DNA from: Penicillus capitatus
Taxonomy: Eukaryota; Plantae; Chlorophyta
Reading direction: 5' to 3'
Assembly: GCA_965649825.1 (NCBI GenBank)
Contig: OZ287698.1
Location: 1,565,949 to 1,629,948 of the forward strand
DNA: 64,000 nt
Shown: piece after piece, positions 1 through 64,000 of the stretch
How the letters are laid out: every line of letters begins with the position of its first letter
Numbering within the stretch: position 1 is the first letter of the stretch
Notes under the pieces: model-generated
What the model saw: the letters and a program-made list of their open reading frames with translations, nothing else
Told to the model about the DNA's origin: nothing
Database searches by the model: none
Made by a program: the position numbers and the translations under genes

Positions 1-713
1 CTTCGCAATGACTCTCTCTTGAAAAGCAATGGACTCTTTGCTGTACTTCTAGAGATAGAGGACATCACCGGGCCTTACAGAGTGAGTGGGTCAGAGGAAT
101 ACCCCGGACGAACGGATGTTCTCGACGAACTTTTGATGCGTCACCTTATGGCTATTGAACACCAGAGATCGCAGAAGAGTGAGCATGAGGAAAAGATGTA
201 CGCGTCTGGTGGCTTGTAGAGTTCAAACTCGACGAGGTAAACTGGCCGGTTCAGTTGGAACACGTATGACGCCGCCACAAACACCAGCATCAATGCACAC
301 ATGCTGAATGTGACCTTGATGGATACACACATACCATCAGCCGAAGTAACAAGGATGTCATAAGACAGAGGGAATACCAGGTTGATTTTGAGATCTGTAT
401 GGTGCGCCGTTTGCCATATTTGTGTGATGTGACCCTCGCTAAACAACTTCCACAGTTCCAACTGTCGGCATCGCTAGAATCAAGCTAAGAGGGTGACGAT
501 ATGGGCTTGACTGTGAGAAATGCGGCAAGCGGGACAAGGAGGAAGGTCATCGCATGGCGACATAGTAATTTGTATCCGGCCGTTACGTACTTCCACCCAA
601 CATGCTGGCGATAGTCTGGACATACAGAATTCTATTATTTAAAACGCAGATAACGGACCTATGAAATCGGGTGACCCCGGAGAAGGAACTCCACGATTGC
701 GTCCCGTCGCCAT
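1..713 (-). CDS. KCS: 3-ketoacyl-CoA synthase (FAE1/KCS very-long-chain fatty acid elongase); runs off the window edge, 3' part missing
   Basis: Spliced translation from the ATG at 713 reads PDFIDYRQHVGWKYVTAGYKLLCRHAMTFLLVPL...RPVYLVEFELYKPPD...KFVENIRSSG|KYSKESIAFQERVIAK. This matches the KCS N-terminus (PDFLQSVNLKYVKLGY / RPVYLVDF.CYKP / FQRKILERSG). Short GT-AG introns. Confidence 0.88.
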
Positions 714-881
714 GTTGGATATCGTCAGATCAATCGCTCAGCCGTGAAGTTGGCGGGTAACCTCACGACGCCGTACAGGAAGCGATTACGTAATGGTCAC
801 TAAATGAAACGTGAATCGACCGTGTTCTTAACTCGCAGATGGCTCAATGATTCTCGTGTGTATCGACGACTCGCAGCGAAG

Positions 882-3083
882 ATGCAATCATCTTCGAAGC
901 AAGGGGAGAGCATGGACGAGAAGCCTCCTGTCGATATCGAATACCGCAACCTCAGTTTTAGAGTCGTATCCAAGGACGAAGAGGATGGCGTCTTCTATAT
1001 CTTGAAAAATTTGAACGGGACCTGTCGAAGTGGACGATTGCACGCTATCTTGGGGCCCTCTGGAGCCGGGAAGACGACATTGGTATTGACACTTCGTCGC
1101 GGGCGATGTAACACGTGTCATTTTTAGTTGGACACTCTGGCCGGAAATATCTTTGGCGGCCGCCTCGAGGGGCAGATCTTCGTCAATGGCGTCGAGACGA
1201 CGTTCAAAGCGATGGCCAAGCTCAGTTGCTACGTCATGCAGCATCCCATCCTACTGTCTACTGCAACGGCAAGAATAACGATCCATCTGTGGACCTTATG
1301 CAAACACCCGTTTCCTGACCGATAGGTCAAGGAAGCGCTGATGACCAACGCCCTTCTGCGTTTGTCGAGATCTGTTCCCAGAATTCAGAAGGAGAAACTG
1401 GTGACAGATATCATCGACGAACTGGCGAGTCTATTTCTACAGAAGATGAAAACTATTGGTGTTGGATGCAGGGGTTAACGGAGTGTGCGAATGTGCTGGT
1501 TGGCAGTGAGAAGGATGACATCAAAGGGATCAGTGGTGGACAGATACGCAGACTGGCCATCGGACTGGAACTGGTCACGCGACCCAGTGTCATCGTCTTG
1601 GACGAGCCAACGAGTGGATTGGACAGCGAGATTGCCCTGACGACGATGCTCACACTCAAATCACTGGCCGAAAATCGCCGAACGGTGGATAACAGATCAC
1701 AGCGGCATTTGTGGCAAGTCATGTGTATGCAGGTGGTCTGCAGCATTCATCAGCCAAACTCTGACATTGTGGATACCTTTGATGATATTCACCTCATGGC
1801 ACAGGGACGGAGTGTGTATCTGGGTCCTTGGTCCCAGGCTGTCGGTTTCTTTGTCAAGGCCGGATTCGAGTGAGCCATGCTTGAATGTTCATGGCCCTTT
1901 ACATGTGTCCCGTCACAGATGTCCGACCTACAAGAATCCCACCGACTACTTCATGACTGTCATAAAGCAGAAAGAGAATGCAAAGATGATTGCCGATCAG
2001 TTTGAAGCCAACAGACAGGCCGAGCGGGTCGAGGGAGAAACGCCGCCATCTGCAAAGAATTCAAACACGAGTCGGAATCTGCTTCCCCTTGCGATTGAGG
2101 CCATACATTTGTCTTGCAGACAACAAGGGACTGGGCAATGGCGATGAAAAGACATCCGATGTGCCGTGGTGGTTTCAGACATGCATCTTGTGGATCCGTT
2201 TCTTCCGCACGTGGATACGGAATCCCATTCTGTTTTGGTCCGAGTTCATTCAATACGTCATCACTGGATTGCTAGTTGGTCTGCGCTTCTTCCCTCTGCA
2301 GTAGAGGCAATGCCAAGTATTGTCATAGGGTTAATGTACTACAAGATTGATGACAGTCTGAACTTCGGCACAACCGACCGTTACAGCTCGCAGTTCTTCA
2401 TCCTGGCAGCCATGATGTTCATCCCACCCTTTGCTGCTGTGACCTTGTGGGACACCGAACGCAAACTGCTGAAAGTCGAGACCAACAGAAAGTCCTACAG
2501 CATCTTCTGCTACTTTCTCGCCAAGACAGGAACTACATGGCCGATGGAAATCTTCCTCTCGCTGACACTCTCTCTCATTTGTTACTGGATGATTGGTAAA
2601 GCAGTCTCCTACACGGTGTTCTACAAACGAGAGATGTTCCGTTTGCAGGCTATCAAACTGGTTTTGACAAGTTCATGATATTCTTCGTCATCGTTGTCCT
2701 GTTCCAATTGATCTCTGAAAGCCTGGGACTGGTAATACCTATGACGACCGTTCTCTTCTTATCCGCTCTCGTAGTTGTGTGCTTTTATGACGAGCAAGTC
2801 TCAGTATGCCGTCGTGGTATTGAGTCTTGTGGCATTGCTCATCATGTCCTTCACAGGATTCCTCGTTCGCGACATCCCAGTCTATTTTGAATGGATTCAG
2901 CAAAGCGCTTACATCTCTTTTGCCACGGCTGCCTTGGCCAGATCCGAATTCGACGGGATTCAGTTTCGCCATCCAAATGGCAGTCTTGTCGAAGGAAGCA
3001 GTCTATTGAGAGATGAACCCTATTTGGACGATGACTTGATGGAGGCCACTCGAGAAGATCTCCATGTCCTTACCAACGAGTAA
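882..3083 (+). CDS. ABCG: ABCG (White-type) half-size ABC transporter, NBD then TMD, 9 short introns
   Basis: Walker A GPSGAGKTT, signature ISGGQIRR, Walker B VLDEPTSGLD, SIHQP, CPTYKNPTDY, then the ABC2 membrane domain. Two introns have GC donors (1269-1325, 1425-1471). Confidence 0.95.
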
Positions 3084-4295
3084 GCACATCATCTGATATC
3101 AGCAGAGAAATTGATCCTGTCGAATGGCGATGTAGTTTGAGTGTGGGAGAGAACTGTTGGGCAATGTTTGGCATTTTGATAGGTCTTCGATTGCTATGCT
3201 ACGGAGCATTGGTTCTCTCTGCCAAGTTGAGATTTCTCTGAATTGACTCACAGCATTTACTGCAGACAACTGCAAAACAGATTCGCTGACGTGCATTTTA
3301 GTTTCGATTGTGGATTCTTAGTCCAGACTTTCCTTCTCCTGTTAGTAACAGGACTCTGCGCTTGATGTTCTAACCATAGGCAATGCATTAAAAACGTTCT
3401 CGACTGCATGCTAGTAGCCTCCCATACCGTTTCATGCCGTATCCCCATGACTAAGTGGAATTCGGTGGTAGAAGGCAACAATTCTGTCTTCCAAAGCGCA
3501 AGAATGATGCAGTTGCTTCTATATCCCTTTCTAGAAAACCGCCTTGGTCTGTCATTTTTGCCGCAGAAGTGAACGATTTGATGTTCACTGACCTGGCGCT
3601 GCCTATGGGTCTTCCTAAACTGTTTGGACCCTTCTGAACACGAAGTTTCTTTTAAAATTGCTGAAGGTCGGTCTATCGACTCCACAACACCCATCTACCG
3701 CGTAAAGACTAAACGCCCACCCCATCATCTTTCGGAGCACCGTCGTTTGATGGAACATTGATGGTGACGTCCTTCTCTGCCGCCCTTCAGACAAAGCTTC
3801 AATTTCGTTCTGCCGTTTGCGGCTGTGGGGTATTTTTGATCCGATCATAACCGACGCGCAGAACCAACAGTAGAACGCCTTTTCTTCAATATATTTACAA
3901 CAATCGTGCCGTCTATCTTCTAAACGTCAGGTGTCGCAATCTTTCTTGTCAAAATGGTGATAGTTGGCCACAGAAATCACCCTTGTCATCATCCCTTCTT
4001 CCATTGTCTACTGGATCGAAGATCGATCCCTCCTTTCCACATACGCGTGTGCAGTCAGTCATCCCAATATGTCTGCGGCTCGATCGAACGTCTGTTGGAC
4101 AAGAAGATGCTCTGGGTAAATATTATCTCGGCATCATCTACTGATTGGCTTCTGAATTCGTGTGCTTCTCTCTCTGTTAATTTCTCCGATGACTCTATTG
4201 TTGACTCGTGCATTTTCTCACGAGTGAATCTTTATATGCTGTCAGGCTGCCGAGCCTATCTTCCATCTTTCTTTTATTATTGAACCGACTGTCAG

Positions 4296-4682
4296 ATGCA
4301 CTCCTATCATTTGCAGAAAGATTCAAAGAAACAAACATGGAATGCTTACGCAACCATCAACTCTCGTGATGCGAAATCCCACGACAAACTTCTGAACAGT
4401 AGTCTCTCTCCTATAGATCCGTCAGCCCTTCATCGTAGGCGCCTCGGTCGAGACGACGAGACAAGAAGTCGCTGTCACTACAAGCAGGTAAGAATCCGGA
4501 GTCCTCGGTATTCTTTGTAGTTAGTTGGCACTGCAGTTTGATTCGAATGTCTTTGTCCATATCACAGCCAGTATTGTGAGCTTGTCTTCTCGTCGCTCTT
4601 CGCATGGTATGTTGTTTTAACGCATGTATTATGTCAGCTCAGTCAAGGTTATTCAGACAGACGATGATTGAATGCTTCTAAC
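4296..4682 (+). CDS. Possible small orphan multi-exon gene; limits uncertain
   Basis: Consensus-like introns GTAAGA...CTGCAG (4488-4536) and GTATGT...GTCAG (from 4607) link ORF 4296-4520 to further reading frame. No recognisable domain. Confidence 0.25.
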
Positions 4683-4958
4683 TTGAACAAGTTAATAGCT
4701 TTAAGAAATTATTTTGGATCACCGTCAGGAGCATCAATCGACTCCAAATGAAATGTCAGATCGAGATGCATTTGTTCACGAGATTCGGGGCTCCTAAAGT
4801 ATTGTTCAACAGCTGTTGTCCCCCTTATTTCTAATACCACCGGCAGCAAAAATGCGCAACTCCATTGCTGGGACAAGCTACCGGTATTGACCAGATCACC
4901 AGCAGAAAATACAATAACAAATCCGAGGTCAACCGCTCTCGCCATCGCCTTCTTATTT

Positions 4959-6054
4959 CTAATACGATTTGTACACTCTACTAACAGTGTATATCCCCCA
5001 GTGAAATTCGTGCATCTCTGGAGGCTCATGAGGATACTGAGCTTGCTTCCAAGGACTGTCTACAAGTTCGAATATAAAATACTTCAGCCCAATGCCGTCA
5101 GCCCAAGAAGAGAACTTCTGCAATACCAACAACACAATTGTCTATATGATCATCACGGGCTGCGTTACCTCTCTGTACAACTGGGCCACCTGGAAGTTGC
5201 CGCGTTGACGTTCATGAGCTGCAGACTGTGATGGCCATCCTGTCTCGGTCACGATCACTTCCTTTCCGTAATACAGTTTTTGGAAGGTCGTTATTTGCTT
5301 AATGGCAGATCCGAGAGCATTTTCTGCCATCACGTAAGGATCTGGGTTCTGTGGGAGATCTGTTTGATAGTATGGATGGATGTTGACGCCGACAGCATCA
5401 GATACACCAACGACTGCTGGGTGTGGGATCACATCAACGGAGAACACTGGTACGTTTTGCAAAACACTGCTGCCTAACTGACGACCGAGCGCCCGTACCT
5501 GAACACAGAAACATCAACCACTCCGTATCGTCAGCAAGTAAGCGTTTCAGTCCAGACTTTATCTTTTACATCCCAGATGAGACCAGCCAGAACACCAGGC
5601 GACATGGATCGTCTGAAGAGCACTTCATTGCCCACTGCGATGCCGATCAGCTTGGCATGAGGGTATTTCTTCAGGTAGATGAGGAGATCGGACACCTCTT
5701 GTCTGTTCCTGTGGTCATTGTTATCGATCCAGAGACCCATAAGCACTTCGCAGTTTTCATTTGTCGCCGCCGTCAGCGCTATGTCATTGAGCTTATGGCA
5801 TTCCGTCGAATACATCCGAATGCGCGATGTATGCAACTTTGCAATGTTGTGGTCCTGTGTAATTTCACTTTCGGTTGGACAGGCACCGTACTGTCGGTAA
5901 GGAGAGTAGGCAACTCCATAAAAGCGCTGAGCGTCCTAGAAAGAAACCATTTCAACCCAATTGAATAGACTATTGCACGCCTCACGAGCTCGGGAAAGAA
6001 AAGAAACAGGCTGCAAAGGACGACAGCAGTTCTCAGTGCCAAACAACAGTCCAT
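4959..6054 (-). CDS. Glycoside hydrolase family 17 beta-1,3-glucanase/glucanosyltransferase (Bgl2/Scw-like) with N-terminal hydrophobic signal or anchor
   Basis: RIRMYST, VLMGLWI, GIAVGNEVL (acid/base Glu), VNIHPYY, IVTETGWPS (nucleophile Glu), FELVDSPWK, HWGIY. Stop TAG at 4959-4961. Several short introns. Confidence 0.9.
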
Positions 6055-6365
6055 AGCGCCTAAAACAGCGTCGGCGACCTACAGAAATCAATAACAAACT
6101 GGTCTACGCCAGTGTACATCGAGTAACGCATCGCACCAGTATGTCTAGTACTTTGAGAGATACGTCCTCTCCCCGTCAATGGTAAAGAAAGAAAAACACT
6201 CTTACTCTAAGTCGTCGTCGTAGCTCAAGGGGAATGTCCGTGCCTGTCGTCAGTTAATAATTCTACGTCGACCGACGCTCGGTCCGATGTTTTCAAGATA
6301 AATTACGAACGCGGTTGCTTAACCGTCGAACACGCCGCTTACGCGGATCGTTCGTTGTATCACCT

Positions 6366-7667
6366 CTACAATTCGAAGGCTCCAGGGAAATGTTTATGGC
6401 ACATACGACTCACGTACTCGTCAACTTCTTCCAATGTGAAATCATCCAGAATATCGAGAGCGACGTACAACGTCTTGGAACCGGCTTTCTTTGTCATGAC
6501 CCAGCCTCCTCCGGCCTCTCCCTTCACGACGGTCTCGAAATCTCCTCCGTCTTCCGCAGCCAAGCAATGCTCATCGATTTTGTTCTGAATCCGAGTCAAT
6601 ATCTGCAATGTCTTGTCGTTCAGTGTCTTCACCTTCTTATCAGGTGTGGCATAGCCCACGTGCATCAAACGATCCACATGAACATAGCGATAGCCGGCAA
6701 TGTGATAATCCTTGGTGGTGCTTGTCATCGCAGTTGCTGCCTGAAGGAGTGACGTGGCATCTTTACGAATCTCTTCGTTCAGTGTGTTAAAGGCCAAAGG
6801 CGTCTGAGGATTGGCATCCAGGATCAGAAAGATGGACAGGGGTAACTTGTAGAGAGGCATCAGCCAAAATGGCGTCAATTCCTCCTCCTCCATAATGTGT
6901 ATCAATGCAGCCCCTCTCTCCAACCCCTTTCCTTCAGACAGCATCTCACTCTTTTCCACAAAGCCATAGAGCTGTCTCGTATTCTTTCCATTGAGATCAC
7001 TCCATAGCAGAAAGGCATCGAAGCAGATCATCACGCGACGCACAGAAGCGCCCACATCAATCTGATGCAGCGCCTGGACCAGGGTTTGGAGGGAAAGGAA
7101 GGCAGAACGCCCAAGTGTCAGTGTGGGTACGGCTCCCAATCGCCCGAGCGACAGCGGGTTCTCAAATTTCTTCCGTTCAGCAGATCTCTTCTGCACCAAC
7201 ATATCGCCCCAGATTTCAACAATCCCTTGGAGTGAGGCTCGTGCACGTCTTCCTGTTGCATCCAGATCCAGCAGACGTTGCACTGAGCCATGCAAAAGGA
7301 CCAAGTACCCATAGAGATCTTCCAAGAAGATCTTGCATCCACCACTTCCTGCCTTTCCTGGTCCCCAGTTGTTTCCCACCACCATGCCCACCCAGACACC
7401 CGGTTCAAAATTCCGAACAGCCCATTTGCGTTTGTCTGTGTCGAGGGTGATGAAATTTGAGTCGCCGGAAAACGTCCCGGAGAAGAGAGAAAATGTCTGC
7501 GCCAGACCGACTGTTGACAGCTGCTCGTCAATATTCACAGCGGACGGAAAGAACGCCAGAATCTTCTCTTTCTCTGTCGATTCTGTGTTACCTCGTCGAG
7601 AATCGTAGATAAACAGAAGCAGAGATGCCTCCGGGGTCAACGACTTACTCGAACGCCTCAACATCAT
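6366..7667 (-). CDS. CCZ1: Vacuolar fusion protein CCZ1 (Mon1-Ccz1 Rab7 GEF subunit), intronless, 433 aa
   Basis: LFIYDSRRG...EKEKILAFFP...EQLSTVGLAQ...F...FEPGVWVGMVV longin motif; C-terminal YRYVHVDRL. Confidence 0.88.
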   Translation of the reverse strand: MMLRRSSKSLTPEASLLLFIYDSRRGNTESTEKEKILAFFPSAVNIDEQLSTVGLAQTFSLFSGTFSGDSNFITLDTDKRKWAVRNFEPGVWVGMVVGNNWGPGKAGSGGCKIFLEDLYGYLVLLHGSVQRLLDLDATGRRARASLQGIVEIWGDMLVQKRSAERKKFENPLSLGRLGAVPTLTLGRSAFLSLQTLVQALHQIDVGASVRRVMICFDAFLLWSDLNGKNTRQLYGFVEKSEMLSEGKGLERGAALIHIMEEEELTPFWLMPLYKLPLSIFLILDANPQTPLAFNTLNEEIRKDATSLLQAATAMTSTTKDYHIAGYRYVHVDRLMHVGYATPDKKVKTLNDKTLQILTRIQNKIDEHCLAAEDGGDFETVVKGEAGGGWVMTKKAGSKTLYVALDILDDFTLEEVDEYVSRMCHKHFPGAFEL

Positions 7668-7681
7668 TCATCAACATCACA

Positions 7682-9472
7682 ATGTCGAGTGCCGTCGATA
7701 AGATACATGTGAACGTAAAGTGGGGCAAGAAGCTGTTCGAGAATGTGGAAGTCGATTTGCGAGAGCCCCCACTTGTGTTCAAGTCGCAGCTGTTTACGCT
7801 TTCGGGCGTGGCACCGGAGCGGCAGAAAGTAATGGTAAAGGCGAAATTGTTGAAAGACGACACTTGGAACACCGTGGCGGGTTTGAAAGACGGACAGACG
7901 TTGCTTCTGATGGGCTCCTCCGATGCTGCCGCCGTGGCGCCTCCAGCACAGGAGGTCCCATTTGAGGAGGACATGCCCGAGGAAGAGCGGGATGTCTATG
8001 GACTTAAGAAATACGGCGCCGGGTTGAAGAATTTGGGAAACACATGCTATATGAATGCCACGATGCAGTTGCTGTACTCCGTGCCTGAATTACGAGAAAG
8101 CTTGGAGAATTATGACAGCCAGCAAGGAACTGGAGCATTGGCCATGTCTGCCAAGCTGACATCCGCCGCCGGGGGATTATTTAAGGAAATGACGCGCACG
8201 GGTTCATCAGTGATGCCCGTTCGATTCTTATTTACACTCAGGGCTAAGTATCCACAATTTGCCGAGATGGCAAGAGGAGTCTATCGCCAACAAGATGCCG
8301 AAGAATGCTTTTCGCAAGTGGTCCACTGCCTATCTGAGTCGATCAAAGTATGGATAAAATCCCTCATTGCGGTGGTCTCTTGTATTAAGAGAGTTGTGTG
8401 TTCGTTCGTTCGCGTCCAGGTCGATCCAGCAGATCCGGAGAGTCTATCTCAGATGCAATCGCTGTTTGGAATTGACATGGTCACAACGTGGGTCTGCAAA
8501 GAGACAGAGGAAACGATGACGGTGCGAAACCCATCTCGTCCATCGTCCTTTTATGACCGTCTGTCTTTACTGCAGGTGCATACCAGTGCGACAACATTGA
8601 AGTGTAATATTCCGCCGACGCCTCCGATTCATCATGTCCATGAAGGCATCATCGAAGGTTCGAAGAGGGAGATGAGAGGTTTGCCAATCCTGTGCTGGCA
8701 GGACTTAGGGCAGATCGTTCGCAGAGGTCCGAAGCAGCGGGACGCGATGTCTTCTTTGAAGGAAAATCTGAAATCGAGAAGCTCTCGCATTATGTCATGC
8801 TACACATGATGCGATTCAGCTATCGAACAGACACGCAGCAGAGGGCCAAGATTCTTAGAAAGGCAAAATGGTTGCCACGAGACCCCACATCTGAGATCAC
8901 TGTCTGCAGGTGGTGTTCCCTGGGGTCTTAGATCTATACGAATTCTGCACAACGAGCTACAAAGAGCAGCTGGATGTGGCAAGAAAGAAGCTTGAAGAGT
9001 TGAATGAAGAGCAAACGCACGATGAGGCCAAAGGAAAAGAGAAGACCGAAGAGACAGGGAAGACTGCCATGAATTCTACGCCGGAACAAGTCGGTGCCGT
9101 TGTCCCTGCTGTCTTGTCATCTGTCTGCAGTCAGGAGAGGGCTCCAGTCCAGCTGATGCGGTGATGGAAGACAGCAACGACGGTTCTCACGCTGACAAGG
9201 CCTTGACAGGTGACCATCCGTCCACAGCCCAAAATGACAAATAACAGACACAATGCGCAGGACGTTATCGCCTCATGGGCATCTTGACGCACAAAGGCAG
9301 AAGCGCAGACTCTGGTCATTACGTTGCTTGGGTGAAACATGAAGACAGCCAGTGGATACAGTATGATGACGAAGATCTCATCCCCACAAAAGAAGAGGAG
9401 GTGATGCAACTCAATGGCGGCGGAGATTGGCACATGGCCTACTTGCTCCTATTCAAAGCAGAGACCGTCTAG
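7682..9472 (+). CDS. UBP6: Ubiquitin carboxyl-terminal hydrolase UBP6/USP14 (UBL + USP), 6 introns
   Basis: N-terminal UBL (VNVKWGK...PERQKVMVK...LLMGS), Cys box GLKNLGNTCYMNA, QQDAEECF, KAKILRK|VVFP, His box LTHKGRSADSGHYVAW, GGGDWHMAY. Confidence 0.96.
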
Positions 9473-9528
9473 ATCTCCCTGGCGGCAAAATCTTGACCCC
9501 TTGACGGTCTATGGCATTACCAGTGACT

Positions 9529-9533
9529 TTACA
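9529..9533 (-). terminator. Putative chlorophyte poly(A) signal TGTAA for the CNBD gene
   Basis: TTACA on + strand about 22 bp beyond the stop. UGUAA is the established Chlorophyta near-upstream element. Confidence 0.4.
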
Positions 9534-9554
9534 GAATAACCAGAGAGGACGCTA

Positions 9555-11118
9555 TCAGGGTTTCCATTTTGGAACGTGTTCACGTTCGTCGCCAAAACTG
9601 TCTGTGTGTGAAACAAGGTAGTGTTCTTTCTGGCGTTCTGCAAGAATACTCTTAACGAGGTCTGCTTTGTACCTCTCCCATTTGAGCCCTTCGATCAAAT
9701 CTGCTAACAGTTCATTGTCATTGCGATACGCCTCGCAATGCTCTTCCAGCTTCTTTCGCGTCGATCCGTCGATCTTGTTCAGCAGATCGTACCTGTAGAT
9801 GCATAGATAGAAGACTATTCATATTTGCATCTAACGGCAAACCGTGTCAGGACAAGGAGTTCAGTAACTGCATTGCTGATGACGCTCGCGGCTCTGGGAC
9901 TGCCTTTCAAAGCGGCGATTTCGCCAAATGTCGAGTACGGTCCAAGGGTCATCAATTCCAGAAAGATCTACCGTGTGTCCACGACACCCTCTCCAAGACG
10001 CTCATGTCCCCAACCAAGACTCACGTCTTCAGCCGAATCGATTGGCTGTTTTTCGGAAGACACTCGACTGACAGACGAGCGTTGAGTGAGGGGTGGGGAG
10101 CGAGGAGAAGGCGTGAGGTCTTTTGGGAGGGATTTGTACTTCACTGACCACGTAGACGACGGAGAGATGCGCGTCGAGAGCTGCGGATCGCGTTCGAGCT
10201 CTCTGAACAGTTTCTACATCCACAGGGGTCACGCAAACAACAGCATTCCATTGCTGTCGACCCGAGTTGGGCGCATTCGACGGACAATGCGGACCTCCCC
10301 GGACTTGATGAAGTAAAGGGCGTCTGTTTCGCAGTCTTGCTCGATGATCACCGTGTTGTATGGAACTTTCCGGACGGACATGATCGATGCGAGATGTTCC
10401 AACTCTTTCAGATCCCATCCCACAAATGTCGGCTGGTGACGCAAAACGTCGACCTGAAAGCTGAGACTCTCGTTTCTGTACATTCGACGCGAGGCCGCGA
10501 CCTTTCGCTGCAGGTCTTCTTGGTGAATACGTGCCAGGTAACTGCGATAGATGTCTCCTTCGATCGTCAGACATTCGACTTCCGATGTCGTGACAATGGT
10601 GGCGGCGCGGCGACTCAGTTCTTCGACGAGAGCCGATTCTCCAAATGACTGGCCGGCCGTCAGCGTGAGCAGCGTCATCGGATCGCTGCCATCCCCTGAA
10701 AACGCGTGCGAGAGAAACGTGGGAAACACGCAGCATTCTATGCGTGACCCGATCTCTTTCGGACGGCGACAGATCCAGAGACGATGATGTAGAAGCACTT
10801 GGCGATGTCGCCCTGAAGAGAAATGTTCAAAGACAATAGACAATGGTCACATGAATCGTTCGTTGCCTCTTCGAAGAGCGTTGTGCATGGCTCGCACTGT
10901 TTATAGGCGACGATTTTTGCGAGATCCTCTTGTATTCTCACATCGAGCTTTGCAACGAATTCGGCTTTCTGCAGAGCCCGATGGACGGACACGAGTTCTT
11001 GTGGCGTGCGCTCGTTCGGCGGCAAGGCCAAAATGCGTCGCAGAGCGATGCGCTCCGTCGAATTGATCAACGATTCCTGCGCCGAAATGGCCTCCACTTC
11101 ACTCGGTTGTCGCAACAT
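9555..11118 (-). CDS. Protein with two cyclic-nucleotide-binding domains (CNBD2/PKA-R-like); 5' end may extend to about 11288
   Basis: Spliced: LFEEGDIAKCFYIIVSGSV...GQSFGESALVEELSRRAATI (CNBD1); VIIEQDCETDALYFIKSGEV...GPYSTFGEIAALKGSPRAASV (CNBD2). Stop TGA at 9555-9557. Confidence 0.85.
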
Positions 11119-11151
11119 CTACGAATCTCATGCACGACGTGATGGATATTC

Positions 11152-11171
11152 GCATGCATGCATGCATGCAT
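11152..11171. repeat. (GCAT)n palindromic microsatellite, probably intronic or in the 5' region of the CNBD gene
   Basis: GCATGCATGCATGCATGCAT read directly. Confidence 0.8.
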
Positions 11172-12031
11172 TTTCGCCAAGGTACTCTCCGCTGGATTCT
11201 TACTTTCTCGTCGGTGCGGCGGCGCGTTGGCGGCGGCGCGGAGCGTTGCACGACGCAGAAGGCTTGTGTATATTTGAGTGTGTAACATGAAGAAACGTTG
11301 AATCTTTATGATTAGATTTAAAAGCACTCTCTATCGGACGACTAGTCTAGTTGTTGCTGTCAGACGTCTAAAGTAAAGGGTACGCTTAGTATTAGAAGAG
11401 AAAAACAGCTTCAGCACTTCATAAATTCAAAAAGGCTCAAGAGAAGTTACCAATGAAAAGACTCAATGCGTTACAATGGAGTGAGGGCTTGGGAAAGTAC
11501 CCGGACAGACTGCCGGATCTATCACTGCCGTGTTTTCAAACAGAGCACACTACCCGTCTAGAAGTTACTGTCCAAACAGGGCTCCCCTCCTTACGAAACA
11601 GAATTAAAAGAAATTAAGAGATCTTTGACTGTATAAGAAAATCACTCAGATCGTGAAGAAGCGACAAACCCCCTCTTTCATACAACCCTGCAGAGAACAT
11701 CCCATTGCCTAGGTGTGATAGCATTGCAAGATCAAAAAACTGGCGGTCGGGATTCAAGGATATGAATGATGACGCAACGGACAAAACAAGAAAGAATAGC
11801 TCGTGTCCTCGACATTGATAACGTGGGTCTTCACGGATCCCATTCTTCATAATCAAAATCAGATGCATTGGTAAAGACACTTTGTAAGGAGAAGACGACA
11901 TAGACCAAAAACACCACAGACTATCGACAGTTGCTGGATGACGAACAAGGAACCACAACAGCAGAAGAAGTGAAGTGAGAAGGAGGAATCAACGAACAAT
12001 GACAACGACAGCAACAACAACAAACCACTGT

Positions 12032-14326
12032 TTAACTGCAATGGGTGGACAATAATCTTTGGATGTCGTCCACAATCTCGGAGAAAGAAGGCCTTCTCTC
12101 AGGCGTTTGATGCCAACACCTCTCTAGCAGTCTCTTGCAGTCAGGAGGACACTGTACTGTCAAATCTGGTCGATGTCCCTCTTTCGTCCACTTTTCCATC
12201 TGCTCATGGTGATCGAATTGTCTGAACGGACGTCTAGCCTCCATCATCTCCCACAGTGTCATTCCGAATGAATAGATGTCTCCAGCCATACCATCTGCGT
12301 GGGACTCCATCAGATTCTGCTGCCTTCCCATAAACTCGGGAGCCCTGTACACTAACGTCGTGTTTGGAGTATGCTGATTGTCATAGCCTAAAACCCTGCT
12401 GGTGCCAAAGTCTGCCACTTTTACACTCCATCCCCTGGGATCCACTGTCGTGGGTGTTTGTCGGACAGTTAATATATTTTCAGGTTTGAGATCTCCATGG
12501 ACAATGCCATTTGCATGAAGATACTTCATTGCCTCTGCCAGTTCCAATGACGTCAACAACAACCATCGCACATTCAATGATGTTCTGTCTTGTCTTTCGC
12601 AGAAAACCCTCCCTGCACAAACACAACCGACACCTGTTAGACAACAAACAGTGTGGTAGTTAGAGATCTGCTCACTCGTATGGATCAGTGTATGCAACGA
12701 CCCGTGATCGCAGAAATCCATCACCATGACGTCCCATGGTCTCTCAACAACGATCTGGCCATAAATGAGTCGCCGCTGTAAAAGTGCCATGACTTGACAG
12801 CGTTGACATGCATTCTGTCCATTGTGACAACGACAGGATGGAAGGCTTTGTACAATATGTTGTCCAGAGATGCCAATGCAATGTGCATGGGACTTAATAA
12901 CATTGGAATGGTCGACACAACGCACGATGGCGAACTCAAGTCGTCTCTGGGAATCCGAACAGGCTCTTGGTGTCCTTGCATTTCCAGGTGACAAGACTTT
13001 GATTCCCACTGTCCGATCATTGTATGTTCCTTTCAGGATGACGCCATTCGTTGACTCATCGGACACAACAGCTTCAATCTTCAGATACTTTAGAGGATGG
13101 TTTTGTTGTTCCCAGTCCCCTGCTTTATGCTGATTCATGGCTCTGATGACTTCTTTGTTTTTCTCTGTCATTTCTGTGCTTTCTGTTGTCTGATGCTCTA
13201 AATTCATTGGGCTTGGAGGATCTTGAATGAGAAGGTGATCCAGACTCTCTCTTATTGATGGAATCTTCTGTTGCAATATTGCAGCAAAAATGGGAGAGAG
13301 CGAATGAATCTTCGCACGTACTTCGTTAACTGCCCTAACTGTACGTGCACGGAGATATACGACCCCTACAAAGCCGTCTCCGTCATCACCAGCAGGCACC
13401 AGACTGAACTCGGTAAGAGACCTCACTGCCGGCTTCCGCAAAGGCAGTACTAGAAAGAAAGAAGGCGACCAACGATGCTTTGATAGAGCAGTCATCACAT
13501 CTGTCTGGAGGCTTCGTCCAGAAGCATCTTGAGCTGCGAAGGGAACTTTCACTCCAACAGGTTGTCGCCTTCTTGATGTCTCGATTTGAGCAAACAACGT
13601 TCCTTCGTCCGTTCTCAGAGGTACATGTTCCATGGAACGCTGCTGACTTGCCTCTACAGGCGTCTCTTGCTCCACAAACATCGATGCATAATTTGCTGGG
13701 GCTCGGCGAACGGCCACACTGACAGAAAGCACAGGTGCATGACGACGATAGAAATCTGACAGAACACCCATCGATATATGCCATGAATCGCTACGTTTCA
13801 TATCATAGATAGTTTGACACACATCAGTTAAAAACGCTGTCTGAGTCTTCCTGACAAAGGCATCCATTAGTCTTAATGTATGCCGAATCCCTATCTCGTG
13901 TTGTCGGAAGTGGTGTGCCTTAAGGCTGGCGAGAGTCAGCGTTCCCCAGATGCGTTGCGTTGAGTTGGGAATACATATTCCGAACGACAAAAAAGACAAA
14001 CACTTGCGAAAGGAGGCCCATTCTTGCGGCAACCGTTGTCCAAGACCGGATGCGTCGTTCTCTATAAAGTGGTAAGGCCCACTCGGTGCTTGGAGCCATG
14101 CCGCAGCACAGCTGCATTGCATCAGATGAGACATCTGAAACGCGCCATTCTCCTCAAACGTCACCGAAAAGAGCGGAGCTGTGCGCGAAAAGATTTCCAG
14201 ACGGCAAAAGTCCGAGGCTGTCGATTCTTTCGCAGCACGGGTCAGCCCGTGACAGCTGCTCAGGGGGTCGTGAAAAAGAGACTGAAATTTAGTATCCGCA
14301 TCCGACAAATCAACAGTGCCAGCCAT
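12032..14326 (-). CDS. TKL/Raf-like Ser/Thr protein kinase with long N-terminal region; ORF contains in-frame introns
   Basis: VGIKVL, LEFAI, MDFCDHGSL, HGDLKPENIL, KVADFGTSR, YRAPE, DIYSFG, CWHQTPERRPSF. Confidence 0.9.
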   Translation of the reverse strand: MAGTVDLSDADTKFQSLFHDPLSSCHGLTRAAKESTASDFCRLEIFSRTAPLFSVTFEENGAFQMSHLMQCSCAAAWLQAPSGPYHFIENDASGLGQRLPQEWASFRKCLSFLSFGICIPNSTQRIWGTLTLASLKAHHFRQHEIGIRHTLRLMDAFVRKTQTAFLTDVCQTIYDMKRSDSWHISMGVLSDFYRRHAPVLSVSVAVRRAPANYASMFVEQETPVEASQQRSMEHVPLRTDEGTLFAQIETSRRRQPVGVKVPFAAQDASGRSLQTDVMTALSKHRWSPSFFLVLPLRKPAVRSLTEFSLVPAGDDGDGFVGVVYLRARTVRAVNEVRAKIHSLSPIFAAILQQKIPSIRESLDHLLIQDPPSPMNLEHQTTESTEMTEKNKEVIRAMNQHKAGDWEQQNHPLKYLKIEAVVSDESTNGVILKGTYNDRTVGIKVLSPGNARTPRACSDSQRRLEFAIVRCVDHSNVIKSHAHCIGISGQHIVQSLPSCRCHNGQNACQRCQVMALLQRRLIYGQIVVERPWDVMVMDFCDHGSLHTLIHTSEQISNYHTVCCLTGVGCVCAGRVFCERQDRTSLNVRWLLLTSLELAEAMKYLHANGIVHGDLKPENILTVRQTPTTVDPRGWSVKVADFGTSRVLGYDNQHTPNTTLVYRAPEFMGRQQNLMESHADGMAGDIYSFGMTLWEMMEARRPFRQFDHHEQMEKWTKEGHRPDLTVQCPPDCKRLLERCWHQTPERRPSFSEIVDDIQRLLSTHCS

Positions 14327-14590
14327 GACGGAGAGTTAGGAATGACACCGTGATAGCAGGAAACACAACCAACAACTGGGATGATGCGAGACGGGAGCAT
14401 TTAACGGTCGTCATCTGGGTCCAATCGCAAAGACCTCAGCTAATAGTCTCATCAGCCGCGTCGGTTAGGTTAAACTCGACAAGTCTTCCCACTTGACTAG
14501 ACGCCGTGGAAGGTCGCCGCACAACAGTTAACGACACAAAACGTGTGGCGGAGCCATCTAGTTATCTTTGACTTTCAGCAACGTGTGGTT

Positions 14591-17456
14591 ATGGCGTCAA
14601 CGGACGCGGATGAGGTGTCGCATGCAGTACACCTTCTTTTACGGGATGTATGGAAAGCTGTGACCTCCTTAAAACTCCAACACTCGGCCACATCGTGGCT
14701 ATCGGATCATCAGTGGAAACAGTTCAAACAGCACTGCTTGCTGACAATGAATAGGACTAAGAAAGAACAATTGTCAATTGGCATTGTCGCATCTGCACAG
14801 GCAGGCATGTCCTCGATGCACAATTCTGCATGGGCACATGAAACGATGTGTTCTGCACAGGGAAGTCAACTTTGATGAATGCTTTGCTGGGAATTGCATT
14901 GCTGCCAGTTGATGTGGGTCTCCCATCAAAGCGACTGCTCACAGTGCATTACACACCCAGACGCAAGGGATCAAAGCTGAAACTGCTGGAGCCCAATGGA
15001 AAAATCAGTTCAGGTAAACACACTCTCTCCCCTTAACAGTGCACATATATGTGGATGGATATAGGTTTGGAGAGTGTTCGACAGCGACTCCATGAGGTGC
15101 TAGAGTCTTCGACGGATGACGACTGGCATATGGAGCCATCCCTTGAACTCAATGCTGCATTTTGTAAGTTCTTGGGGAGCGAGGGAGACACCAATGTCAA
15201 GTTGGATCTGGTGGAGATTCCTTCCCTCTCATCACTCGATCCGCAGATCCCACTCCGAGAAAAGATCAAGTCTTACTTAGAAGACTTGGACGGGGCCTTC
15301 TTTCTCATAGATGCGACGAAACTCAGAACAGAAGCCGAAGGGGAAATCATCGGAGAACTGAAAGAGGCCTTTCCCACATATTCACCTCAGAGCCATCGCC
15401 TCTACATCTGCGTGTCCAAATCAAACATTCCGATAGACAGTGAAGACATTGATCACACAGAGACACAGAACTATGTTGCCGCACTTCTTCAGGATGCCGG
15501 ATTCTATACCCATCCTTCACAGGTATACATCATTTGAAGATACTGCGCCTTATGCAATGTATCATCGCGTATGTGGCTGTAGGTTTTTGTTATGTCTCCC
15601 CTACATGCGTTGCTATCTCGACTAGTGATTTCCGACAAGAATGAAGCCGATGTTCATGCACAGTTCGGACGACTGGTTTGGGGAGATGCTGCTCAGACAG
15701 TGACGGACAAAGCTGTTTGGAAGGCCAAAGCTTCGACTGTTTTGGAACTCAGTGGTGTTCCGAAATTCGAAGAGCACGTTCTTGGGTTCCTCCACAAGAA
15801 CTGTGATTCACTGAAACTCATGTCTCTACTGGATGAGTCTATCAAGATCCTCCAAGTATCTATTCCCTGTCGGCAATATGGTCTCAATGGTGACACGCGA
15901 TTATTTAGTGCCTATTGGATGCAGCTCATTCTTTCAAGACCACGCTTTCGCGCACGCTCAATGAAATGCGTCATGGAATGGATTCGCTCAGAGTTCAGCT
16001 CGAAACCGGAATCTTGCAACTCGACTCGACGAAATCTGAACTTCAGCAGATCGAACAAGGAGTGAACATCAAGGCACATGCAATTCGGTGGAGAGTCTCT
16101 GTCAAACGAGGATGTCGATCTTCTATCTAGGTGAAAGAGATGCTGACAAAACTGAAGAACACGCTCCTACGACGTATCGGAACCGCCCTTTCATCCGAGC
16201 TGCGAGATGATCATTCCACTTTTGAGCTGCCTTGCGGCTGGGTCAACATCCGCCAAGACTTTCTTGCTTTAACGCACCACATTGAAACCGATCAAAAACA
16301 CGCAGAAGATTTGGTAAAGGAGCTGCACGAAGAAATCATTGGTCAAATCCGCAGTGAGATGGAGACAGCGTGGATGGTGGTCGAGGATCTGACACGAGAT
16401 CGACATTTCGAACACGTTCTCAGATCGAATCAAGATTTGGATCGTCTGTCAAAGTTACTGGAACCGATCGTCATCAAGGATTTGAACATTCAGATCGAAC
16501 CTGCAGATGTGAAGCTGAAACCTGTTAGCTCCCTCGCCTTCCAGAGAGACATTTCCGAGCTGCTGGTCTCTGCCATCAACGAGCAGACCATTGAGCGCAA
16601 CAACATCTATCGATACGTGTGGGGTGCCAGATACACTGCCTACCTCTTTGACGGTGGATCTATACGCGAGTTCTTCGAGAATATCATCAGGGAGATCACA
16701 GACGAAGCCATCCAACAGGTTCAGGCCTCTGTCCATCGTCATGTGTCTGGTCAAATCGCATCGTCAGAGGAGAAGGTTCGCGCTTTCGGGGAGATTTTTA
16801 AACAGGGCATTGAATCGGCCATCGAAGCACGGTTGCTGTCGATCAATACAAGCGCCACGTCTATGCAGAGAGTCATTGAAGACATTGATATGTTGAAGAA
16901 ACTCAAGAATCTGGCGGGCAGTCTAAGACGCCGCCTGGAGACGGGATTGGAGAAAGGGAAAATGTCCGAAATCGAGCCACAGGAGCCACAGCCAGATCTG
17001 GAAATCCGTGTTCAGCATCCAAAAGAAGAAATTGAGGGCACTAATGACCAGGGACGCTATGTCCCTCCCCGATTGCGTTCTGATATGGCTCCGACGCCTA
17101 AATTGAATGCAGGGGATCGCACAGATTCCTTTGCATTTTCAGATTTGTCCGAAACGATGATAGAGAGTCCGAAGTCGGCACAACATAATCGTTCGAATGG
17201 TGGAGATAATTGGAGAATAGCACGATCGAGCAGCTGGGGATGGAATTCATGGGCTGCTCAAGCAACGCCACCGCACAGTAGATCGCAGTGGGCACAGACT
17301 CCCCCTGTCCCTCCTCGCGAAGGACAAACCAACGCAGCAGCTGGTGACAACTTCAGCCCCCGTTCCAATTTTTTCAGAAACTTTCAGCAAACCCCGCGGG
17401 CATCAAGGGGCCGTGGGTCCGAGCATCCCCACAGATCGGGATCGTGGCAAGGTTGA
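14591..17456 (+). CDS. Bacterial-dynamin-like/mitofusin-type GTPase-fold protein with helical stalk and disordered C-tail, 5 introns
   Basis: After splicing the GC-AG intron 14805-14860: GIVASAQAGKSTLMNALLG...LLP; LVEIPS (G3 position); VSKSN (G4 position); VFVMSPLHALLSRL; SGVPKFEEHVLGFL; then coiled coils. Confidence 0.75.
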
Positions 17457-17597
17457 ATTGTTCTGTGTAGCTAGTCAGTCCTCAAGGCTGTTCTCTGATC
17501 TCGACTCACGTGTGCCGGTTTCGTTCTGTTTACAGAATCACACTTTCCTTTCTTTTTGTTTGACGGTTAGTAACTTGGAACACTGACTGGTTCTGGG

Positions 17598-17602
17598 TGT
17601 AA
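17598..17602 (+). terminator. Putative TGTAA poly(A) signal for the dynamin-like gene; an opposite-strand copy at 17530-17534 would serve UXT
   Basis: Motifs lie on the correct strand downstream of each convergent stop, implying overlapping 3' UTRs. Confidence 0.4.
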
Positions 17603-17626
17603 TACCTACCGCGTTGTTTCTGATTT

Positions 17627-18115
17627 TTACATATTGTCTTCCATCGATGCTGTATGTAGTGCCTCGATGCTCTGTGTCATGAATTCCATCGTTGCGCGAA
17701 CTCTGCCCATTTCGGTGTGGATCTCGCTCAGTTGACTCTCGCAGATCGATTTCAAAAGTGTGACCTTGTCGACAGCTTCGCTGTAGCTGCATGCAACATA
17801 ACATCCCAATCCGACATGGACAAAGACTTCCTCCGGCCGGCACACAATGGCCTCTACGGAAACGCCCGAACCCAATGGAGCCTGTCTCATCTCCATCTCA
17901 CGTAACGTGTTCAGTAACATGAGGTATTTGACTTGTGCCGTGAAGCTGTGGAGATTTTGACAATGCGTCAGCTGCAACGAAACGAGAAATTGTTCATAGT
18001 CGTCGATTTTCTGTACGAGACGTTCTTCCTTCTTTTGAAGAGCGGCGAGATCCACACGCAAACGACGCTCGATGAAAGCTTCGTAATCGTCCACCCTGGT
18101 CTCGTCTTTCGACAT
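17627..18115 (-). CDS. UXT: UXT / prefoldin-alpha-like protein, one 51-bp in-frame intron
   Basis: MSKDETRVDDYEAFIERRLRVDL...FTAQ|APLGSGVSVEAIV...VFVHVGLGCYVACSYSEA, matching the UXT pattern LKTQVDLG...IFVDVGLG. Confidence 0.8.
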   Translation of the reverse strand: MSKDETRVDDYEAFIERRLRVDLAALQKKEERLVQKIDDYEQFLVSLQLTHCQNLHSFTAQVKYLMLLNTLREMEMRQAPLGSGVSVEAIVCRPEEVFVHVGLGCYVACSYSEAVDKVTLLKSICESQLSEIHTEMGRVRATMEFMTQSIEALHTASMEDNM

Positions 18116-18210
18116 GACGTGTGGCTCGCGCCTGTCGTGTCCCGGAATTAACGAATCCGTTAGATTACAAAGGACGCGTGTTGCAATCCAGATGATTCCA
18201 GCGATGAGGT

Positions 18211-19224
18211 TCACTTCCGCTTCTTGCCCCTTCTAGTGCTGCTTTTCGATGTGACTGGAGGCGGAGGCGGTTCGGTACCCGTCAGCTTCTGGTACAAGGA
18301 CTTGAGTTTATTCCAGCCCAATTTCTCCTTCAAACGTGTCCTATCTTTTGGCAAGAATATAACAGTTAAGACAGCCAATAGCAGGAAACCGATTGAGAGC
18401 CAAAACGCCCAGGCAATACCTCCGTTGCGGTTCTCTTCGTCATGCGAATCTGAGTCGCCACCGTTGCTGCCTCCGTCATCTGATCCTCCTGATCCGCCTC
18501 CATCCCCACCCTTCCACGTTTCGACCTCGACGGGGGCAGGCCTTTTGGAAAGGACGTTGAGTGATGTTTGTCTCGCAGATCTGCCAGACATTAAAGCTGC
18601 GCTCTTCTCTTCTATGTCCAGAGGGAAAAGTGAGGCATAGATGTCGAAAACGTGCGTCAGTGTCTCCCTTTCGAGAGATTCTATAACCCGTTTCTCTTCA
18701 GCTGATTTTTCTTCTTTCATCTCCCGGATAGAGTGCACCAGCTGCATCAAGCTAACAGCACCATCCTCGCCCGATCGCATCGAATCCTTAAACTTAGTGT
18801 ACAACTGCTCCAGCATTTGTCTTTCAGCTGTGGAGAATCCCTCCTGTTTCTCAAAAGAGATGGCATCGAGCTGATCCATGCACCTCTTCAGTCTTGATGC
18901 ATCTTGGCGATTCAGGGCTGATAGTTGCATCTTCAATTCGATGATCTTCTGTTTGATGACATTAAACTCAGTGTCCACACGCAAAAGCTCACTCTCGTTT
19001 TCTATTTCCGTTAAATTCTGCAACACTCTGCGGCTCTCTTTCAGCAGGGCATTGAGATCGCTTAGATAACGTGACTGCCTCTGAGCATCTTTCTGGAGAT
19101 CTTCCAGTGGAACGGCCTTGTTGGAGACAAGGTTCTCAACATCTGAAATGACTCGCTCGAACGCAGCACTGGATTCTGTCCATTCATCGGAAAATCCATA
19201 GGCATCGTCACGTTCTTGTCTCAC
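18211..19224 (-). CDS. Hypothetical coiled-coil protein with Gly/Asp-rich linker, single C-proximal TM helix and basic tail; 5' exon unresolved
   Basis: 337-codon open frame with heptad-rich sequence, GGDGGGSGGSDDGG, TM IAWAFWLSIGFLLLAVLTVIFL, PPPPP and RRGKKRK. An acceptor CACAG precedes the frame. Confidence 0.7.
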   Translation of the reverse strand: MRQERDDAYGFSDEWTESSAAFERVISDVENLVSNKAVPLEDLQKDAQRQSRYLSDLNALLKESRRVLQNLTEIENESELLRVDTEFNVIKQKIIELKMQLSALNRQDASRLKRCMDQLDAISFEKQEGFSTAERQMLEQLYTKFKDSMRSGEDGAVSLMQLVHSIREMKEEKSAEEKRVIESLERETLTHVFDIYASLFPLDIEEKSAALMSGRSARQTSLNVLSKRPAPVEVETWKGGDGGGSGGSDDGGSNGGDSDSHDEENRNGGIAWAFWLSIGFLLLAVLTVIFLPKDRTRLKEKLGWNKLKSLYQKLTGTEPPPPPVTSKSSTRRGKKRK

Positions 19225-19530
19225 GGCTGTGAGCAGAAGACGGTAAACTGGATCGCGACATGGTCTTGAAAGCTTGCATCTATACCACCCTCCCTGCGCA
19301 GCACGCCATCGAATCTCGTTGGTTAGAAGAGTCCATCGCTACGTGTGCCATGTGCAAAGGGCACCTCAGTGAACAATACCGCATCGTGCGCTTCATGATC
19401 GGCACGATGGCAGGTTAGATCTCGCGCAATTAAGAAAGCTTCTCCACGCGCGTCACATCACTTAGCGTGGCCGCGTGCATACGTCTGTGTGTTTTGTTTT
19501 CGTGTTCGTCAAGTCGAGCAATAAATAAAG

Positions 19531-21314
19531 ATGGACAGTACGTTTCGGCCTTCCAAGGTCGTCGTTCACTTCGGCTGTGTGTCTGACAGAAACACGTCAA
19601 TTAAAACGTTCGCCACAAAACCTTAGAGCTAGAGTGTTGGTCGACATACCCCAAACAGTCCAGTTCGCCATTCTTTCGGCAAAAAACCTCGAGTCTCCGC
19701 CGACACGTTGGTGCTTTGCGCCTGCGCCTATCAATGCGTTTGCTGTCTTCAAGTTTCGAAAAATCCATGGTGCGTGCGCATGGACATCTGCAGCGAGATG
19801 AGTGACGGCAAAAATGTAGGTCGATCGTCTGTGGAGCACCGCACGACAAATCCCATCTGGAACATGAAAATGGTGGAGATTGGCACCGTGAGGCCTGACG
19901 TTGATGAGGAGATCGAAATTACCGTATATCATCGGAATAAAGTAAACTCAAACTCTGTGCTGGCGACAGCTACCTTTCCAGTTCATCGATTGATTGAGGT
20001 ATCCCCTCGCTGAGAAGAAGATCTACGTCTAGTGTACGGTGGGTATGTGAACTTTAGGCAGGCCCGGGTAACCATCAGAGATGGGTCCCGCTGCGCTCTG
20101 AGCGAAATGGAAAGAGCGTCGATCCGCCATTGCTTTTGATTAAGTATAATAATTTCCCTCAAGCATAGACCGACTGCATCAATAAGTCTCACCGTAGAAA
20201 GTTGAGACAGATGCAGCACTTAGATGTTTCTCCACCTCGGGTGCTCAGAATTCATACAGGTGATCTTGATTCGTTGACCGTTTCTCCTTGAGATTCAACA
20301 GCACTCTCAAGTTTGGATTGTTGACTGAGCACCAGGTGTTTGAAGTTATATACACCCGAAAACAGGATGCCCGATTCCTCAGCATTGAATGCATTGGATT
20401 TCATGAATGATAACCTATTTGGCAGGAAAAGTGCGAGATGACCGTTCGCAGAATGTAACAGTCGGGCTGACATTTCATGATCGACGACAAATTGGAGATA
20501 ACCGTTTATTACAAGTTTAAAGAACTTGTCCATTGCTATGTCGCACAAACAGCGTATCGGGAACCACCTCTTCATCGTCATTCCGCCAATCCCGATGATT
20601 TCATCCAGGAAACAACAGTTTTCTGTGGCAGCATGCCGTCTGTCGACGGCGACAGGATCGATGGGACGGACCGATTCTTGCAGACAACATTCTCGATGCA
20701 CTTGGCGATGCATAGAACAAGAATTACCTGTGGCACATCTCTATCGAAGGAGAGCAGCTATGATCTGAAAGAAAGAAAGCAAGCTCGCATTAGCTATTCG
20801 TGCTGCATAGCGAGCGCTATTGTGGGATTTTTCCATGCTGATGTCCATTTCCTGACTTAATCTGCAAAATTCTCCTACAGCGATATTCAGAAATGAACGC
20901 CAGAAAGGATCTCTCTCATCTCCTGAAAAAAAAGGTAAACCCGTTAGGCTGTTTTCTGACAAAATCAACAAATGTCATGTGTGAGATTTCTCAAACAGTC
21001 TTTTCACACTCCCCATCCGACAGTCCTCTTGGAGCCGCGTTGACTCTTGACCAAAAGCGTTCATCGAAAAACAACCCTCTCTTACGATGAACGCCGCTAT
21101 CCGGCGGAAATCGAGCCATTGCTATTCCTGTACAGAGAGTTTGGAGTTTTCAAAGATTCTGCGTAAATTTATGATGGAGGAGGACCAAGGCATGCGAACG
21201 CTACAAAAATGGCTTCAGATTCGATCGCGTCATAAACTTTATATCGGACGCTATTTGATTTGTTCTTTAACCAAGCAGAGCTTCTACATAGTCACGCACC
21301 ATTTTGAACCCTAA
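19531..21314 (+). CDS. Tandem C2-domain protein; ends uncertain
   Basis: Spliced C2: QFAILSAKNL...INAFAVFKFRKIH|GRSSVEHRTTNPIWN...IEITVYHRN...LATATFPV...WVPL. A second similar segment reads DKLEITVYYKF...YVAQT. Confidence 0.6.
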
Positions 21315-21776
21315 GTGCGGTAAAGGCGACGACAGCGCCCAGTAACCACGGTGCTGAGAAGACAGGTCCACTGAACAACGGCGCACGCGAGGCGAAAGGT
21401 AATTCACATATCATTTCCATGAGTTTCTACTTCCATGTTCACCAATTCGAGCTCGCACAGAAAAAAGCGCGTCCGCAGCACGCGTACTCGTCTGCTATCT
21501 TCGATTCTTTCTACCCGCGGCTTTGCGTTTTATGGTTGTCAAATGCGAAGGTGCCTTCAAAGGCCTGCGACCGTAGCTTCCACCCAACACCTTGTTCTTT
21601 TGTTTTCTGTTCTGGACGGATTTGCGTCCTGCACAGTTCCACGAGCTACATAGTGTCCTCGTTTGGCGTTTTTTGTCACAACGCGCTAGGTCGGTCAAAA
21701 GATTGCCGCGATTCCTGACAGACCGCTGCCTTGTTGGTGCATTATAAATGCACTATTGCTCTGTTAGGTGAACGCA

Positions 21777-23355
21777 ATGACGCAGAGAGGCGAAAAAGGG
21801 AATCGTGCGAAAGGAAGGCGACGCCAGGCCGCTTTAACGAAGCCGCCTCTTACGAGAGGAAAGCGTGCGAAGCGTGGCCGGCGCAAAGACTTCGCTGAGC
21901 TCTTTCTGCACTTGTCCATGATTGACAAGAGAGAGCTGGCTGCTATCGAAGGGCTGCAGTCCTTGAATGTGAAGAACGCAAAGGAGAGCGTCGAGCAGGC
22001 GCCGACAGTTCTACCTTCAAGCGTAGAAAGTGAACAACCACCTCGCTCAACGAGATTGTACGGTGGCGCGGCAGGTTTGTGCGATGGCGTCAAACGCTTT
22101 GTCGCCTTCGCAGGACGAAGCGACGGAGGCACCGCCGTTCATTTTAGAGTCCCGCAGGCTGCCCACGCTCTTGAAATTCCCGAGTCTACGTTAAAGTTCA
22201 TCGTCGACGTTCTTTCTCCGCTCGAGGTGCGTCGAGTGGCACAGGAGATCGGCGTTCGATCGAAGGCGCGAGTCCGCAGGTCGTGAAACGTGAGGGATGC
22301 GATGCTTGGTTGTGGACGGGGGCCGAACGAGTAGCAGAAATCTGCAGCCGCTTCCTGCAGCATCAGGCCGAACGTGAGCATCGCGGGAGACGCTGCCAGA
22401 CACTCGTCTTCTTTTCTTGCAGGAAAGCTGCCCGCTTCTGATACGTCGGAGAACTGCCTGGCGGAGTTCGTCGTCCGCCTCCTGAGAGTACTGACAGCAA
22501 CGAAGGCAAGATGGTGTCTGGGTGACAGACCCAGGCGGGATCGTCTTACCATAGGAACCACTTTGCTCGAGGCGCCTTCTTGCAGAGATGGAGGTGGAAC
22601 GATGTCCAGTGGAGACTGCAAACCTGCAGCAGATGCTCCGCAGCGTCTGTACAGTTCTGTCTGGCATCGACGTCATCGCGACCGCGCAGCTGGATTCTGA
22701 GCAAGTCTACGGCCCGCCTTCTGTTCTGCGCGCGATACAACACCCAACGGCACAGGCAGAACGCTGTGCAGAACCTCAGACTGCGCTGTCATGTGTTCGA
22801 CACGCACCCCAAGGAACAGCGCCGCAGTTATCCGTGCCAAATGGCGCCGATGGCACGGCGACCGTCCTGGAGACAACGCCGGACGCTGCCGCACCACGAC
22901 TATCTACAAACGCTACATTGGCGTGTCCATCGGGTGTCCCTGTGCGACCCCCGCCCATCGGCGTCACACAGGCAGCTGTCGTGGAGATTGTCGGGAACGA
23001 AGTGACTCAAGTTGGCACGATCGACGTTCTCGGACAGGGTTCACTGACAACGCACTTCGATCAGTACAGCGGAACCAACTCCGTCATAGCCCTTGCTGTT
23101 CCCGAGTGGATGCTTGCGCACACCGGCGGGTCCCAGATCGCCCAGTCCGTTCAGGTCTATGCATTCGAAGCTCCTCATCTTTGCAACCCGTTGGCGCTCG
23201 AGGCGCATCAGCCGATGAAGATTTCCTGTGTCTCGGTGCCCCGAGGATCGTTGTTGGAAGTTCTTAGCCACACGCTGACGGCAAAAAGATCAACGCCGGT
23301 GGCACTCAAGAGTCAGAACTGCATCAAACAAGCGTCCTATGCTGTGCGATTTTAG
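21777..23355 (+). CDS. Hypothetical multi-exon protein, basic N-terminus, no recognisable domain
   Basis: Long consecutive ORFs (21768-22286, 22374-22700, 22588-23355) can be joined by introns of about 50 bp. TATA-like ATTATAAA lies upstream near 21741 and TGTAA downstream at 23523. Confidence 0.5.
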
Positions 23356-23670
23356 GGCAGTCGCATGAGCCTTGTCCATTCATTACCAGCAGAATGCTGT
23401 CTTTTCTTCGTTGCTATCAGATCCCCCTTCGCTTCTGAGGCTATTTATTCTAAACAAGCTGTCTTAACGACAATGATTTAGTCTAGTAACCAAGAATGTG
23501 CAGCCGATATGAAACAACGGCCTGTAAGTCATGTCTGCTAGGACTGTTTTATGTTCTTAACGACATCTCCTTCATCTCCATGACTCATTTAAAGTAATCT
23601 ATGAACAAAGTGTTCCAAACTGACGGAGTTCGTTAAGGAGTAGAGAGTACAAAATGGTTCTCCGTGAGTG

Positions 23671-25365
23671 CTAGACCTGCAATCGCATTTGTGCCTTTTT
23701 TCGTCGTGGACGACTAATGAACGTGAAGAGGTATAAGGCGAACGCAACAATAGCGACACCTGTCACAGCTGCAGGGAAGTAGAGAGATGATGTCTCGAGT
23801 GGTCCCGTAAGTTGAAGGCGACTCTGACGGAAATTATCCGGTTTTATGTCACCCCTTGCCACAAAGACACGGCATCTTGTGTCGTTCAGAATTCTGTCGA
23901 GTCCCAGATGCAAACACCGTATCTTCTCCATTGCTTCCAGCCTCTGAGCATCAGACTGTGATATAACAAATGCATCTGCTTGAGAGTAGTTGCTCAAGCG
24001 TGAAAGGGAAGGGACATAGGGGCGACAGATCTCACACGAAGCTCGGCAATTCTCTCTCATGTACATCCATGTGTTGTCGCACTCTTGTCTTTGTCTCCAA
24101 TAGAGGCAGAACTCGTGATCATCGTGACAAATGACACCGGGAATGTGAAGATAAGCATAGACCTCATTCAATTCCTTCTCAATTTTGTCCACAACGACAC
24201 ATTGCTCCTCCACTGCTTCTTTCTGATCGATACAGCTACGCCGATGCCGTTCACACAATGCCTTGTTGATGATATTGACGACTTCAATGACCAGAAGCTG
24301 GCTGTATCTCTCTCTCGGCTCTTTTGATCGAACACTCTTCGGGTGGGGTGGATGCGGGAAGAGACCAAAGTCTTCGGCTGTCGATCTTTCCTCGCTCATG
24401 TTCCAGGGAGGACACCGTAGAGGATCGAAGTCGAAATGTTCATGTTTGTCGAAGGTGTAGTTGGCCACCTTGTGCTTAAGTCCATAGTGTACGATGATTG
24501 GAATGTCCTTTACGGCATATCCCGGATAGTATTCCACTGTTGTCTCGATCTTGTGTCGGATTCCGACTTTTGCAGCGGCAAAGGCATAACCATACATCTC
24601 CGAGATCCACGTCTTTCCGCCCTTTTGCACTGTTGGGTCTCCTGTCAGATTCCAGGCATCTGGATCTTCTCGAACGGCTTCGGTGTAACTCAGCCAAAGT
24701 GGAGCGATTTTGGCCAAATCTCGTGTCCTCAGTAAGAAAAAGCTTCCGGCTTCGTCTGCCCGTCTGCCCGATGGTCCACCGTAGTGATCTTCCTTTCGTG
24801 GTACGTCTGGTATGTGCCGATCTGCCAAAGCATTATTCACTCCCAAAAGGCGGTTGTAATGTGCGGACACAGCAAACCCCTCTGGGACTCCGAAGTCTTT
24901 TACGAGGAAGGGCTGCTTAAGTATCATGTCTGGATCCAAAATGAGAGTCCACTCAGCTGTCGGGAGTCGTTCTGCCAGCCAAAACATAATGGAGACAGGG
25001 CGATTGTAAGGCTGGTAGTGGTCTCCCGTAGTCGGATGCTGTTTCCAGTTGGGCACGACGAGGGTGTCCATAATGGCCAAGTCCTCGTCCGTCAGCTTCT
25101 CCTTGGCTTCATCCTCGTCGCAGCTGACGACTCGAGTGATCTTTCCAGGCTGCCCCACTTTGTCGAAGGTGTACTTCATCGCGAGAGCTTGGTAAACGAA
25201 GTACGAATTGAAACACTCTGTAGAAATGACCACATGAATCGCTCCCTTCTCGGACCCGATAATAGGGTCGTCTAAGATAGTCGGCAGCGCTCTTTCTTCG
25301 CTAGCACCGGCCAGGAAGATCCGTCCAATGAGGACAAAGTATGCGAGTATGAGCCAGTCTGGCAT
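23671..25365 (-). CDS. SERGT1: Peptidyl-serine alpha-galactosyltransferase (SERGT1/SGT1, HPAT-related) with ShKT domain and C-terminal TM; intronless, 564 aa
   Basis: Signal peptide; STECFNSYFVYQ, GQPGKITRVVSC, HPTTGDHYQPYNRP, LILDPDMIL, WISEMYGYAFAAA, IVHYGL; ShKT CHDDHEFCLYW...C...YMRENCRASCEIC. Confidence 0.85.
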   Translation of the reverse strand: MPDWLILAYFVLIGRIFLAGASEERALPTILDDPIIGSEKGAIHVVISTECFNSYFVYQALAMKYTFDKVGQPGKITRVVSCDEDEAKEKLTDEDLAIMDTLVVPNWKQHPTTGDHYQPYNRPVSIMFWLAERLPTAEWTLILDPDMILKQPFLVKDFGVPEGFAVSAHYNRLLGVNNALADRHIPDVPRKEDHYGGPSGRRADEAGSFFLLRTRDLAKIAPLWLSYTEAVREDPDAWNLTGDPTVQKGGKTWISEMYGYAFAAAKVGIRHKIETTVEYYPGYAVKDIPIIVHYGLKHKVANYTFDKHEHFDFDPLRCPPWNMSEERSTAEDFGLFPHPPHPKSVRSKEPRERYSQLLVIEVVNIINKALCERHRRSCIDQKEAVEEQCVVVDKIEKELNEVYAYLHIPGVICHDDHEFCLYWRQRQECDNTWMYMRENCRASCEICRPYVPSLSRLSNYSQADAFVISQSDAQRLEAMEKIRCLHLGLDRILNDTRCRVFVARGDIKPDNFRQSRLQLTGPLETSSLYFPAAVTGVAIVAFALYLFTFISRPRRKKAQMRLQV

Positions 25366-28219
25366 CAGAGTCGAGAAGGCGATTTCGAGGCAACTACAAT
25401 GATGTGACCGTTACAAGAGGAGAACGAGCTTTGAAGGACGTCGCCTGTTTTTGAGAAGGAACTCGACAGATTCTGAATTTCTGTTTGAGTTCCAAGACCG
25501 GTTCAAGGGTCAAAGTGTACAATACATTACCCTCAAATCGCGTAAAGGAAGAGAAATGAGCGACTAAACAGTTCTTTGCGGCGTCAAGAGAGTCCAGAGT
25601 GCCATTTCCATTGAATTCGAGTCGGATAAACTGCGGTAGACGTGTCAGAGGCTGAACGCTCTATGCTGCGATGGAGAGATAGCCACCAATGTTGTACCGA
25701 TTGCAGTCCGAAACAGCAGCTTTGCTAACGTTAGTTTATGCAGAGAAGGAATTCCAGGAAACATCAAAAGATGACAGCCAATGCAAAAGTTTGCGCAATG
25801 ACAGCATGCAGTACGACAATACGTACGTATTTATTACACAATTGACTTCGAAAGACGTGATGTTGTCACGGGGAGATTGACAGCAATCAAGGTCACTTCA
25901 AGATGTCGTTATGTCGTTCAAATACAGAAAAGACCGCAACCGAAGGAACTAACGAAGAAGGCTTTATAACGCTGCATTAAGGTTGCCTTCATGCGCCAAC
26001 CGTTGCTGATTCAATGAGAAATGATGTTGCATGTTTAAAAGCACAGCGAAACTATTATGATGTTCTATACTCAGATGTAACTTGGTCAAAGAAGGAAGCT
26101 TTATAATGATGAAAACATATCGGCCGAGAACAGGTGCTCTCGATAGAGGCTGCAATCAGATTTTACTCTCTGGCTTCGGCTTAAAGGGAATCAATCTCGA
26201 GGTGTCCGGCGCCGCGGTCGCTTCGACGTGCGGTAACGAGACAGAGAAACAAGACACGAGCAAAAATTGAAAACTACAGCATCCGGCCACCACCTCGGGA
26301 GAGACATCCAACATAACGACAATAGAGATGCGAATATGTGCTAGACGATGGTCAAAAAGTATCTACCCATCCACATCTCTGTGATCTAGAGCGGCGTACA
26401 CGTCAGTTGAATACCCGTGGCGCCCCGCGGACCGACGTCGCATCTCGTACTCACTATTGATATGAGCTAGCACGCAGGAAACGAAACAGATTTGTTACGA
26501 GATACTTTCAATGTTTTCTGAACCCTTTGATAATGCTTCTCACATGTGCCAAGTAAATGGGGGCTAATTAATGACTCTGTTTGAGAGATCTCTACTCTGT
26601 ACGATCGATCGTTTGGTTTACGTTGATTTGTGCGACGAGGGTGCAATAATGCTGATGTGACATGGCCTTTTATTGGTTAGAGGTTTTGATGTGACATGCA
26701 GGGAGTCTAGACGATTGCCGGCTTGCGGACCGGACACAACACAGCTTTGCGACATGAGGCCGCGTATCCCCTCCGGTATAAAGCTGACTGTACACGCTCA
26801 CCTGTAGCATTCGTGTTTGCTCGTGGTCCGTTTCTCCGTCCATCGCTGCGCACGGCCGGACTCGACATTCGATTCTTGCAATGACAAGGAAGGCCGTTTA
26901 TAACGCTGATGTGTTGTGAATGCGAGAGTCGACTTGACGGCCGAGTCCGGACCGGATTGCGAGTCGCGCAAGAAGCTCCGTCAGCAATGTATAGTTATGT
27001 AGTTAGACGGATAGAGCAGAACAGTTCCCGCATAAGTATTCAGAATGACGTCAGTCTCTGTCATGCACACGTCGTGCATGATACGCCTCTCGCGCACCGA
27101 ACGTCACAGTGACAACGTTGTCATCATGCTTCTTGTGAGAGAGGATGTGACGTTTTTTGAACCATTCCCCTTATACCTTTCATCACCATGACATTATTAT
27201 ACAAAATGCCGGCAGCTTCCCAATCGCCGCGGCTCATCCTCGCGAACCCCTGAAAACAAACGACGGCGAAGGCGTATTGATCACAAATACTTTTTTCAAC
27301 GCATATGGTACAGGTTAAATAGCCCCAGAACCGACAAACATGTCATATCGAACAAACTAACGTGGTTCTGAGCATCCATGTCCTTGTCGGTTATGCGAAG
27401 GTGAACAGCTGTGACAGTGACATCAATGCTGCTGATAATGAATTGTACTTAGTTCATGACATTTCTGTCTCTTCTAACCAATGCCATCCTTGTACAGAAC
27501 ATGAAGTTGATGGATACGTGCTGTGACAAGTTACCGATATGACAAAAGGGCGCCAAGTTTCTGGATGAAGTGCTATGACGTGACGGATGATGCGGAGTCA
27601 GTTGAGCCAGAGCTCAATTAGCGGAAACGTTAACTAAAGGAACAAGTAACAAGTGTTTCCGATGAATTCTCAGACCTTTACAGAAAACAATCATCCATCA
27701 ACCTCGGTTTGCAGCGCATTTCATTGTCTCTAGTGAAGTGTCGCATCATTTCCCATCACAAAGCAAACACCAACACTAGCTACGTACGGAGTGAAAAGCT
27801 TGTGACAGAGCCTCCTAATCTTCTTTGCTTGCCTGGTTACCTGAAGGTCATGGAGACGTTCCGCTTGAAGATATAAAGACCTATTTCTTGAGGCAGCACC
27901 GAGCATTTTCAAATGCTCTTTGGGTTGTATGATCACTTAACGAACTCGCTTGTCGTTTTGAGTTTTGTTGTTGACTCGCCTGCACACTTTCTGCCCGAAC
28001 TTTGATTGTAACTCGACTTCTGCGATCCTTTTACGCTCATCTCGACGATAGGCCTACACGAAGGTTCTTTCTGATTGGGTTTTCGCTGTTTGTTTTTATC
28101 AGTTAACTTGTACTTGAGATCTTTTCAATGCAATCTTCGAAATAGTGGCAGTCACATCCTTTGTACGACCAATGTCAACAGACATGACGAATCGTCCTGC
28201 TCAGACCTGTCATCACATC

Positions 28220-31200
28220 ATGACCGATCAACAACAGCGACTATGCGTTCTCTCGCTGCTGCTGATCGCATGCTGCGTTCACTGTGAATATGAAAAAATC
28301 CTGTGTGGCTGGCTTAACACATTGCATTCGAAGTATAGCATATTTTGCCGCTTGCAAGCTGATACGTGTCAATTTCCGGTATCGACCTCAAAATCATGAC
28401 TCCGACAATGACGATACAGATTATGCACTCGCAGCGACAAATCGCGAAGAGCTCACATTTCCTATTCTTTGATCTGTATGGCAATTGCAATTGGTTTCTC
28501 GGAACTCATATTGGATGATCTCCGAACTGTTGTCGTCAAATGCATCGTGCATGATTTCGAACGATGCCCATGTGTAGCACTAAGTCTTTCATTTCAACTC
28601 TTTTGTCAACAATAAATGAGGAATGAAAGGATGAATCTGTGAATGCTAACTAGAGTGTGACGTGCACGGTGATAAATGGTGTAACGTACTACGACCTTGA
28701 TCTAAGAGGAGAGCAGAACAATGGAACCATAGATCCGACACTGTCAGGCATAAAGACGCTGAGAAAACTGTAAGCCGGGTTCTCTGTTCCGTAGATGGCA
28801 ATGAATGCTTTTGTGCACTGCTCAGCCTGCTCTCGGGAAATAATTTCACAGGGGAATTGTCCAGTGCATGGAGCGAATGTCAGCATTTAGAGGAAATCGA
28901 CCTTTCCAACAACGCACTAAATGGAAGTCTCCCTGATTCATGGTCTTCGCTGACATCACTAAAAAACATGTGAGCAGTTAGCTGTTTGGCTGACTCGACC
29001 CTTTGAGTCATAATTTGAGCTCCTAGGGACCTTGGACGCAATGAACTTTCCGGAATGTTGCCGGCTTCTTGGGCTTCAATGTCTTCGATAAGGACAATGT
29101 GCGATCCTGATACTTGTTTGCAGACAACATCTTTTTCTCGTGTGACAATAGGAAACTGGGTAACAACGGTCTGACTGGTGAACTACCGAGCGAATGGTCT
29201 GCATGGACAAACATAGAGCAATTGATTCTGAACAACAACTCGCTTCATGGGCCATTACCAGACTCATGGTCGGCCTTCCATTCTATCAAAGAGATGGATG
29301 TGTCATACAATCAGCTGAACTCTACCATCCCGACATCGTGGGAATCTATGGCCGAAACGGCAGAGCAACTGTAACCCTATATACAGGTGAGCAGCATTGC
29401 TTCCGTGATGTGTTTTTGTGTGTAGCATCTTTGATGGCAATCCTAACCTCGTGTGCGCTGTGCCTTCTTTGTGGTCAACATCTGTCTTTTATTCTTGCAT
29501 TGGAACCATCGCACCGTTTCTTCTGTTGCCACCAGAAATTCCGTCAGAACCTGCAGCTGAGTCGAGCATTGCGGACACGCAAATGGAAATGCCATTGGAA
29601 TCCGTGCCCGAATCAAGCATTGCGGATCTGCTAACAGAAACACCATCGGAACCTGCAGCTGAGTCGAGCATTGTGGACACGCAAATGGAAATGCCATTGG
29701 AATCCGTGCCCGAATCAAGCATTGCGGATCTGCTAACAGAAACACCATCGGAACCTGCAGCTGCGTCGAGCATTGCGGATATGCAAATGGAAACACTGTC
29801 TAAACCTGCGTCTGAACCAAGCAATGAAGAATGGTCATTGGAATTGTCAACTGAAGAAAGTGGCGGCGACTATGTGTTGGACATTCCAACTCCTCCATCA
29901 TCTCCACCGATAGAAGATTTCACGGAATCTTCCGAGACCGTTTTCAATCCGCCACCAGGTGAGGTCCTGCTAATTTACAACGCAACCACAAAAGATCACT
30001 CTTGATGAATCCAGCAGCGTCTGAAGATGAATCAAGTTCAATTCCGGAGCCGGATCTCGGGCCAGAGAGCGGCAAAAGTAGCGTCTTGGAGGAATACAGC
30101 TTCTCAGGTGAGATGGCGCCAATCGAAGAACCGGTGCCCTCGCCCACCGACGAACCGGATACTGAAGAGCCACATGTTCCTGAACACAGCCTGCAATTCG
30201 CAACTTCACTCACAGATGAAGACATCCTTCGCACATACTGTTCAACCTCGGCTGCGAAATGTGAGCGAACTCCTACTGGAGTCTACGAAGAGATCATCGT
30301 TGGTGACACATATTCCCTCGGATCCAGTGTGCCGGGAGAGTCCCTTTACGGTCTCAAAAGAATCGACACTTCAGCTCCTACACACCCTGGAAGCCCTTTT
30401 GTGATTCGCGTTGTACCTGAGAGTCAGCAATGCGGCGAATCTTCACAGCTTCTTGTTGAGGTGGCAGTCGTCTGTCCGTCGAGCCGCTTCTACTGCGAAG
30501 AGGATGGGAACTTATTCTGCAGTCCAGCTGAGTTCTGTATCAATCTTCAGCTCGGTACAGAGGATTTGGATACACGCGACGACCTGTCAGTGACTAGCAA
30601 TGCTCCAGTCCTTCAGCTGAGGGGACCGGCGTCTGTCGAAGTCACGGTCGGTGACAACTACACTGCTTGTCTCCCATGTCTAGGACAGACAGATGAACGT
30701 GTCTGTGACGAAGGTGCTGATGCATGGGACAGCATAGAAGGAAATCTGACTGCCTTGGTCGAAGCCTGTTCGGAGGAGAGCAACGTCCATCACATCAATG
30801 AAGATGGACTTGAAGGATGCTTCATCGATACCTCCACCCCTGGAATCTACAACATCACTTTCTCAGTCGCGGACAGCGTCGGCCAATCTGTCAAAGCGAT
30901 TCGGCGACTGACGGTCCTTCCAGATTGCTCCGAAGGGGAATTCGTATGCATGGACGTGCTGCAATGCTCTGTACAGGGATCATGTTTTCTGCACACTGGG
31001 ACAGTCGCCAACACCCCCAGCGATGTGAATCTGGACGCCGTGGCCATCGAAGTCGAGCAACCAAACAACACAATGGATCTTGTCCTTACAGACTCCATAG
31101 GTCCCTTTGTCAACGTCTATGTCGGACAACCTTATGACAAGTGCGAGGAAGGAGTAGATCCGACCGATGATGTCAAGTGCGAACTGGGAGTCCGTCTTCG

Positions 31201-34200
31201 AATCTTTCCAGGTCAGGAGACGGACTACAGTGTCTACGCATGTCCCTCGAGTCCATGCATACACACCGGAGGAAGCTTCTGCGAGGGCTCTCTTTTTTCC
31301 CAGCACGGTCTCGCCAGCTGCAACATCGATCAATCTGCCATCCCTGGAACGCAGTACGAGATTCAATTCATGGCCATTCCCATGAATGCCTCCCTGCCAG
31401 TACTATTTGTAAGCCGTTATCTGGTCCTGGATAGCCCATGCGAAACAGATGCGTACTTCTGCCAAGACACTTGCTCTCCAGTTCCCTGTGATTACTTCGA
31501 CAAGCTTACGCGTGACACGTCTCCGCGTATGGTATCTCGTTTTCCAGATGGCCTCTCTTTTGCTTATGGCACTGCCATACCGATCTCGATCTTCTCCTGC
31601 ACCACAGATGCAGACTGCGGTGTGCGCGCAGAGGATGATGAGGGGGATGTCACTTCGAGCGTCACAGTCACCGAAACAACGCCTTGCGACAGAGAGCTGG
31701 GAACATGTCAGTATTGCCATCCGGATTATCTCGCTTCTGGAAACTGTCCTCCTGGATATTACAGATACCAATACATTGTCAAAGACTCTGCGCAGAACGC
31801 CGCCAAACCCGTAGACTTGGAGGTGAACATTGTCGAGTTCAGTGAATTGGTGATCAGTGTGGCTCATCGTTCTGCGAAAGAAAACATGACAGCATCTTTC
31901 TGGAGCGAGCAGCCAGCTCAGATATTGACCCTGAAGGAGAATCTGCTGGATGCACTGGCATCTGGGTTTGACGAAAGAGGAAGACAGGCCACGCTGAAGC
32001 CGGAGGATTTTAAAGTGACATATGCGGATAGCGGCGTCATGTACATTCGGACACATCTCGCTGGAATGGGCAAAACCATCTCTACCGTGAACCCTACTGA
32101 CGTGAGACTGTTAACGAATTTGAGCTTCTCTGCACATGCCCCCTTAATTTTCAATGGATCTGATGAGCACGATTCATTTTCTCGTCGGAAATTACTCCAG
32201 ACCAATGCGGGAAATGAAACGAGTTTCTACGAGACCGTTGCATCTGCAGCAGATATCCTGGATGCCTTGGATACCAGTCATTTGAACATACGTGTTCCTG
32301 AAGTACACGCCGAAATGCTGACGGATGAAGTGGATGATATGCTGAGCGCCATTGTATCAGTGTTGGGAGAGATCGGCATTCTTTACGAAGAATCCATTTC
32401 TCAGGTGGAGACTCTCATCGAATCCGTCGGTGCTTCTTTTCCCGACACATCCAAGGCAGAAAAACAGATCTTGAGCAATATCGAAGCCATGTTCAGCGCT
32501 CAGAACAATTACCACCAGTTTATCGAAGACAGACTCAATGACACAGAGTACTGGAACCTTGCCGGAACTCTTGAAGAAATGCTGAACGCCACACAATCGG
32601 CGACTAGACAGACAATGGCGATGATCAATGCACAGCTTCGGGAGATGAACCACATGAGAGACTATCAGGTGAGACCACAGTTCTTCGCTTTTCCTTCAGC
32701 TCCTACGTAAAGGGATTTGTTGAATTAATCAATTCGCTCTCGGAGGATCACAAATGCATCAATGGAACAGAAGAGCAGCGTTTTGCATTCACCCTACCAG
32801 TGAGCAGCCAGGAAGACCATGGCAGAAAGCTATTGCAAACTCGGAGCTCATCATACTCGGGTAGCGCTGTTTTGGGTTTGTCAGGGGCATCGGATGATGC
32901 GGAGAATATCTGGGGAGCATACAAACTGACAGTCCCAGATTTATCAGCCTCAGGTCCGAATGCAGCAACCATATCGATGGAAACGATGCTCAGGGGTGCA
33001 ACCAATAGTCGGAACTTCATTGTCGGCGGCGTCGTCATCCAGACGGAACGCAGTACAAAGAAGCACATCTGCCATGGTCGATTTGCCCATCTAATTGAGT
33101 ACTGTTACTCCATCCCACTACATGAAGTGGATCGATCGAGCATTCCCTATGGCAGAGATCCTGTCTTCCTCACAGACTCTGTCCTCTTCAATGAAGATGC
33201 CGCCACGCGCACGGCAAAGTACTATGACACCGATCAGCCTTCCGAGACAAGTACTTCGGGAATTCCTTATGGTTTTCAACCAAGCAACGAAGGAGTGACG
33301 ATGGGAACGCATTATGTCTATGTGGACACGCAGTTCGACCGAACAACAGCGACAAAGCTCTTGCAATACTTGACAGAGGGCAGATTTCTCGATGCCTCTA
33401 CCGATTCTGTCGTGGTGCGGTTTGTTACTTACAATCCTCAGTCTTCCCCCACGATTCTGGCTGTCAACGAAGTGCGGTGTATCTGGGGACAGTCAATCGA
33501 GTGCAAACACATGATCGATGCTCTGCCAGACATCCAATGGACGCAGTTATCCACCACTGCAACAACTGTCGTCGTTGCTCTCCTCGTCATCATGTACTGG
33601 ACGACCATCCTTCATGACATATCGTCTGGCACAAAAACAGGCGAGACCCTGTGAAGCCGATGGCTTAGCTCGATGCTGGTCTGATGCAGGCGACAGGAGT
33701 ATCACTGCTGGTCTGGCTCGCAACTCTGGAGACGTGTTCGTCGCTTCGATCATGACCGTCTCGTTCTGCATCACTCTGGGGATGATTGGATACGAAGTCT
33801 CCGATCTGGGACCACGACTGAGATTCGACGTCTATGACGCCAGCATTTTTCAAGGAGCACACTGGTTGCTGCATAAGAGAGAAGAGAGCCAAGGTATGAA
33901 CATCACAGCCCATGAACGGGGTCTTTCCCTGCGCATGGATCGTAGCTGTGTCGGGAGGAGAGAGATGGAAGCTGCCAGCCAACACGACAGACATACAACG
34001 CCTCTCCAAGTTCCTTCAGAGCATGTCCACATACCGGACGCTCACCTCCGTCGACGACGTCTTTCAAACGCTCTCCATCATCGCTGTGATTCTACGTTTG
34101 CTAGCGCTGGCCTCTTCTATCCCTCGTGTGTCCATCATCACTCAAACCCTCAAGAGATGTATCCAGCCACTCCTCTACTTCTTACTGCCATTTGCTGTCA

Positions 34201-35099
34201 TCCTGATCCAATTTGCAGCCATGGGGACCATCTGCTTCGGTCGACGCATTCAATCCCTTTCGTCCCTCGCCGCATCCTTGGAGACGGTTCTGGAATTCGT
34301 CTTCTTTGGAGGGGGAAGTGCGTCTTTCTCCCGCTGAAGTACAGAGTTCAGCCGGTGTATTTGTGTAGGTTTGATTAATGAGCTGACGCCAGATGGCATT
34401 CTGCTGCATCCAATGGAGAAGACTGTCGCCGTGCTCTTTAAAGTCTCGTTGACATATCTCTCGATCTTTATCTTCATCAATTTCGTCCTGGCAATTCTCG
34501 GCGACAGATTTCTTTATGAGAAGGAAGAACACCAAAAGAAGCAAGTCGTCAAGAACGCTGATCTCTCTTCCCTCGGAGCAGCGATCTGCAAAGCCTTCCA
34601 CCACATCCACCACAAACGAAAGAGCAGCCGTTCAGGTCAAGGGATCCCTAATCATGGTGATCTTAGAGATGTCATTCACAAAAGCCCTTCTTCAAGCAGA
34701 AAGCCGCCATTCTGTACATCTCTGCTCCCTCGTGCAATTCTTTCCTCCCCTTCTTCATCTGTCATCCAAGAACTGGAATTGACATTTCCACAGGTCATCG
34801 ATATCGATCAAAATGCAGATGACGCCGATGTATCGGAAGGAGATAGCATCGAGGACGATGATGACATTCAGTGCGCAATTCCAATGAAGAGTTTCAATGC
34901 TGCAGCATTTGGCATGAAAAAGCTCCAGGAAGACGAGATCGATCTCTCTGCCATATTGAGGCGACTGGAAGATCGCATGCGTTCAAGAATTCGAACCAAC
35001 AGCAAAGTGCGACAGTGGGCTATTCAAGCTCGGCTGGACCTATTACGCGTGGAATGGCGACAGCCAGAGTCTGTCAACATGTCCACATCATCTCAGTAG
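28220..35099 (+). CDS. Giant polycystin-like cation channel: signal peptide, plant-type LRRs, mucin-like repeats, Cys-linked Ig-like (DUF5011-type) domains, TOP domain and TM channel
   Basis: Signal MTDQQQRLCVLSLLLIACCVH (link to the LRR exons unresolved). LRRs such as LSNNALNGSLPDSW and LGNNGLTGELPSEW. Ig-like PVLQLRGPASVEV...IDTSTPGIYNITFSVADS. TOP NFIVGGVVIQTER and EGRFLDASTDSVVVRFVTYNP. S5 YFLLPFAVILIQFAAMGTICFG, S6 IFIFINFVLAILGDRF. Confidence 0.85.
29542..29793 (+). repeat. Coding tandem repeat, 102-bp unit (34 aa) x about 2.4, near-identical copies
   Basis: GAACCTGCAGCT recurs at 29547, 29649 and 29751. Unit is PSEPAAESSIADTQMEMPLESVPESSIADLLTET. Confidence 0.97.
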
Positions 35100-35136
35100 A
35101 TGAAATCGCGTCTTCGTTGTTTCCTGGACGGTCTCG

Positions 35137-35141
35137 TGTAA
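35137..35141 (+). terminator. Putative TGTAA poly(A) signal for the polycystin-like gene
   Basis: 37 bp after stop 35099. Confidence 0.4.
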
Positions 35142-35422
35142 TGACCTCGGAGATGACGATGGATTGGAGTTCTTTGACGGCTGAGACAAGACGTCCGTGC
35201 CTGCATCAACGTTTGATTGTTGTGTGCAGTTTGTATTCATCCACTCGGGATTTGCGCTGACTCGTACAGAAGGTAACATGCAAAACGAGCACTATCCCGT
35301 TGTTCCACGAAACGGATTACCAGATGACGGACCGGGTAAGGCTTCTCTAGCTTGTCCCCCGCATCGTTGTCGGGTTACAGCGCGTTGACTTCTGAATAAC
35401 GCCTCATGTGGTGTCAGAGTCC

Positions 35423-36032
35423 ATGAGCATGTCAGAGTTCCTACAAGCGCCGTTCGATGAGCTGTGGGAACCGGACGTCTCACGTCTGGGCCTTGACTGG
35501 ACTGCAGAGACGAGACCACTCACCTTCCATGCGGGAGAAGGCGCCGCGTCTAGGTACAGCTTTCGACCGCATGTGGATTTTGGTGCTATACACGCCTTGC
35601 AAGGCACATCTGTAAGGAGATCCTCGTTGTTCTCTGTCTCTCTTGACAATCGATTTGTCTTGCAGCGTCCTGCTGGTTATGGTTTTGGAATGTTTGATTT
35701 GATGCCACCGAACACCACAAGCCGTGTGACACGTGGTGTCCATCCTCGCGTTCTAAGACACATGAAAACGGTAGAGACAGCTCATTGTGTGCGCCTAAGA
35801 AAACTGTGTGGTGGTGGTTGCCCAGAGGAAGATAGGGAACAAGGACAACGTTAAAGAATGTCACATCTGCATGGAAGCCTTTCAGATCGGGAACCGTGCT
35901 ACAGAGCTTCCATGCAAGCATTTATTCTGTGGGCCATGCATTCGTGAGTGGCTGAAGAATAATGACACTTGTCCTGTCTGTCGGTACAAGTTTCCTGAAC
36001 GCCAGACATTTCTAACATCCAATCAAGAATGA
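35423..36032 (+). CDS. RING-H2 E3 ubiquitin ligase (small, C-terminal RING), 2 introns
   Basis: Spliced: GVHPRVLRHMKT|RKIGNKDNVKECHICMEAF...LPCKHLFCGPCIREWLKNNDTCPVCR. The ligand pattern C-C-C-H-C-C-C-C is C3HC4-like in a RING-H2-like context. Confidence 0.85.
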
Positions 36033-36646
36033 AGTCACTCTCTGTAGTCCTTCCTTGTTCTGCCTTTCAATAATGCAAAGCAAAGTCAACGTCGACAGCA
36101 TCAAAACTTCTTGGATTTCATCTCTAGAGACCGATGGGTTCTGATTCAAGTGTGAGGTGTGCGTCTATCTCACTCATGCGGCCATTGTTTCCCCTCGCTA
36201 GAGCGACCCATTCAGTTTTGCACCTGTTATCTGGCGCTGTTCATTCTTTGATGTTGCATATGGTGTTTAAACAGAATGTGATAGTGACGATGGTCATGTT
36301 GGTAGGGTGGCGGCGGTGGTGGCGGGTACAGCAATCTTAATTAATGCAGAATATCTTAAGTGACCATTCAAAGACAGAGGTATTTGTCCAGTCCCAGGAT
36401 AAACCCTTGTCCATTCAATATTCTTGTGTCGTTGCAAAATGTCACAAGATACAGATAGACATCTCCCTCCCTTTGACTAAGACAATTATTGTTTCTGCGA
36501 GACACCCATCTGTCTTCGTGAAATGACCCTTAGAGTCTGTCGATGGGACGTTCGCGACCAGTTGCGTGTTTTGCCCAGTCCAAGAGCACCATCACGACGG
36601 CGGACGTCAAACTCGATGCTCACCCGACACGCTTCATCGTCTTGCC

Positions 36647-37977
36647 ATGAACGACAGCACATCACAACCTGTTTCTGCCAATACGTTTCCAGGGGATCGT
36701 CCGTTTTCTTTGGACGTCCATCGAGCATTGGACATTGCTCGCAACCGACCCACGAACACCGTGGTGAGGTATTGACATGCCACTTGTTCATATGTCATCT
36801 ATCAATGGTGACCTCTTGCTGCTTCTCTTGCTGTTGCCGCTTAATAAGCCCGCCGCACTGTTGCGCTCTCAGTAAGTTTGTGTTTCCTATCAGGCCAAAC
36901 GACAAGGCTGTCAGCGCACGTCGCGGTCTGGAACGACGTGGAAGTCGAAGCACTTCGACGTTTCGAGGCGTGACGCACCATTGCCGAACGGGTCGATGGG
37001 AAGCGCATATCTGGGAAGATGGCAAGCAAGTTTACCTCGGGGGCTTCGACACTGAAGAGCAAGCGTCGGTTGCTTACGACATGGCAGCGCTCAGATGTCG
37101 AGGCGTCACTGCCATCACCAATTTCGATATCTCGAATTACGAACGAGAACTGGAACATCTTCACGAAGTGAGCGACCGACGGGCGGCCTTTCGCCTTACC
37201 ATTTTCGTTCGAGGTCTCGAAGATGGATCTGATCCTGTCGCTCAGAGAACAGAGCAAGTCAACGGCAAGGCGCCGAACGGCAAAAGTTCATCCGCGACGC
37301 ATAAGAGCGCCAAGGAGTTCTTCGAAGTATGCTTGCCTGTATGTTACGGGTCTGTTTGAGGCGATGGTGTGTCGAAAGAATCTCGGATGCCGAATGGGAT
37401 GCAGGCAATGACGCATCAGATTGGAACGACACCATTCTGGCATTTCGAAAAAGGACAATGACCACAACGGGCAAAAGAAAGGCGCGATCAGCCTCCTTTC
37501 TAATAACTGTACGCCATTTTTTTCTTCGCCGACACGAAAATGTGTAGCGTGCATAACGACGGGCGACAACGTCCTTCTGTAGAACGCCGAGGAAAACGAG
37601 ATTCGGGGCAAGTGTTCGACATGGAAGCTCTCTGCTTTCCTCGGAGAACAGGTCCATTTGAGAAACACCTTCCTGTTCGAACGGGTGTTCGACTGAGTCT
37701 GTCTGTATTGCAGGAGAATGGAGAGAAGGGCAAAGATGCGCGAACAGCAAAGGCGACTCCTTTCAAATCCCATTCGACACAGAACATTCGCACAAGTCTA
37801 AAGCGACCCTCGCTCGAAAGTCTCCAAGAAGAAGAAGAAGAAGACGGGGAAGACCTTATCTCGATGTTGAATTTTGACTTTTCCTATGGATGTCTGGACC
37901 CAATGGGCGACGACAAGATAGAAGTCGGCGGTTTTCTGAAGACCGACGACGACGATGACCTCGATTTTATTATCTAG
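36647..37977 (+). CDS. AP2-domain transcription factor (euAP2/WRI/ANT-like), single AP2 domain, acidic C-terminus; outer exons uncertain
   Basis: STFRGVTHHCRTGRWEAHIWEDGKQVYLGGFDTEEQASVAYDMAALRCRG...TNF, followed by the linker VSKMDLILSLREQS. Confidence 0.9.
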
Positions 37978-38190
37978 GGCTGAGAGTATTTCATCTGTAG
38001 TTGTCGGAATTATTATTTTGCAATGTCCATTTCTTGCGACTATATTTCGTTTTCTTGGAGAGTGCAATGTGAATCTCGTGTTGCTTCTTTTCTAGAGAAC
38101 GTATCCTGAAACAGTATTTGTTGTTTTTTGTTCATTGGGGACACCGTCCGCTATCGTGTTTAGCAGTTCTGCCGATTCGTAGCTCTTGAA

Positions 38191-39342
38191 ATGACGAGTA
38201 TTGTCGGACAGCTCAGACCAAACGCCCCTGCTTTTACCCCTTCAAGGAATTGGCCCATCTCGTATCCCACTTCCCTCGGCGAGCCATCTGTTTTGTCTCC
38301 GCCCTTGTCAGAAATGATTGCCGATGTATGTCCGAATCGGTCGGTATGTGCTATGGACAAGACATTCTTGGCGATGTTCCTAGTGCGTTCCTATGGCGAG
38401 ACCTCAGTTGTTAGACCAAAGAAGCACAGGTCTACACGTTCGAATGGACGTTCCGCGACCTCCTAACGTTGAAATCTATCGCCTCCTCGACGAAGGTACC
38501 TTCTCAGGCCTTCTATCGTCGACTGACCGTTACAGCGACAGTTGTCTTTTCTCCGACAGCCGGTGTCTGCACACCAAGTCCTACTAATATGGCCGTTCTC
38601 CGTGCGCGTCGCCCTTTTAGCTCTCCGTCACTATTATTCGACCAAGTACGCGGGTACTCTCTCCGATTCCTCTGAGACTAAAATGTCGTGAGCAGGAGCG
38701 GAGAGAATTTGGTTGTGAATCCAGTAGGGAAGAATTGCCAACGCATGCAATGGCATGTTCGGAGACGGGACCCGTCTCCGTTCCGTTTTTTCCGTCGTTC
38801 AGTGGCAGTCAGCACGTTATGCCTGGCTGCAGTACGAAAGAACGTTGGATGACAGACCTCAAGCGCCATTCTTGTCTTCAGGTTTGTTCTTCAGTTATGC
38901 CATGCATGGCTGGAATTGGGAAGAAGTACATTCGCACTTCTTACCTGCGCCCGAATTTCTTGACAGCTTTACAGACCGGTATGACGACCGGAAACTCGAA
39001 CAGACGTCGATACCAGCACCGTCTATTTCTACTCGCGCCACAGTATCGCGAGAGACATCAGATGACGGTTGCCAGAATAAGAGAAGCGAAGGCCATCGCC
39101 GCACGAATGGGTCTAAGAAGACAGAACAAGAGGGAGAACGTCGACATTCGATTACCAAGAAGGATAGAGTTCCGCAGAGTAGAGGCACCGAGAGTACAGT
39201 TGTTGCAGCGATGGATAGGGTCTCAGTCTGCGGACCCGATATCGGTCCAGATGGCCGGCCAAAACTGAATGCGCGGTGCGAATTCTGCAGGCGGCCGATC
39301 TCAAGTAAGAGATCGTCTTTCATAGGCAGCGCCGAACGCTAA
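38191..39342 (+). CDS. Hypothetical multi-exon protein with N-terminal PAM2-like motif
   Basis: QLRPNAPAFTP at residues 7-17. ORFs are joinable through GT-AG introns (e.g. GTATGT...CCTAG after AD). Ends LNARCEFCRRP. Confidence 0.4.
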
Positions 39343-39856
39343 AGAGAGCGGAAAGCCGAGTGCTTGCCGCATTGTCAAAAGCGACAATGGACCTGAAGCG
39401 CGACTAACGCAGAAAGCAGTTAAGTGGTGTCGCCGCCGTCAGTGTCGTTGTCCATTCAGCGTCCCTCGTCGAAGTCTTCTTCGAAACCACTGTTGTGTGT
39501 TTATTATGTGTACAGACAGACAACACTGTTGCTGTTTTTAACGTCTTTATTGTAGAAAACGAAATGTGCATGTCGCGTTTTTGACGTTATCGTTCATTTT
39601 GGTCGCTGAATACGTCAAATAGACCAGCAGCGTCATGCAGAGATCTCTACGAGATGCATTGGTAACGACATTGCTGTCGGAACGGACCGTCATTGCGAGT
39701 GCGTGTCCATCCACAGCGTGCAAGGCAGGCGCGAAGGAAATCGCCTGCTCGCACAGCATCCCATGCATCCGATGAACCTTTCTCGAAGACGACGTCAAGG
39801 AAACCACGTCCATATACAGTAACCGCGCTGGCTTTCTGACAAGAGTCATTCACGAC

Positions 39857-42800
39857 ATGCAGGAAATGGATTCGGAGACTGTCGCATCACCATCGACCAT
39901 CACTGTTGACCTATCTGCGGTTCATGAGGTGGTTGATACGGCTGTCGAATGCAGAGTGGCATTAACAGGTCGCCGTCAACAGGTCCTTACCTCAGAGACG
40001 GAAACAGGACATAGAGCCCATGATCTCCAGGGTTCAGAAAATGCCAACGGATCGGACGGCGTCGTGCGTGACCGAGTGAACGGCAAAGAAGGGATGGGTT
40101 GTTCCTCGGCTGATCTCAAAGACGTCGGAAACGAGCAACAGTCACTGCTCTACATGAAGTCAGTGAACAACTATATCTCTCTCCTCACTCTAGGGATCTG
40201 TGTTGTAAAGGAAAGTCGAGAGGTTTATTCAGTCGCCCGAGACAGAGGAGTTTGTCTACTTGGCAATGCAGCATCCGTCTTCTGACAACTATGACCCTTA
40301 TGCTCTGAGAGTTGTCCCATACAACGATCTACAGACAGACGATTTCTTCACGTTGAGTGCGCGCGGCGTTGCCAGATTTGTCGAGAATGAGACTCAGTTC
40401 TGGGATCTGCATCGCTGGAAACACGAAGTCGCTATATTTTACAAACTAAAAAACATCAGGCTGTTCAGAATCTTTGTCACGTGGAAGACATACAGGTGAG
40501 GATGTCTTCCACGCCAGTGATGTTGTTATCTGATGGACAATGATCAAACAGGATTTGGGGAAAGGCTGTGCGCGAAAAGAAAATGCTGAGAGCACGGAAG
40601 GCGCTTACGGACAACTATTTTCTTCTGGATACCCTGTTTCAACCATTCATGCTTCAGATCAGCGAACTCTGCCACGCTGTGAGTCATAAGAGGCTCTGTG
40701 AGATTCTACCGGAGAAATCGTATGAACTCACCGATCTCGTGTCGCAAATCCAATCATCAAAGGCTGCTGTCCAAGATGTAAGCACACCTGCCTGGCAATG
40801 CGTTTCATCTGGGTCTGTGAATGATATGCTAGTTCATTGAACAGTTTGCTGCCGATGCAACGAAGTCTGTTATCTGTGCGTGTACTGATGACATGTCGAG
40901 ACTGGACAAAAAACTCGAAGACTTCAAAGCTGCGAGGCTCGAGAGCGCATCTGATAGATCGCAGACCAAAGCATCTATGCTCAGAAAAAAACGCACTGTG
41001 GCTAGACCGGCGAACTCTACCACTGTCAGCGGCTCTGTCGGTCAAGGCAATGCTGAAAGAGAGGAGTTTGCATACACAATGGATGCCGCCAGACGGACAG
41101 AACAGAGAAAACTTGAGAGATTCATCAACATGGTGGATCTCAGGATGTGTGACGCTGTCTATGCGATTCTGAAATCTTCCATCCAGGTCACCGGCGCATT
41201 AAATCCTTCTCTTCTTTACGAATGTTTAAGGCAGACGCTCTGTGAAAAATGGCAATGCCGAACTACACCATTTCCCTTCCTGAAGCTTAAGGTCCTCATG
41301 GATGGAGCTTCGTTGTCTCCGCGGTTGGAACCCAATCTAGAAGACGCGCTGGTATAGAAATCATCTCAAGACTTAGGATGATGTTGGACTGATTGCCTCA
41401 AGGATGACACTGAGTGCATGTCATCGGCATTCGTAGATGCAGTTTCTTCTCTGAATCGATTACTGAGCGTGGACGGCGTCGTCAATTTTGTATCACAGAT
41501 CGAGAATACACGAGATCCTGAAGTGCTAACTGATGTTTTGCACTTCGAAGAGCATTCGAGAGAAAGAGAATGTCTTCTGCAATCTGTTAGGAATGCCTAC
41601 GCAGATGTTGCTTCCTTTGCAGAGCAACTTCAACCTTTCTGGCAAGTACCCCCCTTACGACATTCCTCAACACTTGCTCTTCTAGCGACGAGATCACTCG
41701 AGAGAAGGACGATGATCTGGATGCTGTTGTCGAATCATACAAAAACAGTCTCTGCTCTCCCGCTGCTGAGTCTGCAGTAAAAAACGGTGTGTCGTCAAGA
41801 ATGGTTTTTATGTGCCGCTAAGCTTCTTCTATTAGGCACAGACGAAGGACTACTGCTGCTTCGTAGAGTGCTTGTGGCATTCACGTCTCGACTGGAGTTG
41901 ATCGATTCTCTTGAAGATACTTGTGTCATCGGGCCCTTCCATATCAGTACAATGGCGCTTAAGGAGTCTTTGCGGCCATACCCATCTCGATCCCTAGCGA
42001 AGCTGAATCTGTCGATCCCTGCCACAGCTGGAGGTTAGACGACGACGCACAATTGACCTCAGCCTGCTTGATGTCCTTTCTAGAGCTGTTGATGCAGTTG
42101 GGCGATGACTTGCACATGGCAACCTCAAAATTGGAAGCCCCCGAAGAGAGTGCTGAAGAGTATGTATCGAAACTGAAGCATCTGGAAATCGTTGAAACGA
42201 GAACTGAAGAGTTTCACAAGCGCTATTCAGATATCCAACGCTTGTATGCTTTGATTGACGATTTTGGTCTGGAGGTGACTGAAATCGATCGTGCTGCTCT
42301 TCTAAATCTCGCAAACGAGTCTGCCTGCCTGATATCCGCCGCCAAAATGGTGAACGCGTCGAAAAAGAGCAAAATAGCAGGGTACATGACAGAGCTTGAA
42401 ACAAGCAAGAGTGGTTTAGGGAAGACAATTAACTGACAGACACACTTGATTCGTGTAGATTTTGAAGAACTCAATGTTCTCTGTGTCGAACAACAGACAG
42501 CAGTTGAAGATAGCATCTTCTTGAGTAACCAGGCAGATTATGAAGATATTGTGCCCAACCTTAAGGAGGCCGAAGAAAAGATAGATGCTGTACAGAAGAA
42601 AGCCAAATGCATCAATGCGATTCAGCAGTTTCTCGGAATTCCTCTGTCCTCGACAGAACAAGTGGAATGTGTTTCTTCGGCAGTCGCAATGCGATTGGAA
42701 CTCTGGATTGGAAAGAAGGACTTTGATGAAGAAACGGATGGCATCTACTCTCAGAATTTCCTCGAAGTGGATCTCGCCCACGTGGATGAACTCGTGGCAC

Positions 42801-45800
42801 AGAATTCCAGAACAGTAAACAGGCTGGAGAAAAATCTGCCAGAGAATGATCGCCTGCCGATGTTCCACGCTCGAGTGGAGCAGGTTAAGAAGCTGCTGCC
42901 GATCATAACCAGTCTCCAGAATCCAATGCTCAAACACAGACATTGGGAGAAAATCGATGACATGGTTGGAAGTCCTCTCAGCGAGAAAACCTTCTCCTTG
43001 GAAGATCTGATAGAGATGGGCATCTTGCGCTGGACTGATTGTCTTTCATCCATTGCTGCAGAGGCAAGTCAAGAAGCTTCTTTGGAACAGACCCTGCAGA
43101 AGATCATCGAGAAATGGTCGGAGACTGAGTTCATACTTCTCAATTACAAAGAATCCAAAGACACATACATACTGACTGGCGTCGATGACATCACTGCTCA
43201 GTTAGATGATAGTTTGCTGACAATGAACACCATATCTTCTTCGAGGTCGTGCTGTTAACCATGATCATGTTGTGGTGGAAGCTTCGCATCTCCAGGTATG
43301 TCACTGGTATTCAAGCAGAGGCGGATGACGTCGATTGTCAGTTGAGTCTATTCTCGGACACCTTGGAGGAATGGCTGACATGTCAGAGAAACTGGATGTA
43401 TTTGGAAAGCATCTTTTCGGCACCTGATATTCAACGACAACTACCATCGGAGGCTAAAGCATTCCATACAATCGATACACAGTTCAGAGAGATAATGAAG
43501 AAAACAAAAGAGAGACCCAATGCTCTGAAAGCAGCCACGACCCCAGGTATCTGCCAATGCTCTTCAAATGACGCAGATGGATTCTGTGGGTGTTTGTCAG
43601 GTCGTTTGGAGATTTTTCAATCCCACAACGAGATGCTGGAGAAAATCCAGAAGAATCTCGAAGATTACTTGGAAACAAAGAGAATCGCCTTTCCAAGATT
43701 CTACTTCTTATCGAACGACGAGCTGCTAGAAATCTTGGCAGAAACGAAGAATGTCCAGGCCGTGCAACCTCATATGGGGAAGTGCTTTGACGGGATTCGA
43801 AAACTCGAGTTCGGTGCAGATCCCGGAAGCATAAGCATTCTGTCGATGATATCAGGTCTCTTCAGATGCAAGGGTCTGTTGCAATGTTTACAGAGAACTG
43901 AATACAATAGGAGAGGGAGAAACCGTGTCACTCGGGAAGAATCTGAAGGCGAGAGGGAGTGTAGAGAAATGGCTAGGAGATGTTGAATCCAGAATGGTGA
44001 GTTCCTTGAAGAGATTAGCAAAGACTGCCTACCAATCCTACGCGGAATTGAAGCGGACGGAATGGCTGCTGCAACAGCCTGCACAGTTGGTTCTGACAAT
44101 CAGCCAGATACGTTGGTGCGAAGACGTCGAAAGAGCATTGGAGAGATCATCCCCAGAAGCGCTGGATGAATTTTACAAAGTCTGCAGGGAGTAGGTGATT
44201 TCGAAGAATCCATACACGTGTTGTGCTTATGTCAGGAAAATGTTGCACGGTTGGCAGATCTGACAACTGTTGTGAGAGGAGAACTGTCAGAACTGCATCG
44301 CAGAATAGTCTGTGCATTGATTACTATCGATGTCCATGCACGTGATATCGTGCATTACCTGCAAATGGAATGCACAAGCGATTGCCATCAGTTCCCTTGG
44401 CAGATGCAGCTGCGCTATTACTGGAATAGCAATGATGAAATCGTGGCACGACAAGTACATCGAACGCACGTCAATCTTGAGCCTCTTGACCATAAATCTA
44501 TCTAGGTGACAGCTTCCCACAAGTACGGCTATGAATATCTCGGGGCCCAGTCCAGACTGGTTGTTACTCCGATGACCGATCGATGCTATATGACACTCAT
44601 GGGCGCTCTTCAGCTGAAGCTTGGTGGATCTCCAGCGGGTCCTGCAGGTAACGCATACACTTACTTGTGCCAGAATCTATTGCCAAGCGATGCACTCTTT
44701 CCGCGAAGGAACTGGAAAGACAGAGACCGTGAAGGACTTGGCAAAGGGTTTAGGAACGAACTGTGTCGTGTTCAATTGCGGAGAGAATCTCGACTGCAAT
44801 TTCATGGGCAAGTTCTTCAGTGGTATTGCACAGTCAGGAGCGTGGGCGTGTCTGGACGAGTTCAATCGAATTGGTCTTGAAGTCTTGAGCGTTGTTGCCC
44901 AACAGCTATTGACAATTCAGAATGCTCTAAAAAGTAACATGCACGAATTCCACTTTGAAGGGAGATTTATCCGACTCATACCGTCCTGTGGCATCTTCAT
45001 CACCATGAACCCTGGATATGCCGGCCGAACGGAGCTGCCAGAGAACCTCAAAGCAAGTGGCACGTGTCCCGTGCTGTATATATATGATCCTTCTAGGCTC
45101 TCTTCCGTCCTGTTGCGATGATGGTACCAGACTATGCACTCGTGGCAGAAGTCATGCTGTACTCAGAGGGGTTTGCTGATTCAAAGAATCTCTCCAGGAA
45201 GATGGTCCAGCTCTATAAACTCTCCAGTGAGCAGTTGTCGCAGCAGGTATGATGTGGCAGATCGTCTCTGGTTCTTAATGCGTTTGAGGTGTATATCAGG
45301 ATCACTACGATTTCGGAATGCGGGCTCTGAAATCTGTTCTAGTAATGGCTGGGCGTCTCAAGAGAGCACATCCGGATTTGCAAGAGGACATTGTGCTTAT
45401 CCGAGCTATGCGAGACAGCAACATTCCAAAATTCCTCCAATCCGACGTCGAACTCTTCGAGGATATCATTTCCGATCTCTTTCCAAACGTTCATCTACCT
45501 GATCAGGCACGTAGGCATTCCCAAGGTTGCTCTTCCAAATCGTTATTCTTATTTCAGTCCTATGGAGAACTGGAGTCTACCATAAGAGCCGTTCTAAGCG
45601 AAAACAAGTTGAAAGCATCGGATGTTGTGGTCAACAAATCTCTTCAGCTCTTTGAGACACTACATGTCCGCTTCGGCGTTATGCTGGTCGGTCCTGCTGG
45701 AAGAGGCAAAACCACATGCTATAAGACACTGGCATCCGCTCTCACGCAGCTGAAGTCCACGGGAAACACACATTTTCGCGAAACGCATGTTTCAGTGCTG

Positions 45801-48800
45801 AATCCCAAGAGTGTCACGATGGGGGAACTGTACGGCGAATACAGTCCTTTGACGAATGAATGGACAGATGGACTCGCTTCGACTTTGATTCGAGCAGCCG
45901 TGAACGACACGTCTCCGGATTTCAAGTGGATCGTATTCGATGGACCAGTAGACGCGATCTGGGTAGAGAACATGAACACAGGTATCCACCTTCTTCAACA
46001 CACAGCTGTCAATCGCTTGTTGCAGTACTGGATGATAATATGACACTGTGTTTACCGAATGGCGAAAGAATCAAGTTGAATGGAGAGTCTATGCGGATGC
46101 TCTTTGAAGTGGAAGATCTGTCTGTTGCCTCTCCGGCGACTGTCAGCCGATGCGGTATGGTCTATGTGCCTGAAGAGAATGTAGGGTGGAAAGATAATCT
46201 GCACAAGTGGATGCAACACCCTTTTTTCGATCACCTCAATGACGAAACGAAGATGACGATCGGGCAGCTCTTCGAAGAATTTGTACCACAGGGACTTCGT
46301 TTTTGGAAAGAAGAGGTCGTCTTTTGCAGACGACTGATGCTGACGGATGCTTCTGTAGGGTGATGCTTACATACCTTCTGTGGAATACAATATGGTCTCG
46401 ACGCTTTGTGCTATGATGGAATCGCTGATGTTACAGAAAGACAAGACCGAGGTCTTGTTTCAGTCCACGGTTCAAGACAGCCTTCGAGCAATCAGGATGA
46501 CGTTTGCTTTTTGCTTCATCTGGTCTTTTGGCGGAAATCTCAAAGAACAGGCAAGAACGGCATTTGATGCGTTTGTTCGGGAAGCATTTCGGAAAAGTGT
46601 CCCTTTTCCAGGCAAGTTTTCGCATCTGTTTTTTCTTCTTGTTGATTCTTTTGCATCTTCTAGATCAATCATCCGTCTTCGATTTCTATGTGAAGATTGA
46701 TCACTCTTCAACTCGATTCGAGAACTGGGAAGTGGCTGTCCCAAAATTTGCGTATGATAATCGACTGTCGTTTTCTGAGATCTTGGTGCCCACGATAGAC
46801 ACTGTTCGCTTCTCCGCACTCCTGAGAATGTGCTTGGAAGTGGAGAAACCGGTTCTCTTCACTGGTAGGATACTTACTGCTTGCTATCTCGCGTTCAGCA
46901 TCTCATTCATTATGGCTCTACAGGAATGGCAGGTGCTGGGAAAACGGCGATTGTGAGAACTGCCCTGACTGGGACGCTGCATCGATGTCTTAATCTCTGG
47001 GCACGGACATCATCTGAAGATGTTCAACTGTTCATGGAGCAACACCTCGAGAAAAAGCGCAAAACAAAGTAATGAAACACGATGGATGACATGCACAGAC
47101 ACACACTACTCGCATACAGATTGGGTGCGCCGCCAAACAAGAGAATGATATTCTTTGTCGATGATGTGAATCTGCCGACCAAAGAGATCTATGGAGCACA
47201 GCCGCCAGTTGAGATGCTTCGTCAGTTTGAAGACTTCAAAGGGTTTTACGATCGAAAGAAGTTCTTTTGGAAAGACGTCGAGGACACAGTGCTCTGTGCT
47301 GCCTGCGCTCCACCTGGAGGAGGCCGCGAGTCTCTCCCTCAAAGATTCACTCGACACTTTGCTCTATTCTCCGTTCCTGTCCCTGGACGGCAATCCATGT
47401 TCTCCATCATCAGCAAGTTGTTGCGTGGGCACCTGAACGGCGCACAACTGCCAGATGAGAACTTGTTGGAAGGAGTGATTTGGTGCTGTATCGATGTTTA
47501 CCTACGGTAAGCCTTATCCGTATCTCAGCTGGATCACACATGCGATGGTACAGAATTTCGGAGGAGCTGATGCCAACCCCAGATCGCATGCATTACACGT
47601 TCAATTTCCGCGATCTCTCTCGAGTCGTACAAGGGATGCTGTTGTTGAGTGCGGATCAGTATCTGAATTCCCAGTCCTTCATCCACGTATGGATGCACGA
47701 GACATTCCGTGTCTTCCACGATCGCCTGATCGACAAAAAGGACAAGGACCATTTTCAACTGATCATCAACGATGTCGCAAATGCTGCTCTCCCAGCAGAA
47801 CTGCTCCCAGATGTCTCCTTCGAAACGCTTCTCTTTGGAGACTTCATGAAGGCTGGAAACGAAACACGTGAAGAAAGACAATACAAAGAAATCAGCGAAC
47901 CAGATGCCATAAATGCTGTCATGTATCAGCTCTTGGAGGACTACAATACGATTTATAACAAGAATCCCCTCGATCTGGTTTTCTTTGAAGATGCCATCAA
48001 GCACATTGCACGTTTGGCACGAGTTCTGAAGATTCCGGGAGGACATGCGATGCTTGTCGGAGTTGGTGGATCTGGAAAAATATCTACGGCAAAGTTTGCC
48101 ACTTTTGTCTCTGGCTGTCAGCCTTTCTCGATTGAAGTCACAAGGAATTATGGAAAAGCGGAATTCGGAGATGACCTCAGGAAACTCTGTAGACTGGCTG
48201 GAATCGAGAAGAAGCCGACAGTATTCATTCTTTCAGACACCCAGATCGTCAGCGAATCGTTTCTAGAGGAAACAAGCATGCTGCTCGCGACAGGAGAGGT
48301 CCGTCCATCGCTGTGCTCGTAGTTTGATTCCAATATGCACCACACTAGGTACCTGGCCTCTTCGAGGATGAAGAAAAGGACCAGATCATAAACGACATGC
48401 AGAGCTCAAATGATTCACAGTTTGCGACAATGACCAAAGAAGAATGTTTCTCTGCGTTTATTAAGGGAATCAAAGAGAATCTGCATATCGTGCTGACAAT
48501 GACACCAGCAGGGAGCGCCTTCAAGGAAAGGTGAGTATGGAACAACATGGAGCGCCTGCATGGTGCCATCAGGTGCCGGAGACTACCATCCTTGGTGAAC
48601 TGCTGTACGATTGATTGGTTTACCCCGTGGCCACGATCGGCACTGCTCTCTGTCAGCAACAAAGTCTTGGCAGACATGGAGAACATCGATGAGCAGCAGA
48701 AAATGCACTTGGCAGAGCTCTGTGTGGAAATCCACGAGTCTGTGGCAAGCGCAGCTGAGAAATTCTATCAGGAACTGCATCGGAGATACTACATATCTCC

Positions 48801-51800
48801 AAAGAGCTATTTAGATTTGATTCAGCTTTACAGATCTCTTCTTTCGAAGAAGAGGTAATCTGTGTCTGTGGATTGCACTTGAGTATCCATGATGTAGGTG
48901 TGAGTACAAAATGGCTCATGACAGATTGCTGAATGGACTAAAGAAGCTCCAAGAGTGTAATGTCACCGTTGCAGAAATGCAGAAAGAACTGAAAAAACTG
49001 GAACCCGTTCTGAAAGAACGCTCAGAATCAACGGCACAACTCGTGTTGAAGATCGCCGCAGATCAAGAAGAGGCTGAAAGAGTGAAGAGCATCATCGGTG
49101 CCGAAGAACTTGAAGTCAAGTCTATGCAAAGGGAGACGCAGGCGATTGCAGATGAAGCCAAGGCAGATCTGGAAGAGGCTCTTCCAGCACTGCAAGCAGC
49201 AGTTGACAGTCTTAAAGCCTTGAACAAGAATGATATCGTGGAGATCAAATCCTTTCCAAAGCCACCACCACTCGTCCAGATGACGATGGAAGCTGTTTGC
49301 ATTTTGAAGCAGGAGAAACCCGATTGGGACACATCAAAGAAGATTCTTGGCGATACGAACTTCATGAAGTCTCTAGAGGACTTTGACAAAGACAGGATTC
49401 CTGAATCTGTGATCAGAAGACTGAAGAAGTACATAGACGATCCGAGCTACCTCCCTGACATCGTCGGAAAGCAGTCTTTGGCGGCGAAGTCACTTTGTAT
49501 GTGGACAAGGGCAATGGATGTTTATCACAGGTGTGGCACGTGATGTTGCCAAATACCGAATGTCGTGGTTCAGGGTGGGCAAGATGGTCAAACCGAAGCA
49601 AGAGAAGCTGAAGGAGACAGAGGAAGCCTTGGAGAAAGCAAACGCGAAACTGCAAGAAAAACAGGCATCTCTAAAAGAAGTAGAAGATCGAGTGCAAAGT
49701 GCAATTCTGTCACTTGCTTGTCAGTGATTTTTGAATGGCAACCGTTTCAGATCTTCGTGATGAACTTGCCCAAGCAGAAAACGATCAGAAGCAGTTGAAA
49801 GAGCAAGCTGCTTTGACAGAACTGCGTCTTACGAGAGCAGGAAAGTTGACATCTGCGCTCGAGATTGAAGGACAGCGTTGGCAAGAAACGGCAACACAGA
49901 TCCAACAAGATACTGAGTTGCTTGTCGGCGACGTTTTTCTGGCAGCTGCTTGTGTGTCCTACGTTGGCGCTTTTACAGGTCCCTACAGGTGCCATCCGTC
50001 CCATCAGCATCTCCAAGGACACACGTTCTGTTCTGGTGGTCTAGGGAAGAACTCGTCAGACAGTGGATGGGTATGTGTCAAGAACATGGAGTGGCTGTTT
50101 CCTCAAAATTCGCTTTACGAAGCATACTGTCGTCAGCAATTGAAATCCGAGAGTGGAGTATATGTGGACTGCCATCAGACAGTGTTTCATGCGACAATGC
50201 AATCCTTGTCTGTCACACAAAGCGCTGGCCACTCTTGATCGACCCACAGGTGCCTTGCAATCGAACCCGCTTGTCTTCTCAGATGATGTAAACAGGAGCA
50301 AGCAAACACATGGATCAAAGCCCTGTCAGCCAGAGAAGGCCTTCGGGCAATCAAACGCACAGATGCGAACTTCCTAAGGGTGATTGAAAACAGTATTCGT
50401 GCCGGAAACCCAGTCCTCTTGGAAGATGTTGGCGAAGAACTGGATCCTTCTCTCGAACCTGTCCTGCAGAAATCAACATTCCTGAGAGATGGAAGACTGA
50501 TGATACGCCTGGGAGATACAGACGTGGATTATGACGAGGGATTTAGATTCTACATGACAACGAAACTGCCAAATCCTCATTACCTGCCGGAGACATGCAT
50601 CAAAGTTACGCTCATTAACTTCACCGTTACGATGAAGGCACGTCGTCTCTTTTGCCGATCCTACTGCATCTGTCACACTTCTGACAGGGCTTGGAGGATC
50701 AACTATTGAGTGAAGTGATCAGAAGAGAGCGTCCAGATCTGGAGGAACAAAGGGATCAATTAGTTGTGAGCATCTCGCAAGACAAACAGGAATTGAGTGC
50801 ACTGGAGGATCGCATCCTCATGCTCTTGAAAGAGAGTGAAGGCAACATCCTGGATGACGAACAACTGATTGACGTCCTCAACAACTCAAAGCAGACATCG
50901 AATACGATCAAAGTAAATATAAAGCAGTTGCCTCTCCCTTCAGCAAGGGTGTCTGTCAGGATCGTGTTCGAGATGCAGAAGTGACTGAGCGTTCCATCAA
51001 CGATACCCGGGAACTCTATCGTCCAGCTGCCGTGAGGGGTGCCGTGCTGTTCTTTGTGGTTGCAGACATGGCAGCCATCTCACCAATGTACCAGTATTCC
51101 TTGAGCTACTTCACAAGACTCTTCGTCCACTGCATTGATGCCAGTCCTGTCTCAGACAACGTCGCGGATCGACTAAAGAATCTGAACAGCTTTACGACGC
51201 AGTATTTATTCGAAAATGTTCAGCGGGGTTTGTTTGAAGACCACAAGACAATTTTCAGTTTTCTGATATGCACCAGCATTCTGAGACGATCTCATAGCGA
51301 AGAGATAACGGAGAAGGAATGGAGTCTCTTTACGAGAGGTGATGCTGTTGATGCAAAACGAATGTCACGAAGCTCGCGTTTCACCTTCGGCTGTAGGGAT
51401 CCCCGATATTCAGGATAGTCCTAAGCCTCCAAGCATGACATGGCTTTCTCAGCATGCCTGGAATTCCTTATCCCACTTGGACAAGCACCTCCATGCATTT
51501 CAAGGAATTCTGCAGAGCTTCCGGAAAGAACCTGATCAATGGAGAGCTTGGTACAGAACCGACACGTAAACGATGATCATATTCAGTGGCCATGTCTATA
51601 CTGTAGGATGACCTCGTCTAACTTGTACTCTGTTCCTTTACCGGCACATTGGTCCTCTTACCTCTCTCCGTTTCAAAGACTCATACTCGCGAAGATCATA
51701 AAGGCAGAGGATCTGCTTCGTTCCGTTATCGCTTTTATCTCAGAGATGCTGGGCAACGGATTCGTGGAGCCCAGTCCATGGAATTTGGATGACGTCTTTC

Positions 51801-53757
51801 CAGATACAAACCGTGGCACGCCTACCATCTTCGTTCTCAGTCCTGGCGCTGATCCAACATCTGCACTCCAAAGATTTGCAAGGGGGAAGGGATGGTCTCC
51901 TGGTGAAAGACTGCATCTGATCTCTATGGGACAAGGCCAAGGAAGAATCGCAGAAAGGGTCATAGGTCAGGCTGTCAAGTCTGGAGATTGGATCTGTCTC
52001 CAGAACTGCCACGTTGCAACATCGTGGTTTGGAAAACTCGAACGGATCGTCGAAGACATCATCTCCAATTCTCAAGTGCATCCAGACTTTCGTCTCTGGC
52101 TCACAGCAATGCCGTCTGAGCATTTTCCTGTCTCAGTACTCCAGAATGGCATCAAACTCACAACAGAGCCGCCAATGGGCATCAAGGCTAATCTTGTGAA
52201 AGCGTACGCGGATTTGACGGCAAAAGAGTTTGATGCCTGTCCCAGTCATCCATGGGAATGGCGGCAGCTGTTTTTTGCCATTTCCCTCTTTCATGCCGTC
52301 GTCTTGCAAAGACGCAAATTCGGTTCCCTGGGATGGAATGTACCCTATGACTTCAGTGCTGGGGATATGGATTGTTCGCTTTCTACCGTCAAGCTCTATC
52401 TGGATAAAGATGTCAAGGATCAGATTCCGTGGACGGCATTGAGATACCTTATTGGAGAGATTCACTATGGCGGGAGAGTGACGGATGCATGGGATCGTCG
52501 CTGTCTGCTTTCAACATTGCGACACTATGTTCACCCTGACGTCCTGGATGACAGTAGCAATTCTGATTGGCATGGCATCTACCATCCTCCTGTGGGCGAT
52601 ACCATCGACGATCAGAGAGCATGCATCACGCAGATTGCTGGATCAGAAACGCCAGATATTTTTGGTCTGCATGCCAATGCAGAAACCACTCTGCGTTTGC
52701 AAGAGAGTCGAAAACTCATGCATGCTGTCTGCGCATTACAACCGCGCCTTATATTCACCGGTGATGGTCAGAGCGAAGATGAAGATGGCGTGGTGGTCAT
52801 CATCAATGGTCTCTTACAAAACCTGGCACCGCGATTGGACAAAGCCAAGTGCTCAGATGGACTGTTTGATAAGAATGAGAGCGGTCAGCGCAGTTCACTC
52901 GCAGTGGTCTTGGCCCGAGAAGTGGACAGAATGAACCGGTTCCTGCCAACTTCCAACATGCATCGCACTGAGGTCTCTCGTGGCTGTCTGCAGGTTGACA
53001 GACACGATCCATGCGAGCTTGGTGGAACTGAAACGGGCGATTCAAGGATTGGTAATGATGACGCCAGAGATGGAAGATACACATGTCTCGCTGTCAGAGA
53101 ACTGTGTTCCCTTGCAGTGGAAAAGGGTGGCGTATCCATCCAACAAGAGCTTGGCGTCATGGATGAGAGATTACTGCCAACGTGCAGAATTCATGCGCCA
53201 GTGGCTTGAAGAGAGACAGCCAAAGAGTTTCTGGCTAAGTGGTTTCTTCTTTCCCCAAGTGACACATCGCCACATCTTTGCTGGATGATTCATGTACTGC
53301 ACATCTGCAGGGCTTCTTGACCGGTGTCCTACAACAGCATGCAAGAAAACACAACTTGGCCATTGATACACTGAGTTTCGAAACTCGAGTTACAGAGTGG
53401 ACAAGCGTGGAGCAGATCACAGCAGCACCAGAGGATGGCGTTCTTATCCACGGACTCTACTTGGAGAGCGGTCAATGGAATTCTGAACAATCTTGTCTGT
53501 CCGATGCAGAAAGCGGCATCATGCACTCAGAGATGCCAATCATTCATCTGAGACCGATCCAGACGGGTGCGAATGATGAAAGGGATCAGGCCTACAGTTG
53601 TCCCCTGTATAAGACAACACAACGTGCAGGTGCCCTGTCAACGACTGGGCAAAGCACCAATCATGTGGCGACGCTCCGACTGCCAATGGATCCCAACACC
53701 AGTGAAGGTTTCTGGATCCTGAGAGCCACTGCCTTAATTTGTGCATTAGACGATTAA
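39857..53757 (+). CDS. Axonemal inner-arm (single-headed, DNAH6-like) dynein heavy chain, about 37 short introns, about 4000 aa
   Basis: [38 protein letters not shown]1 GPAGTGKTET, DEFNRI, ELPENLK|[24 protein letters not shown]2 [24 protein letters not shown]4 GVGGSGK, stalk/[49 protein letters not shown]|GFLT, C-terminal [10 protein letters not shown]. All frame breaks are resolved by introns. Confidence 0.97.
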
Positions 53758-53838
53758 CGCATTTCTAAACGCATTTGTATGTGATTGCCGCAGCAGGGAA
53801 AGTGGCACAGCAAGACCTGTACGAAACGACGCGTCAAA

Positions 53839-56205
53839 ATGTCGAACAGCGATAATGAAGCCCTTCTTCCGGCCTCTGTTTTGCGTAACATCGGGGATAA
53901 GATGTACGAAAAGCGCAAAATTGCGGCCCTTGAGGTTGAACAGATAATGAAGAAGCTCGCAGCGAGTGGTGCTCGAGACAAGATCCGGGTTCTTCTTGGT
54001 AAACTTGTCAACGACTATGCACTGTCTGGTCAAGCCAACAGAAGAAAGGTCACACTTTCTCATACATTGATATCCATGCAGTCTACTCCAGGGAGGATTA
54101 TTGTGTTTGGCGGCAGCGACTGTTGCGCTTAAGCGTTTCTATGATCGGTTAAAGTTTAATTACCTTGGTCAGATTATCGATCCAGTTTCCCTCTCCCTCA
54201 GCGATCAAGATGCTCGTGTACGCTATTATGCATGCGAGGCGCTTTACAACATTGCCAAATCGATGCAAGAGGAGTTTATTTCTAATCAGGAGCTTTTCCT
54301 CAATGTGTTCAATGCTCTGTTCAATCTGTATGGAGACATGGACAGTAACGTCCAGAATGCGGCGCAGCATTTAGATGAAGTGCTGAAGAGCATTGTGACT
54401 TCGAGCTCCGATTTCGACATCAGTGAACTGATGCACTGTCTCAAAGAAAACCTTTTTGCCACAAATGTGAAGAAACGACAGTTCTTGATTGGCTGGGTGA
54501 AGGCTGTTTTTGGCGTACCTTCTATAGACATGCTTCTCTATCTACCAGACATCTTACCAGGGCTCATGAATATGATGGAGGACAACATTCAGGAGATTCG
54601 ACAGCTTACCTCCAACACACTAGAGGTGATGAAGACATGATGTCCCCACAAACCCCTCTGTCTGTCTTCTAAGGGAGAGTATGTGTTGTAGGACTTTTTG
54701 GACGAGTTGAAGAAATCCGGAGCGGAATCTTGTGTCGATTACACAGCTGTCATGTCTGTTCTGTTGGACAGCTGTCAGTCGGATGACACAGCGACAAGTC
54801 TTATGGCATTGAAGTGGATTGGGACAGTAGTAGAGACTGCTCCATTGGAAGTGCTGAGCGAATATGGAGCCATGGTTGGTGCTGTACTGTCCTGCATCAG
54901 CCACCAGAATCTGGATGTGCAGAGAGCGGCATTGTCCGTCAATGCTGCTCTTTTACAGTCCAACACTTCTGGGACGTGGACGTCTCTCGACATACACGAT
55001 TTGCTTCACAAAATCAACAGAGAGCTCTCGAGTAATCAGGAACCAACCAGACTGGAAGCGCTGCACTGGCTTGAGTTTCTGCTGATGCAGTGCCCCGATG
55101 CTGTCTTAGATGAGAGTGAATCTGTTGTGAATGCCGTCCTGGATGCTCTAACCATGCACTGGGACAGAGTTGTCAAATCAGGAATTCATCTGCTGGGACT
55201 TCTGGCACGACAGAAAGATCGATTTCGTTTTGTGATGAAGGCGCTGCTCCAAAGGCGAGCATGACATCTCTCTCCCTTGTATAAATGATGATTATGGAGA
55301 TGGATTGCGTTAGATTTCAAGGACGTGATGGACTCAAGCTGTTGCATTCCTCTGGTGCATTTGTGATTCAGAGGCTGGCCTTACAGTTGGGTGCCAAGTC
55401 CGTATTCGGAGAGCTAGCGACAGCCATACAGGCAGAGAACTTCAGTCCTGATTTCTGTTCGACGATCGTTCAGGCACTGAATGTTCTTCTTGTCACATCT
55501 CCAGAATTGGCCGATCTGCCGGTGAGATGGCTCTGCACAGCAATATCTTCTCTCTGTGTGTGACGCTGTTGTTGTTGTTTTGAACAGCAACTCTTGCGAA
55601 AAGGCATCAAAGATGACGAAGCACGAGAGTTCTTCTTGACGCTGTTTCCTGCATGGAGTCGTTCTGTCTGTGCTATCCTGACAATCTGTTTCCTCGTCCA
55701 GGCTTACGAATTCGCCTGGAAACTCATTTTGGATTTTGGCAATTCCCTGTATGGAACTTCGGCGGATGCTATGGTTCAGATTGTTCGTTTGGTTAAGCTC
55801 ATCGAAGCGCCTGCGTTTGGATTTCTGCGACTCGAACTGATCCAACACGAACAGTAAGGCCTTTGTGCATTCTCTACTCCATTCTCCCAATTGTTGCTCC
55901 ACAGAAACCCATACCTGTTGAAGTGCCTGCATGGATTGTTGATGCTCTTGCCTCAGACAGATGCCTTTCACACTTTGGTGGACAGATTGAAGAGTGTGCC
56001 GAATTTTGTTTGCACACCAACACACGTGGGTGACCTCCCGGGGAGCGTCTCTGGTTTGGAAGAGGATAAACTGCTGAAGATCTTTGCAGAGAATCGATCG
56101 TGTCATACAAAGGCACCTCCTGAGACGGGAATGTCATTACCATGGGATCAAGGATTTTACCATCGTCATCATCATCATCACTCTTTACATGAGAAATACC
56201 CTTAA
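53839..56205 (+). CDS. VAC14: VAC14 (PIKfyve/Fab1 complex HEAT-repeat scaffold), 5 introns
   Basis: LRNIGDKMYEKRKIAALEVE, NRRK|GGLLCLAA, DARVRYYACEALYNIAK, Fig4-binding region LLKCLHGLLMLLPQTDAF. Confidence 0.96.
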
Positions 56206-56299
56206 TGGGAGCGACCCTCCATTTCTGATTGATATCTCGTTTTTTCTGTGGATGGGTGACCAGGTTTCCAATTTCAACCTTGACAGTATTACTTCATGA

Positions 56300-56304
56300 T
56301 TACA
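56300..56304 (-). terminator. Putative TGTAA poly(A) signal for the DUF1997 gene
   Basis: TTACA on + strand about 75 bp beyond the stop. Confidence 0.4.
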
Positions 56305-56379
56305 GAGACCGATTCGAATGTGCCGGGTCGTTTGAACGGTGGTGGAGGTTTCGTAGATGCACACAGAGAGAACGGCAAC

Positions 56380-57601
56380 TCATGTTTCGCCATTGTCTTC
56401 ATGAGTTGAGTTTTTGGTGTTTGCATCTTTAAAACGGAACAAGCCTCGTCCTTTCTGTGCACTTCTGGGTTCTCCATTTGCCCAAGCACAGTAATCTGTA
56501 ACAATCAGGTCGAGGAGATTTGGCAATGCTCCGTTGACCATGTGTCTCAATATAATCCTTCCAGCCGAACCAATGATGATCTTGGGAACGAATGCCAATA
56601 CTGGAGGGATGGCAACGTTCAGTCGCAGTTGTACAGCACAATTCAGACGAACCAGATTCGCATCTGTCTGAATCCTTTTTTCATTCACCCTACTATCCCC
56701 CTTCTCTTTTTCTATCTGGATCCCCGGTTGTCCTTGTTGCGGCGGATCAACCTCGATTTGAATGGAATCGTAAGACTGAAGTGTTAACGATGATGATTCG
56801 CTGTCTGACACGCTGTCATCCATGGCTGTGGACGAAATCTCATCCAACTGCTGCAATGGGACACCAGCAGACTTGATCAACTGCAGATCCTTGACATCTT
56901 CAAGTAAACTGTCGACCTCAGGAGAGTTCCTCCTTCGAAAAGGCATCCAGTTGCGTCTCCCTGTTGTCGAGAAGAGAAACAGACGAAGTCGGATGGAGAG
57001 CAATCTGTCCAATTCTGGTTTTCCAAAGGTGACGCCCTCGATGAACATCGTCACGGTATTCCGGCGAAGATCTCGTCGAACCTTCACATCGGCCATCACA
57101 GGTCCCGTGTCAATTCCGAGCAGTTCATTTACTGGAATCGTCACTCTGAATGTGGAACCATCTGACAGACAGACAAACAGACAAACAGACATCACAAGAC
57201 AGACATTGCTCAACAGGACAGATGGCCATGCCTTTGTGAGGTGACATCTGTATCCATTCTGGATCCAGAAGGGAATACTCTGAGACAGGCAGCCGCAGGT
57301 ATGATTTCAGATCGGATCCAGGACGGGTGCCTTCCTAAGAGGACGCACGCATGGCGAGAACTGTTCTCTGTGAGCTCACTCGGAGTTTGGTCGAACATCG
57401 TGTTCGAACGCGCAAAAGCACTTTGGGTCGCGTTGGCTGTATCGTCGTCACGACATCATCTTGTGACGACGGATCGGATTCCACCTCCTCCATCTGTTCG
57501 CTTCTTTTGAGCCACAGGTTGACGCGGCGCACAGCCCCTTCGACGGCGCGCACCGGTCCTCTCTTTTTCTCGAAGCACAGGATTCTTGGATACATCATCA
57601 T
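56380..57601 (-). CDS. DUF1997-family protein (plastid/cyanobacterial type), transit-peptide-like N-terminus
   Basis: YLRLPVSEYSLLDPEWI, DGSTFRVTIP, and C-terminal LNVAIPPVLAFVP...IGSAG...L...LIVTDYCAW. Confidence 0.75.
57162..57205 (+). repeat. Intronic (GACA/AACA)n microsatellite
   Basis: GACAGACAGACAAACAGACAAACAGAC within the DUF1997 intron. Confidence 0.7.
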
Positions 57602-57712
57602 CCGGCGACGCGGATTCCTTCCTCGCTGCGCCATCCGAAGGACGCCATCTGACTTTGGCCGCGAGTTGAGAGAATTGCCGGTGATTTGCATTTTTCCAAA
57701 CGCGAAATCGAG

Positions 57713-58878
57713 ATGCAGTTGACAACACTCCATCGATCCGTGAGGCAGCCCGTTCGGTTCTGTCACCGACCACGGATCCAACGACATGTCTCCCTGCGCA
57801 TCCAGAGGATTCGATGCTCCGAAGGAGACGGAAAGAAAACGGATGAGGCCAAAGAGAAAACGACCGAGGCTACCTTCACTGAGATTTTGAGAAAACAGGG
57901 AATGGAGCCAGAGAGGGCACAACGTATTCTGCAAGCGTGGAAAGAAAGCGGATTGGAGAATCCGCAGCAACTCCGTAGACTGTTCCTGCGTGGCTCTCTG
58001 CGACCCCTGTCCGTCATACTCGTTCAGCTGTTCCTTGACGCAGGGGCCACTTATGGATGCTTTGTATTCGCTGCATCAATCACAGCTGCACCTGGGCTTC
58101 CGGCCCCATACCTGATTTCGGCACTCGGAACATTTGCCGGATTCTATTTTTTGTCGTCGACTGCTTTTGACATTGTCACGTTGGCGACTGTATTGTGGTC
58201 CATCTATCGTTTTGGCACCAACACCGATGCATTCCTAAAAGCACTGCAAACTGTCGCTGGGCGCTCTGATCTGAGCGTCCTCGATAAGGCCAAGAAGATC
58301 GTGGATGCATTCAAGATTATTCAAGCCCTGAATGAGATCGCCGACATTCTCAGGGTAGGCCATTGAATCCAATGCATCTCTCCATATCCATTCGCTTTCT
58401 GTATGTGCAGGAGAAGGAAACAGGAGAGATCTCGAGTCTGGAGAATCTCTCTGCTTTCTTGACGCTGTCGCATGCAGAGAACAATTATGGCTTTCAACCA
58501 GAGAAATATGGATTGACAGTGAAAGAAGCGACGAACATCGCTGTTGTCTTCTCGCGTTACGACGAGAATGAAGACGGTGTTCTGCAGATCTCCGAAATCG
58601 GAAAACTCGCGTACAGCAATTTCACTTGTTCTTCATCGTAGACCACCACGCATCTCTATGTATGCCATCCAGTGAGGCACTGGGGACTCCATTGGAGGAG
58701 GAAGAATTGACTGCGGCAATGAAGATTCTGGACACGGATGAAAGCGGGGTCATTGAATTCTACGAGTTTGTAGACTGGTGGGTCAACAAGGTCGTCAACC
58801 TGCTACCCCTATCCTTAGAAGCTGACCGTCTTCTGTTCACAGGTCAAGCCAGAGCGCGCTAAGGCCATCCAATCTTGA
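57713..58878 (+). CDS. Predicted plastid membrane protein with two C-terminal EF-hands, 3 introns
   Basis: Arg/Ser-rich transit-like N-terminus, hydrophobic helices, EF loops YDENEDGVLQISE and LDTDESGVIEFYEF. Confidence 0.8.
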
Positions 58879-58981
58879 AAAACAATTCTCGGATGTGATG
58901 TGACAGACGGGGGGTGGCCTGTCTTTGGTGAACCTGTTTTTGCAACAATCGTTATGTAGTATCAACGTTGGAAGCAGTCGA

Positions 58982-60913
58982 TTATCTGGTTCTTGAAATA
59001 TACTTCCGGTACTTCCATGAGAATTCTGGTTTTCTTAACAGAGGCTCTTCTTGCTCTTCATCTGTCTTCTTCTCCTTCTGAGCCCATTGAACGTCCAAAC
59101 TCTCCAATGCAGCTTCGATTTCCTGTCGACGATCGTCCGCCGTGCGATGTGTTGAACAAGGTGATCGTTGCAGTGTCTTTCTGTGCTTCTGAATGGACTC
59201 GGTTGTATCAAGGTGAACGCCGTAGACTCCGAGATGTGCCCCATTTATCCACAACGGTCGCCTCTCAGCTATTTGAAGTCCAAGACTTTTGTACAGGAAT
59301 GGATGGTTGCACGGAAAGTACACTCTTGATCCTAAGATGGCATTCATTGCCTCTGAGAAACAGTTATGACGTGCTGCCTGCTTACCCTTGCATTCTCTGA
59401 ACAGAAAGGCACCCAAATCAGCCCATGACTGCTTGAGAGAGGAAATAATGTCGAAAGGAGGAAACTCTCTTCTCTTTTTAATTCCCCACGGCGGATTGGT
59501 GATGACGAGATCTGGCTGCCGATTCAGAGACCATTGACGGCAATTTGATTCAGCTATGTTGATATGACCTCGCAGTCCAGCGACATCTCTTGCCTGTTCT
59601 CCCAGCTGAACAGCGATCTTGGCAGACAGTGAGTGAGCCAACTTTTTCGCCAAGGTAGATGGATATGTACAGGGTGGATGTCGCATCCAATAATGTGGCC
59701 ATTCCATGAATGCCGTCGTCCGGATTCCGCCTCTTTCACCAAGGCAGTCCAATCAGATTCATTAAAATCGGGCCATTTCATAAATGGCCAGTCCTGACGA
59801 ACAAGACCAGGAGGGTACTGCAAGGCTATGAGTGCCGCCTCACACAACAGCGTACCGCTGCCACACATTGGATCCACAAACACAGCACCTGCACACCATT
59901 CCTTTTAGACATCCAAGAAGAATCCATGCACTCGGACCTTTTCTCTTGCAGATCTCATGCCACTTTCCCATATAGAGCAATGCAGCAGCCGATGGTTCCG
60001 CCAAAGCAGCAGGATGAAAGACACGTCTGTATCCGCGGCTGTTGAGTCGGTGCACGTCATGCACATAGATCATCAGCACGACATCTTAGGTGTTGAATAT
60101 ACCTGTTTATGGATGGGCCTGAGAGATCTCTATACAACATGATGGTGTTCCTGTATATAGTGACATAGAATGGAATATCTACGATCACGGATCCCTTGTC
60201 CGCAATAGTCAGAGGATATCCCAATTTCTCTGCCTCTCTCTTGATGCTCTCTGCAATCTCTCTGTTCACCATTTCTGAATCTCTTATGGTTGTGCAGCCC
60301 CACACAGAAGATTTTACTCCAATTCTGTGTTCATATCCAATATATCTGTCCAAGTTGGGAATCTTCGATATGAAGTCTGACAACTGCAAAACGTAGAGTG
60401 GATAGATTCCTTTGGAACAGGGAAACAGACCGATAGTTTGGGAGGCTGATTGGTGGGCAGCTTGCTTTTGTAAATGCAGTGTAAAATGCGATGGGCTGTT
60501 CGATGCCACATACAGGCAGCATAGCCTACGCGCATGCTCTTTCCTCTACACCCAGTTCTCGAAATACTCGGCGAGATTTGAAACCATGGACCTGAATGTC
60601 ACTCCAGAAGCTGTCTTCTCGATCAGGTCTGCCTCAATGATAGGATTCTCCAATTCTTCTGCGGCAATCTACAAAGAGAAAAGCATATCATACGCGGAGA
60701 CACTTCCATCGAACGCACGTCTTCCATTCCAGCGACGCAGGAAATGAAAAATTTCTCCAGTCGTTTGCCTTTCTTGCTGCTGAAAGGCACAGGATCCGAC
60801 GGCGCTATTCGACGTTTGGCCTGATCTCTGTTGCTGAACGAAAATCTCCGTCGCCATTTTGCAAAAACGCTTCGCAAATTCGCGGCTGTGCCATGACTAG
60901 GCAGACGCATCAT
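58982..60913 (-). CDS. THUMP-domain SAM-dependent RNA m2G methyltransferase (RlmL/UPF0020-like), probably organelle-targeted
   Basis: FFISCVAGMED|IAAEEL, GYAACMWHRTAHRIL, LYRDLSG, RGYR, FVDPMCGSGTLLCEAAL, IIGCDIHP, VITNPPWG. Confidence 0.88.
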
Positions 60914-61104
60914 GTCATTCGGTCCATCAGATCAGATGTAAACGCATCAGTAGACAACCTTCCAACTTGCTCGTTTGGCACTTTGACAAGTAGTTGTCGA
61001 TTTTTGACCGATACAAAGGCATCCATTGCATTGAAACTAATCAAAGGTATGAAAAAGAGAATGAGAAATCTCTGCATTTTCTTCCCGCCTTCCTTTGAGG
61101 GAAC

Positions 61105-63390
61105 TCACGTTTCCTGTAACATGATCATGGCTTCTTTGGGCTTCCCAAGCAACTTCAATGCTGTGCCAGCAATGTGTGAAGCTGTCAGTCCAGCGAGGGT
61201 CAGTTGATCTGAGTATGCCCCCTGTTCAATGAACTTGTCTGGCAATGTCATCGTGCGCACTCTCAGATCGCCATCAAGGAGGCCTTCCAATGCCAGGAAG
61301 GACAACACAACGGACCCAAAACCACCAATGGATCCTTCTTCAACGGTGATCAGGATTGGATGCTCCTGGGCAATTTGTTTAATCAAAACAGCATCCAGTG
61401 GCTTACAGAACCGAGCATCCATGACAGTGGCAGAGAATCCAGCTTCTGCCAACTTGTCTGCAGCGACGAGACATTCGTTAACGGATGATCCATATCCAAT
61501 AAAGCAAATGTCTTTGCCGCTTCTGCGAATAACGCCTTTGCCAACGGACAATGGTGTTCCCTTGAGATCTGGTCCGATTCCTTCAGTTGCCAGATCCACT
61601 CCAATGCCGTTCCCTCTCGGATATCTCAAGCAGGAAGCACTGTAGTCGATCTGAGCTGCAGTGGCCACCATATTGATCAGTTCAGCCTCGTTAGAAGCGG
61701 CCATGACGACCATGTTAGGCAAGCAAGACATATAGGCAATGTCAAATGCTCCACAATGTGTTGCACCATCTGCTCCGACCAATCCAGCTCTGTCCATCAT
61801 GAAACGCACTGGAAGCTTCTGAAGGCAGACATCGTGGATGACCTGATCGTACCCTCTTTGCAAGAAGGTTGAATAGATGGTACAGAAAGGCACCATTCCT
61901 TCACAGGCTAGACCAGCAGAGAATGTCACGGCGTGCTGCTCGGCGATGCCGACATCGAAGACGCGATCAGGGAATACTTTCTCATATCTGTAGAGGCCTG
62001 TTCCTCCAGCCATCGCTGCATGCACAGCTATGACACGGCTGTCTCGGGTTGCTTCGGCAATCAAGGCATCAGCAAAATAATTTGTATATGACATGGTCTT
62101 TCCTTGCGATTTAAACTGCTTTCCAGTCTGGACGTCATACTTAACAACGCCATGCATCTTATCAGATGCCTTCTCGGCTGGCAAATACCCACGTCCCTTC
62201 TCTGTTACAATATGCAACAGCACTGGGCCGACAGTATCTGTTGCTTTGATTTCCTGAAGAACAGAAATGAGATCGTCAACACTGTGGCCATCCACAGGAC
62301 CAATATAATACAGACCCAGCTCTTCGAAGAGCCTAGAACCAGATCCAGAGATCATTCCTCTCGCATAATCATCAAGCTTTGCTGTCGCCTCTTGAATGGA
62401 CCCTGGCAATTGCTTCGTGACGCCCTTTGCGATTTCACGGAGCTCTCTGAGTGGTCTGTTGGCCTGGATGCGTGCCAGAGCACTCGAGAGCCCGCCAACA
62501 GGAGGCTGATTCTTGCCATTGTATTGCGTGGGTAGTGACACCTGCTGATTGTCATTGAGCACCACAAGCATATTGCTGTCTAAGAACCCTGCATGGTTCA
62601 TGGCCTCATACGCCATACCACCAGTAATGGCGCCATCTCCAATGACGGAGACAACATGATTCTTCCTTCCTCGGGCATCGCGACCGACAGCCATGCCCAG
62701 TCCGGCAGAGACAGATGTGGAACTGTGCCCGGCACCAAATGCATCAAAAGTACTCTCAGATCGATTTGTGAAGCCAGCAATGCCATCTGTCTGACGAATC
62801 TTACTCATCTGGGCGCGGCGTCCTGTCAGGATTTTGTGTGGGTAACACTGATGACCCACATCCCAGATGAATTTGTCTTCCGGACAGTTAAATACATAAT
62901 GAAGGGCGACTGTTAACTCCACAACGCCCAGGTTTGCGCCCAAATGGCCACCTGTCTTGGAGACCGTGTGCACAATATCGGCTCGAAGTTCCTTGCACAG
63001 TTGTCTCAGCTGACCCAGCGTGAAGTTCTTCATATGAATTGGGTAGTTGACGGTGTCCAGAAGTGGCGTCGGCGGACCGTCGTCCGTCCAAGATCCAAGC
63101 TCGTCCATCGAGAGCTTATCCCACTCGCCGTCCGAGTAGGTCGCCATCTTCTCGCTGATGGCGTTGTCGCTGGCATCGTTGTCCGCACGAACGAACACAC
63201 GCGGATTGCGAGAGCCGATGCGAGACGGCGCAGGGAAAGCGACGAGAGGACCCTACAGAGAACAGAGTGCACGAGATCATTCACTGTCGTTGGCACACCC
63301 ACGCCGATGACTCGGGGTGAGTGGGTGTTACCATACCTGTGCCAGTCGTCTTTGGTAAGGAGTTGTCGTCGCTCGGAGACTGAAAGACAT
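61105..63390 (-). CDS. DXS: 1-deoxy-D-xylulose-5-phosphate synthase (MEP pathway), transit peptide split by one intron (63253-63336)
   Basis: [94 protein letters not shown]. Confidence 0.98.
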
Positions 63391-63663
63391 GCTCTTCCTC
63401 TTTTTGCAAACAGCGGTCTCTCACAACTCTTCCCCGAAAGCCTGTAACACTCGTTGGTTCGTCTACCGCTGGAAAGACCAAGAATGACAAATGTTGAGAG
63501 GATTGCGTTGCATCAACTTCCTTGGCGATTAACGGTGCGGATTCGTTAGCGAGTTTGTGTGTAGAAGCCATTCAAGATCGAGAGAAGCGAGAGGCATAAC
63601 AAGATATGTGTGTGTCTTCTCTTATCACAACTCAAAATGTACAGAAGTCGCGCTTCTGAGTTT

Positions 63664-64000
63664 TTACAGACTGAGACCAGAGTCTTCATTCTCTCCACCT
63701 CCAAGATCCTTCGCGGCGGTGGCATAGAATGCCCAGACGATTCCGAAAGAGATCAAGATTGCCCATCCCAAAATTGGGTCCGTGATGCCAAGGATGAGGC
63801 CTGTTCCTTCTGACTCCATGGCTTTACCGACCTGTAGCAGACGTTCGTCCAGCCATATGCTGAACATCAGGAAGGATCTGCGGACCTTTGCCGTGGCCGG
63901 GGCTGCCACAAGGAGAACAGGCGCCGCTGCCACAAGAGCCGATGACATTTTGTCAATTGGTTTGGCTTCGCAGACAACGCGCGCTGAGAATATGACAGAT
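63664..64000 (-). CDS. PSBW: Photosystem II subunit PsbW (5' end beyond window)
   Basis: Lumenal signal ending ATA, EGTGLILG..DPILGWAIL..FGIVWAFY, acidic C-terminus EDSGLSL. Probable 54-bp intron at 63832-63885. Confidence 0.9.
   Translation of the reverse strand, partial: SVIFSARVVCEAKPIDKMSSALVAAAPVLLVAAPATAKVRRSFLMFSIWLDERLLQVGKAMESEGTGLILGITDPILGWAILISFGIVWAFYATAAKDLGGGENEDSGLSL

Follow-up and report, generated by a model that had tools for sequence, protein, structure and literature searches.

An S1-less polycystin-like protein with an LRR and Ig-like ectodomain in a green alga, a probable member of the split-polycystin family

Gene organization and domain composition

The window, a 64,000-nucleotide stretch of green-algal DNA, contained on its forward strand an in-frame gene model with GT-AG introns at positions 28220-35099. 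The gene began with the ATG at 28220, ended with the stop codon at 35097-35099, and was composed of 11 exons encoding a 2044-aa product. All ten introns were of the GT-AG type; nine had lengths of 44–57 nt and one was 275 nt (28379-28653). The features were as follows.

28220..28285, + strand: signal peptide (aa 1-22), MTDQQQRLCVLSLLLIACCVHC followed by EYEK; 13-aa hydrophobic core, V at -3, C at -1
28286..28671, + strand: Cys-containing LRR N-cap (aa 23-59), split by intron 28379-28653
28672..29477, + strand: seven 24-residue plant-type LRRs and a C-terminal cap (aa 60-254; Pfam LRR_8, LRR_1)
29478..30187, + strand: acidic P/S/T/E-rich stalk (aa 255-472; from the translation), with intron 29959-30014
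30188..31837, + strand: Cys-rich, mostly beta region of about four Ig-like modules (aa 473-1022; PF16403 and Cys pattern)
31838..32668, + strand: juxta-TOP region, with three long helices at its end (aa 1023-1299; AF2)
32669-32712, + strand: intron at the ectodomain/TOP junction, 44 nt
32713..33012, + strand: linker, predicted disordered (aa 1300-1399; AF2), at the position of S1 and the first TOP helices in canonical polycystins
33013..33540, + strand: TOP (polycystin) core (aa 1400-1575), a beta-sheet with one packing helix and a conserved Cys pair
33541..33627, + strand: S2 (aa 1576-1604); Kyte-Doolittle peak 1.95, AF2 helix 428-457
33725..33799, + strand: S3 (aa 1622-1646), after intron 33651-33696; Kyte-Doolittle peak 2.09, AF2 helix 472-498
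33800..34061, + strand: extracellular S3-S4 loop (aa 1647-1716), with an NTT sequon at aa 1690 and intron 33894-33945
34062..34241, + strand: S4, S4-S5 linker, and S5 (aa 1717-1776; PF08016, PF00520); Kyte-Doolittle peaks 2.04 and 2.16, AF2 helices 542-583 and 587-625
34242..34397, + strand: pore helices and filter position FFGGGS (aa 1777-1811; family alignment), with intron 34318-34368
34413..34511, + strand: S6 (aa 1817-1849), aligned to S6 of PKD2L1 and MST3; Kyte-Doolittle peak 2.35
34512..35099, + strand: cytosolic tail (aa 1850-2044); contains an acidic cluster and, C-terminally, a conserved amphipathic helix, VRQWAIQARLDLLR
28379-28653, 28770-28825, 28970-29026, 29099-29151, 29371-29425, + strand: introns of the gene model, first five
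29959-30014, 32669-32712, 33651-33696, 33894-33945, 34318-34368, + strand: introns of the gene model, last five

The exon junction at the 275-nt intron appeared to be the least certain of the model, and both this intron and the 44-nt junction intron were inferred by comparison among species. At the junction intron, the GT and AG were kept in the window and in two orthologous loci, L001 and L002, with intron lengths of 44, 44, and 39 nt, respectively. Between the window and L001 this intron was 25% diverged, whereas 58 nt of the upstream exon contained a single mismatch. The peptide was kept on both sides in the three species (YQ/GFVE.I..LSE.H.CI, the slash marking the intron); in the window, the upstream exon ended with HMRDYQ at 32668 and the TOP-carrying exon began with GFVELINSLSE at 32713. 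An acceptor at 32746 was dropped in favor of 32713, since the comparison with L001 and L002 indicated that GFVE.I..LSE.H.CI was coding. Intron 33651-33696 was also present in L001.

A missed exon encoding S1, or a fusion of two separate genes for the ectodomain and the channel, would make this model an artefact. The unusual shortness of the junction intron and the division of the Caulerpa locus between two gene models, g9198 and g3665 (at another place), point in that direction. However, the extra S1 exon before TOP that the sequence-only reading had allowed for did not appear in the comparison, where the 44-nt gap had no room for a helix and frame and peptide continued on both sides. No Met was found near the start of the TOP exon, and the other introns were mostly 46–57 nt. 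Furthermore, the Caulerpa gene model g3665.t1 (P0008) crossed the junction and contained the helical region, TOP, and S2 within one protein with no TM between them. An artefact of this kind is highly improbable.

Extracellular region

The extracellular parts named in the sequence-only reading, a signal peptide, about seven plant-type LRRs, a mucin-like stalk, Cys-linked Ig-like repeats, and a helical region before TOP, were all recovered. The hydrophobic cores of the signal peptides in the window protein and its orthologues were 11–13 aa long and poorly conserved, with V/C or V/S at the -3/-1 positions. In the L002 orthologue, the signal peptide was MSRVFILIAYCAVVES followed by AYEN, with a core of 11 aa, which is too short for a membrane span. 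In addition, 44 Cys residues in total and 17 of the 19 N-glycosylation sequons were located before S2. Because the cores were short and poorly conserved and these Cys residues and sequons lay before S2, the N-terminal hydrophobic stretch is predicted to be a signal peptide of the cleavable type and not an anchor.

If the stretch were instead an uncleaved signal anchor and took the place of S1, a six-helix polycystin would result, its S1 and S2 separated by a loop of 1550 aa, and S1 of green-lineage PKD2 does lie 300–900 aa upstream of the TOP core. However, the core was not conserved and contained a Pro in L001, and it was followed by an LRR cap rather than by the S1-proximal module W..DP.CGNGVCE..FGRFGC..DCG, the profile of which scored negative. 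When the relatives were scanned with the profile of the S1, TOP-helix, and Cys/Ig module of green-lineage PKD2, 35 of 149 matched, and the window protein and its orthologues did not. The anchor reading is scarcely credible.

The LRR N-cap carried a motif common to the window, L001, and L002 (YE.ILC.WL...C...C.(W/F)..VTC), and the seven repeats matched Pfam LRR_8 (65 bits, 5e-18) and LRR_1 (60 bits, 1.3e-17). The stalk contained a 102-bp tandem repeat at 29533-29793 (2.6 copies, 94% match; TRF), and the L001 stalk was without this duplication. A weak hydrophobic stretch after the LRR cap (Kyte-Doolittle 1.45) might have been a hidden TM helix, but this reading was rejected; the stretch was not conserved in L001 or L002, and the disulfide-rich region would then be cytosolic.

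The Ig-like region gave one PF16403 match at 2e-9 and a second, weak match, and 32 Cys residues were invariant across four species. The AF2 model of this region, from a 4-row alignment, was all-beta with low confidence (pLDDT 52) and too poor for a fold search, and the Ig-like call was based on the Pfam matches and the Cys pattern. In the juxta-TOP region, the three helices were predicted by AF2 at residues 34-71, 76-107, and 111-160 of the modelled segment with pLDDT values of 55–73. This helical region was conserved in L001, L002, and Caulerpa.

TOP core and membrane helices

From an alignment restricted to database proteins, the TOP core was modelled by AF2 with a pLDDT of about 90, and TOP together with the TM region with values of about 85–95. 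It was matched by Foldseek to PKD2, PKD2L1, and PKD1L3 with a probability of 1.0, in agreement with the PKD2-like TOP claimed earlier, and the TOP of Chlamydomonas MST3 was matched at 5.7e-8 by phmmer. The Pfam families suggested for checking were found in part: PKD_channel PF08016 (44.7 bits), PF16403, and LRR matched, whereas PF20519 on TOP remained sub-threshold (17.7–19.7 bits).

The chain had neither S1 nor the two S1-proximal TOP helices and crossed the membrane five times, by S2–S6. The Kyte-Doolittle profile contained exactly five strong peaks (1.95–2.35), and no peak above 1.45 was found between the signal peptide and TOP in the window protein, L001, L002, or Caulerpa P0008. AF2 likewise modelled five TM helices after the TOP core. 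The initial count of five hydrophobic helices with no membrane span between ectodomain and TOP was thus correct. Directly before the first TOP strand, AF2 predicted about 80 disordered residues and no helices in place of the missing TOP helices; the linker had a pLDDT below 50 at model residues 158-238 and showed no hydrophobic peak. Its length varied among species, with about 100 aa in the window protein and about 50 in L002. The ectodomain of about 1550 residues was continuous with the TOP beta-sheet core in one chain, as had been read from the window, and the same layout was found in three related algae, L001, L002, and Caulerpa lentillifera.

The S3-S4 loop was about 70 aa long, including the pre-S4 helix. 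Its length, remarked on in the sequence-only reading, was real but not peculiar to this gene; the motifs RYxVY and RWxLP (here RFDVY and RWKLP) were common to MST3 and the family consensus, and a long loop is therefore a family trait. At the filter position, the family alignment had LGD or LGE in most relatives, FFGGG in the clade of the window protein, and FFGE in L002. S6 carried the canonical F..NF.LAI..D motif. The amphipathic-helix motif of the tail was kept in L002 as IRLWIMQAQCSLIR, and no Pfam family was found in the tail.

Relatives and distribution

The Caulerpa protein shared 45–54% identity with the window protein, and the proteins found in Bryopsis sp. KO-2023 were paralogues (about 28–30%). 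Word-indexed searches with the ectodomain and channel, or with the channel alone, returned nothing beyond Caulerpa and ORF pieces from the orthologous loci, and the wider family was visible only with a full HMMER scan. Relatives annotated with the same layout were found in the green algae Bryopsis, Myrmecia, Astrephomene, Cymbomonas, and Closterium, with Trebouxiophyceae, Volvocales, prasinophytes, and one streptophyte alga among their groups. The best sequence match in the PDB was MST3 (9b4h_X) with an E value of 3.2e-20, and PKD2L1 was matched at 1e-6 (phmmer). No report of polycystins in Bryopsidales was found in a literature search.

Missing S1 and proposed subunit assembly

In Chlamydomonas, the PKD domain of MST3 is without S1 and two TOP helices; a single-pass protein, SIP, provides these elements in trans (Huang et al., Cell 2024, PMC11015965). 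A channel of 3:1 PKD2:(MST3+SIP) composition was proposed, and the three proteins were co-dependent by genetics and proteomics, MST3 needing SIP to complete its fold and PKD2 to reach the cilia (PMC11015965). Seven further Chlamydomonas proteins have partial PKD2-like domains, with LRR among the domains found across them (PMC11015965). The architecture of the window protein is therefore not new, having been described in Chlamydomonas in 2024, and the "third architecture" of the sequence-only reading has to be given up as a novelty; the gene adds another algal member.

By analogy with this family, the gene probably (a probability of roughly 0.65) encodes a member of the green-algal "incomplete", S1-less PKD2-like family, the fold of which would be completed in trans by SIP and which would form a heteromer with PKD2 in a PKD1-like role. 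In the chain itself, the cleavable signal peptide directs the N-terminus outside the cell, and the LRRs, glycosylated stalk, disulfide-rich Ig-like modules, and helical region lead into the TOP core, S2–S6, and the cytosolic tail. By homology, the missing S1 and TOP helices would come from a SIP-like single-pass protein with its gene elsewhere in the genome, and the completed subunit would occupy one of four positions, with canonical PKD2 in the other three. As a receptor, adhesion, or anchoring subunit, it may transmit the binding of a ligand to the LRR/Ig ectodomain, or a mechanical load on it, to the PKD2-based cation channel, as animal PKD1 does. The Chlamydomonas analogy suggests a possible location in flagellar membranes, perhaps of the gametes of a siphonous alga.

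SIP genes have been reported from diverse Chlorophyta (PMC10846610). Caulerpa, Ostreobium, and Bryopsis (Bryopsidales) and Ulva are absent from the supplementary table on SIP, and no SIP-like sequence was found by tblastn within the 64-kb window, L001, or L002. SIP-like proteins were also sought with a profile built from the S1/TOP-helix/Ig module of the PKD2-type relatives, and the two matches both came from other taxa. One of the two was a 337-aa MMETSP transcript, which looks SIP-like or truncated.

The sequence-only reading had proposed that the signal peptide replaces S1 and that the protein is a one-chain receptor-gated channel. This was not borne out, since S1 in the described family is supplied in trans and the filter of the clade is degenerate. 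If the protein were an autonomous five-helix polycystin that needs no S1 because of its signal peptide, with four copies forming a receptor-gated cation channel without a partner, the absence of S1 in four species would be accounted for, as would the well-conserved S5, pore helices, and S6 with its canonical motif; the long pre-TOP helices could conceivably pack in place of the missing TOP helices. However, the closest characterized relative requires SIP for folding and PKD2 to reach the cilia, and the acidic filter residue is missing in most of the clade. In addition, a disordered linker of variable length separates the helices from TOP, and none of the solved channels returned by Foldseek provided a precedent for a voltage-sensor-like bundle of three helices with its S1 face exposed. 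The autonomous channel is quite unlikely, and its specific form, a subunit that works without SIP because the helical bundle replaces the TOP helices, giving a five-helix ligand- or force-gated channel, is very doubtful.

The PKD-like domain could also serve only as a membrane anchor with no role in conduction or gating; an extracellular LRR/Ig structure, for example an adhesin or part of a coat, would be held by it at the membrane or at a PKD2 complex. The demonstrated role of MST3 is that of a mastigoneme tether (PMC11015965), and the degenerate filter is consistent with an anchor. However, the pore helices, S6 gate motif, and S4-S5 linker were conserved over orthologues of 39–46% identity, which indicates a constraint beyond simple anchoring, and a pure anchor is unlikely.

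The degenerate GGG filter is easier to reconcile with an auxiliary subunit than with the pore of a homotetramer. Against a purely auxiliary role, S6 retained the canonical gate motif and the L002 filter retained an acidic residue; the window protein may therefore have a conducting role, even a homomeric one. By analogy, the protein most likely serves a heteromeric polycystin channel as its PKD1-like receptor or anchor subunit, rather than forming a channel from one chain.

Implications

The split-polycystin design, in which a signal peptide and a large ectodomain precede a PKD domain without S1, is not confined to Chlamydomonas. It is now found, together with a receptor-like LRR/Ig ectodomain, in a green alga that is siphonous and Bryopsidales-like. 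How common it is to split a membrane fold in order to flip the N-terminus was left open by Huang et al. (PMC11015965), and the present finding bears on that point. A weaker but likelier novelty than a SIP-independent channel would be that the split polycystin is an ancient receptor platform of the whole green lineage, extending to streptophyte algae such as Closterium, with LRR-type ligand sensors. As a compact, non-polyproline member of 2044 aa, the protein could be expressed more easily than MST3 and could help to show how a voltage-sensor-like domain is completed by an S1 supplied in trans, and by what means PKD1-like receptor subunits link their ectodomains to PKD2 channels.

Comparison with known systems

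When compared with MST3 (Cre06.g309951; PDB code 9B4H, chain X) and the seven "SIP-binder" proteins, the window protein shared the signal peptide, the large extracellular N-terminus, and a PKD2-like domain beginning with the TOP beta-sheet core and having no membrane helices other than S2–S6. The sequence match to MST3 extended over the TOP core and over the region from the S3-S4 loop to S6, and LRR and Ig-like modules are found in the Chlamydomonas set as well. However, MST3 has polyproline repeats and C-type lectins, both absent in the window protein, and most Chlamydomonas members have long polyproline helices, which the window protein also lacks. Its ectodomain consisted instead of seven LRRs, an acidic stalk with a tandem repeat, four PF16403-like modules rich in Cys, and the helical region. 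The window protein also came from a different green-algal class, with Caulerpa (Bryopsidales) as the closest named relative, and its filter was FFGGG.

Animal polycystin-1 (PKD1/PKD1L) likewise joins a large N-terminal ectodomain with LRR and Ig-like domains to a TOP/pore-type domain, and its pore lining is also non-canonical. As PKD1 in the 1:3 PKD1-PKD2 complex, the window protein is likely, by analogy, the single odd subunit of a PKD2-based tetramer. However, PKD1 retains its own S1, and its N-terminus is placed outside by five extra helices (11 TM), with six helices before TOP, whereas the window protein has five TM helices in all. The LRRs of the window protein were of the 24-residue plant type, unlike those of PKD1, and no Pfam match to the PKD1 features GAIN/GPS, REJ, or PLAT was found on any exon product.

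Canonical PKD2/TRPP2, including green-algal PKD2, shared the TOP core fold, S2–S6, the S4-S5 linker, and the S6 motif with the window protein. PKD2 differs in having a cytosolic N-terminus and its own S1 and TOP helices, and green-lineage PKD2 has a CGNGVCE/Ig-like module and a long insert after S1 and the TOP helices; these are absent in the window protein.

Plant LRR receptor-like proteins and kinases resembled the window protein in the signal peptide, the Cys-capped 24-residue LRRs, and the acidic or Pro-rich juxtamembrane stalk. They have a single-pass TM after the LRR ectodomain, with or without a kinase, whereas the window protein had no such TM, Pfam detected no kinase domain in this gene, and the output domain of the window protein was of the polycystin channel type.

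Gene model and domain organization

The polycystin gene on the forward strand (28220–35099) was predicted from sequence to comprise 11 exons and 2044 in-frame codons, with every intron of the GT-AG type. The start and stop were exactly those of the sequence-only reading; the predicted model is weakest at the first intron and at the precise junction of the N-cap exon. Two orthologous loci, L001 (81% identity) and L002 (39–46%), were recovered with the gene order of the window. Apart from a first intron of 275 nt, the introns were very short and uniform, nine of 44–57 nt in this gene (28379–34368) and 39–41 nt in L002 (8748–8786, 10189–10229); the short introns were all GT-AG, and their donors were mostly GTGAG or GTAAG. 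The intron at 13896–13946 of L001, divisible by three in length and free of stop codons, is therefore read through by ORF-based gene calls.

Domains of the predicted product, from the N-terminus (all on the + strand)
Signal peptide, aa 1–22
Cys-capped block of seven 24-residue LRRs, after the signal peptide (Pfam LRR_8 5e-18, LRR_1 1e-17)
Acidic P/S/T/E stalk with a 102-bp tandem repeat, after the LRRs
Cys-rich, beta-rich region of ~550 aa, after the stalk (PF16403 Ig-like matches)
Region with three long helices at its end, before TOP (AlphaFold2)
Polycystin TOP core, S2, S3, long S3–S4 loop, S4, S5, pore helices and S6 (PF08016, 44.7 bits)
Cytosolic tail of 195 aa, C-terminal, after S6

The PF08016, PF16403 and LRR profiles all matched the product, in keeping with the domains first named. 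The Ig-like region contained 32 cysteines that were invariant in the four species compared; it was assigned from Pfam and the cysteine pattern, the AlphaFold2 model of this part being poor. At the protein level, the tandem repeat (29533–29793; 2.6 copies at 94% match) gives the acidic repeat PSEPAAESSIADTQMEMPLESVPESSIADLLTET of the stalk. The stalk of L001 was shorter and had no repeat, which indicates a recent repeat and a stalk of variable length.

Absence of S1

Kyte–Doolittle hydropathy (19-residue window) gave five peaks of 1.95–2.35, all C-terminal to TOP, and no value above 1.45 from the signal peptide to S2. The ectodomain and TOP exons were separated by just 44 nt (32669–32712), leaving no room for a hidden helix. 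An AlphaFold2 model of residues 1151–1880 (39-row alignment; mean pLDDT 72.5, ~85–95 in TOP and the membrane part) placed three helices, ~80 disordered residues, the first TOP strand and five membrane helices in this order. Foldseek matched the model to PKD2L1, PKD2 and PKD1L3 (probability 1.0, E ~5e-11). These results bear out the proposal that S1 is missing before TOP: the chain lacks S1 and the TOP helices, and has five membrane helices, an N-out orientation and a cytosolic tail.

The N-terminal hydrophobic stretch is an unlikely S1. Its core was 13 aa in the window, 14 aa including a proline in L001 and 11 aa in L002, where the N-terminus reads MSRVFILIAYCAVVES followed by AYEN and the upstream gene ends just ~55 nt before the ATG. 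The stretch was directly followed by the LRR cap, not by the post-S1 module of green-lineage PKD2 proteins. This module, read from representatives P0061, P0097, P0029, P0148 and P0138, is strongly conserved in green-lineage and Palpitomonas PKD2-like proteins as W..DP.CG(N/D)G.CE.P.E(F/Y)..(F/Y)G.(F)GC..DCG, followed by an Ig-like domain. Its profile detected 35 of 149 family representatives and was negative on the polycystin protein and its orthologues. In addition, 17 of the 19 N-glycosylation sequons and 44 cysteines lay before S2, which fits an extracellular position.

Continuity of the chain

In each of the three loci, ...YQ closed the ectodomain ORF and was followed by GT, and an intron of 39–44 nt ended in AG. 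The next exon began with the conserved peptide GFVE.I..LSE.H.CI, far ahead of any methionine. Between the window and L001, the junction intron was 25% diverged, and the 58 nt of the upstream exon had one difference, a synonymous one. TOP to pore was a single uninterrupted open frame of 472 codons in L002. In Caulerpa, the closest named relative, C. lentillifera g3665.t1 (P0008, 54% identity) joined the helical region, TOP and S2 within one predicted protein, in which no hydrophobic segment intervened. Junction conservation and g3665.t1 thus uphold the suggested continuity of ectodomain and TOP in one chain.

The Caulerpa orthologue was split over g9198.t1 (P0004) and g3665.t1, which overlap in an identical 17 aa, MEVNIIELAEIEWSVEK. 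Both models are partial, the former without LRR or signal peptide and the latter ending after S2, and the split hides the full architecture in public annotation.

Neighbouring genes

Other genes in the window
12032–14326, −, protein kinase ORF
23671–25365, −, hydroxyproline O-arabinosyltransferase (HPAT) with a ShK domain, upstream of the polycystin gene
35808–36032, +, small RING-H2 finger ORF (CHICMEAF...CPVCR), ~700 nt beyond the polycystin stop codon
36523–37359, +, AP2-domain ORF
42446–53209, +, dynein heavy chain, several exons (DHC_N2, AAA lid, D6, C-terminal domain)
61105–63198, −, DXP synthase, near-complete

The window is green-alga nuclear DNA, with DXP synthase, AP2-domain, HPAT and dynein heavy chain ORFs among the neighbours; the AP2, DXP synthase and kinase ORFs are of kinds usual in green-lineage nuclear genomes and back the taxonomic placement. 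The same HPAT neighbour was found in L001 (3559–5253, −). HPATs modify SPP/PPP-type motifs, and the neighbour is of note because the polycystin stalk carries such motifs; the adjacency may be a coincidence. The dynein exons mark the organism as one that makes flagella or possesses cytoplasmic dynein, and the presence of this same gene downstream in L001 shows conserved synteny.

Distribution in the green lineage

Scanned in full by HMMER with a TOP-to-S6 query, 1.84 billion representatives yielded 610 proteins at E ≤ 1e-3 (176 at E ≤ 1e-10). Of the 150 matches listed, 89 carried 200 residues or more ahead of the TOP core. In just 2 of these 89 (14 at a lax threshold) did a strong hydrophobic segment lie no more than 170 residues upstream of it; the others lacked such a segment or had it far upstream. 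Named members with no S1 close by included Bryopsis sp. KO-2023, Myrmecia bisecta, Astrephomene, Edaphochlamys, Cymbomonas and the streptophyte Closterium, annotated as hypothetical or "polycystin cation channel domain-containing" and nothing more.

An S1-bearing subgroup (Mesostigma, Mesotaenium, Tetraselmis, Palpitomonas) carried S1, two helices, the CGNGVCE/Ig-like module and a long insert ahead of the TOP core, and looks like PKD2 proper. The module lay hundreds of residues from the TOP core in PKD2-like representatives. SIP, the small single-pass partner of Chlamydomonas MST3, resembles the S1-to-CGNGVCE/Ig-like part of PKD2 (PMC10846610) and appears to correspond to the N-terminal S1 module of PKD2-like proteins. 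The 337-aa MMETSP protein P0156 consisted of the post-S1 module alone. A word-indexed search with the S1-module profile matched two proteins, both from other taxa, and nothing SIP-like was found within the window, L001 or L002. SIP has been reported from several Chlorophyta (PMC10846610); the supplementary table lists neither Ulva nor any of the Bryopsidales names Caulerpa, Ostreobium and Bryopsis.

Comparison with MST3

The best match among all PDB chains was 9B4H chain X, the 8572-aa Chlamydomonas MST3 (E 3.2e-20), followed by animal PKD2L1 (1e-6) and PKD2 (~4e-4). The match spanned the TOP core and the S3–S4 loop through S6. Missing from the PKD domain of MST3 are S1, an Ig-like domain and two helices packing against the TOP sheet (Huang et al., Cell 2024, PMC11015965). 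SIP completes this fold in AlphaFold-Multimer, MST3, SIP and PKD2 are mutually dependent in cilia, and a 3:1 PKD2:(MST3+SIP) channel was proposed (PMC11015965). Seven more C. reinhardtii large-ectodomain proteins have the incomplete PKD domain, with LRR, SRCR, SEA and C-type lectin among their listed domains (PMC11015965). The "third architecture" of the sequence-only reading had thus already been published. The S3–S4 loop is indeed long, but this is a family trait rather than a peculiarity of the gene, as the RYxVY and RWxLP motifs are common to MST3. The polycystin gene is a new member of a family already known, the S1-less, SIP-type polycystins; it adds a new algal lineage and has a distinct LRR/Ig ectodomain.

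The filter position was L-G-D/E in most relatives, FFGGG in the clade of this protein and FFGE in L002. FFGGG is consistent with an odd subunit more than with a homotetrameric pore. S6 retained the canonical F..NF.LAI..D motif, which makes some contribution to the pore plausible. The architecture proposed from sequence stood, but the autonomous one-chain channel did not find support, given the filter and a homology that points to S1 supplied in trans. The ectodomain lies outside the cell, continuous with TOP, on a chain crossing the membrane five times to a cytosolic tail. By homology with MST3, S1 and the TOP helices would come in trans from a SIP-like protein, and the subunit completed in this way would most likely fill one position of a PKD2-based tetramer, acting as a receptor or anchor in the manner of animal PKD1.
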